Shown: positions 1 to 42,731 of the stretch, one piece after another | How the letters are laid out: each line of letters begins with the position of its first letter | How positions within the stretch are numbered: position 1 is the stretch's first letter | NCBI GenBank assembly: GCA_031266115.1 | Contig: JAISBQ010000088.1 | Span: forward strand, 1-42,731 | Reading direction: 5' to 3' | Length of the DNA stretch: 42,731 bases | From: Bifidobacteriaceae bacterium | GTDB taxonomy: Bacteria > Actinomycetota > Actinomycetes > Actinomycetales > WQXJ01 | Notes under the pieces: generated by a model | Told to the model about the DNA's origin: nothing | Database searches by the model: none | What the model saw: only the letters and a program-made list of their open reading frames with translations | Program-made: the position numbers and the translations under genes

Positions 1-172
1 AATTGACACCCCGCATCCTGGTCCAAGGCCCTCACCTGCACCTCCACGCCACGCCCACCACACCCAACCCCGACCACACGAAACCCAAACCGCCCCCACA
101 CCCCAGATTCCGAAGAGCCCCTATAGCGGCGTCACCAACCCTCCGCTCCGTCGCCCTCGGAATCACTCTCAC

Positions 173-1093
173 CTATTCCGCGGCGGCGCGCTGAGCGTAG
201 AAGTCCGCACTCGCTTCACCGAGAATGTCTGTGAGTTCGCGATAGCTCGATTCCGAACCCGCCGCCGCGTCTGACACCCCGGGGACTTCTACCTGGATCG
301 ACGGGTGAAGGTCACCCTTGCCAGTGATCACGTAGTCAGGATCCTCTTGCATCTCGGCGATCTTCTCATCAAAGTTTGGGCATTCCGCCAACAAGGATCG
401 CAGATCCTCGGCCGTCATTGTCAGTGGGATCGTTGCCGATGGTGATGTTAGCCAGTTGTCAGCAACCCCCGGCTCCACATCTGCCCACTCCGGGTATCCA
501 TTCTCCCGAGCGCACGCGATCCAGTCGTTTGTGGCATCCGCCAACATTCGCTTTCCCGTGAGTTCATCTGTCAGATCCGGCTCCGTGAGCGGGTCAACAT
601 AGTCGGACGACTCGGCGCACGCTTGATAGTCAGCCGAATAGTCGACTCCGTCGACCACAAGTCCGTACGACCAACCTGCGTCCGTTTGGTGACTCGCAAG
701 GAAGGTCGCGTATTCGTCGGACGCTGCGACTTCTTCCGCATCTGCCCCAGGACCCGCAATCAACGCTGCCGGACCCAGCGGCCCACTCGAGAACACTTGG
801 TGTGTGCCCTCCTCCCATCCCACGAGCTTCCCACCTTCCACCGTCGATACGGTCGCGGGCAGTTCCGCTGCCATAAGGCACTCGTAGAAAGACTCAGCAC
901 TCTCGCCTTGCGAACCTTCGGAAGAGCCAGTCTCCTTCTCAATCGAGGCGACATCTTCGCCACCGGCACAACCGCCCACGATCAACATCGCTACCAGAAC
1001 ACCGCCGACTGCGGTCAATCGAGGGCGTGTCCGCGGTACGGTCAGTGACGCGTCGAGCAATCGAAGGAGCCTCTGCCTTCTAGACATATTCAT
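173..1093 (-). CDS. Secreted lipoprotein of unknown function (acidic, four-Cys); paralog of 1156-1612 and distantly of 18767-19759
   Basis: 306-aa ORF with GGAAGGAG 7 nt upstream of the ATG at 1093. It has a basic N-terminus, a hydrophobic span and a lipobox-like IVGGC. The mature part is acidic with two Cys pairs (YECLMAAE...QACAE and WIACARENG...AECPN). No family recognised by eye. Confidence 0.75.
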   Translation of the reverse strand: MNMSRRQRLLRLLDASLTVPRTRPRLTAVGGVLVAMLIVGGCAGGEDVASIEKETGSSEGSQGESAESFYECLMAAELPATVSTVEGGKLVGWEEGTHQVFSSGPLGPAALIAGPGADAEEVAASDEYATFLASHQTDAGWSYGLVVDGVDYSADYQACAESSDYVDPLTEPDLTDELTGKRMLADATNDWIACARENGYPEWADVEPGVADNWLTSPSATIPLTMTAEDLRSLLAECPNFDEKIAEMQEDPDYVITGKGDLHPSIQVEVPGVSDAAAGSESSYRELTDILGEASADFYAQRAAAE

Positions 1094-1155
1094 ATCTCAA
1101 CTCCTTCCGGATCGCGCACCAGACGCGAGAACCATCACACGAGCTAGCTCTGCCT

Positions 1156-1612
1156 TCAATCGACGAACATCCCTCCTGGGTACAGGACCAAGTGATCATC
1201 GAGGCAGATCATCCCGTCGCCCAAAGCCTGCTCATCGCCTTCCGTCTGCCTCACGATCGATTTCACGATCTCTTCCTTCGTGTGTGTGGACGTGACACCC
1301 ATCACACCCGCGTCCTCCAAACACGCGACGAACTCGTCGAACACCAGGTCACGCGCACGGCCCTCGGGGATGCTCTGATGGAACCACACCCGCTCGGTGT
1401 CCTCCAGGTGCTCCGCGTAGCACCGGTCGTACGCTTCGGACGCTGTCTCCCCAGACCCAGACTCATTCGAACCCTCATAGGCGAACGTCATGAGCGTTTC
1501 ACCGAGAGAACGACTCCGTTCCCCGCATGTCCGCAGACCGAACACTCGCACACCCGGTCAGACAAGCAACCAGCGTCAGTGCCGAGAGACGAGTCACAGT
1601 AGTATTCTTCAC
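1156..1612 (-). pseudogene. Frameshifted lipoprotein gene, tandem paralog of 173-1093
   Basis: GTG at 1612, preceded by GGGAG with a 5-nt spacer, opens a textbook lipoprotein signal VKNTTVTRLSALTLVACLTGCAS, but that frame stops at 1499. The rest of the protein (EGSNESGSGETASEAYDRCYAEHLED...FVACLEDAGV...MICLDD) is the track ORF 1156-1551 in another frame, and that ORF has no signal peptide of its own. The two frames overlap at 1499-1551, so a single indel there splits the gene. Confidence 0.6.
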
Positions 1613-2286
1613 GTACGCTCCCACAGGAGATTGGCGGGACTCTGCTGATTCCAGAGACAAGTCAACGGTGATATTCCCATTGGGGAGCCTAGGGCGTCGA
1701 CTCCGATAGTTGATTTGTCCTGATTTCCATCGGGTACGGCCACACGATGTGGCGCGACCCGAGTGAGATTGTGGCAGATCGGCGAGCTGAACGTCAAATC
1801 GGCATGCACGAGCGTTGCTGGGGTTGTGGCTTATCGGCGACGCCCCGCGCGTATTCTCTTGTTTGACCTGGTGTTTCGGTTGAGGAACCGCTGAAAGCGG
1901 TGTGCCCCCACACTGACCGCAACGGCCTGAAGGTCACGGTCATGTGAGCAACCTCGCCCGGGCGCGAGCCCGGCTTCTCGGTGGCGTGCTGGCCCACCCC
2001 GGAGGAGCGCCGGAGCATCCACCTCAGACCGCGGGCCCGTGCTCGCCAAAGCGTCGCCCCAGCACCTCTCTACTCGTCAAGGATCCGCTCGGACCGGCCG
2101 ACGTGAGCCGAGTGGCGGTCCGCGGTCCAACCCAGCAAGCGGACACGCGCTCTTGTCCGCCCCACCCACGATCCCGGCGTCGGCAAGCCCGACCAGCGCG
2201 CGATGCGCTACTGGGGGCGTCACGTCAACTGCGGGCTCGCTGACGTGGCAGTCAGCACAGGAACGGAGGCGAGCGTGCCGAGCGTG

Positions 2287-2633
2287 CTACGTTGCCCTTG
2301 CGACGAGTCCGATCTGGGATCGGGGGCCCGCCTGCGCGCGCTGGAAGCCTGGCATCTGCGCAACCTGGGGCCGAGGGACGGGCGACTCGTAGCGGCTCTT
2401 GCAGGCGTATATCTCCAGAGTTTCGCCGGTGAACTGGAAGACCAGCCGGTTGGCTTCGTCGATGCGGACGCTCCACGACCCGGACAGATCGCCGCGCAGG
2501 CACCCCGGGTCGCCCGTCGTCTGGTAGCCGTTGCGGTCAATGTCGCGGATCAGCCGGTTGACGCGCCTCAACGTCCTGCGGTCTGCCACCACAGGTAGTC
2601 GTCCCAGGCGGTGTCGCGCCACGACTTCAGCAT
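2287..2633 (-). pseudogene. yoeB: YoeB/Txe-family toxin, frameshifted near its 5' end and with an extended 3' end
   Basis: Track ORF 2287-2622 reads DRRTLRRVNRLIRDIDRNGYQTTGDPGCLRGDLSGSWSVRIDEANRLVFQFTGETLEIYACKSRYE. This is colinear with E. coli YoeB as I recall it (KRIVKKINELIKDTRRTPFEGKGKPEPLKHNLSGFWSRRITEEHRLVY...IAACRYHY). The expected N-terminus MLKSWRDTAWDDYLWWQ exists but lies in a different frame, starting at ATG 2633-2631 and stopping at 2568. The frames switch around 2583-2588. The ORF also runs about 32 codons past the usual RYHY-type end. Confidence 0.6.
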
Positions 2634-2881
2634 CAGATGTCGATCAACTCGTTGACAGCCATGCTGCGCCCGGCCTCAGCGTTGGCGCGGACTTGACGCA
2701 GATGACCCATGTTGCGTGCCGGCCCGTCGCGGCCCGGATCGGCGCGACAAGGATCGCGTTCGGACGGGTCGCTGAACTGCCGCGCCCTGCGTGCCGGGTG
2801 CTGCAGTTGCTTCTGTTCGGCGCGCTCGGCTTCGATACGTTGGGCGGCGCCGGTGAGGTTGCACAGTTGTACTGTCCACAT
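2633..2881 (-). CDS. Putative Phd/YefM-like antitoxin, possibly degenerate
   Basis: 82-aa ORF whose TGA overlaps the toxin ATG by 1 nt (TGATG at 2631-2635). The C-terminal HLRQVRANAEAGRSMAVNEL resembles the LLRSPANARRLM segment of YefM-type antitoxins. The N-terminal half is not recognisable. Confidence 0.4.
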   Translation of the reverse strand: MWTVQLCNLTGAAQRIEAERAEQKQLQHPARRARQFSDPSERDPCRADPGRDGPARNMGHLRQVRANAEAGRSMAVNELIDI

Positions 2882-2907
2882 TGCTCAACGAACGGTGGTC
2901 TTCGTCC

Positions 2908-3261
2908 ATGAGCACACCAGTCTTGACCTTCGGCCCGGAGGTCTTGCGCCAGTCCGGAGAGCCGTCTGCGTGGGAGGAGGCGCTGATCGCGTTCACGCGT
3001 CGGGCGGGCCAGTCCGGGCAGACCGTCGTGGTAAGCACCGAGGCCAACTTGCTCAGCCCCGAAGAGGCGGCGCAGCGGCTCATGGTGTCGCGCTCCACGA
3101 TCTCGCGGCGCATCGCGGACGGGGAGATTCAGGCGGTCAAAGTCGGCAATCGGCACCGCATCCCCTACTCCGAGGTTCGACGCGTGTGGCACGAGTCGAT
3201 GGACGCCATGGCCAAGGTCGTGGCCCCGGACATCGAGGCGGAACTGTTTGGGGATGAGTGA
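2908..3261 (+). CDS. Helix-turn-helix (excisionase/MerR-type) DNA-binding protein, likely antitoxin of the downstream PIN gene
   Basis: Start taken at ATG 2908; the track ORF begins at an upstream TTG at 2881. LLSPEEAAQRLMVSRSTISRRIADGEIQAVKVGNRHRIPYSEV is a typical excisionase-family HTH. Its TGA (3259-3261) overlaps the ATG (3254) of the PIN-like ORF. Confidence 0.65.
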   Translation: MSTPVLTFGPEVLRQSGEPSAWEEALIAFTRRAGQSGQTVVVSTEANLLSPEEAAQRLMVSRSTISRRIADGEIQAVKVGNRHRIPYSEVRRVWHESMDAMAKVVAPDIEAELFGDE

Positions 3262-3550
3262 GGGTTCCGCGCCACTGGTGTTCCTCGACGCGAACATCCT
3301 GGCCAAGCCGGTCACGCGCACGGAAGTTGATCTACGCGAGCAATGCCAGCGGCTACCGTGTGGCGTGGAGCCGGCACGTCGAGGACGAGGCGGACCGCAA
3401 CCTCCGGCCTCACCAGGCGCCGACCAGGGTCGCGCGTGAGGCCGCCCGGCTCGGTCTGACGGAGCAGGGCGTCGACGCCGAGCGGCACACGGCCATCGAC
3501 GCCTCGGTCGCGTGCACGTTCGCCACGACATCACACACACGGGTGTCGAC
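3254..3550 (+). pseudogene. PIN-domain toxin remnant, frameshifted and 3'-truncated
   Basis: ATG 3254 gives MSEGSAPLVFLDANILAKPVTRT, a PIN-type start with the first acidic residue in FLDAN. The sequence KLIYASNASGYRVAWSRHVEDEADRNL continues in the next frame, consistent with one extra base near 3323-3325. No in-frame stop occurs before the convergent giant gene ends at 3551, and the distal PIN acidic motifs are not seen. Confidence 0.5.
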
Positions 3551-6500
3551 CTACCCGGCCACCGCGCGCACTGGGATGGAGACCGCCTTGCCGCGGGCCT
3601 TGATACGGATGGTCGCTTTGCCTGCCTTCTTCGCGGTCAAGCGACCAGCCTTATCGACGGCGATGACGGAGGGCTTGGACGAGGTGAAGGTCACCGTGAG
3701 GTTGGTGGCCTTGGCCGGACGCGGCGTCACCGTGATCCGCGCGGCCCTGCCCACCCGCATGGTTGTGCCCGTCTTCGCCTTCAGCGATGTCAAGCCGCGC
3801 GCCTCGGACACCACGGTGACACGCAGCTTCAGCGAGACTCCACTCGCCGCCTTGGCTCTCACCGTCGTTGTCCCGGTCGCCTTCGCTGTGATACGCCCGG
3901 TCGAATCGACCGTTGCCACCGACGGCTTAGAAGATGACCACGTCAACGCGGCCTTCGCCACACCCGTCCCCGTTCCCGATATGGCAATAGGCGGACGCAC
4001 ACTCGTCCCCTTGGCCACATACAGGGTCTTGAGTGGACTCGCCAGGCGCGTGACCTTCGCCGCCACCGGGGCATCGACGCCATCGCGCGGCCCAGCCGCC
4101 GCAGCGCACACCTCGAACCGCAGCCCAAGGCTCGCCGAAACCCCCTCGCCCCGCACCTCCATGGTCGCCGTGTGCACACTCGGACCGGCCAGACCCGGCA
4201 CCGGCGCCACCTGGAGCGTGACCCTCCCGCCGGCCGGCACGTCGGCGATCGACACCGGTGTCGCGGCGAAGCTGGCGGGATTGGCCCCCGTCATCTGGAC
4301 CGTCAGCGGCCCCGTCGCCAGGTGCCCCGTGTTGATCAGGGTCACGGTCCCCCCGCCTATCTGCCGGTAGCCAGCCTCGGCCCGCCCAAAGTCGTGGTCC
4401 TCGCCGGGTGTCAACACGATCCCCCGCGCCGGCTGCGCTATCCAGCCCACGTGGAACCGCGTCACGTTCCCCGCGCGATCACCCACTTCCACCTCAAGCG
4501 GCCCACGGACATCGGCCGGCACGAGGCCCCGATACAGCCCGCTAGCACCATCGACGAGCGTCAACGGCTGGCGCACCCATCCTTCGGCCACGAGGTTCAC
4601 GAACGCCAACCCACTCAGCGGGTCCGCGAACCGGCCGCTCACCTCGAGTTGCCGTCCATCGGCGACGATGACGCTGCCAACCTCCCTCAATGCCGTCCCG
4701 TCCGCACTGCGCACCGTGGGGCTCTCGAGCGCTGTCGGCCCCTCGCGGTCGATCCGCAGGTCGAGCGTCTGCTCACCCAGGGTCTGCTCCGCCTCATCGG
4801 ATACCCACGCCCGCACCTGATGCCGACCATCGCCCACCGACACGATGGTCACGGGCCATCCGTCGAACCCGTCGACCCGGACCGGCGGTCCATCGTCCAG
4901 CCGGTAGAACAGATCGCGCGCCGACCAGTCCCCCCGCGGACCGGCCACCCACGCCATCACGGCCACGGGATCGCCGCCGGAACCGCTCCCACCTATCCAT
5001 TCGCCATCGGGCTCCGGATCGGACCGCAGACGCAGGTCAACAAGTCCATCGTCACGCCGGTTATCAACGGCGACCGCGTACGTGGCCACCCCGCGTGGAT
5101 CCCCCGCCGCCGTCACCCGCACCTGAATCCGGGTTTGACGGCTCGCGCCATCGGCGGAGGCCCGGCCGATCGGCACCACAGCGGTAGCCGACCCCTCGCC
5201 GCTCCCCAACACCGCTCCATCCCCGAGAATCTCGACGATGGCGGCCGGGTTGTTCGCGCGCGCCGTCACGCTGGTGGTCGCCAAGTTCACGGTCGCGTAG
5301 CTGTACTGCGTCTGCCCGCCGGCCAGGATCTCCGGGGCGATCCCGGTCATCGCAAGCGAGGCGAGACCATAGGGCACCTCGGCCACATCGGCGATGTACT
5401 GCGTCTCGATCTCCGAGCCCTGCCCGGAGAACCGAACCTCACCCTCGACCGTCTGCTCGGGGCCAAGGTCCAGGGTTCCCACCGAGCCGGACAACCATCG
5501 GGATTCGACCACCTGTCCGGCATCGTCCACCAGGCTCACCATCAGGCTCCCGCCAGTCCGTGGGGCGAGTGACAGGTTACGGACCTCCACCTGGGCCACC
5601 GTCTGGGAACCGTCAGCCGCCATCTGGGTGTCCACAGCGACCCCGCTGTCCGTGCCGGACGCCGCGAGCGACGCGAATGTGACCCGCGTGAGGTTGTTGG
5701 CATCTCCGGTCTCGCGGATCGCCTTGCCGTCCTCCTCGATCCACGCCTTGACGTACAGCTCAATGCCGTCCTCAGGAATCTCGGCCCCGCCACCGTGGGC
5801 ATCCAGCCATTCGGCGACATCGAGAGGCTCGGCGAGCGTGGTGACATACGCCCCAGCGTCGATGGCGGCCAAGGTTGCGTCATCCGACACCGAGATCGTG
5901 GGCAGGGCAGGGGAATCCACGCCGGCGTCGGCAAAGAAACCCACCTTGACGGTGCGCCCGCTACCCGCCAACGGGTAGGCCGAGGCGTTGTACAGCGGCA
6001 CTGCGATATCGCGCTCGCCGTCCGCCTCCTTGATCACGGCGATATCGCCAATCCCCACGTCGTTGAACGTCAGGTACAGGTCGCCGTCAACGGCGTGGCT
6101 GGTGCCGTCCGCGAAATCGGCCACCACCCGGTAGCCGGGGCTGACGATGGTCTCGCCCACGGGATAGAAGACGTTGACCGCTGTGGACGCGCCGGGGGCG
6201 AGCCCGAAATCGTCGAGCGTCCGCGCCACCACACCCTGCGACGCTCCGGGATCGATGAACTCGACCCGCAAGGTCGTGATGGTGCTGGCGCCAGTGTTGT
6301 GGACGGTCAGCCCTACCGGCAGGTCGGCGTTCACCGCTAGATCTTGGTAACTGGGCAGCACCGAATCGACCTCGAACTCGCTTGTGAACGTGCCCGTGGC
6401 CGCGTAGATGCCGGCCACGGTGACGGGGAAGGACGCCGAGGGCTCCCCATCGGTCCCGGGCACGGTCTCGACCTGACCGGTCGCCTTGGAGCCCACAAAC

Positions 6501-9500
6501 AGGAACCCGAGGCTCCCGGCGTCTGCTCCCCACGCGGTGTGGGCGTCGACGCTGACCCCGTCGGCAGCTGTCGCGAGGACCGTCGGGGCCGACGCCATCA
6601 CCTGGCCGCCCTCCCGGCCCAACCGGACTCCCACCAGCGAACCGGTGGCGGCGAGCGGTCCAGTCCCGGCCGGATCGTCGGGGACCTCGGCGCTGGGCCA
6701 CACGATCGCCAGGTCCTCGACACGCCCACCGGTTCCTTCGACCAGGTGGAAGTCCATCGCCGGCGCCTGGCCATCCGCGGTCGCGGCAAGTGATTCGGGC
6801 AGGTCCGGACGCAGCGCACCCGTCGAATCGAATGCCGTCAAGCGAATGTCCGAGGTGACCTCACTCGTGTCGAGATCGCGATCTTCGTGATGCCACCCGA
6901 GAACAAACAGGTCCTCGCCACCTGATGTCGCCGTCGCGAGGCGCGGATTGGTGTCCGGCTGATCGTCGCTGGTGACCTGGATCGCTTGCACCACGCGGTT
7001 GAGACCCTGACCGGCCTGATCTGCGGTCAGTGCCGCCGCCGGATCGGTATCGACGATGGCGTACCGCACCTGTGTGCTCCCATCCGGCGATGTCGTGGTG
7101 TAGGCGACCGCCGCGGTGCCATCCGCGCCGATTTCCGCGTCGAGTCCCACCACGGGTCCATCCGACCCGGAATAGAGAACCTCCGTGGCTGGTGACCAGC
7201 CGCGGGCGGCGTCCCACGTCCGGTAGGCGATGGTTCCGTACGACCCGACCGTGGCTGCATCGGATCCCTGGGCGAGACCGGTCCGCCACGCCACGATGGC
7301 GCGACTCCCAGTCGTGGCCACCGCGGGCCCGACATCGGGGGCCGAATTGGCGGTCAACTGCTGGGTCCGCCACTGGCCGTCCTGACGCACCGAAGCGAAG
7401 ACCTCCGTGCTTTGGGCCATCGCGGCCACATCGCTCGGGGCCGTCTCGCCGGCGTAGTCCGCCGCACCACCGGTGGCGACACGCACCCATGCGGCCATGC
7501 CCGTTCCCAAGTCGCCGTCGAAGGCAAGCTGGGCGTCGCCGTACCCCCCGGCCGCGATCATGCCGTGATCGACATAGCCGGTCGCGGTCGATTCGGCCCA
7601 GGCGGCGCGCGTGCGGGTCGCATCGGTGGAGCCGAGGTCCGACAGGTAGACAAACCCGCCGCCATCGTCCGCCGCCACGGGCGCGGAATAGGGGTTGGCG
7701 TTCGTCTGAACGGCGGTGGGGGTCTCAGCAGCCACTGCGGAGACCATCTGCACTACGCGTGACGCGCGCGCAAGACTGGCCTGCGTGGGCCACGTGCGGG
7801 GTGCCAGGTCGAGGTAGTCGCGATTCTCAACCTCCCAGACACTACGCCCCATGGATGACGCGAGAGCGAATTGGCTCGCATAGGCCTGCGCCGCCGCCTG
7901 GGCCTCGGCGACGCTGCCGTCGACGTTACGCCCCGTTGTCGCTAACCAGTATTCGCTGATAAGGTCCCAATGGTTCCACCGCCACAGGTCCGAGGCGAAT
8001 TCCACTGAAAGGAGTGTTGCCGAGGCGCTGAAGATCAGGAACTTGACCTCGGCCTTGATCCCAAGCTCACCGTTCAATCGCAAAGAGTTTCCGTACCGCG
8101 TCCGGTCCGCGGAAGATGCCAAGGACGGGCGCATCAGCCAGGAATTGTTGTACTCGATGCCGATCCGGCCAAAGATCCCGATCTTTGCGCCCACAACACC
8201 CAAGTCGAACCCGAGACCGGCGAAGGCATCGATATACGCCGCCACCCGAAGACCCACGATGTGGTCGGTCACCGAGGAACGGGAGGGATCCGCCCATGCC
8301 CACGTCACCCCGTCCACGGTCGCCTGTTCGACAAGCCGGTGCGCCCCCCAATTGACAGCCAGCGACCCGCCGATCTCCAAGCTGACGGTGAGCGGAACCG
8401 GCCCGACTGTGAAGTTGTTGGTCCAGTTGTAGCTCATCGATCCGCCGGCCTCGAACCCGCCTCCCACGACTTCGAATCGCCATGCCGCCCTGGACACATC
8501 GTAAACGATCAGCCCTTCGAAATATCCGGACATTCCGAAGGAATAGTCGAGACCGCTCGTGCCACCATCCCGGATCGCCTCATCCAAGTCGCCATCGGGA
8601 TCATAATTGCCGCGGGCCATATCGATCTGATCCTTTTGGCTCGGCAGGAAGGAAAGGTCGACGGATTCTTCGGGGTCGTAGAAGATCGAGTGCGGACCCA
8701 CCTGCCAGCCAGGTTCGAGATTCGCGTGCTCAATCTCGCTGCCCAAGGACGTGGTGACCAACGTATTGAATTGGAACGGATCGTCTGTGGGACTGATCAG
8801 GACGTTGAGATTCTCGTTGCCGATCTCGATGTTCGACAAGAAATCCAATCCGTACTGAACGATCTTGTTGACACCGGAGGGCTGCGGCTTGGCAACGGAG
8901 CCGGCGACCATGGAGTCGGTGACCTCGGCCACGGCGTCCGTCGGATCGAGCACAAGCCCCACGGAATTGGCGACCGAGACCTCGGAGGTGAAAGACGCCA
9001 TCGTCCGCCCGTCGGGGTGGCCGAGCTTCACGGTCAATGAGCGCCGTTCGCCGGTCGGCATCCACAGCGTCGATTCGTTGATCACCAGGTCGGTCTCAAC
9101 CACCACAAAGGTCGAGAACGGGTGCTGGATGGCACGGGAGGTCTGGCTGGTTGGCCGCGTGCCGGTCTCATCCACCACCCACCCGCGCAGCGACGCACCG
9201 GGGGCGGGCAGGCCCGCGGTGTACATCGTGGAGCGGAGAGTCACTTCGCGCTGGCGATCCGAGACGCCGATGCTGCGAGCGCCCGTGGTCGAGAGCACCG
9301 TGCCACCCTCACCGAGCACCCACTGCCTCGCCAGCACGCCGAAGGTCCCCGCCCTCGCCTCGGCGAGTTGGACGGCCGCGGTAGTTTCGGGAACCCTGGC
9401 GGCCTGCCCCACGGCCTCGTCGACGGTGACGGTCTCGGGGCGGTACCGGTTGCCCGGCACCCGGATTTCGAAGGCATAGGACAGCACCGTGCCGGCCTCA

Positions 9501-12500
9501 AGTCCCACACCGTCGTCCGCCAGCGCGGAAACGTCCCACTCGACGGTGACGGTCCCCCGCCCATCGGAGCGCATCGCCTGAGGCTGACCCCGCGGGGCGA
9601 GTTGGGAGCCGGCAGCGTAACTGCCGTTCTTGTAGATCCCGCCATTGATGAGGACCTCACCCACATAGGGACCATCGGGGCCCGTGAGGACCAGCTTGAC
9701 CGTGGCGGCGGGTAGCAGCGAGAGCCGGTTGACCGGATACTGCTCCATCCGCGTCCAGTCCCGCTCACCCGACACCAGCGCCTGGGCGCGCAGGGTCCCA
9801 AGGTACGTTTCGCCATCGGACACCGACCGGGCCTTCACGTCGCTGGCGATGCCGTCGGCGACATAGGCGGCCAACGAGCCGGCCGCGTCAGTCCGCAGCC
9901 GATGGACCGTTCCCCTGGTGTCGGTGAACTCGACATCGGTCGCCACCTGCGGGGAGAACTGGAACAGATACAGCTTGTTGGTCAAGGTCTCCACGCTCAC
10001 GTCCAGGCTCACCTGGCTTCCGGTGGCGGCGTGCGTGGCCGTGATCGTGGTCTCGCCGTCGCGATGCCCGGCCAGCGGCAGATCCGTGGCCGGTGGCAGG
10101 GTCATCCCCGGGTTGGCCTCGACGTTCTTGAGCAGGGGTCCTTGGCGCACGTGGAGGGAGGCCACCGAGGTGTCGGACGATTCCCACGCCAGGCGGTCCG
10201 CGACGGCGCGCCACGCGTCGGAGGAGTAGTTGACGGACACCACCGAACGCAGCGACAGCCGGTCTTCGCGATATGCCCGGAGCAGTTCGGCGGAGGTCGC
10301 GGTGGCGGCGAAGCCGGCGTTCGATACCGTGGTCCGACCCTGGGGTGCCGCGCCATCCACAAGGATTTGCAGAGCCGACTGGTTGAACGATGTCAGCACG
10401 CTCGACGCGTAGACCCACGGGGCGCTGGCCGCGTTGCGAGACTTCAGACTCACCGTGTAGATCGACTTCAACTGAGAGGCCGGCAGGGGATCGATCGCCA
10501 GAGTGTAGGACCCGCCCGTGGGACCGACACCGTCGGCCAGGCGCCCGTCCTCAGCGAACGTGAACGTGCCTGGGGCACCAGCGCTGCCGGGTGTGAACAC
10601 GATCTGGCTGCCGGGCAGGACCACCCCATCACGGGCGATAGCGAAGTCGAAGCCGCCGGAATAGACCATGTCGAATTCCGTCATCGTCCAGGAGAAGCGG
10701 ACGTTGCCGTGGGAGTCGAGCACCGCGTCACCGTCCGCGTTGGAGGACAACTCCACGGTCACCGGTGGCGGCATCACCACGATGCCCCCCGCAGCGGTGA
10801 GCGTCTGGGACGGGGTGTACGGATTGACCACTCGCACCAGGAAGCTGTACGTGGGACCACCGAACGGGGAGACCTCGGTCACCAAGCCGGGTGGTACCGT
10901 CCAACTCGCCTCCCCCGGCACGGTGGCCGAGGCGATCGGTCCGAGGCTTCCCGTCTCCCCGAGGCGCGAAACCATGTCCACCTGGCTCACATCCCCGGCA
11001 AACACGTCCACGAGATAGTCGGTCGCTTTGGGCGGGATCGCCGTGGAATTCAGGTAGGCGACGTTAGAGACCCAGCGCAGGGTCGGGTCCTCGCCGCGTT
11101 TGATCGACATCGCCCCGGACGTTCCGGGAAGCCGCAGATAGGGCACGCCATCGGTGATGAGCTGAATCTCCGCGCCGGTGACGGTCACGTCCGCGTACGG
11201 CCCGTTCTTCGCGGTCAATACCGGGACCACGGTTCCTGGGGCGGCGCCAGTCGGGATGATCTCCCCCGTGGCCGGATCGATCGACGCGATCGTCCCGAAA
11301 TCGCTGTCCGTGCCCAGGAGCGACCATTCGAACTGATCGGGGGCGAGGTAGGTGGCCGCCGGCTTGTCGTGAGTAAAGGTGAGCTGCTGGATGGGATCGT
11401 CCGCGCGGATCGCGTACGGAGGCGCGCCCCACGCGTTCGGATACTGAATCTGAAGGTCATCCGCCTCCAGCAGGATGACCGCCTCGACGTCGAAATCCGC
11501 GTAATAGGGCGTGCCGACCAAGGCGCGCCATTCCGGCGCCGCCTCGGTGCCGTCGTTGATGAACAGCTCCACCCTCTTGCGGGCAAACGTCGGGGACGAC
11601 GTCACCGGGAAACTGGCCGTCAGCGCCGTGCCCTGGGAGTTCATGGACAGAGCGAACAGATGGTCCACCCCACCCACCGACGCCATGACGGACCGCACCC
11701 GGCCCTGGTTCGCCGCCGCCTCCGCGCGCAGCGGCCCCGATGGCGCGAGAGCAACGGTGACGCCCCCGTTCGTGGCCGTCGCGGGGAACTGGGTGTGGCT
11801 GACGCTAGTCTGGACGATCTCGGAGACCGGATCGCCCGGGAACGCGATCGCGCCCCTCCCCGACACGTCGACCGGTTCGCGGTCTGTTGTTGACACATTC
11901 ACGCCGTTGCGGTCCTGGCCAGTACTCTTGGCGCCCGTCCAGAGCCCCGTGAACTCCACCATCTGAGGGTCGGCCACCTCAAGGAAGAACGTGTGCTCTT
12001 CGGATGTCCCCGCGTCTTGAGTGGGCAATTCAATGGATCTCTCGTCGATCGTGGGGAGTATGAGACGCGGATCCTTGACGGGCTCGGAATAGACGGCCGT
12101 GAGGGGCATCAGGCTACCGGTCGGATACGTCCCAGCGACGGCCCGGACGGAGACCAAGGATGGTAGGGATTCCACCACTGAGACTTGCAGCTGGGAGAAA
12201 TTGATGTTCCATCCGGTATGGCTTCGGTCTGGGGTCTGGGCGACCGCGGTCTCCAGCCCGACATCTAGGAACAGGGACGGGTTGGGGCAGGATGAGTTCT
12301 GGCCGGCCGCGGCGCGGACGAAGGCCGAGGGGAAGTCCAGTGGCTCGTTTCTTCCCACGTCGACAGACCTGGGCCCGCGGGCGGACGTTGGCATGGAGGC
12401 GTCGAGCGACTGGCAGTAGGTCGAGAACCCCGGACCGTTCGCGAGCCCAAACGTCGCATCAATCGTGGATGCTCCGGAGATGAGGTGCCAATCGTCGAAG

Positions 12501-13708
12501 TCCAGTAGCAGCCGAGACACCTCGTTGCGGGAGAATTTTCGCCGGACGTCCGCGGACAGCGGACCGAAGTTGATCTGGTATCGCATCGCGCCCTGTGACG
12601 TGGCACCCGAGTAGTAGAAGACTTCGTTGCTGGCGTCGATGGAGGCCCGTCCGTCCGTCATCGTCATCTGCAACGTCTTGGGGCTCGAATAGCTCGTGGC
12701 CCCGCCGGGCTCGGCGATGAGCCCTCGGGCAAGAACGGCCTGGGCCGGCACGATCTCCTCGAATTGTTGCTGGGCGTACTCAGGGTCGCTGCGTGAGACC
12801 GTGCCGTGGACGGAGGCGTACGTCTTCCCGTCGGTGAACAGTGCCCCGCGCAGCCTGGAGAACTCGACCAGGAACGACTTCTTGCCATCCCAGACCTCGG
12901 TGATCGGGTCTGTGGGTGCCAAGGCGGGTTCGGCGGCGGTGAATGTCAGGGTTTCGGTGAGGTTGGTGGTACCGGAGAGGAACTCGATGGGGAAGGCCTC
13001 ACCCGAACGCTCGATCGCGGTCGTAGTACCCAGCCTGCCCGTGTAGTGGGTCCGGTATCGGGCCGATCCGTCGATGGGGCGCACCATGACGCTCACATCC
13101 TGCGCGGGGACGGCGGACAGGGTCAGCGTGATGGTCTTGGACCCGCCAGGCGCAAGGTCCAGGTCGCCCGTGATGGCCACGGTCAGGTCCTGCTGGGCGT
13201 AGCCCTCGTCCCGCGGTTCGGCCGCCGCCGCGATCTGGAGACCGCTGGACTCGATCTGGGACAACAGCGAGGACACCGAGGACCGGTGGGCGTCCGTGAG
13301 TGGCTTGTCGGTGAAGTAGGTCTCGTTCAGCCGGGCCACCTCGGACTCGATCTCGAACATCGTCTTGATGTCGCGGAGCGCCACTGCGGCGCCATCCACG
13401 GTCGCGGTCCGCGTCAGGTCCGTGGCGCCATCGAACACGAGCGTCTCCAGGGCGCCCGCCGCGTACGCGCGACCATCCACCACGGCCTCATGGACGATGG
13501 CGCGCCCCGCCTCGTCGACGAGCCCGAGGCTGCGGAGCATCTCCACGCTCGCGGAAAGGCTGGCCCCACCCTTCGCCAGGGCCGGCGACGTGGGCGCGGC
13601 CCACGCGAGACCGTCGAGGCTGGTCACCCCCACGGTGAGGGCGAGCGCACCCGCCAATGTTGAGGCGAGAGCGCGGTGGGCATGGGAAACAACACGTCGG
13701 TGGAACAT
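3551..13708 (-). CDS. Giant secreted multi-domain surface/adhesin-like protein (3385 aa)
   Basis: Single uninterrupted 10158-nt ORF with GGAGA 9 nt upstream of ATG 13708. It has an N-terminal Sec-type signal, and its recognisable modules are listed as separate features. No LPXTG-type sorting signal, lipobox or C-terminal TM segment was seen. Confidence 0.9.
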   Translation of the reverse strand: MFHRRVVSHAHRALASTLAGALALTVGVTSLDGLAWAAPTSPALAKGGASLSASVEMLRSLGLVDEAGRAIVHEAVVDGRAYAAGALETLVFDGATDLTRTATVDGAAVALRDIKTMFEIESEVARLNETYFTDKPLTDAHRSSVSSLLSQIESSGLQIAAAAEPRDEGYAQQDLTVAITGDLDLAPGGSKTITLTLSAVPAQDVSVMVRPIDGSARYRTHYTGRLGTTTAIERSGEAFPIEFLSGTTNLTETLTFTAAEPALAPTDPITEVWDGKKSFLVEFSRLRGALFTDGKTYASVHGTVSRSDPEYAQQQFEEIVPAQAVLARGLIAEPGGATSYSSPKTLQMTMTDGRASIDASNEVFYYSGATSQGAMRYQINFGPLSADVRRKFSRNEVSRLLLDFDDWHLISGASTIDATFGLANGPGFSTYCQSLDASMPTSARGPRSVDVGRNEPLDFPSAFVRAAAGQNSSCPNPSLFLDVGLETAVAQTPDRSHTGWNINFSQLQVSVVESLPSLVSVRAVAGTYPTGSLMPLTAVYSEPVKDPRLILPTIDERSIELPTQDAGTSEEHTFFLEVADPQMVEFTGLWTGAKSTGQDRNGVNVSTTDREPVDVSGRGAIAFPGDPVSEIVQTSVSHTQFPATATNGGVTVALAPSGPLRAEAAANQGRVRSVMASVGGVDHLFALSMNSQGTALTASFPVTSSPTFARKRVELFINDGTEAAPEWRALVGTPYYADFDVEAVILLEADDLQIQYPNAWGAPPYAIRADDPIQQLTFTHDKPAATYLAPDQFEWSLLGTDSDFGTIASIDPATGEIIPTGAAPGTVVPVLTAKNGPYADVTVTGAEIQLITDGVPYLRLPGTSGAMSIKRGEDPTLRWVSNVAYLNSTAIPPKATDYLVDVFAGDVSQVDMVSRLGETGSLGPIASATVPGEASWTVPPGLVTEVSPFGGPTYSFLVRVVNPYTPSQTLTAAGGIVVMPPPVTVELSSNADGDAVLDSHGNVRFSWTMTEFDMVYSGGFDFAIARDGVVLPGSQIVFTPGSAGAPGTFTFAEDGRLADGVGPTGGSYTLAIDPLPASQLKSIYTVSLKSRNAASAPWVYASSVLTSFNQSALQILVDGAAPQGRTTVSNAGFAATATSAELLRAYREDRLSLRSVVSVNYSSDAWRAVADRLAWESSDTSVASLHVRQGPLLKNVEANPGMTLPPATDLPLAGHRDGETTITATHAATGSQVSLDVSVETLTNKLYLFQFSPQVATDVEFTDTRGTVHRLRTDAAGSLAAYVADGIASDVKARSVSDGETYLGTLRAQALVSGERDWTRMEQYPVNRLSLLPAATVKLVLTGPDGPYVGEVLINGGIYKNGSYAAGSQLAPRGQPQAMRSDGRGTVTVEWDVSALADDGVGLEAGTVLSYAFEIRVPGNRYRPETVTVDEAVGQAARVPETTAAVQLAEARAGTFGVLARQWVLGEGGTVLSTTGARSIGVSDRQREVTLRSTMYTAGLPAPGASLRGWVVDETGTRPTSQTSRAIQHPFSTFVVVETDLVINESTLWMPTGERRSLTVKLGHPDGRTMASFTSEVSVANSVGLVLDPTDAVAEVTDSMVAGSVAKPQPSGVNKIVQYGLDFLSNIEIGNENLNVLISPTDDPFQFNTLVTTSLGSEIEHANLEPGWQVGPHSIFYDPEESVDLSFLPSQKDQIDMARGNYDPDGDLDEAIRDGGTSGLDYSFGMSGYFEGLIVYDVSRAAWRFEVVGGGFEAGGSMSYNWTNNFTVGPVPLTVSLEIGGSLAVNWGAHRLVEQATVDGVTWAWADPSRSSVTDHIVGLRVAAYIDAFAGLGFDLGVVGAKIGIFGRIGIEYNNSWLMRPSLASSADRTRYGNSLRLNGELGIKAEVKFLIFSASATLLSVEFASDLWRWNHWDLISEYWLATTGRNVDGSVAEAQAAAQAYASQFALASSMGRSVWEVENRDYLDLAPRTWPTQASLARASRVVQMVSAVAAETPTAVQTNANPYSAPVAADDGGGFVYLSDLGSTDATRTRAAWAESTATGYVDHGMIAAGGYGDAQLAFDGDLGTGMAAWVRVATGGAADYAGETAPSDVAAMAQSTEVFASVRQDGQWRTQQLTANSAPDVGPAVATTGSRAIVAWRTGLAQGSDAATVGSYGTIAYRTWDAARGWSPATEVLYSGSDGPVVGLDAEIGADGTAAVAYTTTSPDGSTQVRYAIVDTDPAAALTADQAGQGLNRVVQAIQVTSDDQPDTNPRLATATSGGEDLFVLGWHHEDRDLDTSEVTSDIRLTAFDSTGALRPDLPESLAATADGQAPAMDFHLVEGTGGRVEDLAIVWPSAEVPDDPAGTGPLAATGSLVGVRLGREGGQVMASAPTVLATAADGVSVDAHTAWGADAGSLGFLFVGSKATGQVETVPGTDGEPSASFPVTVAGIYAATGTFTSEFEVDSVLPSYQDLAVNADLPVGLTVHNTGASTITTLRVEFIDPGASQGVVARTLDDFGLAPGASTAVNVFYPVGETIVSPGYRVVADFADGTSHAVDGDLYLTFNDVGIGDIAVIKEADGERDIAVPLYNASAYPLAGSGRTVKVGFFADAGVDSPALPTISVSDDATLAAIDAGAYVTTLAEPLDVAEWLDAHGGGAEIPEDGIELYVKAWIEEDGKAIRETGDANNLTRVTFASLAASGTDSGVAVDTQMAADGSQTVAQVEVRNLSLAPRTGGSLMVSLVDDAGQVVESRWLSGSVGTLDLGPEQTVEGEVRFSGQGSEIETQYIADVAEVPYGLASLAMTGIAPEILAGGQTQYSYATVNLATTSVTARANNPAAIVEILGDGAVLGSGEGSATAVVPIGRASADGASRQTRIQVRVTAAGDPRGVATYAVAVDNRRDDGLVDLRLRSDPEPDGEWIGGSGSGGDPVAVMAWVAGPRGDWSARDLFYRLDDGPPVRVDGFDGWPVTIVSVGDGRHQVRAWVSDEAEQTLGEQTLDLRIDREGPTALESPTVRSADGTALREVGSVIVADGRQLEVSGRFADPLSGLAFVNLVAEGWVRQPLTLVDGASGLYRGLVPADVRGPLEVEVGDRAGNVTRFHVGWIAQPARGIVLTPGEDHDFGRAEAGYRQIGGGTVTLINTGHLATGPLTVQMTGANPASFAATPVSIADVPAGGRVTLQVAPVPGLAGPSVHTATMEVRGEGVSASLGLRFEVCAAAAGPRDGVDAPVAAKVTRLASPLKTLYVAKGTSVRPPIAISGTGTGVAKAALTWSSSKPSVATVDSTGRITAKATGTTTVRAKAASGVSLKLRVTVVSEARGLTSLKAKTGTTMRVGRAARITVTPRPAKATNLTVTFTSSKPSVIAVDKAGRLTAKKAGKATIRIKARGKAVSIPVRAVAG
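3554..4054 (-). other. Two C-terminal Big_2 (bacterial Ig-like group 2) modules, strongly basic
   Basis: LTWSSSKPSVATVDSTGRITAKATGTTTVRAKA and VTFTSSKPSVIAVDKAGRLTAKKAGKATIRIKA are classic Big_2 signatures (S.v.tvd..G.vta...G.a.i.a). These last 167 aa are K/R-rich, in contrast to the acidic bulk of the protein. Confidence 0.75.
4105..4425 (-). other. ASH / choice-of-anchor-D-type Ig module
   Basis: VLTPGEDHDFGRAEAGYRQIGGGTVTLINTGHLATGPLTVQMTGANPASFAATPVSIADVPAGGRVTLQVAPVP...ATMEVRGEG. Confidence 0.45.
5050..5310 (-). other. Cadherin-like beta-sandwich module
   Basis: QYSYATVNLATTSVTARANNPAAIVEILGDG...IQVRVTAAGDPRGVATYAVAVDNR fits the Y.v.V...v.v.a....a.v.i.g...i.V.a.dg..tY.i.v.R consensus I recall for the bacterial cadherin-like domain. 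Confidence 0.45.
5400..6345 (-). other. CARDB-like Ig modules (about three)
   Basis: DLPVGLTVHNTGASTITTLRVEFID, DIAVPLYNASAYPLAGSGRTVKVGFF and VAQVEVRNLSLAPRTGGSLMVSLVDDAGQVV all fit the v.v.N.G...a....v.l pattern of CARDB modules. Confidence 0.45.
6450..7650 (-). other. Beta-propeller-like repeat region
   Basis: Recurring short strand motifs: AAWVRVATGG, VFASVRQDGQWRTQQL, RAIVAWRTG, TIAYRTWDAARGWSPATEV, TAAVAYTTTSPDGSTQVRYAIVD, LFVLGWHHED, LAIVWPS. The assignment is tentative. Confidence 0.35.
7960..8560 (-). other. Unassigned beta-strand-rich Gly/aromatic core segment (~200 aa)
   Basis: GLDYSFGMSGYFEGLIVYDVSRAAWRFEVVGGGFEAGGSMSYNWTNNFTVGPVPLTVSLEIGGSLAVNWG...GLRVAAYIDAFAGLGFDLGVVGAKIGIFGRIGIEYNNSW...LRLNGELGIKAEVKFLIFSASATLLSVEFASDLWRWNHWDL. 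It shows alternating hydrophobic/polar runs separated by Gly turns. No family recognised. Confidence 0.5.
12800..13190 (-). other. Calx-beta-like module
   Basis: DLTVAITGDLDLAPGGSKTITLTLSAVPAQDVSVMVRPIDGSA...DGKKSFLVEFSRLRGALF follows the Calx-beta pattern (v.f.aGe..k.i.v.i..d...E..E.F.v.Ls...ga.l). Coordinates are approximate. Confidence 0.45.
13598..13708 (-). other. Sec signal peptide of the giant protein
   Basis: MFHRRVVSHAHR (basic), ALASTLAGALALTVGVTSL (hydrophobic), then GLAWA/AP as an AxA-like cleavage site. Confidence 0.7.
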
Positions 13709-13857
13709 CGGGGTGTTCTCCGGTTCTCAAGGGCCCAGGCAAGGCCTGGGGAAGGGGCAGCCAGCACAAACTAGGGTGCGCCGCACAGCCCGCCGCCGGG
13801 GGCCAACCGCAACGTCGGCCCACCACCATCACACTGCCAGACGCACCAACGAACCTA

Positions 13858-15345
13858 TCAGGAACCGTCTTTGTCAGGAGCGTCATCCAGAATGGCGCGA
13901 ATCCGCTCCAGCCGCTCGGCGACCTGGCGTTCAAAGCCCCGGCCCGTAGGTGTGTAGTACCGCCGGCCGGTCAACTCTGGTGGCGCGTAGCGTTGAGCAG
14001 CGATTCCGTGAGGTTCGTCATGCGCATAGACGTATCCTTCGCCGTGTCCGATGCGCTGCGCACCGGCATAGTGGGCGTCGCGCAGGTGCGGTGGCACGAG
14101 CCCAATCCGGCCGGCGCGAATGTCGGCCAGCGCGGCGTCGATCCCTAGGTAGGCGGCGTTCGACTTGGGCGCCGTCGCCAGATATACGACGGCTTCGGCC
14201 AATGGAATCCGTCCCTCCGGCATGCCGATGAGTCCGATGGCCTGGGCGGCGGCCACCGCGATGGGCAGGGCCTGAGGATCGGCCATGCCGATGTCCTCCG
14301 CCGCCAGGACCACGATCCGGCGGGCGATGAACCGTGCGTCCTCGCCCGCCTCGATCATCCGGGCCAGGTACGCCAGCGACGCGTCCACGTCCGAGCCCCG
14401 CACCGACTTGATGAACGCCGAGATCACGTCGTAATGCTGGTCGCCGTCCTTGTCGTACCGCACGGCGGCGATATCGACAGCCCGGCGGACCGTCGCCACA
14501 TCGATCACCGGCGGCTCGCCGGCCGACTCGCTCCCGGAGTCCCGGTCCCCGGCGCCCCGGTCCCCGGCGGCATCGGAGGCGGCACCCGCCGCCGCCTCCA
14601 GGATGGTCAACGCTCGCCTGGCGTCGCCGCCGGCCAGCCGAATGAGTTGGTCGCGGGCCTCACCGTCCAGGGCGACCATCCCCGCGAGGCCGCGCTCGTC
14701 GCTCACGGCACGATCGATCAACAGCCCCTGATCGGCATCGTCCAACGGTTGAAGTGTCAGTAGGAGGGACCGGGACAGCAGCGGCGAGATCACCGAAAAC
14801 GACGGGTTCTCGGTGGTCGCGGCGATCAGCGTCACCCAGCGGTTCTCGACGGCGGGCAGCAGCGCGTCTTGCTGGGACTTGGAGAACCTGTGAACTTCGT
14901 CGATGAACAAGACGGTCTCCCGCCCGCCGGCCGCCAAGGCTCGCTTGGCGACGGTGACCACGTCTCGGATGTCCTTGACACCGGCGTTGACCGCGCTGAG
15001 CTCTGTGAACGCTCGCCCCGACCCCCGCGCCACGAGGTAGGCGAGGGTGGTCTTCCCGGTTCCCGGAGGCCCCCACAGGATCACCGACGATGGCGCCGCC
15101 CGCCCCTCCCCGCCCGCCACCAGCCGCCGCAGGGGCGCCCCAGGGGTGAGTAGGTGCCGCTGCCCAGCCACCTCATCCAGACTGCGCGGCCGCATCCGTA
15201 CGGCAAGCGGCGACCGGGGGTCGACATCCGGCAACCCGACACCGTCGCGGCCCACCGCATCGAAGAGATCCACCCGCCAAGCGTAGATCGGCGTGTGCAT
15301 GCGCGAGCCCGTGCCATGACGAGCTTCCGTGAGACACCCTCGCAC
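13858..15345 (-). CDS. rarA: Replication-associated recombination protein A (AAA+ ATPase)
   Basis: DLFD...[21 protein letters not shown], Walker [16 protein letters not shown], Walker [10 protein letters not shown], and a MgsA-type C-terminal helical domain. The true start may be the internal ATG at 15300. Confidence 0.9.
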
Positions 15346-15361
15346 TGGTGACGCGAGGCTC

Positions 15362-16573
15362 TCACCGACGCAGTGCCATCATGGGGTCAACCCGACCGGC
15401 TCGGAGCGCGGGAGCCAGGCCCGCGAACAAACCCACTCCTGCGCCGAGTATCGGGGCCAATGCGGTAATTCTCGGGTCCATGACCGGTGTCCACTCCAGG
15501 GCCCAAGAGGCCACAACCACCGACAGAGTGCCGATGCTCGCGCCGACCAGACCCGCTAGCGCGCCCACCGACACAGTCTCGGCTATGACCTGGGCGACGA
15601 TGTGCCGAGGCCGAGCACCCATGGCGCGACGCAGACCAAGCTCCCCCATGCGCTCGACCACCGACAAGAGCGTCGCGTTCGCGATCGCCGCCGCCCCGAT
15701 GAGCACGGTGATTGCCGTCAACGCCAAGAAGAGCGCAGTCATCGACGTCGCAACAGTGGTTTCCACGCGGGGAGGGTCGGCGGGAGGAAGCACGGCTATC
15801 GACTCCGGGGCATCGGGTCGCAACGCCAGGGAAAGCAACCTGCTCACCTGGTGAGCGGCTCCAGGATCGACGTCAACCACCATTGAGGCCGGAGCATCCG
15901 CCGACGGCCGTCCGAACGACTCGGCAGCAACGGCCTCGGGAATCGCGGCCCCGGCCAACACCTCGCCACGCCGTTCCACGTCAGCGAGAATGCCGACCAC
16001 GACATAAGCCGAGCCCGCGAGGTACACCGTCGCCCCGGCGTCGTCAACGTCCAGGCCCAAGCGCTGGGCCGCGGCCGATCCCAACACCGCGGCATGAATC
16101 CCGGATTCGGCTTCGAACCGTGCCAATCCCCTGCCCGAGGCAAAGGTCGGGTGTAGGGCGGCGAGATATCCGGGTGACACCGCAGTAACAGGGATCATTT
16201 GCGGGCCTGTGAAAGCGTCGATCGCAGTGACCGCCTCGGCGAGTGTCCCGGGGATCGGCCAGGCCACGCCGCATGCCCGCACCCCGGCAAGACTGCTCAC
16301 CCTGCCCTCAGCATCCTGGGGGAACGAGTACACCGAGCCGTCCGGATCCGCCTGCCCAGCGTCGTTGACATACACCTCGGTTGCCTTCAGAACGGAGAAG
16401 TCCTCCGAGATTTGCCCGGACGCCGTCGCGGTCAAACCCAAGACCGCGACGAATGCCGCGATTCCCAACGCGGTGCCCGACATCGTCCCGATCATCCGTG
16501 AGGGTCGCCCGCCCAGTGCTGCCACAGCCTCGGAAAGGACAGCACCCCACACCGCCCGGCTCGCAGCGCTCAT
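15362..16573 (-). CDS. MacB-type (FtsX family) ABC transporter permease
   Basis: 403 aa with an N-terminal TM, a ~230-aa extracytoplasmic domain and a C-terminal three-TM FtsX module ([19 protein letters not shown]...[15 protein letters not shown]). Its ATG overlaps the ATPase stop (ATGA at 16570-16573). Confidence 0.85.
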
Positions 16574-17334
16574 AGTCGCTTCAGGCCGGGTGTCGCAAGC
16601 GGTGAATATAGGTGTCTATCTACACATCCATCCGTTGTCGTGGTTACTCGCCGCGCACGCCCCGCTGCCGCAGGATCGTGCGTGACCATGACCACAGCCG
16701 ATCCCTGGGAATTCAAGACATCCAGGATGTCGAGAATCTGTTCAGTGGATCCCAAATCGAGATTCCCGGTGGGTTCATCGGCCAGCAGCAGCGCAGGTTC
16801 GTGGACGATGGCGCGCGCAACCGCCACCCGCTGCCTCTCGCCTCCAGACAGTGTTCCCGCCAGCGCATCCTTGCGCCCCACCAATCCAACCCGCTCCAAC
16901 GCAACCGCCGCACGATCCGCACGCAGGCGTCTCGGCACGCCAAGGTACGCCAATCCGAGAGCGACGTTCTCTTCAGCGGTGCGGTCCGGCATTATGTGAT
17001 AGTCCTGAAACACAAAACCGAAGGTGTACGCACGTGGTGCGCTCCGCTCGCGCTCACGCAGTCCGCTAGTATCGCGGCCCCGGATCCGCACAGCGCCGCT
17101 CGTGGGCGTGTCCAGCAGGCCAAGGATGTTGACAAACGTTGACTTCCCGGAGCCAGACGGCCCCATGATCGCCACATAGTCCCCCTCCCCGATGGCAGCG
17201 TTCACCTCCCAGAGCGCCCTCACCTCGGGAGGCCCCATGTAGACCCGAGACACTGCGACAGCCTCAACCAGCGGTTCGGGCGCGCCAGCGATCAGCGACC
17301 CAGTCTCCTCGCAACCCCGTTGTCGGCCGCTCAC
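16570..17334 (-). CDS. ABC transporter ATP-binding protein (MacB/LolD-like)
   Basis: Walker A GPSGSGKST, signature LSGGERQRVAVARA, Walker B LLLADEPTGNLD and H-loop VTHD. ATGA overlap with the adaptor stop at 17331-17334. Confidence 0.9.
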   Translation of the reverse strand: MSGRQRGCEETGSLIAGAPEPLVEAVAVSRVYMGPPEVRALWEVNAAIGEGDYVAIMGPSGSGKSTFVNILGLLDTPTSGAVRIRGRDTSGLRERERSAPRAYTFGFVFQDYHIMPDRTAEENVALGLAYLGVPRRLRADRAAVALERVGLVGRKDALAGTLSGGERQRVAVARAIVHEPALLLADEPTGNLDLGSTEQILDILDVLNSQGSAVVMVTHDPAAAGRARRVTTTTDGCVDRHLYSPLATPGLKRL

Positions 17335-18770
17335 CCAACCATCACCTTGTCGCCCACGTCCAACGTTCCGGGCACCTCAGGCGCAACCTCCGCCGTTCCA
17401 TCTACCACCATCCCCACGTGGACCGCGACCTCTCTCATAGAGCCTTCATCAGCGGACACAGTCACGGACTGCACACCGTCCGCGCCATCATGGACCGCTA
17501 TTAGAGGGACAACGAGGACCGGGCCGTCAGTAGACCCAAGGGTGACTGTGACCCGAACATCCAATCCCGACCAACTCACATCAAGTGGGGCGTCCGTGTC
17601 CACCACCAACGGATAACCCGACAGCTGCTGCACTACGTCCTCCGCAGACTCTCCCAAGGACGAGCCAGCAGGCCTGAAGACACCCACCTCGCCCACCGTC
17701 CCACCTGCTTCACGAGCGTTCACATCATCGTCAACGCGAACTCTTAGCCCGGCTCGCAGCCCTCCCTGCGACCCTTGTGGGACCACGGCCTGAATCCTTG
17801 GGACTCCCGTGATGAGCGTCGCGACCTGACCCCCTGCGGCGACAATGTCATCCCCGACGGCAGAAGTCACTTCCCGAACGATCGCGGGTAGCTTCGCCAC
17901 GAAGACAATCTCCGCGAGGGGAAGACATACCCCTGCAGCACTCTGTACCGCCGCCAAGGCTGCCTCCGCTTCGGCAAGGTCAGCCTTGCTGTATCTGACT
18001 TGCTGGCGCATTTGCGCGATATCAGCTGCCGACGCCGTCGCTCCGCTTCCAGGTGTCGAATCGCTCTCTGGTGCGCCAGCCGTGGCCTCTCCTTCCAATT
18101 TTGATTCCACCCTTGCCTCAATCATCGCCGAAAGCGTCGCACGATCACTCACAAGCTTACGCTCGGCACTGGTCACTGTCGCTTCTGCAGCCTCAATGAA
18201 CGAACCAGTCTCCGCGAGCAGATCCTCGGTAGTCCACGCCTTGTAACCCGCCGACCGATAAAACTCCCTCACAGACCTCTGCGTCGACACATCAAACGAC
18301 CCAGTCTCCCCTTCGCCATCAAGGTGACCTAGGTCCACCAGTGCCTTCTGCACCTGCCGGACATCAACACCTTCGTCACCGGGAACTATATCGCGATATG
18401 CCGGGACCGTACCAGGAAGGACGAACAACGGCCGACCCGCCACTCCCGCAACTACTCCCCCAGACGCCACACTCTCCCCAGCCTCAACAGGCAATCTCGT
18501 CACAATCCCGCGAAGCCTCTCCGACTGGACCTTCACGACGACAGTATCCGACTCCACCACCGTTCCCCGCACCACAAGGGACGAGGTCAGGTCCCGAATC
18601 GCGACCGGTTCGGTCAACGGGGCCTGCGTCGGGGGCCGTGATGACGCGAGTTGCTGGGCAGGCGATCGAATCGCCAGCCCAGCAATATGCCCGCCAAGAG
18701 ACACAGCCAACGCGCTCAAAGCTACCGTCAACAACACGCGGTCCCGCTTCACTATCCCCATCGCTCTCAA
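17331..18770 (-). CDS. HlyD/MacA-type membrane-fusion adaptor with embedded peptidoglycan-binding domain
   Basis: N-terminal TM (VLLTVALSALAVSLGG). PG_binding_1-like segment GDEGVDVRQVQKALVDLGHLDGEGETGSFDVSTQRSVREFYRSAGY. Coiled-coil stretch (AEATVTSAERKLVSDRATL...IAQMRQQVRYSKADLAEAEAALAAVQ). Beta-barrel-like C-terminal part. ATGA overlap with the upstream lipoprotein at 18767-18770. Confidence 0.75.
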   Translation of the reverse strand: MRAMGIVKRDRVLLTVALSALAVSLGGHIAGLAIRSPAQQLASSRPPTQAPLTEPVAIRDLTSSLVVRGTVVESDTVVVKVQSERLRGIVTRLPVEAGESVASGGVVAGVAGRPLFVLPGTVPAYRDIVPGDEGVDVRQVQKALVDLGHLDGEGETGSFDVSTQRSVREFYRSAGYKAWTTEDLLAETGSFIEAAEATVTSAERKLVSDRATLSAMIEARVESKLEGEATAGAPESDSTPGSGATASAADIAQMRQQVRYSKADLAEAEAALAAVQSAAGVCLPLAEIVFVAKLPAIVREVTSAVGDDIVAAGGQVATLITGVPRIQAVVPQGSQGGLRAGLRVRVDDDVNAREAGGTVGEVGVFRPAGSSLGESAEDVVQQLSGYPLVVDTDAPLDVSWSGLDVRVTVTLGSTDGPVLVVPLIAVHDGADGVQSVTVSADEGSMREVAVHVGMVVDGTAEVAPEVPGTLDVGDKVMVG

Positions 18771-19759
18771 CCCGTCTGGGCCGGTGAAGCCGGCATCCCT
18801 CTCAGGTAGCTCTCGATCTCTCCAACCAGCTCGTCCAGGGCACCGCGGTTCGCATCGATATATTCCTGGTCATAGGCTGCTTGTATCCCCGCTGCTCTTC
18901 CTATCAGGTTCGTTTCAATCTTACACTCCACGTCGACGACCGCCGTAGCACTCGAGGCCTCGCCACCATAACTGCTCGAGATGGCATCAATCGGACTCGC
19001 ATAGTCGAGTCCCTGGCCATTCATACACTCCGACCAATCGCTCACGGCCTCTTCGTATCGAGAATCACCCGCGGCCAGTACCGGTCCCCCGTCAGGGAGT
19101 CCACTTGCTTCCAGAAGAATCATAGGCGTATCACCCCCGGGAAGTGATTCGAGTACTTCGCCTTCGCAGGAACTCACCACACTCTGATCACTATCGGTAC
19201 CCGCACGCATATTCAAGCCATCGGGAGTCACAGGAGGTCGGGCGTACCCGTAGATAGGTGCATTCACAGGGTCGAAAAAGCCCCAAAGAGAAGACCGAAC
19301 AACCCGATCGCGCACCCGCCCCTCGATGAACGAGACAACGTCAGACGAGTCATCGTATCCGTAAGACGCTGCGACGCCAGCTCTTGCGAGACACTCAGTC
19401 ACGGCCGCTACACGCGCGACTTCGATCGCCACTATCTGCGAGGCTGTCGGCAAATAGGCGTCCATTGGGCGAACAACCTGCGCTGGATCTGTCACAACAC
19501 TCGGAGGAGCCGTGAGAACCGGCTGCGACCCCACGGGCGCCGAGCCCGTCGGCGTCGTACCAGACCACCTGGAACTATCGCCTTCGCTGCACGCTCCCAC
19601 CAGCAAGCCGAGGCCAAGCGCAGCGGGCAACAGCACAGCGCGCGTTAGCAAGCGCCCGGGCGCCCCCGATAAGCGCCCGCGCACCCCACCGACCGTCTCA
19701 CGCACTTCACCAACTCCTCCGCGTCGAGCCACTGCTATTCGCAATACCGTGCCATCCAT
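18767..19759 (-). CDS. Secreted lipoprotein, unknown function (four-Cys), first gene of the ABC module
   Basis: Signal peptide with lipobox LLVGAC. The mature part has two Cys pairs (TECLARAGV...SSCEGE and WSECMNGQGL...VECKIE). The start codon is uncertain because of a long basic N-region. Confidence 0.75.
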   Translation of the reverse strand: MDGTVLRIAVARRGGVGEVRETVGGVRGRLSGAPGRLLTRAVLLPAALGLGLLVGACSEGDSSRWSGTTPTGSAPVGSQPVLTAPPSVVTDPAQVVRPMDAYLPTASQIVAIEVARVAAVTECLARAGVAASYGYDDSSDVVSFIEGRVRDRVVRSSLWGFFDPVNAPIYGYARPPVTPDGLNMRAGTDSDQSVVSSCEGEVLESLPGGDTPMILLEASGLPDGGPVLAAGDSRYEEAVSDWSECMNGQGLDYASPIDAISSSYGGEASSATAVVDVECKIETNLIGRAAGIQAAYDQEYIDANRGALDELVGEIESYLRGMPASPAQTG

Positions 19760-19805
19760 CCTAGTTCACAACAATCCTATCTATCAACGCAGAGCCGGAA
19801 CAGTG

Positions 19806-20156
19806 CTAATCCACATGGATCTGCACTATCCTTGCGAGAGACTGGGGAAATGGATCGCTCGCCCATTTTCCGAAATACCTCGTATATCTGGATGAATTCC
19901 AGTAGTACGCGAAAGAACCAGCGTTGTTGCCAGCTCGAAATGCACCAACATTGTAGAGCTCGACCAAGACGTTTCCGCTGTTCGCCCAGCAGGTGGTTGC
20001 ATCGGAATAGAGAGTGAGCCAGTCGTTGCGCGAGCCGCATGGGTTGATGCGATTGATCGCGTAGGCGCCGTTCGCGCCTAAAGCAATAGACAAGAAAGAG
20101 GCGAGCAACGCCCCGACGAAGAGTCTGAGCGCTGAGCGGGTTAGCCGTTGTTTCAT
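19806..20156 (-). CDS. Small Sec-secreted two-Cys protein, probable Streptomyces killer-toxin-like (SKLP) / AFP1-like family
   Basis: 116 aa with GGAAGGA 7 nt upstream of ATG 20156. A 33-aa signal peptide ends AYA, leaving an 83-aa mature protein starting INRINPCGSRNDWLTLYSDATTCWANSGNVLVELYNVGAFRAGNNAGSFAY. The INR..C, TxC[FW]AN[AS]G and GNN motifs match the ~85-aa Streptomyces killer-toxin-like/antifungal proteins as I remember them. Local G+C is low: 46 percent by hand count over 19861-19960. Confidence 0.55.
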   Translation of the reverse strand: MKQRLTRSALRLFVGALLASFLSIALGANGAYAINRINPCGSRNDWLTLYSDATTCWANSGNVLVELYNVGAFRAGNNAGSFAYYWNSSRYTRYFGKWASDPFPQSLARIVQIHVD

Positions 20157-20214
20157 GGTTTGATCCTTCCGCGAGACAGTAATCTGGGTCCCAATGGTCG
20201 CCTGTCAGAGCCGA

Positions 20215-20241
20215 CGCTCCGACACTGCCGCCTTCGGAGCG
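20215..20241 (-). terminator. GC-rich hairpin between the two small-protein genes
   Basis: cgctccga / tcggagcg form an 8-bp perfect stem with an 11-nt loop. There is no clear U-tract, so function is uncertain. Confidence 0.2.
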
Positions 20242-20307
20242 CCCACACGCGCACAGAGGAATTGCCAGGCTTGGTGACGAGGGCGCCGTCGGCCAAGACG
20301 CCAATAG

Positions 20308-20658
20308 TCATAGGATAGTGATATTCAGGACGGTGTTAAGGTCACGGCTATAGGTGACCGCACTCCACTTCGCAAAGTGAGCAATAACAGGAGTGTTTCG
20401 GGAATTGAAGCTGAAATACCCGGCATTGTTTCCGCTTCTGAATGCGCCTATATTGTAGAGCCTGACCGAAACGTTTCCGCCGTTCGCCCAGCAGGTGGTT
20501 GCATCAGAATAGAAGATCAGCTAGTCGTGACGCGAGCCGCACGGGTTGATACGGTTGATCGCCTGGGCGCTGGCCAGACCGACCGACGCCGAAAGAACGA
20601 ACGCGAGAGTTACCGAGAGTAAGACCCGTATGGATCGCGGTGATCGCAGTGCTGCCAT
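20308..20658 (-). pseudogene. Paralog of 19806-20156 interrupted by an in-frame amber codon
   Basis: GAAAGG lies 7 nt upstream of ATG 20658, and a 33-aa signal peptide ends AQA. My translation is INRINPCGSRHD-TAG-LIFYSDATTCWANGGNVSVRLYNIGAFRSGNNAGYFSF...LNITIL-TGA. The TAG at 20521-20523 sits exactly where copy 1 has Trp (TGG). The frame is otherwise intact through the stop at 20308. Confidence 0.7.
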
Positions 20659-20707
20659 AGCCAAGCCTTTCGATGTTGACGCTGGGTCGTCATGCCCACT
20701 GGTGGCA

Positions 20708-20737
20708 AATGTAGTTCTCGACACGAGTCGGCGTCAA
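20708..20737 (-). promoter_or_regulatory. Candidate sigma-A-type promoter upstream of the small-protein/ABC cluster
   Basis: On the minus strand: TTGACG (20737-20732), an 18-nt spacer, then TACATT (20713-20708), about 50 nt upstream of ATG 20658. Confidence 0.3.
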
Positions 20738-21264
20738 GGGGGTCAGAGTACCCATCGGCTCCCGCGCGTGGCGAATCTGGTCCGTGCCTTGTCGTTGATC
20801 TCCGACCCGAAACCCATTCTTGACTTCGATCCCTGTCACCGAGAGTACCGGGGTTGGCGCTCGGTGCGATGGTGACAGACCTGATATCCCCTGCGGACGT
20901 CGGATTTGGGCAAGTGGTGCCAGGGTGAGGTGGCATGGGCCGTTCATGTCGTGGGCCCTGGTTCGTGGAGCGTTTTCCCTGGTCAACGCTCCTATTCACT
21001 AGGCTGCGTGGGCCAGCATCTGGATCGAGGTAGGTTCGCGTCCTCAGGGCGCACGACATGGATACCCCGCGAGGTGGCGGCCGGGTTGCGTTCGCGCCCG
21101 GCGTCCGGTCGCCGCAACACTCGGGGTCGCGCGCATTCGTCACGTGATCGCCAAGAGGACCGATTCCGTCGAACTCGGGCCCTCTCCGCCCGGAGTCATC
21201 TGACGCGCGAGCCCGGGACCCCGGTCACCGTCCAGGCACACCAGGGCCCATTAGGGTAGAAGGC

Positions 21265-23496
21265 GTGTTCAACCGCCTGGCGCGAGGGATCGCCCGCCAC
21301 CCGCTGTGGACCATCGTCGCCTGGCTCGGCATCGCCGCCGCCAGCATCGCGCTCGCCACCGTGGGTGTCACCGGGCAGTCGCTCTTCGACAGGGTCAACT
21401 CGGGAGAACCGGTCGCGGTTGATTCGGAGTCCACGCGCGCGGACACGATCATCGCCGACGCCTCCACCACGGGGCAATCGCTCACCCTGATCATCGGCAA
21501 CGTGGACATGGCCGACCCCCAGCAGGTTGCCTCGCTGACACCGCCGATGGCGCAGGGCGCCGAGACCCTCGCCGCGACGCCCGGCGTGGCCTCGGCCGTC
21601 ACGCCTGTGATCCTCCCGGACGGACCCGCCAACCCGGCCGCCGCCCCGCTGCTCGCCGCGAACGGCCGCGGGTTGCTCATGGTGGTCGAACTGGATAAGG
21701 ACCTCGACGCGAATGCCGAGTCCGATGCCGTGGACCGCGTAGTCGCCGAGCTGGACACCGTCGCCGCCGCCGTCCGCGACGCCGTGCCCGATGCCACCTC
21801 ATCGGTGGGCGGCGCCCCCCTCATCGCCGACGCGATCATCGGCCAAATGGAGAAGGATCTGACCACGGGCGAGCTGGTCGCCCTGCCCATCGCGCTCATC
21901 GTCATGGTGGTGGTGTTCGCCGGTTTCGCCGCAGCCTTCATGCCGCTGTTCGCCGCCCTCGCCGCAATCGCCAGCGCACTCGGTGCACTGTTCGCCACCA
22001 CGTACATCACCGATGTCCACACCTCGGTGATCAACGTCGTCACCATCATCGGCGTCGGTTTGTCGATCGATTACGGACTCCTGATTGTTTCCCGGTTCCG
22101 TGAGGAATTGAGAGCGCGTTCGTCCGGGGATCGCACCCATCGCACCGCGCATCTCACGGTACGTGCCCTCAGCGCCACGCTGGCCACCGCCGGGCGCACG
22201 GTCACATTCTCCGCGCTGACCATCGCCGCCTCGGTGGCCGGGCTTGTGGCCTTCAAACCGTCCATCCTGAGGACATACGGGCTGGCCGGCTTCGTCATCG
22301 TGGTCATCGCCCTGTTGACCGCCATCACGCTGGTCCCAGCCTGCCTCGCGCTGCTCGGCGAACGCATGGCCCGACCGTCGATCCTCGCCCGGATCCCCGT
22401 GATCGGGCGAGCGTTTCGTCACCGCGCCGAGATTGCCCCCGAAACCGGCGTCTTCTCCCGCCTCGCGAGCGCCGTGCAGGGCAAGCCGTGGGTCGTCATC
22501 GTCGGTGTGCTCGCGGTGTTAGGCCTGTTGGCTAGCCCGGCCATGCACATGTCGGTCCACTCCTCCACCGTGGAGTTCCTGCCCGCGAAGTCGGACCAAC
22601 GCCAATGGCTGGAACAACTCCGCAGCGAATACCCGGCCACCGCGACAGCCCCGATCATCCTCGTCAGCCTTGGTGATGCGGACCAGACCCAAGCCTTTGC
22701 GGACGATGACGTCGCCTCCCTGGACGCTGTCAGTTCCGTGACCACGGTCCCGCGCGACGGCTACACCGAGGTCCGCGTCACGCTCACCACCGACGATCCC
22801 CAGGGCGCCGAGGCCCGCCAGGCCGTCGCCGACATCCGGGCGCTGAACCCCGGTTTCGAGGTGCTGGTCACGGGCCAGGCCGGCCAGCTCGCGGACTACA
22901 TGGACCAGCTCGCGGCGGGCGCACCATGGGCGGCGGTGATCGTCGCCCTGGCCACCTTGCTGCTGCTGTTCGCCATGACCGGGTCCGTGCTCATCCCCAT
23001 CAAGGCGCTGATCACCAACGTCCTTTCTCTTGGCGCCTGCATGGGCGTGTTGACGTGGATATTCCAGGACGGCCACCTCGCCGGCCAGCTCGGTTTCACG
23101 CCCCAATCGGGGATCGAAAGCTACATCGTGGTGCTCCTGATGATTTTTGGCTTCGGCCTCGCCATGGACTACGAGATGTTCCTCATTTCCCGCATCAAGG
23201 AAAGCTGGGACGCGGGGATGGATTCGGGCGCGGCCGTCCGCCAGGGGTTACAACGCTCGGGCCGAATCATCACCTCGGCGGCCCTCATCATCATCGTGGT
23301 ATTCGCGGGGTTTGCGGCGGGACAACTGGTCATCATCAAGCAGATCGGCGTGGGCCTGGCGATCGCCGTCGCGCTGGATGCCACCTTGATCCGGATGCTG
23401 CTCGTCCCAGCGACGATGACGGTCCTCGGCCGCTGGAATTGGTGGTCACCCACGTGGATGGCGGGCCTACGCGACCGGATGCGCCTGTCGCACTGA
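21265..23496 (+). CDS. MMPL-family (RND superfamily) membrane transporter
   Basis: 743 aa with a GTG start and a two-fold architecture of TM, extracytoplasmic loop and five-TM bundle. Contains the paired hallmark motifs GLSIDYGLLIVSRFREEL and GLAMDYEMFLISRIKE. Confidence 0.9.
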   Translation: MFNRLARGIARHPLWTIVAWLGIAAASIALATVGVTGQSLFDRVNSGEPVAVDSESTRADTIIADASTTGQSLTLIIGNVDMADPQQVASLTPPMAQGAETLAATPGVASAVTPVILPDGPANPAAAPLLAANGRGLLMVVELDKDLDANAESDAVDRVVAELDTVAAAVRDAVPDATSSVGGAPLIADAIIGQMEKDLTTGELVALPIALIVMVVVFAGFAAAFMPLFAALAAIASALGALFATTYITDVHTSVINVVTIIGVGLSIDYGLLIVSRFREELRARSSGDRTHRTAHLTVRALSATLATAGRTVTFSALTIAASVAGLVAFKPSILRTYGLAGFVIVVIALLTAITLVPACLALLGERMARPSILARIPVIGRAFRHRAEIAPETGVFSRLASAVQGKPWVVIVGVLAVLGLLASPAMHMSVHSSTVEFLPAKSDQRQWLEQLRSEYPATATAPIILVSLGDADQTQAFADDDVASLDAVSSVTTVPRDGYTEVRVTLTTDDPQGAEARQAVADIRALNPGFEVLVTGQAGQLADYMDQLAAGAPWAAVIVALATLLLLFAMTGSVLIPIKALITNVLSLGACMGVLTWIFQDGHLAGQLGFTPQSGIESYIVVLLMIFGFGLAMDYEMFLISRIKESWDAGMDSGAAVRQGLQRSGRIITSAALIIIVVFAGFAAGQLVIIKQIGVGLAIAVALDATLIRMLLVPATMTVLGRWNWWSPTWMAGLRDRMRLSH

Positions 23497-23580
23497 CGAC
23501 ATCTGGCCCGCTGGTCGTCATCGCCCGCGGTTCACGGGGCTCGTCACCTTCGGGACCCTATGACACCCGCCCGCTTACCG

Positions 23581-25341
23581 TCATCGTCCGCGATCCTCGG
23601 GTTCGGCGTCCACCCCGGCCTCGCGGCGTTGCGTGGGGGTGATGGGTGCCGGAGCGCCGGTCAACGGATCGGCGCCGCGCCCGGACTTGGGGAACGCGAT
23701 GACCTCGCGGATCGAGGGTGCGCCGGCCAGCAGGGCAACGATCCGGTCCCAGCCCATCGCGATGCCGCCGTGGGGGGGTGCGCCGTACTGGAAGGCATCC
23801 AAGAGCCACCCGAACTTCTCCCTGGCCTCGGCCTCCCCGATGCCCATGACGGCGAACACCCGCTCCTGGACGTCGCGACGGTGGATACGGATTGACCCTC
23901 CACCGATCTCGTTGCCGTTGCACACGATGTCGTAGGCGTACGCCAGCGCTTCCCCCGGATCGTCCTCGAACCGGTCCAGCCACTCAGGGGTCGGCGATGT
24001 GAAGGCGTGGTGCACGGCGGTCCAGGCGCCCGACCCGACGGCCACGTCCTCGTCTTCGTCCACGGGCTTGAACAGGGGTGCGTCGACGATCCACACGAAC
24101 GACCACTGCGACTGATCGATCAGCCCCAGCCTCCCGGCGATCTCCACGCGCGCCGCACCGAGCAACGCGCGCGAGGGACCGGCCTTGCCCGCCGCGAAGA
24201 ACACACAGTCTCCCGGCCCGGCGCCGACGGCTCCGGGCAGCGCGTGACGCTCCGCCTCGGACAGGTTCTTCGCGACCGGGCCACCCAGCGTCCCATCCTT
24301 GCCGATCGTCACGTACGCGAGACCTCGGGCCCCGCGCTGCTTGGCCCATTCCTGCCACGCGTCGAAGGTCCGCCGCGGTTGGGACGCCCCACCCGGCATG
24401 ACCACGGCCCCGACATATGGGGCTTGGAACACGCGGAACCCGGTCCCGGCGAACAGCGATGTCACCTCGGTCAATTCCACGCCGAACCGCAAGTCCGGCT
24501 TGTCCGTGCCGAACCGCCGCATCGCCTCGGCATAGGTCATCCGCGCGATGGGCCGGGGAATCTCGACGTCGATGAGTCGCCACACGGCCGCCAGCACATC
24601 CTCACCCACGGTGATGACGTCGTCTTGATCGACGAACGACATCTCGATGTCCAGTTGGGTGAACTCGGGTTGGCGGTCAGCCCGGAAATCCTCGTCCCGG
24701 TAGCACCGCGCTAGCTGGTAGTAACGCTCCATTCCCGCGACCATGAGTAGCTGCTTGAACAACTGGGGCGACTGTGGCAGGGCGTACCAACACCCCGGGG
24801 CAAGACGTGCGGGGACAAGGAAGTCCCGTGCCCCTTCGGGTGTCGAGTGGGTCAACGTGGGCGTCTCGATCTCGGTGAACCCGTGATCGTCCAGCACGCG
24901 TCGGGCCGCGCGACCCACATCGGACCGCAACCGCAGTGCCGCACCCGGCGCCGTCCGGCGCAGGTCGAGGTATCGGTATCGCAGCCGTGTCTCCTCCCCC
25001 ACGTCGATGTGATCGTCGATCTGGAACGGCAGCGGTGCGCACGCATTGAGGACGATGACGTCGCTCGCCAGCACTTCCACCGCGCCTGAGGCTAGGGCCG
25101 GGTTCTCGTTGCCATCCGGCCTGCGCCGAACCGTCCCCACCACTTGGACGACATATTCGCTGCGCAACTCATGCGCGAGGCCCTCATCGTGGATGACCAC
25201 TTGGGCCAGACCGCTCGCGTCGCGCAGGTCGATGAACGCGACACCTCCATGATCACGCCGTGACGCGACCCAGCCGGCCACGGTGACGGTTCGGTCGATG
25301 TCGGCGGCCCGAAGCCGTCCGGCGTAGTCAGTGCGCAGCAC
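23581..25341 (-). CDS. aspS: Aspartate--tRNA ligase
   Basis: N-terminal OB fold ([26 protein letters not shown]), class II motifs ([24 protein letters not shown]; GGGSIRIH) and GAD insertion. 586 aa. Confidence 0.95.
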
Positions 25342-25395
25342 TCGGGAACGTCCTTTCCGATTGGGCCCCAGCCGCCGGCTGGGCGCGCCACGATC

Positions 25396-26787
25396 CTAAC
25401 GGGCTGCGCCATCGTCGGTGTCGGACCCGCTTTCTAGCTGGTCCGTCCGGCGCACCCGTGGCCAGCGGTCCTCGTCCGGCACCTGCCATGTCTCGGCGTC
25501 GGCGATGACCTGAGCCCCGGAGCGGATGTCTTTGACCTGGTCACCCTCATCGGCAATGGCGGGGAACCACACGAAGGGCACCCCACGCCCGTCCGCGTCC
25601 TTGATCTGGCGGCCAAACTTGGCGGCATTCGGTGACACATCGGCGGGGATACCTCGTGCTCGCAGCGCCCGGGCGACAGCGTTGGACTGCGACCGGGAGG
25701 ACTCGGCAACCACCGCGACCCACACGGCTGCCGGCACCACCCGGGTCGCGCCCACGTTCCCGAGTACCCGGGACACCAGGCGCGAGACACCCACAGACAG
25801 ACCCACGCCGGGGTACTTGCCCGAGCCGTCGCCCACGAGGTTGTCGTACCGGCCACCGGAGCAGATGGAGCCCAACCCTTCGTGACCCTTGAGCGTGGTC
25901 TCGTAGACAGAGCCGGTGTAGTAGTCCAGACCGCGCGCAACGGTCAGGTCCGCCGTCACGACACCGGGCATCGCCTCCCGCGCGCCATCGACGAGCGCCG
26001 CCAACTCGCCTAACCCCTCGTCGAGCAGTGGCGATCCGATGCCGAGACGGTCCGCGAGGCGTTCAACACGGCCGGTCACCTCGCCATCGTCCCCATGGAT
26101 CGATGCCAGGTCCAGACAGGCCGCCGCTTGGCCCGGTGACACGCCCGCGGCGACGAGGCCCTCGGCGACAGCTGACCTCCCGATCTTGTCCAGTTTGTCG
26201 ATCCACCGCAGCACCTCGTCGATGTCATCCATGCCGAGGCCCCGATAGAACCCTTCGGACACTTTGCGGTTGTTCGCGGCTATCCGCACGCGCCCGAGGT
26301 CCAGGCCGTTCAGGGCTTCGGCCATGAGGAGCGGCAGCTCTAGCTCGTAGTGGAAGGGAAGGGTGCCGCGTCCGATCACGTCGATGTCGGCTTGTGTGAA
26401 CTCGCGAAACCGCCCCTCTTGGGGCCGTTCGCCACGCCACACCTTCTGAATCTGATAGCGCTTGAAGGGAAAGGTCAGCGCCGCGGCGTTGTCGCTGACG
26501 TACCGGGCGAGAGGAACGGTCAGATCGAAGTGAAGCCCGAGCTTGGTGGCGCGGTCACCGCCTGGCGCATCCCCCAGATCGGCCAGGCGTCCAATCACGT
26601 ACACCTCCTTGGACGTTTCGCCCTTGGCGAGCAGAGCATCCAGGGGCTCAACGGCACGGGTCTCGATCCCTGCGAACGAATGCAACTCGAACACGTGGCG
26701 CAGATGGTCGATGACGTGGGCCTCGACGATGCGACCGTCGGGGAGCCATTCGGGAAAACCGGACAAGCGGCGGGAACGGGCCATCAC
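25396..26787 (-). CDS. hisS: Histidine--tRNA ligase
   Basis: FKRYQIQKVWRGERPQEGRFREFTQADIDVIG (motif 2), CSGGRYDNLV (motif 3) and a C-terminal anticodon-binding domain. Confidence 0.85.
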   Translation of the reverse strand: MMARSRRLSGFPEWLPDGRIVEAHVIDHLRHVFELHSFAGIETRAVEPLDALLAKGETSKEVYVIGRLADLGDAPGGDRATKLGLHFDLTVPLARYVSDNAAALTFPFKRYQIQKVWRGERPQEGRFREFTQADIDVIGRGTLPFHYELELPLLMAEALNGLDLGRVRIAANNRKVSEGFYRGLGMDDIDEVLRWIDKLDKIGRSAVAEGLVAAGVSPGQAAACLDLASIHGDDGEVTGRVERLADRLGIGSPLLDEGLGELAALVDGAREAMPGVVTADLTVARGLDYYTGSVYETTLKGHEGLGSICSGGRYDNLVGDGSGKYPGVGLSVGVSRLVSRVLGNVGATRVVPAAVWVAVVAESSRSQSNAVARALRARGIPADVSPNAAKFGRQIKDADGRGVPFVWFPAIADEGDQVKDIRSGAQVIADAETWQVPDEDRWPRVRRTDQLESGSDTDDGAAR

Positions 26788-27485
26788 ACCTCCAGGGCTT
26801 CGGCGAGATACGGGGAAGAGACGACCTCGCGTCCCAGCGTCGAACTAGCGCCGTGACCAGGAAGGATGGCTCGGGAGTGGTCGAATGACCGAATCAGTGA
26901 GACGAGCGAAGATCGCATCGCTGCCCGGTCCCCGCCGGGAAGATCGGTTCGCCCGACACCGTCCCGGAACAGAACATCGCCCGTCAAGATCGCCGGGTCC
27001 GGACCCACTCCGGTCACCTCGAACACGGTCGAGCCGGGCGTATGGCCGGGGCACGCTAGTGCGCGGAAGGCGAGGTCACCGAATGCCAGGTGGGCGCCGC
27101 CATCGTCCGCCGTGTCGATGACCCGGACATCCGCGGGACGGTGCCACGTTGCGCTGGGGCGGGACCCCAGGACCAGGCCGGGCGTCGGCAGGCCGAAGGG
27201 CGCCATGCCGGCCAGCGGATTGTCGAGGTAGGGCTCGTCGCGCCGATGCACGTACACCGGGATACTCCACGTGGCAGACACCTCCGCCGCGTCCCATACG
27301 TGGTCGGGATGTCCGTGGGTGAGCAGGACCGCGACCGGCCGCCACCCCTGCTCAACTATCCGCCGGCCCGCGGCCCCGGCCGTGGCGACACCCGGATCGA
27401 CAACCACGGCGTCACCGGTGCTGGGGGACGCCACCAGGTAGCAGTTTTCGCCCAGGAACGGCGAGACCACGGTTTCGATTCCCAC
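26784..27485 (-). CDS. MBL-fold metallo-hydrolase (glyoxalase II-like)
   Basis: LLTHGHPDHVWD (HxHxDH) and later GHTPGS. ATGA overlap with the hisS start at 26784-26787. Confidence 0.85.
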   Translation of the reverse strand: MGIETVVSPFLGENCYLVASPSTGDAVVVDPGVATAGAAGRRIVEQGWRPVAVLLTHGHPDHVWDAAEVSATWSIPVYVHRRDEPYLDNPLAGMAPFGLPTPGLVLGSRPSATWHRPADVRVIDTADDGGAHLAFGDLAFRALACPGHTPGSTVFEVTGVGPDPAILTGDVLFRDGVGRTDLPGGDRAAMRSSLVSLIRSFDHSRAILPGHGASSTLGREVVSSPYLAEALEV

Positions 27486-27637
27486 CCGCGCAGCCTACCG
27501 AAGGCCTCGACGCGCCCGCTTGTCGCCCCGAGGCCCCCTCGTCACGGCGCCCGTCCGAAGGGCCCTAGACTGTCGGGGTACGGCGCGTCCCCGCGCGCCA
27601 TCTTTTGTGTGTCCCTCACGAGGGCAGGAGGCTCGTG

Positions 27638-28489
27638 GTGTCGTCTACCAAGCGTGAGCGTGCTCAGGCGCGCAAACGTCATGAGAAGTGGCTGGTTCGT
27701 CAAGCGGAGGCCGCGAAGCGTCACCAACGCAATGTGGCGTTGGGATGGTCCATCACCGTGGCGCTCGTCCTCATCCTCATCGTGGTCCTGGTAAATCTGC
27801 CTCCGGCTACGCCCGAGGTCGAGGAGGCTCTACCCGAGCCGAGTGACAGCGCCGCGCTGATCGCCGACGAGGATGCGGCGAGCGAGGATGGGAGTGGCGA
27901 GGACGCCACCGCGGACGCCGGCGATGAGGCAGCCGCGCAGGAGACCGACGGCGATTCAGGTGGCACCGCGCCGGATCCAGCGTTGGCCGAGGATCGCGTC
28001 TGGGCGGGAACCATCGACACGAATCAGGGGTCGATCTCTGTCGAGCTGGACGGCGCGGCCGCGCCCCAAGCGGTGGCCAACTTCGTCACCCTCGCCGACG
28101 ATGGTTTCTTCGATTCCACAAGCTGTCATCGCTTGACCACGGCCGGGATCTTCGTGCTCCAATGTGGCAACCCGCTGGGGCTCGAGGGCGACGGCGGTCC
28201 CGGTTACTCGTTCGGACCCGTGGAAAACGCGCCAGTGGACGGGCTGTACCCCGCTGGCACCCTCGCCATGGCGCGCGTCGGCGGCGACGGTAATTCCATG
28301 GGCTCACAGTTCTTCATCGTCTACGAAGACTCCACCATCCCGGCCGACGCCGCCGGCGGGTACACCGTGTTCGGCCACGTGTCCGAAGGCTTGGACGTTG
28401 TCACCGCGATCGCCGAGGCTGGCGCTGAGGGTGGCGACGATGGACCCCCGGCCACGCCCGTGACCATCGAAAGGGTCCAACTCCAGTGA
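27638..28489 (+). CDS. Cyclophilin-type peptidyl-prolyl cis-trans isomerase with N-terminal membrane anchor
   Basis: AGGAGG at 27626-27631 lies 6 nt before the in-frame GTG at 27638; the track ORF starts at TTG 27605. TM segment [16 protein letters not shown]. Cyclophilin motifs [18 protein letters not shown] and [22 protein letters not shown]. Confidence 0.85.
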
Positions 28490-30351
28490 GCGAAGAAGCC
28501 CCCACGACCACCTCACCCGAAGTCGACGCCCCGCTGCCCGAGGCGGCTGCCCCGGTGGCTCGGGAGCCCGAGCCGGAGCCGGTGGCGACCCCGGAGCCCG
28601 TGCCAGAGCCAGCCGGTGAATCTGGGCCCGAACCCGAGCCGGAGTCTGAACCCGAGCCGGAGTCTGAACCCAAGCCGGAGGCAACCCCGGAACCGGAACC
28701 AGCGCCTGCGCCGGAGGCGACCCTGGCGCCCGAGCCCGAGCCCGGGGCAACCCCGGATCCCGTGTCCGAGCCCGAAGCGCCGCCAACGCCCGAGCCCGAG
28801 GCAACCCCAATCTCAGCGCCAGTGGCCGAGGCCGAAGCGATCCCAGAACTCACTACCGACGAGGATCAACCTCAAGACGAAGGTGAGGTTGGCACCCCCG
28901 TCCTCGTCCCTGAGGACGTAGAGCTCCAGGTCACGCCCGAGCCTGAGCCTCAAGTTGACCCTGAGCCTCTTCCACCCACCCCTGCCACGCCGCCCAGGCC
29001 GCGGCCCATACCGCGGCCCCGCCCACCGAGGGACCCATCGGCGACAACCGCCTCGTCCTCGCCACATCCTGCTCCTGTCGCGCCGCCAGCAGGCGACGAG
29101 GAGGCGCGGGTTGCCGCGACATTCGGCCGCGTCGACGAGAACGGCACCGTGTATGTCCGCGAAGGCAGTCGCGAACGCGCCGTCGGCCAATTCCCCGGGG
29201 TGCCCGAATCCGAGGCAGTGGCTCTCTACGTGCGCCGATACCTCGACCTCAAAGCCCAGCTAGCCCTCTTCGAGGCTCGGATCGATTCCTTGACCATCCG
29301 TGAGATCGACCAGAATCTTGCGACGTTCAAGCAGGCGCTCGTGGAGCCGGCCGCAGTCGGCAACCTCCGGGCCTTGCGCGAGCACTTGGGACGGGTCCGG
29401 GACAAGTCCGGTCAGGTGCGTTCCCGGATCGACGCCGAGCGCAAGGCGGCCAAGGAGCGTGCCCTGGCTGAACGAACCGCCCTGGTGATCAAGGCGGAGG
29501 AACTGGCCGAGAAGGAGCCGGACAAGATCCAGTGGCGCCAGGCCTGGGACCTTCTCAAACAACTCCTGGACGATTGGAAGACGCAACAGAAGGATGCCCC
29601 GCGGATTGACCACGGCAGCGAGGACGATCTGTGGAAGCGGTTCAGCAAGGCGCGCGCGACCCTTGAGCGCAAGCGGCGGCACTTCTTCACAGAACAGGAG
29701 AAGCGCTTTGGCTCCGCCAAGGCCGCCAAAGAGCAGATTGTTGCCGAGGCCGAGAAGCTGTCCAAGTCCCAGGAATGGGGCCCCACCGCGGCGGCATACC
29801 GCGCACTGATGGATCGCTGGCGCGAGGCCGGCCGGGCGGGCCGCAAGGATGAAGACGCCTTGTGGGCGCGTTTCCAAGCCGCCCGCGATGTGTTCTTCAC
29901 CGCCCGCGACGCCCACTTCCACCAGGCCGATTCGGAGCAAAAGGCCAACCTCGACGCCAAACTTGAGGTCATCGCGCAAGCTGAGAAGCTGCTGCCCATC
30001 AAGGATCTCCAGGTGGCCAAGGCCACGATGCGCCGTCTTCAGGACCGCTTCGACGAGATCGGGCACGTTCCGCGCTCGGACATCTCCGCGGTCGAGGCCC
30101 GCATGAAAGCGGTCGAGGACGCCATCCGAGGCGAGGAGGACAGTCGGTGGAAGCGCTCCAATCCCGAGGCGCGTGCCCGGACTCAGTCCATGACCTCTCA
30201 GTTGGAAGCCACGATCGCCGAGCTTCGCACCCAGCTTCTTGAGGCTCAGGCCGCCCAGGACCCGAAGAAGGTCGCGACACTCAAGGAAGCTCTCGCTGCC
30301 CGCGAGGCGTGGCTCGACCAGGTGCGCAAGTCCGCCAGCGACTTCGGCTGA
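28486..30351 (+). CDS. DUF349-domain protein with ~200-aa Pro/Glu-rich disordered N-terminus
   Basis: The GTG start overlaps the PPIase stop (GTGA at 28486-28489). Repeated helical DUF349-type motifs are present ([20 protein letters not shown]; [20 protein letters not shown]). Confidence 0.8.
28630..28683 (+). repeat. 18-nt in-frame tandem repeat (EPEPES x2 plus a degenerate third unit)
   Basis: gaacccgagccggagtct occurs at 28630-28647 and again at 28648-28665, followed by gaacccaagccggaggca. Confidence 0.85.
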
Positions 30352-30376
30352 CTTCAGGCGCCGTGAACCCAGTCGC

Positions 30377-32731
30377 CTACGCGACCCCGCTCGGCGCCGG
30401 CGAACGGTCGTCGAGCGGTTCGGCGGGCGCCGCCGGCTGGTGGCGTGTTCCCGAGCCGGTGATTCGATAGGCGTCGAACACGCTGTCGACCTTGCGGACC
30501 GAAGCGAGCACCGCGTCGAGGTGTTGCGGTTCGGCCATCTCGAACTGGAACCGCGAGAACGCCACCCTGTCGTTCGTGGTGTGGACGGTCGCCGAGAGGA
30601 TGCTCACGTGGTTTTCAGCGAGGACCTTTGCCACATCCGACAAGAGCCGGTTGCGGTCCATCGCCTCAACGTGAATCTGGACCATGAACACTGTGGACGG
30701 TTCGCCGTTCCACTCGACCTCGACCATCCGTCCCGGCTCGGCCCGCAGGGTCCGGACGTTGGCGCAGTCCGTTCGGTGAACCGACACACCTGATCCGCGG
30801 GTGGCGAAGCCGACAATCTGATCGCCGGGCACGGGCATACAGCACCGCGCCATCTTGACCATCACGCCATCGTGACCGTCCACGAGGATTCCAGGGTCAC
30901 CCTCGCGTTTGCGCATTGCCGATCCCAGCCCGGGGCGGGTCACCTCGACAATGTCCTCCTCATTGCCGGACTCACCGCCCAGGGAATCGACCAGCCGCTT
31001 GACCATCGCCAGCGCCGAGACGTGTCCCCCTCCCACCGCCGCGTAGAGTGCCGAGACATCGGGGAAATGCATATCCCGCGCCAACGCCGCCGCCGATTCG
31101 GGAGTCATCAGCCGTTGAATGGGCAACGACTGTTTCCTCATCTCCTTCGAGATCCGTGCCTTACCCGCTTCCACCGCCTCTTCGCGGCGGGACCTCGTGA
31201 ACCACTGGCGAATCTTGGTACGCGCCCGCGGGCTCTTGACGAACCCCAACCAATCGCGGCTCGGCCCGGCATCCGGACCCTTCGCGGTGAAGATCTCGAC
31301 CACGTCCCCGGTGTGCAACTCCGATTCCAGGGACACGAGCCGGGAGTTGACACGCGCGCCTACCGTCCGGTGCCCCACCTCCGTATGGACGGCGTACGCG
31401 AAGTCCACGGGTGTGGCCCCTGATGGCAGGACAATCACGTCCCCCTTCGGGGTGAACACATACACTTCGGCCGATCCGATCTCAAAGCGAAGGTCCTCAA
31501 GGAAATCGCCCGGATCCGCGGTCTCGCGCTGCCAATCCACCAGTTGGCGCAGCCACGACATGTCGTTCACACCCGTCATGCCCGTGTCGTCTTCCGCTCC
31601 TCCGGCTTTATACCGCCAATGCGCGGCCACGCCGTACTCGCTGCGACGGTGCATCTCATGAGTCCTGATCTGGATCTCCACCGGTTTGCCGCCAGGGCCG
31701 AACACGGTGGTATGCAGCGACTGGTACATGTTGAACTTCGGCATCGCGATGTAGTCCTTGAACCGTCCCGCCACCGGGTTCCACCGGGCATGCATGACGC
31801 CCAAGACCGCATAGCAGTCACGGATCGAATCCACGAGGACCCGCACACCGATCAGATCGTAGATGTCCGCGAAGTCGCGCTCCCGAACAATCATCTTTTG
31901 GTAGATCGAGTAGTAGTGCTTGGGACGGCCCGCCACAGTCGCCTTGATCTTGGCCGCGCGCAGATCCGCCTTGATCTGCTCCGACACGACGCTCAACGAT
32001 TCCTCGCGGGCCGGTGCCCGCTCGGTCACCACGCGAACCACTTCCTCGTACACCTTGGGATACAGCGTGGCGAAGGAGAGATCCTCCAACTCCCACTTGA
32101 TGGTGTTCATCCCCAGACGATGAGCGAGAGGTGCATAGATCTCCAGAGTCTCCCGGGCCTTACGCTCCGCATTCCCGCTCGACACGTACTTCCAGGTCCT
32201 GGCGTTGTGAAGCCTATCGGCCAGCTTGATCACGAGAACCCGCACATCCTTGGCGGTGGCGATGACCATCTTGCGTACCGTCTCGGCGTGAGCCGCCTCG
32301 CCGTAGGTCATCTTGTCCAGCTTGGTCACTCCATCCACCAGCTTCGCGATCTCCGGCCCAAACTCGCTCTGGAGTTCGTCGAGCGAATACGGCGTATCCT
32401 CGACCGTGTCATGCAACAACGCGGCCGCCAGCGTCGATGGCATCATGCCCATCTCCGCGAGGATGGTCGCTACCGCGACGGGATGGGTGATGTAGGGCTG
32501 GCCGCTCTTGCGGACCTGCCCCTCGTGGACCCGCGCCGCCACCTGGTAGGCACGCTCGACGACGCTCGTCTCGGCCTTCGCGTGGTACACCTTGAGTGCT
32601 GCCAGAATCGGCTGCAGCGCCGACGGCCCGGAGTTGCCCCGGTTGCCCAACCACCACGCACGCGGACGTCCCCCACCCTCGGAAACGTTGGGGTCACTCA
32701 CCCCGCCATTGTAGGAGCACGCCACAAGCAC
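30377..32731 (-). CDS. relA: Bifunctional (p)ppGpp synthetase/hydrolase (RelA/SpoT homolog)
   Basis: HD domain (HPVAVATILAEMG...LLHDTVEDT), synthetase (YSIYQKM...DLIGVRVLV), TGS (VYVFTPKGDVIVLPSGATPVDFAYAVHTEVGH) and a C-terminal ACT-like domain. The start codon is uncertain. Confidence 0.95.
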   Translation of the reverse strand: MLVACSYNGGVSDPNVSEGGGRPRAWWLGNRGNSGPSALQPILAALKVYHAKAETSVVERAYQVAARVHEGQVRKSGQPYITHPVAVATILAEMGMMPSTLAAALLHDTVEDTPYSLDELQSEFGPEIAKLVDGVTKLDKMTYGEAAHAETVRKMVIATAKDVRVLVIKLADRLHNARTWKYVSSGNAERKARETLEIYAPLAHRLGMNTIKWELEDLSFATLYPKVYEEVVRVVTERAPAREESLSVVSEQIKADLRAAKIKATVAGRPKHYYSIYQKMIVRERDFADIYDLIGVRVLVDSIRDCYAVLGVMHARWNPVAGRFKDYIAMPKFNMYQSLHTTVFGPGGKPVEIQIRTHEMHRRSEYGVAAHWRYKAGGAEDDTGMTGVNDMSWLRQLVDWQRETADPGDFLEDLRFEIGSAEVYVFTPKGDVIVLPSGATPVDFAYAVHTEVGHRTVGARVNSRLVSLESELHTGDVVEIFTAKGPDAGPSRDWLGFVKSPRARTKIRQWFTRSRREEAVEAGKARISKEMRKQSLPIQRLMTPESAAALARDMHFPDVSALYAAVGGGHVSALAMVKRLVDSLGGESGNEEDIVEVTRPGLGSAMRKREGDPGILVDGHDGVMVKMARCCMPVPGDQIVGFATRGSGVSVHRTDCANVRTLRAEPGRMVEVEWNGEPSTVFMVQIHVEAMDRNRLLSDVAKVLAENHVSILSATVHTTNDRVAFSRFQFEMAEPQHLDAVLASVRKVDSVFDAYRITGSGTRHQPAAPAEPLDDRSPAPSGVA

Positions 32732-32794
32732 CCGCGCCGTACCTCGCCCCAGCGGCCCACGTGTCTATGCGAGCACCTCACAGGTGCCCACAAC

Positions 32795-33349
32795 TCACGC
32801 GATCCGCAAGACCGTGTCGATTGGCCGCGGACCTAGGGTGGCGCGGCCCTCCAGGGCCGCCAGTTCGATAAGGAAGAGCATCTCGACGACGCGTGCCCCC
32901 GCCCGCTCCAGCAGGCCTGCCGCCGCCTGAGCGGTCCCTCCCGTGGCCAGCACGTCATCCATGACGATCACCCTGGCACCCTCGGCGATGGCGTCCTCAT
33001 GCATCTCCAACGTCGCCTCACCGTATTCCAACGCGTAAGACTCCCTGAGAGTGACGCCAGGCAGCTTGCCGGGTTTACGCAAGGGGATAAACCCCACTCC
33101 GGCGCCGATGGCCGCGGGCGCCGCAAAGATGAACCCGCGCGCCTCAATGCCCACCACGAGATCGGCGTGTGCCGCTCTCACGGCCTGGGCACAGTAGGCA
33201 CACACGGTCGCGAAAGCTTGCGCGTCAGCCAGCAATGGCGTGATGTCACGGAAGACCACCCCCGGCGTCGGAAAGTCGGGAATCGCCCGTACTCTCGCCG
33301 CGACGAGGCTGGCCACAGCCTCGCGCGATGGGGTGAGACGTTCCGTCAT
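32795..33349 (-). CDS. apt: Adenine phosphoribosyltransferase
   Basis: VVGIEARGFIFAAPAA and the PRPP motif VIVMDDVLATGGTA. Confidence 0.9.
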   Translation of the reverse strand: MTERLTPSREAVASLVAARVRAIPDFPTPGVVFRDITPLLADAQAFATVCAYCAQAVRAAHADLVVGIEARGFIFAAPAAIGAGVGFIPLRKPGKLPGVTLRESYALEYGEATLEMHEDAIAEGARVIVMDDVLATGGTAQAAAGLLERAGARVVEMLFLIELAALEGRATLGPRPIDTVLRIA

Positions 33350-34443
33350 CGTCCGGTCTTGCGTCCCCGGCGTCTGGGTTGGGCGGACTGGCCCTGGTGG
33401 ATCCCCGGCCGAATGGCACCGATCGGGGTGAGACGCGAAACTGTGGACGATTCGTCGCCGGAGGCGGCACGCCGGGCCAGAACCTTGGCCGTGTGTTCCC
33501 GTATCCGCCTCTCGTTTCCGCGCAGCGCCACCTCCATCGGCGTGGCCAAGAAGATCGAGGAGTACGTGCCAGCGATCATGCCGACGAACAGCGCAAGCGA
33601 AATGTCGCGCAACGTGCCCGCACCCAGCAGGAACGCGCCGATGAACAGGATGGATCCGACCGGCAGCAGGGCCACCACCGAGGTGTTGATCGACCGGACC
33701 ATCGTCTGGTTGACCGCCAGATTGGCCGCCTCCGCGTAGGTGAATTGGCTCTGGTCGAGGACGTTATGAGTGTTCTCGCGGACCTTGTCGAACACCACCA
33801 CCGTGTCGTAGAGCGAGTACCCCAGGACAGTAAGGAACCCGATGATTGAGGCCGGAGTGATCTCGAAGCCAACGATGGCGTACACACCGATCGTGACAAT
33901 CAGGTCGTGGATCAGTGCCGCGATCGCCGAGACCGCCATGCGCCACGCGCGGAAGTAGAACGTCATCGCGATCATCACGAGCACCATGAAGATGCCGGCG
34001 CCGGAGAACGCCTTACCCGACACATCCCGGCCCCACGTCGGGCCGACCCACGTCGAGGTGATGTCCTCGAGCGGCACGCTGTAAGCCTCGGCGAGCGATG
34101 ACGATACCTGCTCGGTTTGGGCGTTCGAGAGCTCTCGTGTCTGGATACGCAGCGACCCGGCACCCACCTTGGTGACACGCGGAACCTCGTCGGCCGCGAC
34201 CGATTGCACCGCGTCGATGGCCGGGTCGGTCTCAATGCTCGTTTGGGTGGTGACGACACGGAACTCCGAACCGCCACGGAAGTCGATGCCGAGTTCGAGG
34301 CCAGGAACAACCATGAGGAGTCCGCACACCGCGAGGATCACCGCGGAGACGGAAAAGAACCTCCGGCGCCGGCCCACCACGTTGTAGCTGCGCCGCCCGG
34401 TGTACAGGTCATTGCCCCACTGGGCAAAGTTGATCGATCGCAT
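33346..34443 (-). CDS. secF: Protein translocase subunit SecF
   Basis: GIDFRGGSEF, then a six-TM SecDF core (TVLGYSLYDTVVVFDKVREN). Confidence 0.9.
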   Translation of the reverse strand: MRSINFAQWGNDLYTGRRSYNVVGRRRRFFSVSAVILAVCGLLMVVPGLELGIDFRGGSEFRVVTTQTSIETDPAIDAVQSVAADEVPRVTKVGAGSLRIQTRELSNAQTEQVSSSLAEAYSVPLEDITSTWVGPTWGRDVSGKAFSGAGIFMVLVMIAMTFYFRAWRMAVSAIAALIHDLIVTIGVYAIVGFEITPASIIGFLTVLGYSLYDTVVVFDKVRENTHNVLDQSQFTYAEAANLAVNQTMVRSINTSVVALLPVGSILFIGAFLLGAGTLRDISLALFVGMIAGTYSSIFLATPMEVALRGNERRIREHTAKVLARRAASGDESSTVSRLTPIGAIRPGIHQGQSAQPRRRGRKTGR

Positions 34444-36530
34444 CAGGCGTCCTCCTCCTCATCGACGTGCTCGCGCACCTCATCGCCAACCTCTTCGGCC
34501 CGCTCGGCCGCAACGGCCTTCGCGGCCGCCTTGCGCTCAGCGATGGACTGGCCAGGTGCGCCCCTGGGGATGGGGGCTCGCTCGCGTACGGGCGGCGCGC
34601 CATCGTCCCGGTCGAGGACGGCCGTCGCCGCTGTGCCCCTCGGCCCGGCTCCAATTCGGGCAGGAGCCTTCTCTGGAACACGGGTGACGCGCCCCCGCCC
34701 GGCATAGTGCACCGAGCCGGGTGCTCCCAACCGGTACGGATCGAGACCGGACCAGGGATGACCGTTGGCCCAGAACGGTACACGCGTGAGGAGCAACAGC
34801 ATGGGATGGGTGAACATCATGACCACAAGGAGGTCCATCAGTGTGGTCAAGCCGAGGGTGAACGCGAACCCGCGCACCGAACCGACCGAGACGAAGTACA
34901 GCACAGCGGCGGCGATGAAGTTCACGGCATCCGACGCGATGATGGTGCGTCGGGCTCTGACCCACGCGAGATCGACCGCGTGGCCGAGTGGACGTCCATC
35001 GCGTAACTCGTCTCTGATGCGTTCGAAGTACACGATGAACGAGTCCGCTGTCACACCGATTGAGACGATGATCCCGGCCACGCCGGCGAGCGACAGGCGG
35101 TAGCCCTGAAGCCACGACAGCACCAGCAGGGCACCATAGGTGAGACCCGTCGCCGTGACCAGCGACAGGATGGTGACCACGGACAGGGCCCGGTACTGGA
35201 GGAACGAATAGATCGCTACGAGGATCAGGCCGATCAGGCCGGCGATCAGGCCTTTCTGAAGCTGCTCCGAACCGAGCGTCGCCGAGACCTGTTCCTGGCT
35301 CATCACCGAGAAGTTCAGCGGCAGGGAGCCGAAGCTCAGCTGGTCTGCCAAGGTCTTGGAACTCGCCTGCGTGAACGACCCGCTGATCTCGGCGCGCCCA
35401 TCCGGAATGGCCGAGTTGATCCGCGGCGCCGAAACCACCCGGTCATCCAGGACGATCGCGAACTGGTTGCGGGGCTGTTCGAGGTCCACAAGCTTCGAGC
35501 TAACCGCCGAGAACTGCTTGGCCCCCGCGGTCTTGAGCTGGAGGGTGACCACCCATTCGCCAGTGGTCTGGCCTTGGGCATTGGTGGACAGGCCGGACTG
35601 GGCGTTGGAGAGCTGGTCGCCCTCGACCATGACCGGCCCCAGGATGTACTTCATGTAGGCCGGCGCCTCAGGTGTGCCCATGTTGTCTGAGCAGGTGACC
35701 AAGACCTCGTCGGAGTCAGACGGCTCGCCGGTGATATCGGAGCCGACGGTGGCACAGTCGATGTTGCTGTAGCGCTCCTCGTGGTCGGCGGTGATCAGCG
35801 TTTCGTCGAGGCCGGTCTCCAGGCGAGCATCGAAGTCGTCCATCGGGGGAACGGTGGGCGGCGCGGCACTCGGGTCGGCCGCGTCGCCGGTCGAGTCGGT
35901 GACAATCTCACCGTTCTCGTCGAGCTGAATCTCCTCGGGCAGGGCTTCGGCGCCCTCATCTGACGCGGCAGCGTCGTCGCCCTCGACCACTACCTCCTCG
36001 CTCGTCGCCTCGCCGGCGGCCACCTCTGGAGTGTCTCCACCTTCGGCGGCGGCGTCATCGGCGGCGATCTCGTCACCGGGCGGTTTGGGGAACGAGCGGG
36101 TCAACCACGCCGAGGGGCTCTGGGCGCTCGCCTGTTCCTCGCGCAACACGCTCCGGAACGTCATCTTGGCTGACTTCGACACCAAGTCGAGATCCTCCTG
36201 GGACGGATTGCCCGGGATGCCCACCACGATGTTTCCCGAGGCCTCGGAGGAGATTTCCGCCTCGGCGACACCGGAGGCGTCGACGCGCTGGCGGATGATC
36301 GCCACGGCCTGGCTCAGTGCCTCGGCCGATGGCCTCTGGGAGGAATCGATCGCCACCGGCTCAAGGATGAGCTGCGTCCCACCCACCAGGTCCAACGCCC
36401 TTCCTGGGACGAACGAGGCTTTGTCGGTGACGAACGAACCGGCGATCACGGAACCGAACAGCACCGCGATGATGCCGAACAGCGTCACGAGTGTCCGTAC
36501 CGGCCTGCCGGTCTTGCTACGAGCGGCCAC
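34443..36530 (-). CDS. secD: Protein translocase subunit SecD (with acidic periplasmic insert and long C-terminal tail)
   Basis: LDLVGGTQLILEP, the SecD TM core (GVAGIIVSIGVTADSFIVYFERIRDELRDG), and a 1-nt TGATG overlap with secF. Confidence 0.9.
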   Translation of the reverse strand: MAARSKTGRPVRTLVTLFGIIAVLFGSVIAGSFVTDKASFVPGRALDLVGGTQLILEPVAIDSSQRPSAEALSQAVAIIRQRVDASGVAEAEISSEASGNIVVGIPGNPSQEDLDLVSKSAKMTFRSVLREEQASAQSPSAWLTRSFPKPPGDEIAADDAAAEGGDTPEVAAGEATSEEVVVEGDDAAASDEGAEALPEEIQLDENGEIVTDSTGDAADPSAAPPTVPPMDDFDARLETGLDETLITADHEERYSNIDCATVGSDITGEPSDSDEVLVTCSDNMGTPEAPAYMKYILGPVMVEGDQLSNAQSGLSTNAQGQTTGEWVVTLQLKTAGAKQFSAVSSKLVDLEQPRNQFAIVLDDRVVSAPRINSAIPDGRAEISGSFTQASSKTLADQLSFGSLPLNFSVMSQEQVSATLGSEQLQKGLIAGLIGLILVAIYSFLQYRALSVVTILSLVTATGLTYGALLVLSWLQGYRLSLAGVAGIIVSIGVTADSFIVYFERIRDELRDGRPLGHAVDLAWVRARRTIIASDAVNFIAAAVLYFVSVGSVRGFAFTLGLTTLMDLLVVMMFTHPMLLLLTRVPFWANGHPWSGLDPYRLGAPGSVHYAGRGRVTRVPEKAPARIGAGPRGTAATAVLDRDDGAPPVRERAPIPRGAPGQSIAERKAAAKAVAAERAEEVGDEVREHVDEEEDA

Positions 36531-36605
36531 TTCTTCTTCTTTCGGGTCTGGAGGTCGTCGCGCGCGCCCCCGCGCGCCTGGCTGACATGGGTGGTCCTGC
36601 GCCGC

Positions 36606-37103
36606 CTATGACTTGTCGATCCCCGGCGCGTCATCGCCGTCGGGGGAACCTGGACCATCGGCGCCAGGTGAATCGGGATCGGGATCGGCGTCTGTATCAT
36701 CCGGATCCTCGGGGTAATCGGATGTCAGGGACGTCCACTCCTCGTCGGGGACCAGCGATCGGATGGACCGGCGTATCCACTGCGATTGGTCGCCGTTCGC
36801 TGAGGCGATCGTGATGACATCGCCCTCCACGCGAGAAATGACCCCTACCATCCCGGACATCGTCATCACGCGCTGGCCGGGGCCCAACTCCGTGCGGAAC
36901 GCGTCCGCGTTGACCTGCTTCTTCTTGTTGCGCCGGGACATGACGTACATGAGGATCGCGACACCGATGAGTAGAACCCACATAAAGATGGAACTACCCC
37001 CGCCTTGCGGCGCCGAGGCCGGGTCTTCCGGCGTGGGGCTTTCCCCTGTCGCCTCGACGATGGCGATGAAAAGGGCGGCTTTCACAGGCGCGAGTCTCCT
37101 CAC
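36606..37103 (-). CDS. yajC: Preprotein translocase subunit YajC
   Basis: TM segment IFMWVLLIGVAILMYVM, then SRRNKKKQ and GQRVMTMSGMVGVISRVEGD. The start may be internal. Confidence 0.8.
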   Translation of the reverse strand: MRRLAPVKAALFIAIVEATGESPTPEDPASAPQGGGSSIFMWVLLIGVAILMYVMSRRNKKKQVNADAFRTELGPGQRVMTMSGMVGVISRVEGDVITIASANGDQSQWIRRSIRSLVPDEEWTSLTSDYPEDPDDTDADPDPDSPGADGPGSPDGDDAPGIDKS

Positions 37104-37129
37104 ATAGCGGTCGATGTTCCCACGGAAGT

Positions 37130-38173
37130 CTAGGGCATGGATAACTGGCCGCTGCCCCGTGCCAACGGCCAGGCGGATGGCGCCACGCCAGCGTGCGTGT
37201 ACCCGGCGGCCGTCGCCTGGCGCCCACGCGGTGTGCGCGAGATCAACCCCTCTCGCAACAGGAACGGTTCTACCACGGTTTCGATGGTGTCGGTCTCTTC
37301 TCCCACCGCAGCGGCAAGTGTGGTCAGGCCGACGGGTTGGCCCGAGAAACGCACGGTCAGCGCCGTGAGAACGGCCCGATCCAGGCGGTCCAGACCGCGC
37401 TCGTCCACCTCATAGACCTTCAGCGCGGCGAGCGCGGCATCGAGATCGCCCACCCCGCGTCCCCGCACCTGCGCCCAATCTCGCACCCGGCGCAACAGCC
37501 GGTTGGAGATCCGCGGCGTGCCCCGTGACCGACTGGCGATCTGCGCGGCCGCATCGGCGGTCAACTCGATGTCGAGCAGGCGCGCGGAACGGGTGAGCAC
37601 CTGTTCCAGTTCATCCGGGGCGTAATAGTCGAGGTGTCCGGTGAAACCGAACCTGTCGCGCAGCGGCGCCGGGAGGAGCCCAGCCCTGGTGGTCGCGCCT
37701 ACCACGGTGAACGGTGGCAGGGACAGTGGGATCGCCGTGGCGCCGGGCCCCTTGCCCACCATGACGTCTACACGAAAATCCTCCATGGCGACGTACAGCA
37801 TTTCCTCGACGGGCCTGGCCAAGCGGTGGATTTCGTCGACGAACAACACCTCGCCTTCATCCAACGAGCTGAGCACGGCAGCGAGGTCCCCGGCATGCTG
37901 GATGGCCGGCCCGGACGTGACCCGCAGGTGAGCGCCAAGCTCAGCGGCGATGATCATCGACAGCGTGGTCTTGCCGAGCCCCGGCGGTCCCGACAGCAGC
38001 ACGTGATCGGGGTTCGCCCCCCGTGCGCGCGCGGCTTCGAGCACCAGGCCGAGTTGGTCCCTCACCACGTGTTGGCCGACAAACTCGTCGAGTGTGCGCG
38101 GCCGCAGGGCCGCCTCGATCGCGCGCTCGGACTCATCGGCTCCGGGCGAGACCGGCCGCTCCGATTCAGCCAC
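37130..38173 (-). CDS. ruvB: Holliday junction branch migration helicase RuvB
   Basis: [12 protein letters not shown], Walker [10 protein letters not shown] and LFVDEIHRL. Confidence 0.95.
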
Positions 38174-38762
38174 GCCGCGCCCCCAATGTCCTCAGGGCGG
38201 CCCGCAAGGTCTCCGCAGCCGACGATGGCGCCCCCTGCGTCGCGGCGACCTCGTCCAGTGCCGCTTCGGCCTGGGCCACGGTCCATCCGAGCGCGACCAG
38301 CCCCGCTCCCACTTCCTCCCGCACAGGCGAGGGCGCCGTATCGCGGTGAGCGGCGCTACCGTCCACTGCGAGTTTCCCGGCCAGTTCCAGAACCAGGCGA
38401 CTGGCGCCCTTCTTGCCGATGCCGGGTACCCGTTGAAGGAGCGCGAGATCGCTGGCCTCCACGGCCCTGGCCAGTTGGTCCGGTGTCATCGCCGCGAGCA
38501 CGGCCATGGCGATTCTGGGGCCGATGCCGGACACGGTCTGGACGGCTTCAAACGCCGCACGCTCCGCCTCGTCGGCGAAGCCGTAGAGGGTCAGGGCATC
38601 GTCGCGGACCACCAACAAGGTGGTCAACTGGGCTTCGGCCCCTATTCGCAACGTCGCGACGCCGGCCGGGGTGGCGATGATCGAGAATCCAACGCCCGCG
38701 GTTTCGAGGATGGCGGTGGTTCCGCGGATGGCGAGCACGCGCCCGCGAATCGAGGCGATCAC
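38166..38762 (-). CDS. ruvA: Holliday junction DNA-binding protein RuvA
   Basis: MIASIRGRV, HhH motifs (VSGIGPRIA; [16 protein letters not shown]), and an 8-nt overlap with ruvB. Confidence 0.95.
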
Positions 38763-38831
38763 GCAGCAGTCCTCCAGTAGGAACGAACATGTGTACTAGA
38801 CCACGCTACCAGCCAAGGCCACCAGGCAGAT

Positions 38832-38921
38832 GTCATCTCCCCCGGCGCGCCGCCCGTTGGCAGACCTTCGCGCGGCGAAGCCCCACACGCACAAGTCATC
38901 TCCCCCGGCGCGCCGCCCGTT
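38832..38921 (-). repeat. 27-bp direct repeat pair (38832-38858 and 38895-38921) duplicating the ruvC 3' end including its stop codon
   Basis: gtcatctcccccggcgcgccgcccgtt occurs twice, 63 bp apart. The right copy covers the last codons plus the TGA of ruvC, and the left copy lies in the ruvC-ruvA spacer. A small hairpin cttcgc-cgc-gcgaag sits between the two copies. Confidence 0.85.
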
Positions 38922-39450
38922 CGGCATCGATCCATTGACGCTGGGCAGGGGTCGGCGTGCCCGCACGCGGGTGCGTCGCGGCACCACGCCAGGCGTGGCA
39001 GATGGCCAGGGCCAAGGCATCGGCGGCGTCGGCCGGGGTGGGAGGAGCGTCAAGATTCAACAGACGCCTCACCATGTGCTGGACCTGCGCCTTGTCGGCG
39101 TTGCCGGCGCCCGTGACCGCGGCCTTGACTTCCGTCGGCGTGTGGACTGCCACCTCGATTCCTCGCCGGGCCGCCTCTACCATCGCCAGGCCGGCCACTT
39201 GCGCTGTGCCCGTCACCGTCATGACGTTGCGTTGAGCAAAGACACGCTCCACGGCGACAGCATCCGGCTGGTGGGCGTCCATCCACTGTCCCAGCTCGCC
39301 GGCAAGCGCGAGCAAGCGCGCAGCCAACGCGGAGTCCGCAGGAGTCCGCACCACACCGACGGCCACCAGGGCGACGCGCCGCGCGGCAAGGCCGTCCACG
39401 ACCCCGATCCCGCACCGGGTCAGGCCCGGATCGACTCCGAGTACCCGCAT
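38896..39450 (-). CDS. ruvC: Crossover junction endodeoxyribonuclease RuvC
   Basis: [19 protein letters not shown] starting from ATG 39450; the track ORF starts two codons earlier at GTG 39456. Confidence 0.9.
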
Positions 39451-39456
39451 CGACAC

Positions 39457-40212
39457 CTAGGCCTCGGCCGCGGCCATGACCTCGTCGGAGGCGTCGAAAT
39501 TCGCGTAGACGTTCTGGACATCGTCCAGGTCCTCCAGCGCGTCGATCAGCCGAAGGATCTTCTTCGCCACCTCGACACCGACCTCCACCTGGACCGACGG
39601 CACAAAGTCGATGTCCGCCGAGTCGTAGTCGATGCCCGCGGCCTGCAGTGCCTGGCGCGCGGGAACCATGTCAGTGGGCTCCGTCACCACCTCGAATGCG
39701 CCGTCCATCTCGTTGACCTCCTCGGCGCCGGCGTCGAGGACGGCCATGAGGATGGTGTCCTCATCCACCCCATCCTGAGCCGGCACAAGGATCACACCCT
39801 TGCGCGAGAACATGTAGGAGACCGACCCCGGATCGGCCAACGTCCCACCGTTGCGGGTCAGGGCCACGCGAACGTCCGATGCCGCCCGGTTGCGGTTGTC
39901 CGTCAGACATTCGACGAGAATCGCGACGCCCCCGGAGCCGTAGCCCTCGTAGGTGATGGACTGGTATTCGGCCCCGCCACCCTCCTGACCCGACCCGCGC
40001 TTGACCGCCCGGTCGATGTTGTCGTTGGGGACCGAGGACTTCTTGGCCTTTTGGATCGCGTCGTAGAGGGTGGGGTTCGCGGCCGGGTCACCGCCGCCCG
40101 TGCGGGCCGCTACCTCGATGTTCTTGATGAGCTTGGCAAACAGCTTGCCGCGCTTCGCGTCGATTGCCGCCTTCTTGTGCTTGGTAGTAGCCCACTTGGA
40201 ATGCCCTGACAT
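39457..40212 (-). CDS. YebC/PmpR-family DNA-binding transcriptional regulator
   Basis: [37 protein letters not shown] starting from ATG 40212; the track ORF is extended upstream to 40359. Confidence 0.9.
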
Positions 40213-40267
40213 GTTGGTACAACCCTCTTCCGTCGTTAGCGCCCGCGCCAGCTTACCGTGGCAGGCC

Positions 40268-40828
40268 TCAGCCTTGGGGGTGGGGCAGGGTCTCGGGCAA
40301 CGCGTCGTCCATCTCGAAGGTGAGGGGCATCGGCGTGCGTCCGGCCAGACGCAAGGCACGGACCGGCCAGCTGCGCCTCCGGCGGCGGGTCTTGCCCACG
40401 GCCTCGTTGTAGAAGCGCCGCGCCAGGGTCACCCGATACCAGGTCGCGGCGACCTCGCCCACCAGCTCCCGCCCCACCGGATCGAGCAGATCAATATCGG
40501 CCGGTTCGCCGAGGGCGAGGCGGATCGTGCCCGAGAGCTCGGACTGGATTGCGCCCGAGGAGGGGAGGGGAACGCCATCGTCCATCATTGATGCCAGAGC
40601 GGCCCGCGCGGCCTCGGCCACCACAATCGAACTGGCCGGATCCAGAACCCCCGAATGGGCCAAGTCCAAGGCGGCCACCGCCCGGGCCACGAGTTGGTGG
40701 GCCAGGCTGGTGCGCGCGGAGGCCACCCGTCGATGCAGTCGGTCCAGCCGCTGGGCCGAGACCCAGATCACCCACCAGATCACGGCCACGATCCCCGCGA
40801 TCACCAGACCGATCTCGGCGCCGGTCAT
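40268..40828 (-). CDS. Hypothetical membrane-anchored protein
   Basis: N-terminal TM ([18 protein letters not shown]) followed by helical Ala/Arg-rich sequence. ATG 40828 overlaps the pimA stop (ATGA at 40825-40828); an alternative ATG lies at 40840. Confidence 0.6.
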
Positions 40829-41970
40829 CGTTCCCACCACCTGCCACGGGTTGAGCGATCCTCCTCGACGTGACCCACGGCGACCGTCTCGTAGACGGCC
40901 AGGATCTGTGAGACGACCGACGACCAGTCGTACCGCCAGACGGCCTCGGCGGCGGCTCGTGCCAAATCCTGTGTGCCGGGCCTGTCGTGGAGGCGCCCGA
41001 TGATGGCCCTGGCCAATGCGGCGGGATCACCCGTGGCGAATACTGTGCCGAGTGCGCCATCGTCCAACACGCGGCGAAAGGCCCCCAAGTCGCTGGCGAC
41101 GACCCCCGCGCCGGCGCTCATCGCCTCCACCAGCACGATCCCGAAGGATTCCCCACCGGTGTGTGGCGCCACGTACAGGTCCACCGAGGCAAGTAAGGAG
41201 CCCTTGGCCTCCTCCGTGACCGGCCCGAGGACTTCCACCGCGTCCGCATGCGCCCCGAGGGCTTTGGCGCCAACCTCTCCGCGGCCGGCCACCAGCACGC
41301 GTAGCCCTGGCACCGCCGCCCGGATATCGGGCAAGGCGCGCAGGAGCACGTCCAGGCCCTTGCGAGGTTCGTCCAAGCGCCCGAGGAACGCCACGGTGGG
41401 ACGCTCGGCGGTACCCCGCCACTCCTCGCGAGGCGTCGCCTGAGCGAAAGCGTTGACGTGGACGCCGTTGGGGATGATCACTGCGTCGCCGCCAGCGTGG
41501 TCCACCAGCGTGCGCCGCGCGTCCTCGCTGACCGCGATCGCTCCACGGATCTTCTCCAAGGGGGAACGCATGAAGGGTCGGGCCACGGACATGGCTCGCG
41601 AGTGAGTTTGGGCCGAGTGGAAGGTTGCGACGATCGGGCCGTCGGCAATCCACAGCGCCAACAGGCCCAACGAAGGCGGCATCGGTTCGTGGATGTGCAG
41701 AACATTGAACTCGCCATCGGCCAGCCAGCGGCGTGTCCGGGCAGCGGCCATCGGACCAAACGCGAGCCGGGCCACCGACCCGTTGTAATGTACGGGGACT
41801 GACCGGCCGGTGGTCACCACGTAGTCCGGAACCGGGGTGTCCGAATCGGCGGGGGCGAGCACCGACACCTCGTGGCCCCGGGAGATGAGGGCGCCGGCCA
41901 AGTCGCGAACGTGAAACTGGACTCCGCCCGGCACGTCGAACGAGTACGGGCACACGATGCCGATCCTCAT
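40825..41970 (-). CDS. pimA: GT4 glycosyltransferase, phosphatidylinositol alpha-mannosyltransferase
   Basis: MRIGIVCPYSFDVPGGVQFHVRDLA starting from ATG 41970, and the EX7E region GGESFGIVLVEAMSAG. ATGA overlap with the upstream acyltransferase at 41967-41970. Confidence 0.85.
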   Translation of the reverse strand: MRIGIVCPYSFDVPGGVQFHVRDLAGALISRGHEVSVLAPADSDTPVPDYVVTTGRSVPVHYNGSVARLAFGPMAAARTRRWLADGEFNVLHIHEPMPPSLGLLALWIADGPIVATFHSAQTHSRAMSVARPFMRSPLEKIRGAIAVSEDARRTLVDHAGGDAVIIPNGVHVNAFAQATPREEWRGTAERPTVAFLGRLDEPRKGLDVLLRALPDIRAAVPGLRVLVAGRGEVGAKALGAHADAVEVLGPVTEEAKGSLLASVDLYVAPHTGGESFGIVLVEAMSAGAGVVASDLGAFRRVLDDGALGTVFATGDPAALARAIIGRLHDRPGTQDLARAAAEAVWRYDWSSVVSQILAVYETVAVGHVEEDRSTRGRWWER

Positions 41971-42731
41971 GCGTCCGTTCCCCGAACCTGGGCATCCTTG
42001 TCCGCGTCGAGGTCCTCCACGAAAACCTTCTGGAGCATATGCCAGTCGGTGGGATGCTCGGCGATCACACCGGCAAGCGCCGTAGCCCACCCTTGAGTCA
42101 TCACCTGAACCTCTTGTGCGGCCGGCAGGTCGGGGCGGCGCGGAACTTCCGGCAAGACCACGAGGGTGTAGCCGTGCCGGCTACGGGCCACACGCCGGCG
42201 GGCGCCGGTCAGCTTCTCGCTGACGATCGCCAGGGGGATGAGGGGAACGTCCGCGTGACATGCAAGAGCCGCCGGGCCGGCGGCCACCCTCGCGGCGTGA
42301 CCGAACATCGTCACCTCGATGCCACGACGCGACAAGTCGCGGTCCGCCAGGATCGGCACGATTCCGCGTTCATGCGACATGGCCGCCTCCGCCAACGGCC
42401 TGAAGACCTTGCCAGGATCGGACGGCACGATGGTCAACCCGATGGTGGCGCGCATGGCGACGAATTGGTCGAACAACTCCGGTGGCTTCAAGCGCTCGGC
42501 CACCGTCGTGACAGCGCCGATCTCGCGTGTGGCCCACGCTCCAGCCATATCCCAGTTGCCCATGTGGGCAAGCGCCAGGACGGGGTTGCGACCCCTCGCC
42601 ACGACGGCGTCCAACCGTTCACGCCCCTCCGCTCCGATCCGGGCGACGAGCTGGGGGACGGTGAAGTGAGACACGTGGAAGATCTCGTGGTAGTAGCGCA
42701 TGTACGCGACCATCGCGCGGCGCGTCAGACG
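41967..42731 (-). CDS. LpxL/HtrB-family acyltransferase (PIM acyltransferase-like), 5' end outside the window
   Basis: ALAHMGNWDMAGAWA acyltransferase motif. The frame stays open to the window edge. Its position immediately upstream of pimA matches other Actinomycetota. Confidence 0.75.
   Translation of the reverse strand, partial: RLTRRAMVAYMRYYHEIFHVSHFTVPQLVARIGAEGRERLDAVVARGRNPVLALAHMGNWDMAGAWATREIGAVTTVAERLKPPELFDQFVAMRATIGLTIVPSDPGKVFRPLAEAAMSHERGIVPILADRDLSRRGIEVTMFGHAARVAAGPAALACHADVPLIPLAIVSEKLTGARRRVARSRHGYTLVVLPEVPRRPDLPAAQEVQVMTQGWATALAGVIAEHPTDWHMLQKVFVEDLDADKDAQVRGTDA

Follow-up and report, generated by a model that had tools for sequence, protein, structure and literature searches.

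The stretch of DNA analysed here (the window; 42,731 nucleotides from a Bifidobacteriaceae bacterium) carries on its minus strand a giant gene whose product, as judged from sequence homology, belongs to a large and still unnamed family of giant Gram-positive surface proteins. The gene is real, uninterrupted and repeat-free: as the earlier note on this DNA had described, it forms a single continuous open reading frame that encodes 3385 residues and lies directly downstream of rarA on the same strand. It starts with ATG, the spacing to rarA is 149 nt, and TA and Fic debris lies downstream of it. A MAG ortholog (P0001/L081) shares 88.6% identity with the protein and contains no frameshift, the nucleotide identity being 87.6% over the 9963 nt present on its contig. 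Neither tandem repeats in the DNA (TRF, 0 rows) nor internal repeats in the protein (self-BLAST) were found, in agreement with the absence of long tandem repeats reported from inspection. The composition of the gene (G+C 0.670, GC3 0.826, codon usage r = 0.93) is like that of core genes, as stated earlier for G+C. Promoter and terminator consensus scans at both ends of the gene gave no matches, and an exact look-up of the protein returned no identical entry on record. The product is very acidic, has a mass of ~350 kDa and contains 3 cysteines and 53 lysines. The features of the locus are as follows.

3551..13708, minus strand: giant open reading frame, complete; ATG start, 3385 aa and a stop codon.
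13717..13721, minus strand: ribosome-binding site GGAGA, 9 nt 5' of the ATG, read from the sequence.
13858..15345, minus strand: rarA/MgsA, a context neighbour and not part of the feature (Pfam MgsA_C E = 7e-68, AAA_assoc_2, AAA).
13598..13708, minus strand: Sec-type signal peptide, aa 1-37, predicted cleavage after AWA (AWA/AP).
12779..13561, minus strand: conserved N-terminal region, aa 50-310, defined by BLAST coverage across the family, with a Calx-beta-like module at ~aa 185-265.
12194..12778, minus strand: lineage-variable insert, aa 311-505, to which only 6-9 of 150 family representatives align.
8969..12181, minus strand: conserved beta-sandwich (Ig-like) array, aa 510-1580, defined by colinear family homology.
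7844..8836, minus strand: conserved core as modelled, aa 1625-1955, with short strands and helices around a long-strand sheet.
7973..8563, minus strand: predicted seven-strand meander within the core, aa 1716-1912, with amphipathic strands of 19-27 residues (pLDDT >90).
6521..7657, minus strand: predicted beta-propeller of about six blades, sialidase/HN fold, aa ~2018-2396 (AlphaFold2 and Foldseek).
5129..6511, minus strand: conserved CARDB-like and cadherin-like beta-sandwich modules, aa ~2400-2860, defined by family coverage.
4097..5128, minus strand: less conserved Ig-like spacers, aa 2861-3204, to which only 1-35 of 150 representatives align.
3554..4096, minus strand: terminal Big_2 pair, aa 3205-3385 (Pfam Big_2 E = 2.3e-16, 2 stretches).

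The earlier note had called this protein an orphan and a mosaic, and both descriptions are contradicted by its relatives. Homologs were sought by a full HMMER scan, since word-indexed search misses the family, and the scan recovered proteins of 2000-6000 aa that by sequence constitute at least 407 homologous clusters at 50% identity (224 of the 407 at E <= 1e-30). The best-aligned stretches pair query segment 1-1200 with about residues 1100-2400 of the matches, at the same relative position. By word-indexed database search, aa 1450-2050 of the giant protein retrieved no homolog and the Bacillota core used as query retrieved 5 only; a scan of genome contigs with the whole protein as query yielded no close relative, and neither did metagenome contig scans with aa 1-500 and aa 1561-1960. 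The family members belong mostly to Bacillota, with a few Actinomycetota MAGs, and include gut Lachnospiraceae, other Clostridia, Paenibacillus, Bacillus and MAGs labelled Bifidobacteriaceae and Propionibacteriaceae; those carrier taxa for which a name is given are monoderm, and Paenibacillus sp. SZ31 (WP_169483215.1) and Bacillus sp. TS-2 (GAF64861.1) are cultured. Source annotations label these proteins solely by their peripheral domains, and our literature search found no paper on the family and no experiment on any member.

Among the family representatives examined (P0001-P0150, n=150), a common colinear body corresponds to aa ~50-310 and ~510-2800 of the giant protein, and single BLAST HSPs extend from aa ~510 to ~3090. 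About 2500-2700 residues are colinear with homologs of another phylum, and the domain order is the same across the family. Longer members add just Ig-like spacers (12 Big_1 or 4 MBG_2) before the C-terminal end, and no enzyme domains. The gene is under purifying selection, with a dN/dS against the L081 ortholog of 0.17 overall and 0.05 in aa 1565-1864. Of the two features for which the earlier note proposed a search of orthologs, domain order is conserved and the position next to rarA is not: Cellulomonas endometrii and Isoptericola halalbus carry alaS ~2 kb after rarA with no homolog there, and tblastn of 80 rarA loci from related Actinomycetota found no homolog. No partner gene is conserved across seven genomic contexts of family members, and general routes of export and anchoring would therefore be enough. 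What stands of the previous interpretation is Sec export of a very large envelope protein that consists chiefly of Ig-like beta modules, has a propeller, lacks a recognisable sortase, lipoprotein, TM or SLH anchor and is host-like in composition.

The predicted Sec signal noted earlier comprises a basic n-region, a 19-residue h-region and the cleavage site listed above; it is the strongest hydrophobic window of the protein, and a signal-like N-terminus is found in 104 of the 150 representatives. Export by the Tat route was considered and is unlikely, given the distance of the RR pair from the h-region and the great size of the protein. At the other end, the reported lack of an LPXTG motif, lipobox or C-terminal TM segment was confirmed: there is no terminal LPXTG with hydrophobic segment and basic tail, the last 40 residues are not hydrophobic, and sortase-like strings occur only internally (LPGTS 860, LATTG 1922, LAATG 2352, LAMTG 2785). 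SLH (PF00395) gave no Pfam match in the protein up to E = 10.

The N-terminal region and the Ig-like array were characterized largely through homologs. The Calx-beta-like module proposed earlier is supported only indirectly, by the match of the family profile to the NCX1 Calx-beta domains (E = 3.6e-7, PDB sequence search) and by Pfam Calx-beta in homologs P0003 (191-261) and P0013, whereas the giant protein itself has no Pfam Calx-beta match. The adjoining variable insert holds two of the three cysteines (432, 474); a thioester/alpha-2-macroglobulin-like protein was rejected, since the chain has just 3 Cys and lacks a CGEQ motif. The array includes an LYLFQ module near aa 1290 and a Big_2-like module near aa 820, the latter recognised only via homolog P0004, in which Pfam places Big_2 at 745-791. 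An intimin-type match of the family profile (PDB sequence search) falls in this array, and aa 1458-1581 form a beta-sandwich in the AlphaFold2 model. The carboxypeptidase-regulatory-like modules suggested previously reflect motif resemblance alone: those residues have no profile match, and the only CarboxypepD_reg seen lies in a C-terminal extension of P0011, away from the homologous position. Pfam searches with the whole protein, ten 380-aa tiles (E <= 10) and eight short homologs gave only chance-level matches for aa ~300-2400, and PDB sequence searches with the protein and the family profile matched only Big_2, SLH, Calx-beta and intimin-type modules.

The C-terminal modules vary in how well they are recognised. 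CARDB at aa 2455-2531 reaches E = 0.0045, under its curated cut-off, and reappears weakly in P0145, so the CARDB-like assignment of the earlier note holds at sub-threshold level; its cadherin-like module is matched only in homologs P0028 and P0140, and its ASH-like module corresponds to choice_anch_D at aa 3096-3185 (NCBIfam E = 2.7e-5, 24.7 bits vs a cut-off of 45), beyond which the NCBIfam search of the protein returned nothing. Big_13 was matched in the C-terminal spacer region at E = 0.019 (Pfam). The two terminal Big_2 modules, read correctly from motifs, are significant in Pfam and share 51% identity over 43 aa. Together these last 181 aa have a net charge of +28 and a pI of ~12, the remainder having a pI of 4.45, and they contain 18 of the 53 lysines.

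The position occupied by this basic pair is where the family carries its anchors. Three SLH repeats end about half of the homologs (for example P0004, P0028, P0011 and P0140), and in a PDB sequence search the family profile hit the SLH domain of Sap (E = 1e-17). An LPXTG motif with a TM segment ends P0050 and P0097 (Propionibacteriaceae MAG), TM tails end other homologs, and basic Big_2 ends recur in P0077, P0146, P0125 and P0088 (+13 to +40). For 55 of the 150 representatives heuristics recognised no anchor, which is explained in part by the many MAG genes that are truncated. The giant protein lacks a C-terminal wall anchor of recognised type and has the basic Big_2 pair in its place, as in a minority of members. 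The idea that the protein falls into an adhesin family already characterised, with an anchor that is known, holds only by half: homologs do bear SLH or LPXTG ends, yet no characterised member is apparent and this copy lacks those anchors. By position and charge, the Big_2 pair is a candidate non-covalent wall-binding module; we know of no demonstrated case of Big_2 serving in this way.

The best reading of these features, which we hold with about even confidence for and against, is that the Sec pathway exports the protein as a surface fibre with a C-terminal tether and that, in this organism, anionic wall polymers probably hold it by electrostatic attraction. The exported product would be a very acidic envelope protein of ~350 kDa, whose fixed family body runs from the N-terminal region with Calx-beta through the Ig-like run, the predicted seven-strand domain and the predicted propeller to the CARDB-/cadherin-like modules. 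A variable C-terminal spacer follows the body and leads to the wall anchor, which is SLH in most Bacillota members and an LPXTG or TM tail in others. In the giant protein, the two Big_2 domains of pI ~12 would hold the chain non-covalently on anionic cell-wall polymers, and the negatively charged body may project outward as a long fibre, so that the core, which is conserved, and the N-terminal tip, which varies, would face a ligand on the outside, probably a glycan or some other surface.

The same tail is compatible with release from the cell. The protein may be an exoprotein or matrix component whose basic Big_2 tail binds extracellular DNA, acidic polysaccharide or other cells, acting as a scaffold of biofilm or aggregation; the absence of a recognised covalent or SLH anchor fits such a role, and a polycationic tail on a polyanionic body would suit the bridging of anionic surfaces. 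Most homologs, however, carry self-wall anchors (SLH, LPXTG, TM) at the same C-terminal position, which argues that retention is the ancestral state of the family, and we regard release as possible, if unlikely.

The beta-rich core, which the earlier note had left unassigned, is indeed present and shows the highest conservation of any part of the giant protein. AlphaFold2 modelling with family alignments covered aa 1440-2440, and the core model (m48502430cf14) has a mean pLDDT of 80.7 and a pTM of 0.72. Structurally, the seven-strand meander is predicted to have one hydrophobic and one polar face on every long strand, a pattern kept in 142 homologs, with hydrophobic stripes that span up to about 18-20 residues. 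The family hallmark is an invariant Gly-rich motif in the meander, AF-G-x-G-F-D ... K-x-G-x-F-G, with invariant columns F390, G392, G394, D396, K403 and G405 (numbering of the segment); a conserved amphipathic helix, W..I..YW, lies at aa 1914-1925. Within the protein, purifying selection is strongest on the long-strand domain (dN/dS 0.05). Pfam and NCBIfam leave the core uncovered, within a central part of 1500 or more residues that has no model, solved relative or reported function. The predicted fold matched no solved structure: Foldseek searches of the long-strand domain against PDB and BFVD gave no match at E < 0.05, the best weak neighbour being FhuE (E = 0.05, TM < 0.3). An RHS/Tc-type cocoon was rejected, as YD repeats are absent and the beta domain is much too small for one.

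These properties would also suit a membrane- or lipid-active device, in which the long-strand domain might insert into a target membrane or substrate, or extract hydrophobic molecules from it, and the giant fibre might act as a contact-dependent effector or hydrophobic-ligand binder. The strict hydrophobic/polar alternation of the strands, its conservation and the strength of selection on the domain are consistent with such activity, as are the only, weak Foldseek neighbours, which are TonB-dependent and autotransporter barrels, a perforin/MAC pore, lipovitellin and MTP. All of these matches are, however, non-significant (E >= 0.05, TM < 0.3), and the hydrophobic stripes exceed the need of a bilayer core. 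One polar face carries a high density of charge, which makes burial of the hydrophobic side as a core no less likely, and no toxin, immunity or secretion partner genes occur near family members in the seven contexts. We consider membrane activity rather improbable.

The propeller-like region proposed from motifs is backed by AlphaFold2 and Foldseek. The model (m0c8a852939db, moderate confidence) contains about 24 strands, and Foldseek ranks bacterial GH33 sialidases and paramyxovirus HN highest for it (E = 3e-5, target TM 0.35-0.44, ~10% identity). A surface-displayed glycosidase might follow from this likeness, the propeller being a putative active GH33-type sialidase-like enzyme that is carried on a long stalk and harvests glycans, and invariant Arg, Asp, Glu and Tyr columns in the family alignment of this region speak for it. 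The identity and TM values are nevertheless typical of generic six-bladed propellers, and Pfam BNR, BNR_2 and Sialidase gave no above-threshold match in the giant protein or eight homologs, the best being a faint BNR_2 in P0137 (E = 0.018; curated cut-off 31.4 bits). Enzymatic activity of the propeller is accordingly graded as doubtful at best. Taken together, the long-strand domain and the sialidase-fold propeller could form an undescribed functional module of the monoderm envelope, making these proteins machines rather than passive fibres. We entertain this only tentatively; the seven-strand amphipathic domain, roughly 60-90 Å long as modelled, could for example act on lipids or other hydrophobic molecules, binding or conducting them in a hydrophobic groove or barrel, or could insert into foreign membranes.

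Force detachment has been proposed for many large Bacillota surface proteins with a MAIN domain, in which a GAIN-B fold with a conserved H-x-S/T cleavage motif lies next to the anchor (bioRxiv 10.64898/2026.05.12.724683). A protein of this MAIN/GAIN type, with an autoproteolytic GAIN-like domain beside the anchor that detaches the ectodomain under force, would share the layout seen here (signal peptide, adhesion modules, wall anchor, large size), and is nonetheless very improbable, as no GAIN was found among the top 50 Foldseek matches listed for aa 1440-2440 or aa 1625-1955, and no conserved H-x-S/T was seen in the family consensus, whose nearly invariant His lies in a Big_2-like 'ATHAxTG' strand.

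We return to the C-terminally tethered fibre as the preferred reading, and record beside it two observations that run against it: the propeller and the beta domain lie mid-chain, whereas the binding head of an adhesin usually occupies the distal tip, and a role as a simple stalk does not account for the large hydrophobic face of the beta domain. A gene of ~10 kb is kept under purifying selection by hundreds of Gram-positive lineages, and naming the family and assigning a role to the long-strand domain and propeller would give an entry point into an unexplored Gram-positive surface component. The interchangeable C-termini (SLH, LPXTG, TM, basic Big_2) are a natural experiment on the swapping of wall tethers, in which the basic Big_2 tail is a candidate new non-covalent anchor. 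This case also shows that a very long protein of biased composition can be called an 'orphan' as an artefact of searching by index.

Several known systems share individual traits with the family. SLH-anchored, S-layer-associated Bacillota proteins (Bacillus anthracis Sap, PDB 6bt4/3pyw) have the same combination of N-terminal signal and C-terminal wall tether; the giant protein has no SLH, and the family's 2500-residue body matched no S-layer protein. Arrays of Ig-like modules are common to the family and LPXTG MSCRAMM-type adhesins, and some homologs, including the actinobacterial P0097, end like the latter in LPXTG, a hydrophobic segment and a basic tail, whereas the giant protein lacks a terminal sorting signal and no isopeptide or MSCRAMM domains were detected. 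Outer-membrane-type transmembrane beta barrels resemble the predicted core in their amphipathic antiparallel meander strands, yet the core has no significant structural match to known barrels (best FhuE, E = 0.05). For the propeller (aa ~2018-2396), the structures that match best are the six-bladed propellers of GH33 sialidases and paramyxovirus HN, from which it differs by its ~10% identity and by the absence of a threshold-level Pfam match.

SiiE, the LapA/MpIBP-type RTX adhesins and Bap/Ebh are giant, Ca2+-dependent Ig-array adhesins that are very acidic and built of beta-sandwich modules, with many near-identical tandem repeats of varying number, and many of them use type I secretion. The giant protein is likewise very large, acidic and presumably fibre-like, with Calx-beta-, cadherin- and CARDB-like modules; unlike these adhesins, it is repeat-free, has a Sec signal, keeps a fixed domain order across phyla and contains a unique predicted beta domain and propeller. 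The GW modules of Listeria InlB are basic and bind lipoteichoic acid non-covalently. They share with the giant protein a strongly cationic C-terminal module on an acidic surface protein, at a place where relatives carry other anchors; the fold differs (Big_2, not GW/SH3-like), and the resemblance would lie in a possible mode of action, not in family.

The giant gene is a single uninterrupted ORF of 3385 codons (3551-13708, minus strand) that starts at the first possible ATG, with GGAGA 9 nt upstream. Its product begins with a basic n-region, a 19-residue hydrophobic core and AWA/AP, which reads as a Sec/SPase I type signal; it contains only three cysteines, and no terminal LPXTG, lipobox or C-terminal hydrophobic segment was found in it. 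Tandem repeats are absent at the DNA and protein levels alike. The G+C content (0.670) and GC3 (0.826) match those of core genes, and codon usage fits rarA, aspS, hisS, relA and others (r = 0.93). The physical description in the earlier note (intact ORF, Sec signal, no recognised anchor, no repeats, core-like G+C) is therefore correct. The other features of the window are as follows.

173-1093, minus strand: 306-aa ORF with a lipoprotein-type signal (LIVGGC) and low GC3 (0.64)
2086-3530: toxin-antitoxin and Fic debris, downstream of the giant gene
2287-2622, minus strand: YoeB_toxin ORF (E = 2e-17)
2881-3261, plus strand: HTH_17 ORF
3248-3439: PIN-like stub of 63 aa
13858-15345, minus strand: rarA/MgsA, on the same strand as the giant gene and ending 149 nt upstream of it
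15362-16573: FtsX/MacB permease, adjoining the low-GC3 block
16570-20304, minus strand: four-gene block of an ABC ATPase, a 479-aa PG_binding_1 protein, a 330-aa ORF and a 175-aa ORF
21265-32731: housekeeping block of mmpL, aspS, hisS, an MBL-fold hydrolase, cyclophilin, DUF349 and relA/spoT, conserved in Actinobacteria

The housekeeping block shows that the giant gene sits inside the core chromosome. The four-gene block was probably acquired recently, with a GC3 of 0.53-0.68 and codon-usage r of 0.17-0.70, against a GC3 of about 0.80-0.87 in core genes; neither its 330-aa and 175-aa ORFs nor the 306-aa ORF had a Pfam match. The closest ortholog, P0001 (MDR1152079.1, MAG GCA_031265195.1), shares 88.6% protein identity with the giant protein and 87.6% nucleotide identity over 9963 nt, its contig starting inside the gene; segments 2086-2282 and 3495-3530 of the window match, at 80-89% identity, the Fic gene region downstream of this ortholog. 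Comparison of the two genes gives an overall dN/dS of 0.17, falling to 0.05-0.06 over aa 1565-1864, and therefore the ORF is a functional gene whose beta-rich core is the most constrained part.

Adjacency to rarA, which the earlier note had pointed out, is not conserved: a homolog is encoded at 0/80 rarA loci compared, so the position is lineage-specific. The genomic surroundings of family members, compared in seven cases, have no neighbour gene in common. Within about 2 kb after rarA, Cellulomonas endometrii and Isoptericola halalbus carry alaS. Named Bifidobacterium is absent among the 80 best rarA loci, and NCBI labels the nearest MAG (GCA_031265195.1) Bifidobacteriaceae. The rarA genes closest to that of the window are those of Antribacter, Cellulomonas and Isoptericola (71-74% identity), which, with no Bifidobacterium in the best 80, means that the family label of the MAG may be imprecise.

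When aa 1201-2400 were searched against 1.84 billion representatives by a full HMMER scan, 407 clusters came up at E <= 1e-3 (224 at E <= 1e-30), and the giant protein is thus not the orphan that had been announced. Nearly all matched proteins are 2000-6000 aa long and carry the matched part at the same relative position. A word-indexed protein search with a segment of the giant protein found no homolog, and five with a second query; an indexed search is by itself no reliable basis for an 'orphan' call when a protein is long and biased in composition. The term 'mosaic' also fails, since BLAST with the full-length query found one colinear body across the best 150 homologs, with conserved domain order over aa ~50-310 and ~510-2800 (to ~3090 in some). 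Residues 311-505 form a lineage-variable insert, and the tail beyond about aa 2900 is likewise variable. In three alignments of homologs, numerous Trp, Gly, Asp and Arg columns are invariant.

Where the organism is given, carriers are Paenibacillus sp. SZ31, Bacillus sp. TS-2 and Solibacillus; MAG carriers belong to Lachnospiraceae, Defluviitaleaceae, Clostridiaceae, Clostridiales Family XIII, Lactobacillales, Bifidobacteriaceae and Propionibacteriaceae. A low K/(K+R) ratio, used as a proxy for high-GC hosts, occurs in only 8/150 representatives. Products are named 'hypothetical' or after peripheral domains ('S-layer homology...', 'Ig-like...', 'InlB B-repeat...', 'cadherin-like...'), and no paper on the family was found. 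Two diverged paralogs, P0010 (MDR0945002.1) and P0012 (MDR0945784.1), were recovered from MAGs that carry the label Bifidobacteriaceae. The closeness of their accession numbers suggests a single assembly, in which case one genome can hold more than one copy of this ~9 kb gene.

Pfam, run on the full-length sequence as well as on ten overlapping tiles (E <= 10), gave as its only significant matches the two terminal Big_2 modules that the earlier note had called; sequence comparison with PDB also returned Big_2 matches only, and the middle ~2000 residues had no profile match in any library searched. The CARDB-like and ASH-like calls do correspond to matches, both sub-threshold (E = 0.0045 in Pfam; choice-of-anchor D, 24.7 bits against a cut-off of 45 in NCBIfam). 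Homologs lend indirect support to several further calls: P0003 and P0013 contain a Pfam Calx-beta domain, and NCX1 CBD is matched by the family profile (E = 3.6e-7); the Big_2-like module near aa 820 is recovered through P0004 and the cadherin-like module through P0028 and P0140. For the carboxypeptidase-regulatory-like call, the residues concerned gave no profile match, and the only CarboxypepD_reg match seen lies in a C-terminal extension of P0011.

The core was modelled with AlphaFold2 over aa 1440-2440 (22 homologs aligned; mean pLDDT 67), giving in order a beta-sandwich, very long strands, helices, a propeller and the start of another sandwich.

aa 1458-1581: beta-sandwich
aa 1717-1912: very-long-strand block
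aa ~2018-2396: propeller of about 24 strands

The propeller, anticipated from motif reading, resembles GH33 sialidases and paramyxovirus HN in PDB (Foldseek, E = 3e-5, target TM 0.35-0.44, about 10% identity); a displayed sialidase-like enzyme is nonetheless a weaker reading on present evidence than a surface fibre. A separate model of aa 1625-1955 (36 homologs; mean pLDDT 80.7, pTM 0.72, sheet >90) predicts seven consecutive 19-27-residue strands in an up-down meander with four flanking helices. This predicted beta domain matches no known fold in the two libraries searched, the best Foldseek matches being E = 0.05 with TM < 0.3 in PDB and E = 0.08 in BFVD. Its weak PDB neighbours (FhuE, perforin pore, EspP, lipovitellin, MTP, OmpT) would suit a membrane- or lipid-active device. 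In each long strand the residues alternate between two faces, one hydrophobic (mean Kyte-Doolittle +1.2 to +2.3) and the other polar, Gly-rich or charged; 142 homologs keep this alternation, the positions of the Gly residues and an amphipathic helix (W..I..YW). One of the polar faces carries a heavy charge, and the hydrophobic stripes reach at most about 18-20 residues, which would favour a buried core or hydrophobic groove over a classical transmembrane belt; the membrane-active reading is likewise the weaker one at present.

Sorted by heuristics, the C-termini of the 150 representatives comprise about 70 SLH-repeat ends (four confirmed by Pfam; the family profile also matches Sap SLH), 17 TM or LPXTG tails, including actinobacterial P0097 with LPQTG, three InlB-B/Flg_new repeat ends and five Big_2 ends. 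In longer members the only additions are Ig-type spacers (12 Big_1 or 4 MBG_2), placed before this end. In the giant protein the Big_2 pair occupies the last 181 residues, with a net charge of +28, a pI of ~12 (4.45 for the remainder) and a third of all lysines; four other Big_2-ended members have strongly cationic tails (+13 to +40). The position of this cationic pair, where relatives bear wall anchors, suggests electrostatic, non-covalent binding to anionic wall polymers. A released matrix protein and a MAIN/GAIN-type shear-release protein fit the present evidence less well.

The evidence best supports reading the protein as a surface fibre that is exported by Sec, tethered through its C-terminus and part of a conserved unnamed family. 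After Sec export, the protein would be held on the surface by its C-terminus, with a variable N-terminal tip (aa 311-505) and an invariant centre (beta domain and propeller) as candidate working parts. Giant proteins with Ig arrays and a wall tether are already known, and three things set this family apart: an architecture of about 2500 residues that stays fixed from phylum to phylum, a central domain predicted with confidence that has no fold match in PDB or BFVD and, in the giant protein, a probable new type of tether.

What the first reader, a model, noticed from the sequence alone, without database searches (positions are those of the whole stretch)
15362..20724. Co-directional cluster: killer-toxin-like secreted proteins + Cys-lipoprotein + PG-binding adaptor + MacB-type ABC, wedged into a conserved backbone
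Six same-strand genes run from a promoter-like TTGACG-18nt-TACATT (20708-20737). In order they are small secreted protein copy 2 (amber-disrupted), copy 1, a lipoprotein 47 bp downstream, an adaptor, an ATPase and a permease. The last four are translationally coupled by ATGA overlaps at 18767-18770, 17331-17334 and 16570-16573. From memory, the surrounding order (pimA, ruvCAB, yajC-secDF-apt-relA, PPIase, hisS, aspS, then rarA) is the conserved actinobacterial arrangement, as in M. tuberculosis. That makes this cluster, plus the divergent MmpL, look like an insertion between aspS and rarA. The small-gene end is compositionally foreign: 46 percent G+C hand-counted over 19861-19960, against 69 percent over 7501-7600. 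Both small proteins carry their own Sec signal peptides, so the ABC machine is not needed to export them. A tripartite MacB-type pump tethered to peptidoglycan is more plausibly a self-protection or envelope-repair device, or it extracts and handles the lipoprotein. I do not know of a described system pairing this small-protein family with a MacB/adaptor/lipoprotein module.
Basis: partly seen in the sequence, partly recalled or inferred. Interest (0 to 1): 0.8.

Follow-up and report, generated by a model that had tools for sequence, protein, structure and literature searches.

The report
Secreted AFP1-like protein, lipoprotein, MacB pump cassette
A small secreted protein related to a Streptomyces antifungal protein is always encoded next to a previously undescribed lipoprotein, and often next to a wall-tethered MacB-type pump, in many actinobacteria, which looks like an undescribed toxin-plus-self-protection cassette.

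Summary
The window comes from a Bifidobacteriaceae MAG.

The small protein belongs to the AFP1/SKLP family. It scores just above the Pfam Crystall_2 threshold, and its model matches AFP1 (PDB 1g6e) at TM 0.83.

The lipoprotein is a new family. Its lipobox Cys and four other Cys are conserved. It has no Pfam, NCBIfam or PDB match, and its confident all-alpha model matches no PDB fold.

- In every locus found through this small-protein subfamily (motif TTCWANAG) that had downstream DNA (7 of 7, plus the window), the lipoprotein gene follows directly.
- The full order (small, lipoprotein, peptidoglycan-binding adaptor, ATPase, MacB permease) recurs in Sinomonas, Streptomyces, Kitasatospora and a metagenome contig, in unrelated flanks.
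- Lipoprotein genes also occur without the small gene.
- Two AFP1-type genes have no lipoprotein nearby.

This asymmetry fits a secreted toxin with a lipoprotein immunity partner and an optional pump (confidence about 0.45). No function has been tested.

MmpL is not part of the cassette. Horizontal acquisition rests on codon composition alone. No paper describing this pairing was found.

The parts
20708..20737 (-). Promoter-like site TTGACG-18-TACATT upstream of small-protein copy 2
   Evidence: 9 of 12 matches. The region has 3 such sites against 1.2 +/- 1.2 expected, so this is weak evidence on its own.
20308..20658 (-). Small secreted protein, copy 2, disrupted by an in-frame TAG at 20523-20521. 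It has a Sec-type signal peptide ending AQA. Its C-terminal half differs from copy 1 but still fits the family.
   Evidence: TAG aligns with TGG (W46) of copy 1. The mature N-half is 82% identical to copy 1 and the C-half 19%. The C-half hits the family HMM at E 6e-19.
20312..20339 (-). Promoter-like site TTAACA-16-TATCCT upstream of copy 1, inside the end of copy 2
   Evidence: Consensus match only.
19806..20156 (-). Small secreted protein, copy 1 (116 aa). Signal peptide ends AYA. The mature protein is about 83 aa and about 9.3 kDa, with 2 Cys, and belongs to the AFP1/SKLP (Crystall_2) family.
   Evidence: PF09076, 25.7 bits, cutoff 25; 1g6e, E 0.018; Foldseek top hit 1g6e, TM 0.83, rmsd 1.7 A.
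19758..19787 (-). Promoter-like site TTGATA-18-TAGGAT in the gap between copy 1 and the lipoprotein gene. It could drive the lipoprotein and pump genes independently of the small genes.
   Evidence: Consensus match only. It overlaps ATG 19759, which favours the GTG 19705 start.
18767..19759 (-). Lipoprotein of a new family. Lipobox is LLVGAC (Cys57 of the long ORF). Four further conserved Cys. Predicted all-alpha domain with no PDB fold match. Likely true start is GTG 19705.
17331..18770 (-). Membrane-anchored adaptor resembling a membrane fusion protein, with an inserted PG_binding_1 domain and a coiled-coil segment
   Evidence: orthologue in L008 hits HlyD_3, 22.6 bits, cutoff 22.2; profile hits peptidoglycan-binding domains at E 8e-7 and a MexC-like adaptor at E 0.0015.
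16570..17334 (-). ABC ATPase of the MacB/LolD/FtsE type, with intact motifs
   Evidence: best NCBIfam matches FtsE, MacB, DarD, LolD and the lactococcin-972-group ATPase, all below their cutoffs.
15362..16573 (-). MacB-type permease (MacB_PCD extracytoplasmic domain plus FtsX C-terminal domain)
   Evidence: best PDB hits 5xu1 Spr0694-0695 and E. coli MacB.

Best explanation
This is a toxin-plus-self-protection cassette. The small genes encode a Sec-exported, disulfide-bonded beta-sandwich protein of about 9 kDa from the AFP1/SKLP family. I infer that this subfamily acts on a component of the bacterial envelope that the producer also has.

The lipoprotein encoded directly downstream sits on the outer face of the membrane. 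I infer that it binds or blocks the small protein there, as an immunity partner.

In a subset of loci, including this window, a MacB-type ABC transporter and a membrane-fusion-type adaptor anchored to peptidoglycan add a second layer. ATP-driven movements of the extracytoplasmic domain would expel the protein from the membrane-wall space.

Shown: gene content, family assignments and conserved gene order. Inferred: toxicity, target, binding and direction of transport.
For: 1. Family. Crystall_2 scores just above threshold. The sequence matches AFP1 and both Cys align. The model has pLDDT 86.9 and its top PDB match is AFP1, TM 0.83. AFP1 is a secreted non-enzymatic antifungal (PMC10796067).

2. 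Strict one-way coupling. All 7 informative loci found through the small protein (L004, L005, L007, L008, L009, L010, L012) have the lipoprotein gene within about 60 bp downstream. Of 10 metagenome or genome loci found through the lipoprotein, 6 have the small gene (L002, L003, L015, L017, L018, L019). Three have none (L001, L014, L016), and L013 has a different small secreted protein. Toxin always with partner, and partner sometimes orphaned, is the usual toxin-immunity pattern.

3. Contrast with AFP1 itself. The AFP1-type genes on S. clavuligerus pSCL4 (L025) and on a second Streptomyces plasmid (L024) have no lipoprotein or pump within 6 kb. That is expected if an antifungal needs no immunity.

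4. The pump belongs to the unit. The same five-gene order occurs in the window, L008 (Sinomonas), L012, L018 (Streptomyces) and L019 (Kitasatospora), and L003 is cut off after the adaptor start. L022 has it with another small protein, and L001 has it reordered. In 295 kb of loci plus window, all 8 MacB-type permease hits lie next to a lipoprotein gene.

5. Co-divergence. Small-protein and lipoprotein identities co-vary across 13 loci (Mantel r 0.79; 0 of 5000 permutations reach it).

6. Toxin-locus habits. Tandem small-gene copies occur here and in L009. One copy here is knocked out, and it has a swapped C-terminal half. A decayed cassette sits in a second Bifidobacteriaceae MAG (L014).

7. 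Precedents. YknWXYZ protects Bacillus from its own SDP toxin (PMC4887032). Adaptors in Gram-positives are thought to clear the membrane-wall space, and MacAB handles the Sec-exported STII (PMC5985334). Lactococcin 972 has a putative ABC immunity transporter (PMC4055356).
Against: - No activity data exist for any member of this subfamily.
- The known relatives are antifungal, not antibacterial.
- The lipoprotein fold gives no functional clue.
- Sample sizes are small: about 25 loci, several of them short contigs, and only 2 AFP1-type controls.
- Loci were found through one conserved motif (TTCWANAG), so the subfamily sampled is narrow.
- Co-divergence can reflect shared ancestry alone.
- Protein-protein binding could not be modelled here.
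- Many loci lack the pump, so it cannot be essential for protection.
Confidence: 0.45

Rival explanations
1. Dedicated release machinery. After Sec export and disulfide formation, the lipoprotein holds the small protein at the membrane surface. The MacB pump with its peptidoglycan-spanning adaptor then pushes it through the wall, as MacAB-TolC does for enterotoxin STII. The small protein's target would lie outside the producer, for example fungi.
For: The genes share strand and order and have 4-bp overlaps. STII is Sec-exported and then expelled by MacAB (PMC5985334). The adaptor has a peptidoglycan-binding domain. The family's known members are antifungal.
Against: At least 8 loci have a small protein and lipoprotein pair with 3 kb or more of downstream DNA and no pump (L004, L007, L013, L015, L017, L020, L021, L023). 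AFP1-type genes have neither partner. From general knowledge, a 9-kDa protein should pass through peptidoglycan unaided. Lipoprotein genes occur without any small gene (L001, L014, L016).
Confidence: 0.2
2. Envelope module with a non-toxic ligand. The lipoprotein and the MacB complex form an FtsEX-like or LprG-like device that remodels or senses the wall, or handles a lipid or glycan. The small protein would be a lectin-like wall-binding or regulatory accessory, not a toxin.
For: L001 and L014 have pump and lipoprotein without a small gene. L016 pairs the lipoprotein with an ECF sigma factor. MacB-family systems often act through extracytoplasmic partners (PMC5985334). AFP1 binds a polysaccharide. 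More distant lipoprotein homologues sit next to other small secreted proteins (Inhibitor_I36, Vap).
Against: Adaptors of the membrane-fusion type go with efflux-type MacB systems, not with FtsEX. The lipoprotein has no hydrolase or known lipid-binding fold. This reading does not explain tandem copies, the knocked-out copy, or why AFP1-type genes stand alone.
Confidence: 0.2
3. Generic antimicrobial-peptide or drug resistance pump that merely sits next to an unrelated small secreted protein gene.
For: The permease's best solved relative is the pneumococcal Spr0694-0695 pump, which is involved in antibiotic and peptide resistance (PMC5768738). Promoter-like sites could give separate transcripts.
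Against: The identical five-gene order recurs in at least four other taxa with different flanks, and every MacB hit in 295 kb sits beside a lipoprotein gene. Chance adjacency is very unlikely.
Confidence: 0.05

Closest known systems
AFP1 of Streptomyces tendae Tu901 (PDB 1g6e), with SKLP and the yeast WmKT killer toxin (Pfam Crystall_2, PF09076)
   Same: Sec signal peptide, a mature protein of about 85 aa, both Cys aligned, the shared C[WF]ANAG and GNN motifs, and the same beta-sandwich fold (TM 0.83, 27% identity).
   Different: The window's subfamily (TTCWANAG) is always followed by a lipoprotein gene. The two AFP1-type genes examined stand alone. Chitin binding or antifungal activity is untested here.
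YknWXYZ of Bacillus, which protects against the cell's own SDP toxin
   Same: A Gram-positive MacB-type permease, ATPase and membrane-fusion adaptor serving self-protection against a secreted endogenous toxin (PMC4887032; PMC5985334).
   Different: YknW is a polytopic membrane protein, not a lipoprotein. The YknX adaptor has no reported peptidoglycan-binding domain. SDP is a short peptide, not a folded 9-kDa protein. The toxin is encoded elsewhere.
Lactococcin 972 operon (lcn972-orf2-orf3)
   Same: An unmodified, Sec-type secreted bacteriocin encoded with a putative ABC immunity transporter (PMC4055356). The window ATPase scores 182.6 bits against the lactococcin-972-group model.
   Different: There is no Lactococcin_972 Pfam hit. 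The ATPase is below the model's cutoff of 254.85. The Lcn972 operon has no lipoprotein and no adaptor.
Lantibiotic immunity: LanI lipoprotein plus LanFEG transporter, for example NisI with NisFEG (from my own knowledge)
   Same: Two-layer protection: a surface lipoprotein that sequesters the toxin, plus an ABC transporter that expels it from the membrane.
   Different: LanFEG is an ABC-2 type transporter, not MacB-type. The toxins are modified peptides. There is no sequence or fold relation to this lipoprotein.
MacAB-TolC with enterotoxin STII; pneumococcal Spr0693-0694-0695
   Same: MacB_PCD and FtsX architecture with a separate ATPase and adaptor. The substrate is taken from outside the membrane. 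STII is Sec-exported and disulfide-bonded.
   Different: There is no outer membrane or TolC here. The adaptor carries a PG_binding_1 insert. A lipoprotein is an added component.

Membership tests
Pfam Crystall_2 (PF09076) / AFP1-SKLP family | Score at or above the Pfam gathering threshold | tested here: met
   25.7 bits against a cutoff of 25.0, which is marginal. The database's precomputed annotation also lists PF09076.
Pfam Crystall_2 (PF09076) / AFP1-SKLP family | AFP1-like beta-sandwich fold with the conserved Cys pair | tested here: met
   Model pLDDT 86.9. Top PDB match is 1g6e, TM 0.83, rmsd 1.7 A. C56 is invariant and C40 is in at least 90% of 60 homologues, and both align to AFP1 Cys.
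Pfam Crystall_2 (PF09076) / AFP1-SKLP family | Chitin binding or antifungal activity | not testable with these tools
   Needs purified protein.
Bacterial lipoprotein | Signal peptide ending in a lipobox with a conserved Cys | tested here: met
   The window has LLVGAC. The Cys is invariant in 11 aligned homologues, with [LVA][AGS][GA]C-type boxes.
MacB-type (type VII) ABC transporter | Permease with MacB_PCD extracytoplasmic domain and FtsX C-terminal domain | tested here: met
   PF12704 at 58 bits and PF02687 at 52.6 bits. PDB sequence hits to 5xu1 and MacB.
MacB-type (type VII) ABC transporter | Cognate ATPase with intact Walker A, signature, Walker B and H-loop | tested here: met
   GPSGSGKS, LSGGE, LLLADEPT and VTHD are readable in the translation. 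ABC_tran scores 106.7 bits.
MacB-type (type VII) ABC transporter | Membrane-fusion-protein adaptor | tested here: inconclusive
   The window adaptor hits only PG_binding_1. The L008 orthologue hits HlyD_3 just above cutoff, and the L001 orthologue hits Biotin_lipoyl_2 weakly. The adaptor profile hits a MexC-like adaptor at E 0.0015. No structure model was made.
Tripartite MacAB-TolC efflux pump | Outer-membrane exit duct (TolC family) | tested here: not met
   No such gene is in the cassette or in any related locus. From general knowledge, the host lineage has no outer membrane. 'Tripartite' therefore does not apply.
Lactococcin 972 system | Lactococcin_972 family bacteriocin and an ATPase above the TIGR03608 cutoff | tested here: not met
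   There is no Lactococcin_972 hit. TIGR03608 scores 182.6 bits against a cutoff of 254.85.
Toxin-immunity gene pair (operational definition) | Toxin gene always next to the immunity gene, while immunity genes also occur alone | tested here: met
   All 7 informative small-protein-ascertained loci have the lipoprotein. Lipoprotein genes occur without the small gene in L001, L014 and L016. The sample is small.
Toxin-immunity gene pair (operational definition) | Toxicity of the small protein and protection by the partner | not testable with these tools
   Needs experiments.
Anti-phage defence systems (PADLOC) | Match to a defence-system protein model | tested here: not met
   There are no hits except a negligible LolE-type transmembrane match.

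The most novel reading that the evidence does not exclude
A new class of Sec-secreted, folded antibacterial proteins in Actinomycetota, derived from the AFP1/SKLP antifungal fold. Each would be paired with an immunity lipoprotein of a previously unseen all-alpha fold. Protection would optionally be reinforced by a MacB pump whose adaptor is tethered to peptidoglycan. The lipoprotein family would then be a general immunity partner, because its more distant members sit next to other small secreted proteins (I36-like, Vap-like).
Probability: 0.35. Interest if true: 0.75.

Novelty: new variant of a known kind. Interest (0 to 1): 0.62.

Why it matters
If the reading is right, a fold known only for antifungal and yeast-killer proteins has been repurposed for competition between bacteria. 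It would come with its own immunity lipoprotein family, which has no Pfam or NCBIfam model and no match among solved structures.

It would also give a concrete role to the many actinobacterial MacB pumps whose adaptors carry a peptidoglycan-binding domain. Their function is unknown.

The system is directly testable, because full cassettes exist in cultivable Sinomonas, Streptomyces and Kitasatospora strains.

Tried and rejected
- The word-index homologue search with the small protein found only itself. The exhaustive representative search was needed and found 110 relatives.
Only the exact motif TTCWANAG could be scanned, which narrows the subfamily sampled.
- Look-ups of P0121 and of the window's own small protein found no record. 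The source annotation of the window therefore could not be seen.
- The lipoprotein has no sequence match or fold match in the PDB, and the window adaptor alone has none either.
- No tRNA, Rfam family or flanking direct repeat marks an insertion boundary.
- PADLOC shows no defence-system relation.
- MmpL as part of the unit is rejected on composition and on its absence elsewhere.
- The Bormann 1999 AFP1 paper is not held, so the afp1 gene neighbourhood in S. tendae was not read. The near-identical S. clavuligerus gene was used instead.
- Cluster look-up of 10 small-protein representatives gave only unnamed metagenome entries.


Full report
**Source and gene set**

The small protein matches only itself in the 5.8-billion-protein index. 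That entry is named 'MAG: hypothetical protein LBK59_02490 [Bifidobacteriaceae bacterium]' and sits on a 42731-base contig.

On the minus strand lie these genes:

| Gene | Coordinates | Pfam evidence |
|---|---|---|
| Permease | 15362-16573 | MacB_PCD, FtsX |
| ATPase | 16570-17334 | ABC_tran |
| Adaptor | 17331-18770 | PG_binding_1, 23.9 bits against cutoff 23 |
| Lipoprotein (330-aa ORF) | 18767-19759 | none |
| Small gene copy 1 | 19806-20156 | Crystall_2 |
| Small gene copy 2 | 20308-20658 | not scanned against Pfam; both halves hit the family HMM built from A1 |

The flanks are rarA/MgsA (13858-15345), a divergent MMPL gene (21265-23496) and aspS (23581-25341). Further along are hisS, an MBL-fold gene, a cyclophilin, DUF349, relA, secF, secD, ruvB and a GT4 glycosyltransferase.

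- The promoter-like TTGACG-18-TACATT is at 20737-20708.
- Two more such sites lie just upstream of copy 1 and of the lipoprotein gene.
- Three sites against 1.2 +/- 1.2 in shuffles is not compelling by itself.
- Copy 2 has TAG at 20523-20521, where copy 1 has TGG.
- The 4-bp overlaps are TTGA, GTGA and ATGA.
- The hand-counted G+C values are exact.
- GC3 is 0.59-0.75 in the cassette genes, 0.77-0.87 in the neighbouring housekeeping genes and 0.87 in MMPL.

The cassette is therefore compositionally distinct and MMPL is not. No tRNA, Rfam family or flanking repeat marks a boundary. Horizontal acquisition thus rests on composition only.

From my memory, M. tuberculosis also has about a dozen genes between aspS and the rarA-like gene, so 'wedged into a conserved backbone' should be read loosely.

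**The small protein**

It scores 25.7 bits on Pfam Crystall_2 (cutoff 25). It aligns to the antifungal protein AFP1 of Streptomyces tendae (PDB 1g6e, E 0.018), including both Cys and the C-x-ANAG and GNN motifs.

The exhaustive search of 1.84 billion representatives found 110 relatives. An alignment of 60 of them shows:
- a signal peptide ending A-x-A;
- a mature start I-x-R-V-x-C;
- the motifs TTCWANAG and GNNAG;
- C56 invariant, and C40 conserved in at least 90%.

The AlphaFold model built on that alignment has mean pLDDT 86.9. Its best PDB match is 1g6e (TM 0.83, rmsd 1.7 A, 27% identity). The next matches are UmbB1 chains of the Streptomyces umbrella toxin particle, at fold level only (TM about 0.58, 8-9% identity). 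The 'killer-toxin-like' label is therefore justified.

The two copies are mosaic. The mature N-half is 82% identical and the C-half 19%, yet the C-half of copy 2 still fits the family HMM.

**The lipoprotein**

The ORF has no Pfam or NCBIfam hit, and a profile of 38 family members has no PDB sequence hit. All 37 homologues found with a profile are unnamed or 'hypothetical' and carry no Pfam domain.

Eleven aligned homologues share an invariant lipobox Cys and four further invariant Cys. A 38-sequence alignment adds an invariant LPDGGP motif.

The model is confident (pLDDT above 90 for roughly residues 80-325), is all-alpha, and matches nothing in the PDB (best E 2.1, TM below 0.2).

The likely start is GTG 19705, 8 nt after GGAGGAG.

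**The pump**

The permease's closest solved relatives are the pneumococcal Spr0694-0695 pump and E. coli MacB. The ATPase matches FtsE, MacB, LolD and lactococcin-972-group models, all below their cutoffs.

The adaptor has an N-terminal membrane anchor, a PG_binding_1 insert and, in the window, a coiled-coil segment. The Streptomyces-group loci have a comparable insertion in their adaptors. Orthologues give a HlyD_3 hit just above cutoff and a weak Biotin_lipoyl_2 hit. The adaptor profile hits peptidoglycan-binding domains (E 8e-7) and a MexC-like adaptor (E 0.0015).

**Gene neighbourhoods: loci found through the small protein**

Nine loci were found through the motif TTCWANAG in genome and metagenome collections. 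Two contigs (L006, L011) end before any downstream gene could be seen. The other seven (L004, L005, L007, L008, L009, L010, L012) all carry a lipoprotein homologue within about 60 bp downstream. L009 has two tandem small genes, like the window.

**Gene neighbourhoods: loci found through the lipoprotein**

- L002, L003, L015, L017, L018 and L019 have the small gene directly upstream.
- L001, L014 and L016 have none.
- L013 instead has a Vap-like (R_equi_Vir) protein and a protein with a diphtheria-toxin T domain.

**Gene neighbourhoods: the pump**

The full order (small, lipoprotein, adaptor, ATPase, permease) recurs in:
- L008 (Sinomonas sp. ASV322);
- L012 (a metagenome contig);
- L018 (a Streptomyces assembly, GCA_042749135.1);
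- L019 (a Kitasatospora assembly, GCA_044755565.1, with an extra lipoprotein paralogue).

L003 is cut off after the adaptor start. L001 has the adaptor, a fused ATPase-permease and then the lipoprotein.

Genes outside the cassette differ in every locus.

Among loci with 3 kb or more downstream, the pump is present in 6 of 16, not counting the window. In 295 kb of loci plus window, all 8 MacB-type permease hits lie beside a lipoprotein gene. One of them is a truncated, inverted remnant in a second Bifidobacteriaceae MAG (L014).

Small-protein and lipoprotein identities co-vary across 13 loci (Mantel r 0.79; 0 of 5000 permutations reach it).

**More distant relatives**

More distant lipoprotein homologues lie on Streptomyces and Kitasatospora plasmids, next to other small secreted proteins:
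- an Inhibitor_I36 protein in L021;
- a related 148-169-aa family in L020, L022 and L023.

L022 (a S. canus plasmid) again has lipoprotein, 'peptidoglycan-binding protein', ABC ATPase and permease.

In contrast, two AFP1-type genes have no lipoprotein or pump within 6 kb. One, on S. clavuligerus pSCL4, is nearly identical to AFP1 over the stretch aligned. The other is on a second Streptomyces plasmid.

**Interpretation**

The core unit is the small protein plus the lipoprotein, and the pump is an accessory. The pattern has four elements:
- this small-protein subfamily never occurs without the lipoprotein;
- the lipoprotein sometimes occurs alone;
- the antifungal AFP1 type occurs without it;
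- small-gene copies are tandem, mosaic and partly inactivated.

This is what a secreted toxin with a dedicated immunity partner looks like. It suggests that this subfamily targets something the producer itself has.

The pump fits known self-protection by MacB-type systems in Gram-positives (YknWXYZ and SDP, PMC4887032). It also fits the view that Gram-positive adaptors clear the membrane-wall space, and the precedent that MacAB handles a Sec-exported, disulfide-bonded protein (PMC5985334). Lactococcin 972 with its putative ABC immunity transporter is another parallel (PMC4055356). From my own knowledge, so is LanI with LanFEG.

None of this shows toxicity, binding or direction of transport. 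I put the reading at about 0.45. A release-machinery reading and a non-toxic envelope-module reading are each at about 0.2.

**Novelty**

Full-text searches found no description of this pairing. The components are of known kinds, except for the lipoprotein family. The combination is undescribed. I therefore rate it a new variant of a known kind.

Noticed in passing
window 3551-13708 (-): A 3385-aa ORF with an N-terminal signal-like sequence and Big_2/Big-like domains at the C-terminus. It has no C-terminal LPXTG motif. It is probably a giant secreted or surface protein downstream of rarA.
   Followed up: partly
window 21265-23496 (+): An MMPL-family transporter whose best NCBIfam match is MmpL3 (315 bits, far below the 1400 cutoff). 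It sits in a Bifidobacteriaceae MAG, a lineage not known for mycolic acids. Its composition is native (GC3 0.87).
   Followed up: partly
window 15346-15361: Only 16 bp and no terminator-like site separate the permease stop from the rarA start. rarA may therefore be read through from the cassette.
   Followed up: no
window 20308-20658 against 19806-20156: The two small-gene copies are mosaic. The signal peptides differ, the mature N-half is 82% identical and the C-half 19%. This suggests recombination or diversification of the C-terminal half.
   Followed up: partly
L013 5859-8873: A lipoprotein homologue is preceded by a Vap-like (R_equi_Vir) 161-aa protein and a 418-aa protein with a diphtheria-toxin translocation (T) domain. 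This is another possible secreted-toxin neighbourhood.
   Followed up: partly
L014 7376-8894: A second Bifidobacteriaceae MAG (LBS27) carries the closest lipoprotein homologue (44% identity). Next to it is an inverted, truncated permease (residues 163-403, 52% identity). This is a decayed cassette.
   Followed up: partly
L020 5293-5739, L022 5301-5810, L023 5030-5479, L021 7129-7488: A second family of 148-169-aa secreted proteins, with repeated [KR]NN-x-A motifs, lies upstream of distant lipoprotein homologues. A bona fide Inhibitor_I36 protein lies downstream of another. The lipoprotein family may partner with several kinds of small secreted proteins.
   Followed up: partly
small-protein model m40ac784a014e: After AFP1, the next PDB fold matches are UmbB1 chains of the Streptomyces umbrella toxin particle (8w20/8w22, TM about 0.58, 8-9% identity). 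The Umb paper said UmbB had no structural relative among characterised proteins (PMC11062931).
   Followed up: partly
L007 7547-9787: In Actinokineospora enzanensis the pair lies directly downstream of an HTH/NB-ARC/TPR regulator. In L018 and L019 an XRE-type HTH gene is adjacent. No regulator gene is conserved across the loci.
   Followed up: no

Follow-up and report, generated by a model that had tools for sequence, protein, structure and literature searches.

A small, predicted secreted protein resembling AFP1 and SKLP, with neighbouring lipoprotein and MacB-type transporter genes, in a Bifidobacteriaceae MAG contig

Described relatives and comparable systems

AFP1 and SKLP were both purified out of culture supernatants, and for 25 years they have been regarded as isolated antifungal curiosities with an unclear mechanism. 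SKLP is an extracellular inhibitor of fungal growth. Previous work has reported AFP1 as a chitin binder and an extracellular fungal growth inhibitor (PMC10796067). Functional AFP1 was not obtained in Lactococcus lactis, which was taken to suggest that AFP1 may act on bacteria (PMC10796067). The target protein of this study is encoded in a window of 42,731 bp, which is the whole stretch of DNA analysed here and an entire MAG contig. It shares with AFP1 (Streptomyces tendae Tu901, 1g6e/1gh5) the match to PF09076, the INR mature start, the Cys pair, a mature length of ~85 aa and a Sec signal peptide, and the C[WF]ANxG and GNN motifs are common to the two proteins. They differ in host, which is a Bifidobacteriaceae MAG for the target and Streptomyces for AFP1, and in phylogenetic position, the target belonging to a 'TCWAN' branch whereas AFP1 belongs to an 'LCFAN' branch. 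They also differ in gene context: lipoprotein and MacB-type pump genes accompany the target gene, while AFP1's nearest sampled relative is a solo gene. SKLP (1f53) is of the same family, with the same pair of Cys and a GNN motif, but it is more distant from the target than AFP1 is.

HM-1 is a killer toxin that carries several disulfides. It was described as a wall-directed toxin which inhibits beta-1,3-glucan synthesis in yeast (PMC12715866). WmKT/HM-1 (1wkt) and the microbial beta-gamma-crystallins (3hzb, hahellin 2kp5) resemble the target in their general two-Greek-key fold (TM ~0.5), but have no detectable sequence relationship to it. UmbB1 of the Streptomyces umbrella toxin (8w20, 8w22) is also a small secreted actinobacterial protein, and its structure superposes on the predicted target structure with a TM of ~0.75; however, the two are 7-8% identical, and UmbB serves to bridge UmbA and UmbC.

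In producers of nisin, a lantibiotic, the lipoprotein NisI and the ABC transporter NisFEG give protection, and in the lactococcin 972 operon a beta-sandwich bacteriocin exported by Sec is encoded along with an ABC transporter of FtsX type. In these systems the gene of a secreted antimicrobial directed at the envelope lies beside the gene of a surface lipoprotein and/or an ABC transporter by which the producer is protected; the likeness to the present locus is one of analogy only, and neither system has homology to the target small protein or to its lipoprotein neighbour. A lactococcin 972-type system was considered and rejected: the ATPase in the window scored 182.6 bits on TIGR03608 (the lactococcin-972 ABC group), below the cutoff of 254.85, and the small protein matched PF09076 only and had no match in NCBIfam.

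The permease encoded in the window is homologous to those of the Gram-positive MacAB-like pumps (S. pneumoniae Spr0693-0695, 5xu1) and of MacB (5nik, 5lil), and the MacB_PCD plus FtsX architecture with a separate ATPase is also shared. Unlike in these pumps, the adaptor-like protein of the window carries a PG_binding_1 domain and has no detectable HlyD-type domain.

The target gene and its family relationships

According to the MAG annotation, the host belongs to Bifidobacteriaceae, so that the context is non-Streptomyces, as the first-pass annotation of this DNA had held. The translation of the ORF agrees exactly with the protein sequence given in that annotation. In NCBI, the product is entered as hypothetical protein LBK59_02490 / MDR1293820.1. 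The gene has the following features:

19806..20156, minus strand: secreted-protein gene assigned to the AFP1/SKLP family (PF09076), ATG start, 116-aa precursor
20058-20156, minus strand: predicted signal peptide, codons 1-33
19809-20057, minus strand: predicted mature 83-aa domain
19806-19808, minus strand: stop codon of the target gene
20164..20170, minus strand: Shine-Dalgarno-like GGAAGGA, 7 nt 5' of the ATG at 20156, read from the sequence

A longer ORF of 175 aa (19777..20304) overlaps the target gene on the same strand in another frame; the homologs all match the 116-aa frame, and none matches the frame of the 175-aa ORF. The GC content of the target gene is 0.536, against 0.661 for the whole window, and the earlier statement that it sits in the lowest-GC DNA of the window proved correct, with the 1-kb windows 19501-20500 and 20001-21000 forming the minimum of the table (0.579). 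Scanning for promoters and terminators gave weak consensus matches only, and the sole terminator-like site, which sits within the signal-peptide coding region, was disregarded. No tRNA or Rfam features were found in the window.

The N-terminal 33 residues comprise a basic n-region and a hydrophobic core, followed by a predicted Sec cleavage site between AYA and INR (...GAYA/INR). The homologs possess an equivalent A-x-A/I-x-R junction, and the PDB chains of AFP1 and SKLP begin at the aligned position. A predicted cleavable signal peptide followed by a mature domain of ~85 aa starting with I-x-[RH], which marks the members of the family, is thus also present in the target. The first-pass annotation had described a small secreted two-Cys protein with a mature length of 83 aa, an INR..C start, a second Cys in a TxC[FW]AN[AS]G motif, a GNN motif about 20 aa later and a hydrophobic I.I.V end. 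Nearly all of this description stands: a Sec signal peptide is predicted, the mature protein of 83 aa starts after AYA/INR and contains exactly two Cys (C7, C23), INR is at the mature start with C7 as the first Cys, C23 lies within TTCWANSG, and GNN occupies residues 43-45, 20 residues after C23. As for the C-terminal end, an alternating hydrophobic strand is indeed present, but the exact pattern is not, since the strand reads IVQIHV (approximately V.I.V).

Across the family, 125 unique domains were compared: C23, G28 and G43 never vary, and N45 and C7 are kept in 124 and 113 of them, respectively. Because of this conservation, the matched motif positions are, as judged from the aligned sequences, family-defining and not chance resemblances. 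In the alignment, C7 and C23 fall on the two Cys residues of AFP1 and of SKLP. The target protein shows no evident Ca-binding motif of the canonical type known from microbial crystallins.

In the Pfam comparison, PF09076 (Crystall_2), the family of SKLP and AFP1, was matched with 25.7 bits by the full-length protein and with 28.3 bits by the mature protein, which is above the gathering cutoff of 25 by a narrow margin. The profile search that had been proposed in the first-pass annotation was thus positive, if narrowly. This was the only match of the target protein in the Pfam scan at E <= 10, PF03995 (peptidase inhibitor I36, SMPI-like) being without a match in the same scan, and a precomputed PF09076 match for the target protein is present in a public database. 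With the single target sequence as query, AFP1 (1g6e) was found in the PDB at a marginal E of 0.018, and a word-indexed homolog search retrieved only the protein itself. An exhaustive HMMER search was based on a two-sequence profile of the target gene and its neighbouring paralog; out of 1.84 billion proteins, it retrieved 96 cluster representatives with E <= 1e-3. Nearly all of the relatives inspected (P0002-P0030) consist of a signal peptide and one ~80-aa domain, and a few are longer or two-domain proteins. The consensus of the family reads I-x-R-V-x-C ... TTC[WF]ANAG ... V-x-L-Y-x-V ... SGNNAG ... I-x-I, and 83 of the 94 aligned relatives match PF09076 themselves. The profile of these 94 relatives matched AFP1 (1g6e) with an E of 2.4e-17 over residues 2-86 and SKLP (1f53) with an E of 5e-10 over residues 1-83, end to end in both cases.

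An AlphaFold (AF2) model built from the alignment is all-beta with 9 strands (pLDDT 96.5, pTM 0.84); the model computed without an alignment, from the single sequence, was unusable (pLDDT 37.7). In the Foldseek comparison with the PDB, which had been suggested earlier together with the modelling, the predicted fold superposes best on AFP1 (1g6e; TM 0.84/0.81, rmsd 1.8 A, 26% identity), and SKLP (1f53) was matched with a TM of 0.65 (rmsd 3.0 A, 22% identity). The runner-up after AFP1 was UmbB1 (8w20 chains B/D/F, 8w22 chain B; TM ~0.75 normalised to the query), and further proteins of beta-gamma-crystallin type, among them the yeast killer toxin WmKT, reached a TM of ~0.5. A predicted single-domain two-Greek-key beta-sandwich fold, as in the AFP1/SKLP family, is supported by this model. 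The resemblance to SKLP and AFP1 noticed at first sight is consequently upheld by whole-length profile matches to both founders, by PF09076 and by an AFP1-like predicted fold. The target protein is almost certainly a member of the AFP1/SKLP family (PF09076), and it is nearer AFP1 than SKLP. The known family is extended by one protein, hypothetical in NCBI, in an unusual taxon for it, a non-Streptomyces actinobacterium.

Directly upstream of the target gene lies a second copy:

20308..20658, minus strand: tandem paralog, ATG at 20658, would-be 116 aa
20521-20523, minus strand: in-frame TAG in the paralog, replacing residue 13 of the mature domain

The paralog is 50% identical to the target protein. 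GAAAGG serves as its ribosome-binding site, and its signal peptide ends in ASAQA, followed by INRINPCGSRHD. In a rough NJ tree, the two copies in the window are each other's nearest relatives. Mature residue 13, at which the TAG occurs, is aromatic (F/Y/W) in 105 of the 125 family members, and the family motifs past the TAG are all intact. One base change from TGG or TAY suffices to explain the TAG, and probably the paralog turned into a pseudogene very recently, or else its TAG is an error of sequencing or assembly in the MAG.

Neighbouring genes and conservation of the cluster

The target gene is directly upstream of a lipoprotein gene of the ~300-aa type, and the gene order in the window is small protein, lipoprotein, PG-binding adaptor, ABC ATPase and MacB/FtsX permease. 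The four downstream genes are:

18767..19759, minus strand: lipoprotein, 330 aa, lipobox LVGA/C; the real start codon may be downstream of 19759
17331..18770, minus strand: adaptor-like membrane-anchored protein, 479 aa, with PG_binding_1
16570..17334, minus strand: ABC transporter ATPase of MacB/FtsE/LolD type, the start of which overlaps the upstream stop by 4 nt
15362..16573, minus strand: MacB-type (type VII) ABC permease, MacB_PCD plus FtsX

The last three of these genes have 4-nt start/stop overlaps. The lipoprotein has no relative in Pfam, NCBIfam, PADLOC or the PDB, and neither a hydrolase signature nor a recognisable catalytic domain was found in it by comparison with Pfam, NCBIfam and the PDB. 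A word-indexed search with the lipoprotein profile returned 4 proteins, and many polar residues are invariant in the lipoprotein family. Neither an HlyD-type domain nor a PDB relative was detected for the adaptor-like protein, for which we infer a periplasmic-adaptor role from its gene position. Among solved structures, the permease is nearest to the MacAB-like pump of S. pneumoniae (5xu1) and to MacB (E 1.5e-14 to 5e-13), and the ATPase is equally close to FtsE, LolD and MacB.

The rest of the window is a core chromosomal region with ruvB, secDF, relA/spoT, hisS, aspS and rarA. Third-position GC is 0.59-0.75 in all six cluster genes, compared with 0.78-0.87 in the flanking core genes; since the low values are common to all genes of the cluster, this suggests that a single acquisition placed it, as an island among core genes, between rarA and the MMPL/aspS genes.

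The scan of genomes with the small-protein alignment gave only 3 loci, and the taxonomic distribution is thinly sampled. In 8 of the 12 evaluable loci that were reached by way of the small protein, a lipoprotein gene is next downstream. The closest homolog (P0002, 55% identity) is encoded on a metagenome contig (L004) in a tandem pair of AFP1-like genes, which is followed after 3 nt by the gene of a 296-aa lipoprotein with 41% identity to that of the window (E 4e-49). The pairing is also present on two Actinomycetota MAG contigs (L001, L002), and in all three loci the small-gene stop and the lipoprotein start are 3 nt apart or overlapping. Pairs were found as well in Kitasatospora azatica (L007), S. 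shenzhenensis (L009) and Streptomyces sp. NPDC002676 (L058). The full order of the window, AFP1-like protein, 313-aa lipoprotein, 508-aa adaptor-like protein, ABC ATPase and MacB-FtsX permease, recurs in Streptomyces sp. NPDC059835 (L006), in which the adaptor-like protein is 32% identical to that of the window (E 6e-42); the metagenome loci L012 and L014 show the full five-gene order too. Most of the linked loci (L001, L004, L007, L009, L024 and L058) have no transporter nearby. In L004, L006 and L007 the module has a regulator of XRE type beside it, homologous among the three loci; the window was searched for this regulator and lacks it.

The small gene occurs solo, without the lipoprotein, in four Streptomyces loci (L008, L010, L055 and L057), and the lipoprotein partner is therefore not obligatory for the family. 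One of these solo genes (L010) is the closest relative of AFP1 in the sampled set. As L001, L002 and L004 are closely related, an independent tally comes to ~6 linked lineages versus 4 solo ones. According to the rough NJ tree, linkage is found in both deep branches, TCWAN (with the window) and C[FY]AN (with AFP1 and SKLP).

The converse scan of metagenomes with the lipoprotein alignment gave 44 loci, which were mapped with HMMs. In these, the lipoprotein very often adjoins the adaptor/ATPase/permease trio. Closer homologs of the lipoprotein are preceded by an AFP1-like gene (L012, L013, L014, L019 and L024), and in L024 two such pairs of small gene and lipoprotein, diverged from each other (37% and 44% identity), stand in tandem, indicating that the pair duplicates as a unit. 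The lipoprotein also occurs without an AFP1-like gene, beside other small secreted proteins or none, and where the lipoprotein homolog is distant, a small secreted Cys-containing protein of another kind takes the upstream slot. The slot protein in the distant locus L031 is PF03995 (Inhibitor_I36), and the other slot proteins have no Pfam match. The idea that the slot proteins are hidden relatives of the AFP1 family was rejected, as hhalign showed no relation, the PDB held no relative and Pfam gave one match (I36).

A full-text literature search, incomplete in its coverage, found no paper mentioning PF09076 or the linkage of small protein and lipoprotein. The target gene is part of a conserved gene cluster without a report in the searched literature.

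Proposed function and alternative explanations

The best overall explanation, to which we assign a probability of roughly 0.55, is that the locus encodes a secreted wall-glycan-binding antagonist of AFP1/SKLP type together with a cognate protective or handling module. For the target protein by itself, the odds of being an extracellular wall-directed antagonist are about even; by family membership alone, it may be expected to bind chitin and to have antifungal or antibacterial activity. Sec export followed by signal-peptidase cleavage would release the 83-aa domain, which one predicted disulfide (C7-C23) would stabilise. Outside the cell, this domain would function as a non-enzymatic binder of wall glycan (chitin in the case of AFP1), and the binding would disturb the wall growth of a competitor. 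From its gene context, the lipoprotein is presumed to be the cognate partner of the small protein, most likely a factor on the outer membrane face that protects the producer (immunity-like) or handles the small protein, and the MacB-type pump, where present, would assist it, as NisFEG acts along with NisI for nisin producers. That the lipoprotein specifically protects the producer from the small protein is possible, though we consider it rather unlikely.

If the lipoprotein is protective, the structure targeted by the small protein should be present in the producer's own envelope as well, and bacterial targets would have to be considered instead of, or besides, fungal ones. Producers of a protein that acts against fungi alone, by way of chitin, should be able to do without such a module. 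That Lactococcus lactis did not yield functional AFP1 also points to a possible antibacterial action. The gene context accordingly hints that the job of the family involves the producer's own cell envelope, and the operon partners suggest that the reading as a 'weapon' is incomplete.

As a counterpoint to an immunity role, the size of the lipoprotein (300 aa) and its many conserved residues could instead indicate an enzyme.

FtsEX systems control wall hydrolases, and the cluster might in a similar style be part of the producer's own envelope machinery, with the small protein as a ligand, regulator or substrate-recognition subunit that works with the lipoprotein and a MacB/FtsX mechanotransmitter. 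The PG_binding_1 domain of the adaptor-like protein, an ATPase as near to FtsE and LolD as to MacB and the location of the module among core genes would be in line with such machinery, and so would the lipoprotein-plus-transporter unit, which is widespread, also without AFP1-like genes, and holds another small secreted protein in the same slot where the AFP1-like gene is absent. We nevertheless regard this explanation as unlikely. Both characterised family members are extracellular fungal growth inhibitors (AFP1, PMC10796067; SKLP), the small gene stands alone in four loci, the lipoprotein has no hydrolase signature, and a patchy, island-like distribution with low GC3 fits an accessory function better than a housekeeping one.

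It is improbable that the small protein is the cargo of the pump, with the MacB-type transporter and the adaptor expelling it, Sec-exported and folded, through the thick wall and the lipoprotein serving as a chaperone or loading factor. The transporter is not nearby in most linked loci, AFP1 and SKLP came from culture supernatants, and AFP1's nearest sampled relative is solo. Such a route would nonetheless suit the relation of the permease to MacB structures and the conserved gene order, which runs from the small secreted protein through the lipoprotein and the adaptor to the MacB-type ABC transporter. MacB-type (type VII ABC) pumps pick up their substrates at the outer face of the membrane, and MacAB-TolC expels the enterotoxin STII from the E. 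coli periplasm.

SMPI, of family I36, is a metalloproteinase inhibitor with a beta-gamma-crystallin fold. The small protein could in the same manner inhibit a secreted or surface enzyme, the lipoprotein being the enzyme under its control, and the PF03995 protein upstream of a lipoprotein homolog in one distant locus (L031), the protein-protein binding through which the second-best structural match, UmbB1, acts and the many invariant polar residues of the lipoprotein all point in this direction. However, the family has no sequence relationship to I36 or to the other slot proteins, the lipoprotein has no recognisable catalytic domain, and AFP1 was reported as a chitin binder and not as an inhibitor (PMC10796067), which makes inhibition of an enzyme highly improbable.

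An UmbB-like adaptor of an umbrella-toxin-type particle, which the next-best Foldseek matches (UmbB1 chains in 8w20 and 8w22) could bring to mind, is essentially refuted by the lack of partner genes: no UmbA (trypsin-like/lectin) or UmbC (ALF-repeat) gene was found in the window, in which the 3385-aa neighbour contains Ig-like domains only. The 7-8% identity, the family profile, which does not detect UmbB in the PDB, and the lack in the target of the N-terminal extension that UmbB inserts into UmbA (PMC11062931) also speak against it.

Returning to the wall-glycan-binding antagonist and its module, the gene alone represents a modest gain, a small known family that now reaches a host-associated-looking non-Streptomyces actinobacterium. 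The conserved, translationally coupled lipoprotein and the recurring MacB-type pump offer a testable handle on the binding target of the family and on the protection of the producer, and the context points to an uncharacterised lipoprotein family which is common beside type VII ABC transporters in Actinomycetota. A more general proposal, which we put forward tentatively as less likely than not, is that AFP1/SKLP proteins are the variable effector of a widespread, undescribed actinobacterial module (effector, lipoprotein and often a PG-anchored MacB-type pump) and not mainly stand-alone antifungals. If this were true, the family would consist of protein bacteriocins that are exported by Sec and directed at related bacteria which build walls, or of envelope-remodelling ligands; the lipoprotein would found a new family of immunity or partner proteins and, together with the pump, would protect or service the envelope of the producer; and distant versions of the module would fill the effector slot with unrelated small Cys-containing secreted proteins.

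Base composition of the cluster and the rest of the window

Third-position GC ranges from 0.59 to 0.75 in all six genes of the cluster that includes the AFP1-like gene and the MacB/FtsX-type transporter (15362-20658), compared with 0.78-0.87 in the flanking core genes. With rarA (13858-15345) on one side and the MMPL/aspS genes on the other, the cluster resembles an inserted island. The stretch of about 540 nt between the tandem paralog and the MMPL gene (20725-21264) has no recognisable gene, and its ORFs gave zero Pfam matches even at E <= 10. Elsewhere in the window are a very large secreted protein, named Ig-like domain-containing protein by NCBI, the bulk of which is without family assignment, and three sizeable ORFs without a Pfam match:

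173-1093 (-), ORF in another low-GC stretch (about 0.60)
2644-3540 (-), ORF
3551-13708 (-), secreted protein of 3385 aa, with only C-terminal Big_2/Ig-like domains recognised
38830-40209 (+), ORF

Paralogs and variants of the module

The AFP1-like gene is accompanied by a paralog with its own RBS and signal peptide:

20308-20724 (-), tandem paralog, 50% identical to the AFP1-like gene

Its reading frame is broken by one in-frame TAG (20521-20523) at a conserved aromatic position, and all motifs 3' of the TAG are intact; either the interrupted copy became a pseudogene recently, or the stop is an error in the MAG assembly. In a related locus, L024 (3625-6469), two AFP1-like/lipoprotein pairs lie in tandem and have diverged (small proteins 37% identical, lipoproteins 44%), and it seems that the pair duplicates and diverges as a unit; no transporter genes were found on this 10-kb contig.

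In three lineages, two of which are Streptomyces sp. NPDC059835 (L006) and Kitasatospora azatica (L007), the module is flanked by a homologous XRE/HTH_31 regulator. These regulators are 45-50% identical to one another and have no counterpart in the window:

L004, 12112-12675 (-), XRE/HTH_31 regulator
L006, 5164-5646 (-), XRE/HTH_31 regulator
L007, 5318-5779 (-), XRE/HTH_31 regulator

A further non-Streptomyces carrier is the uncultured actinobacterium RUG078, where a truncated AFP1-like gene (L003, 4667-4747) reaches the contig end before any partner gene position.

Other slot occupants and the UmbB1 neighbour

Next to more distant lipoprotein homologs, the slot of the AFP1-like gene is filled by other small secreted Cys-containing proteins:

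L027, L028, L029, L030, L031, L032, L034, L037, L039 and L040/L041, other slot proteins upstream of a lipoprotein homolog

The motif set C..C.YYNS..G / VKNNAAS / YYNS.Y.G / N..AS recurs in most of them. One is a PF03995 I36 inhibitor and the remaining ones have no Pfam match; a relation to the AFP1 family was not detectable for any.

After AFP1, the next-best structural neighbour of the modelled mature domain (19809-20057) is UmbB1 of the Streptomyces umbrella toxin particle, with a TM of about 0.75 at 7-8% identity (PDB 8w20 chains B/D/F and 8w22 chain B). The AFP1/SKLP fold may be common to UmbB; the Umb paper says nothing of a resemblance to crystallins or AFP1.
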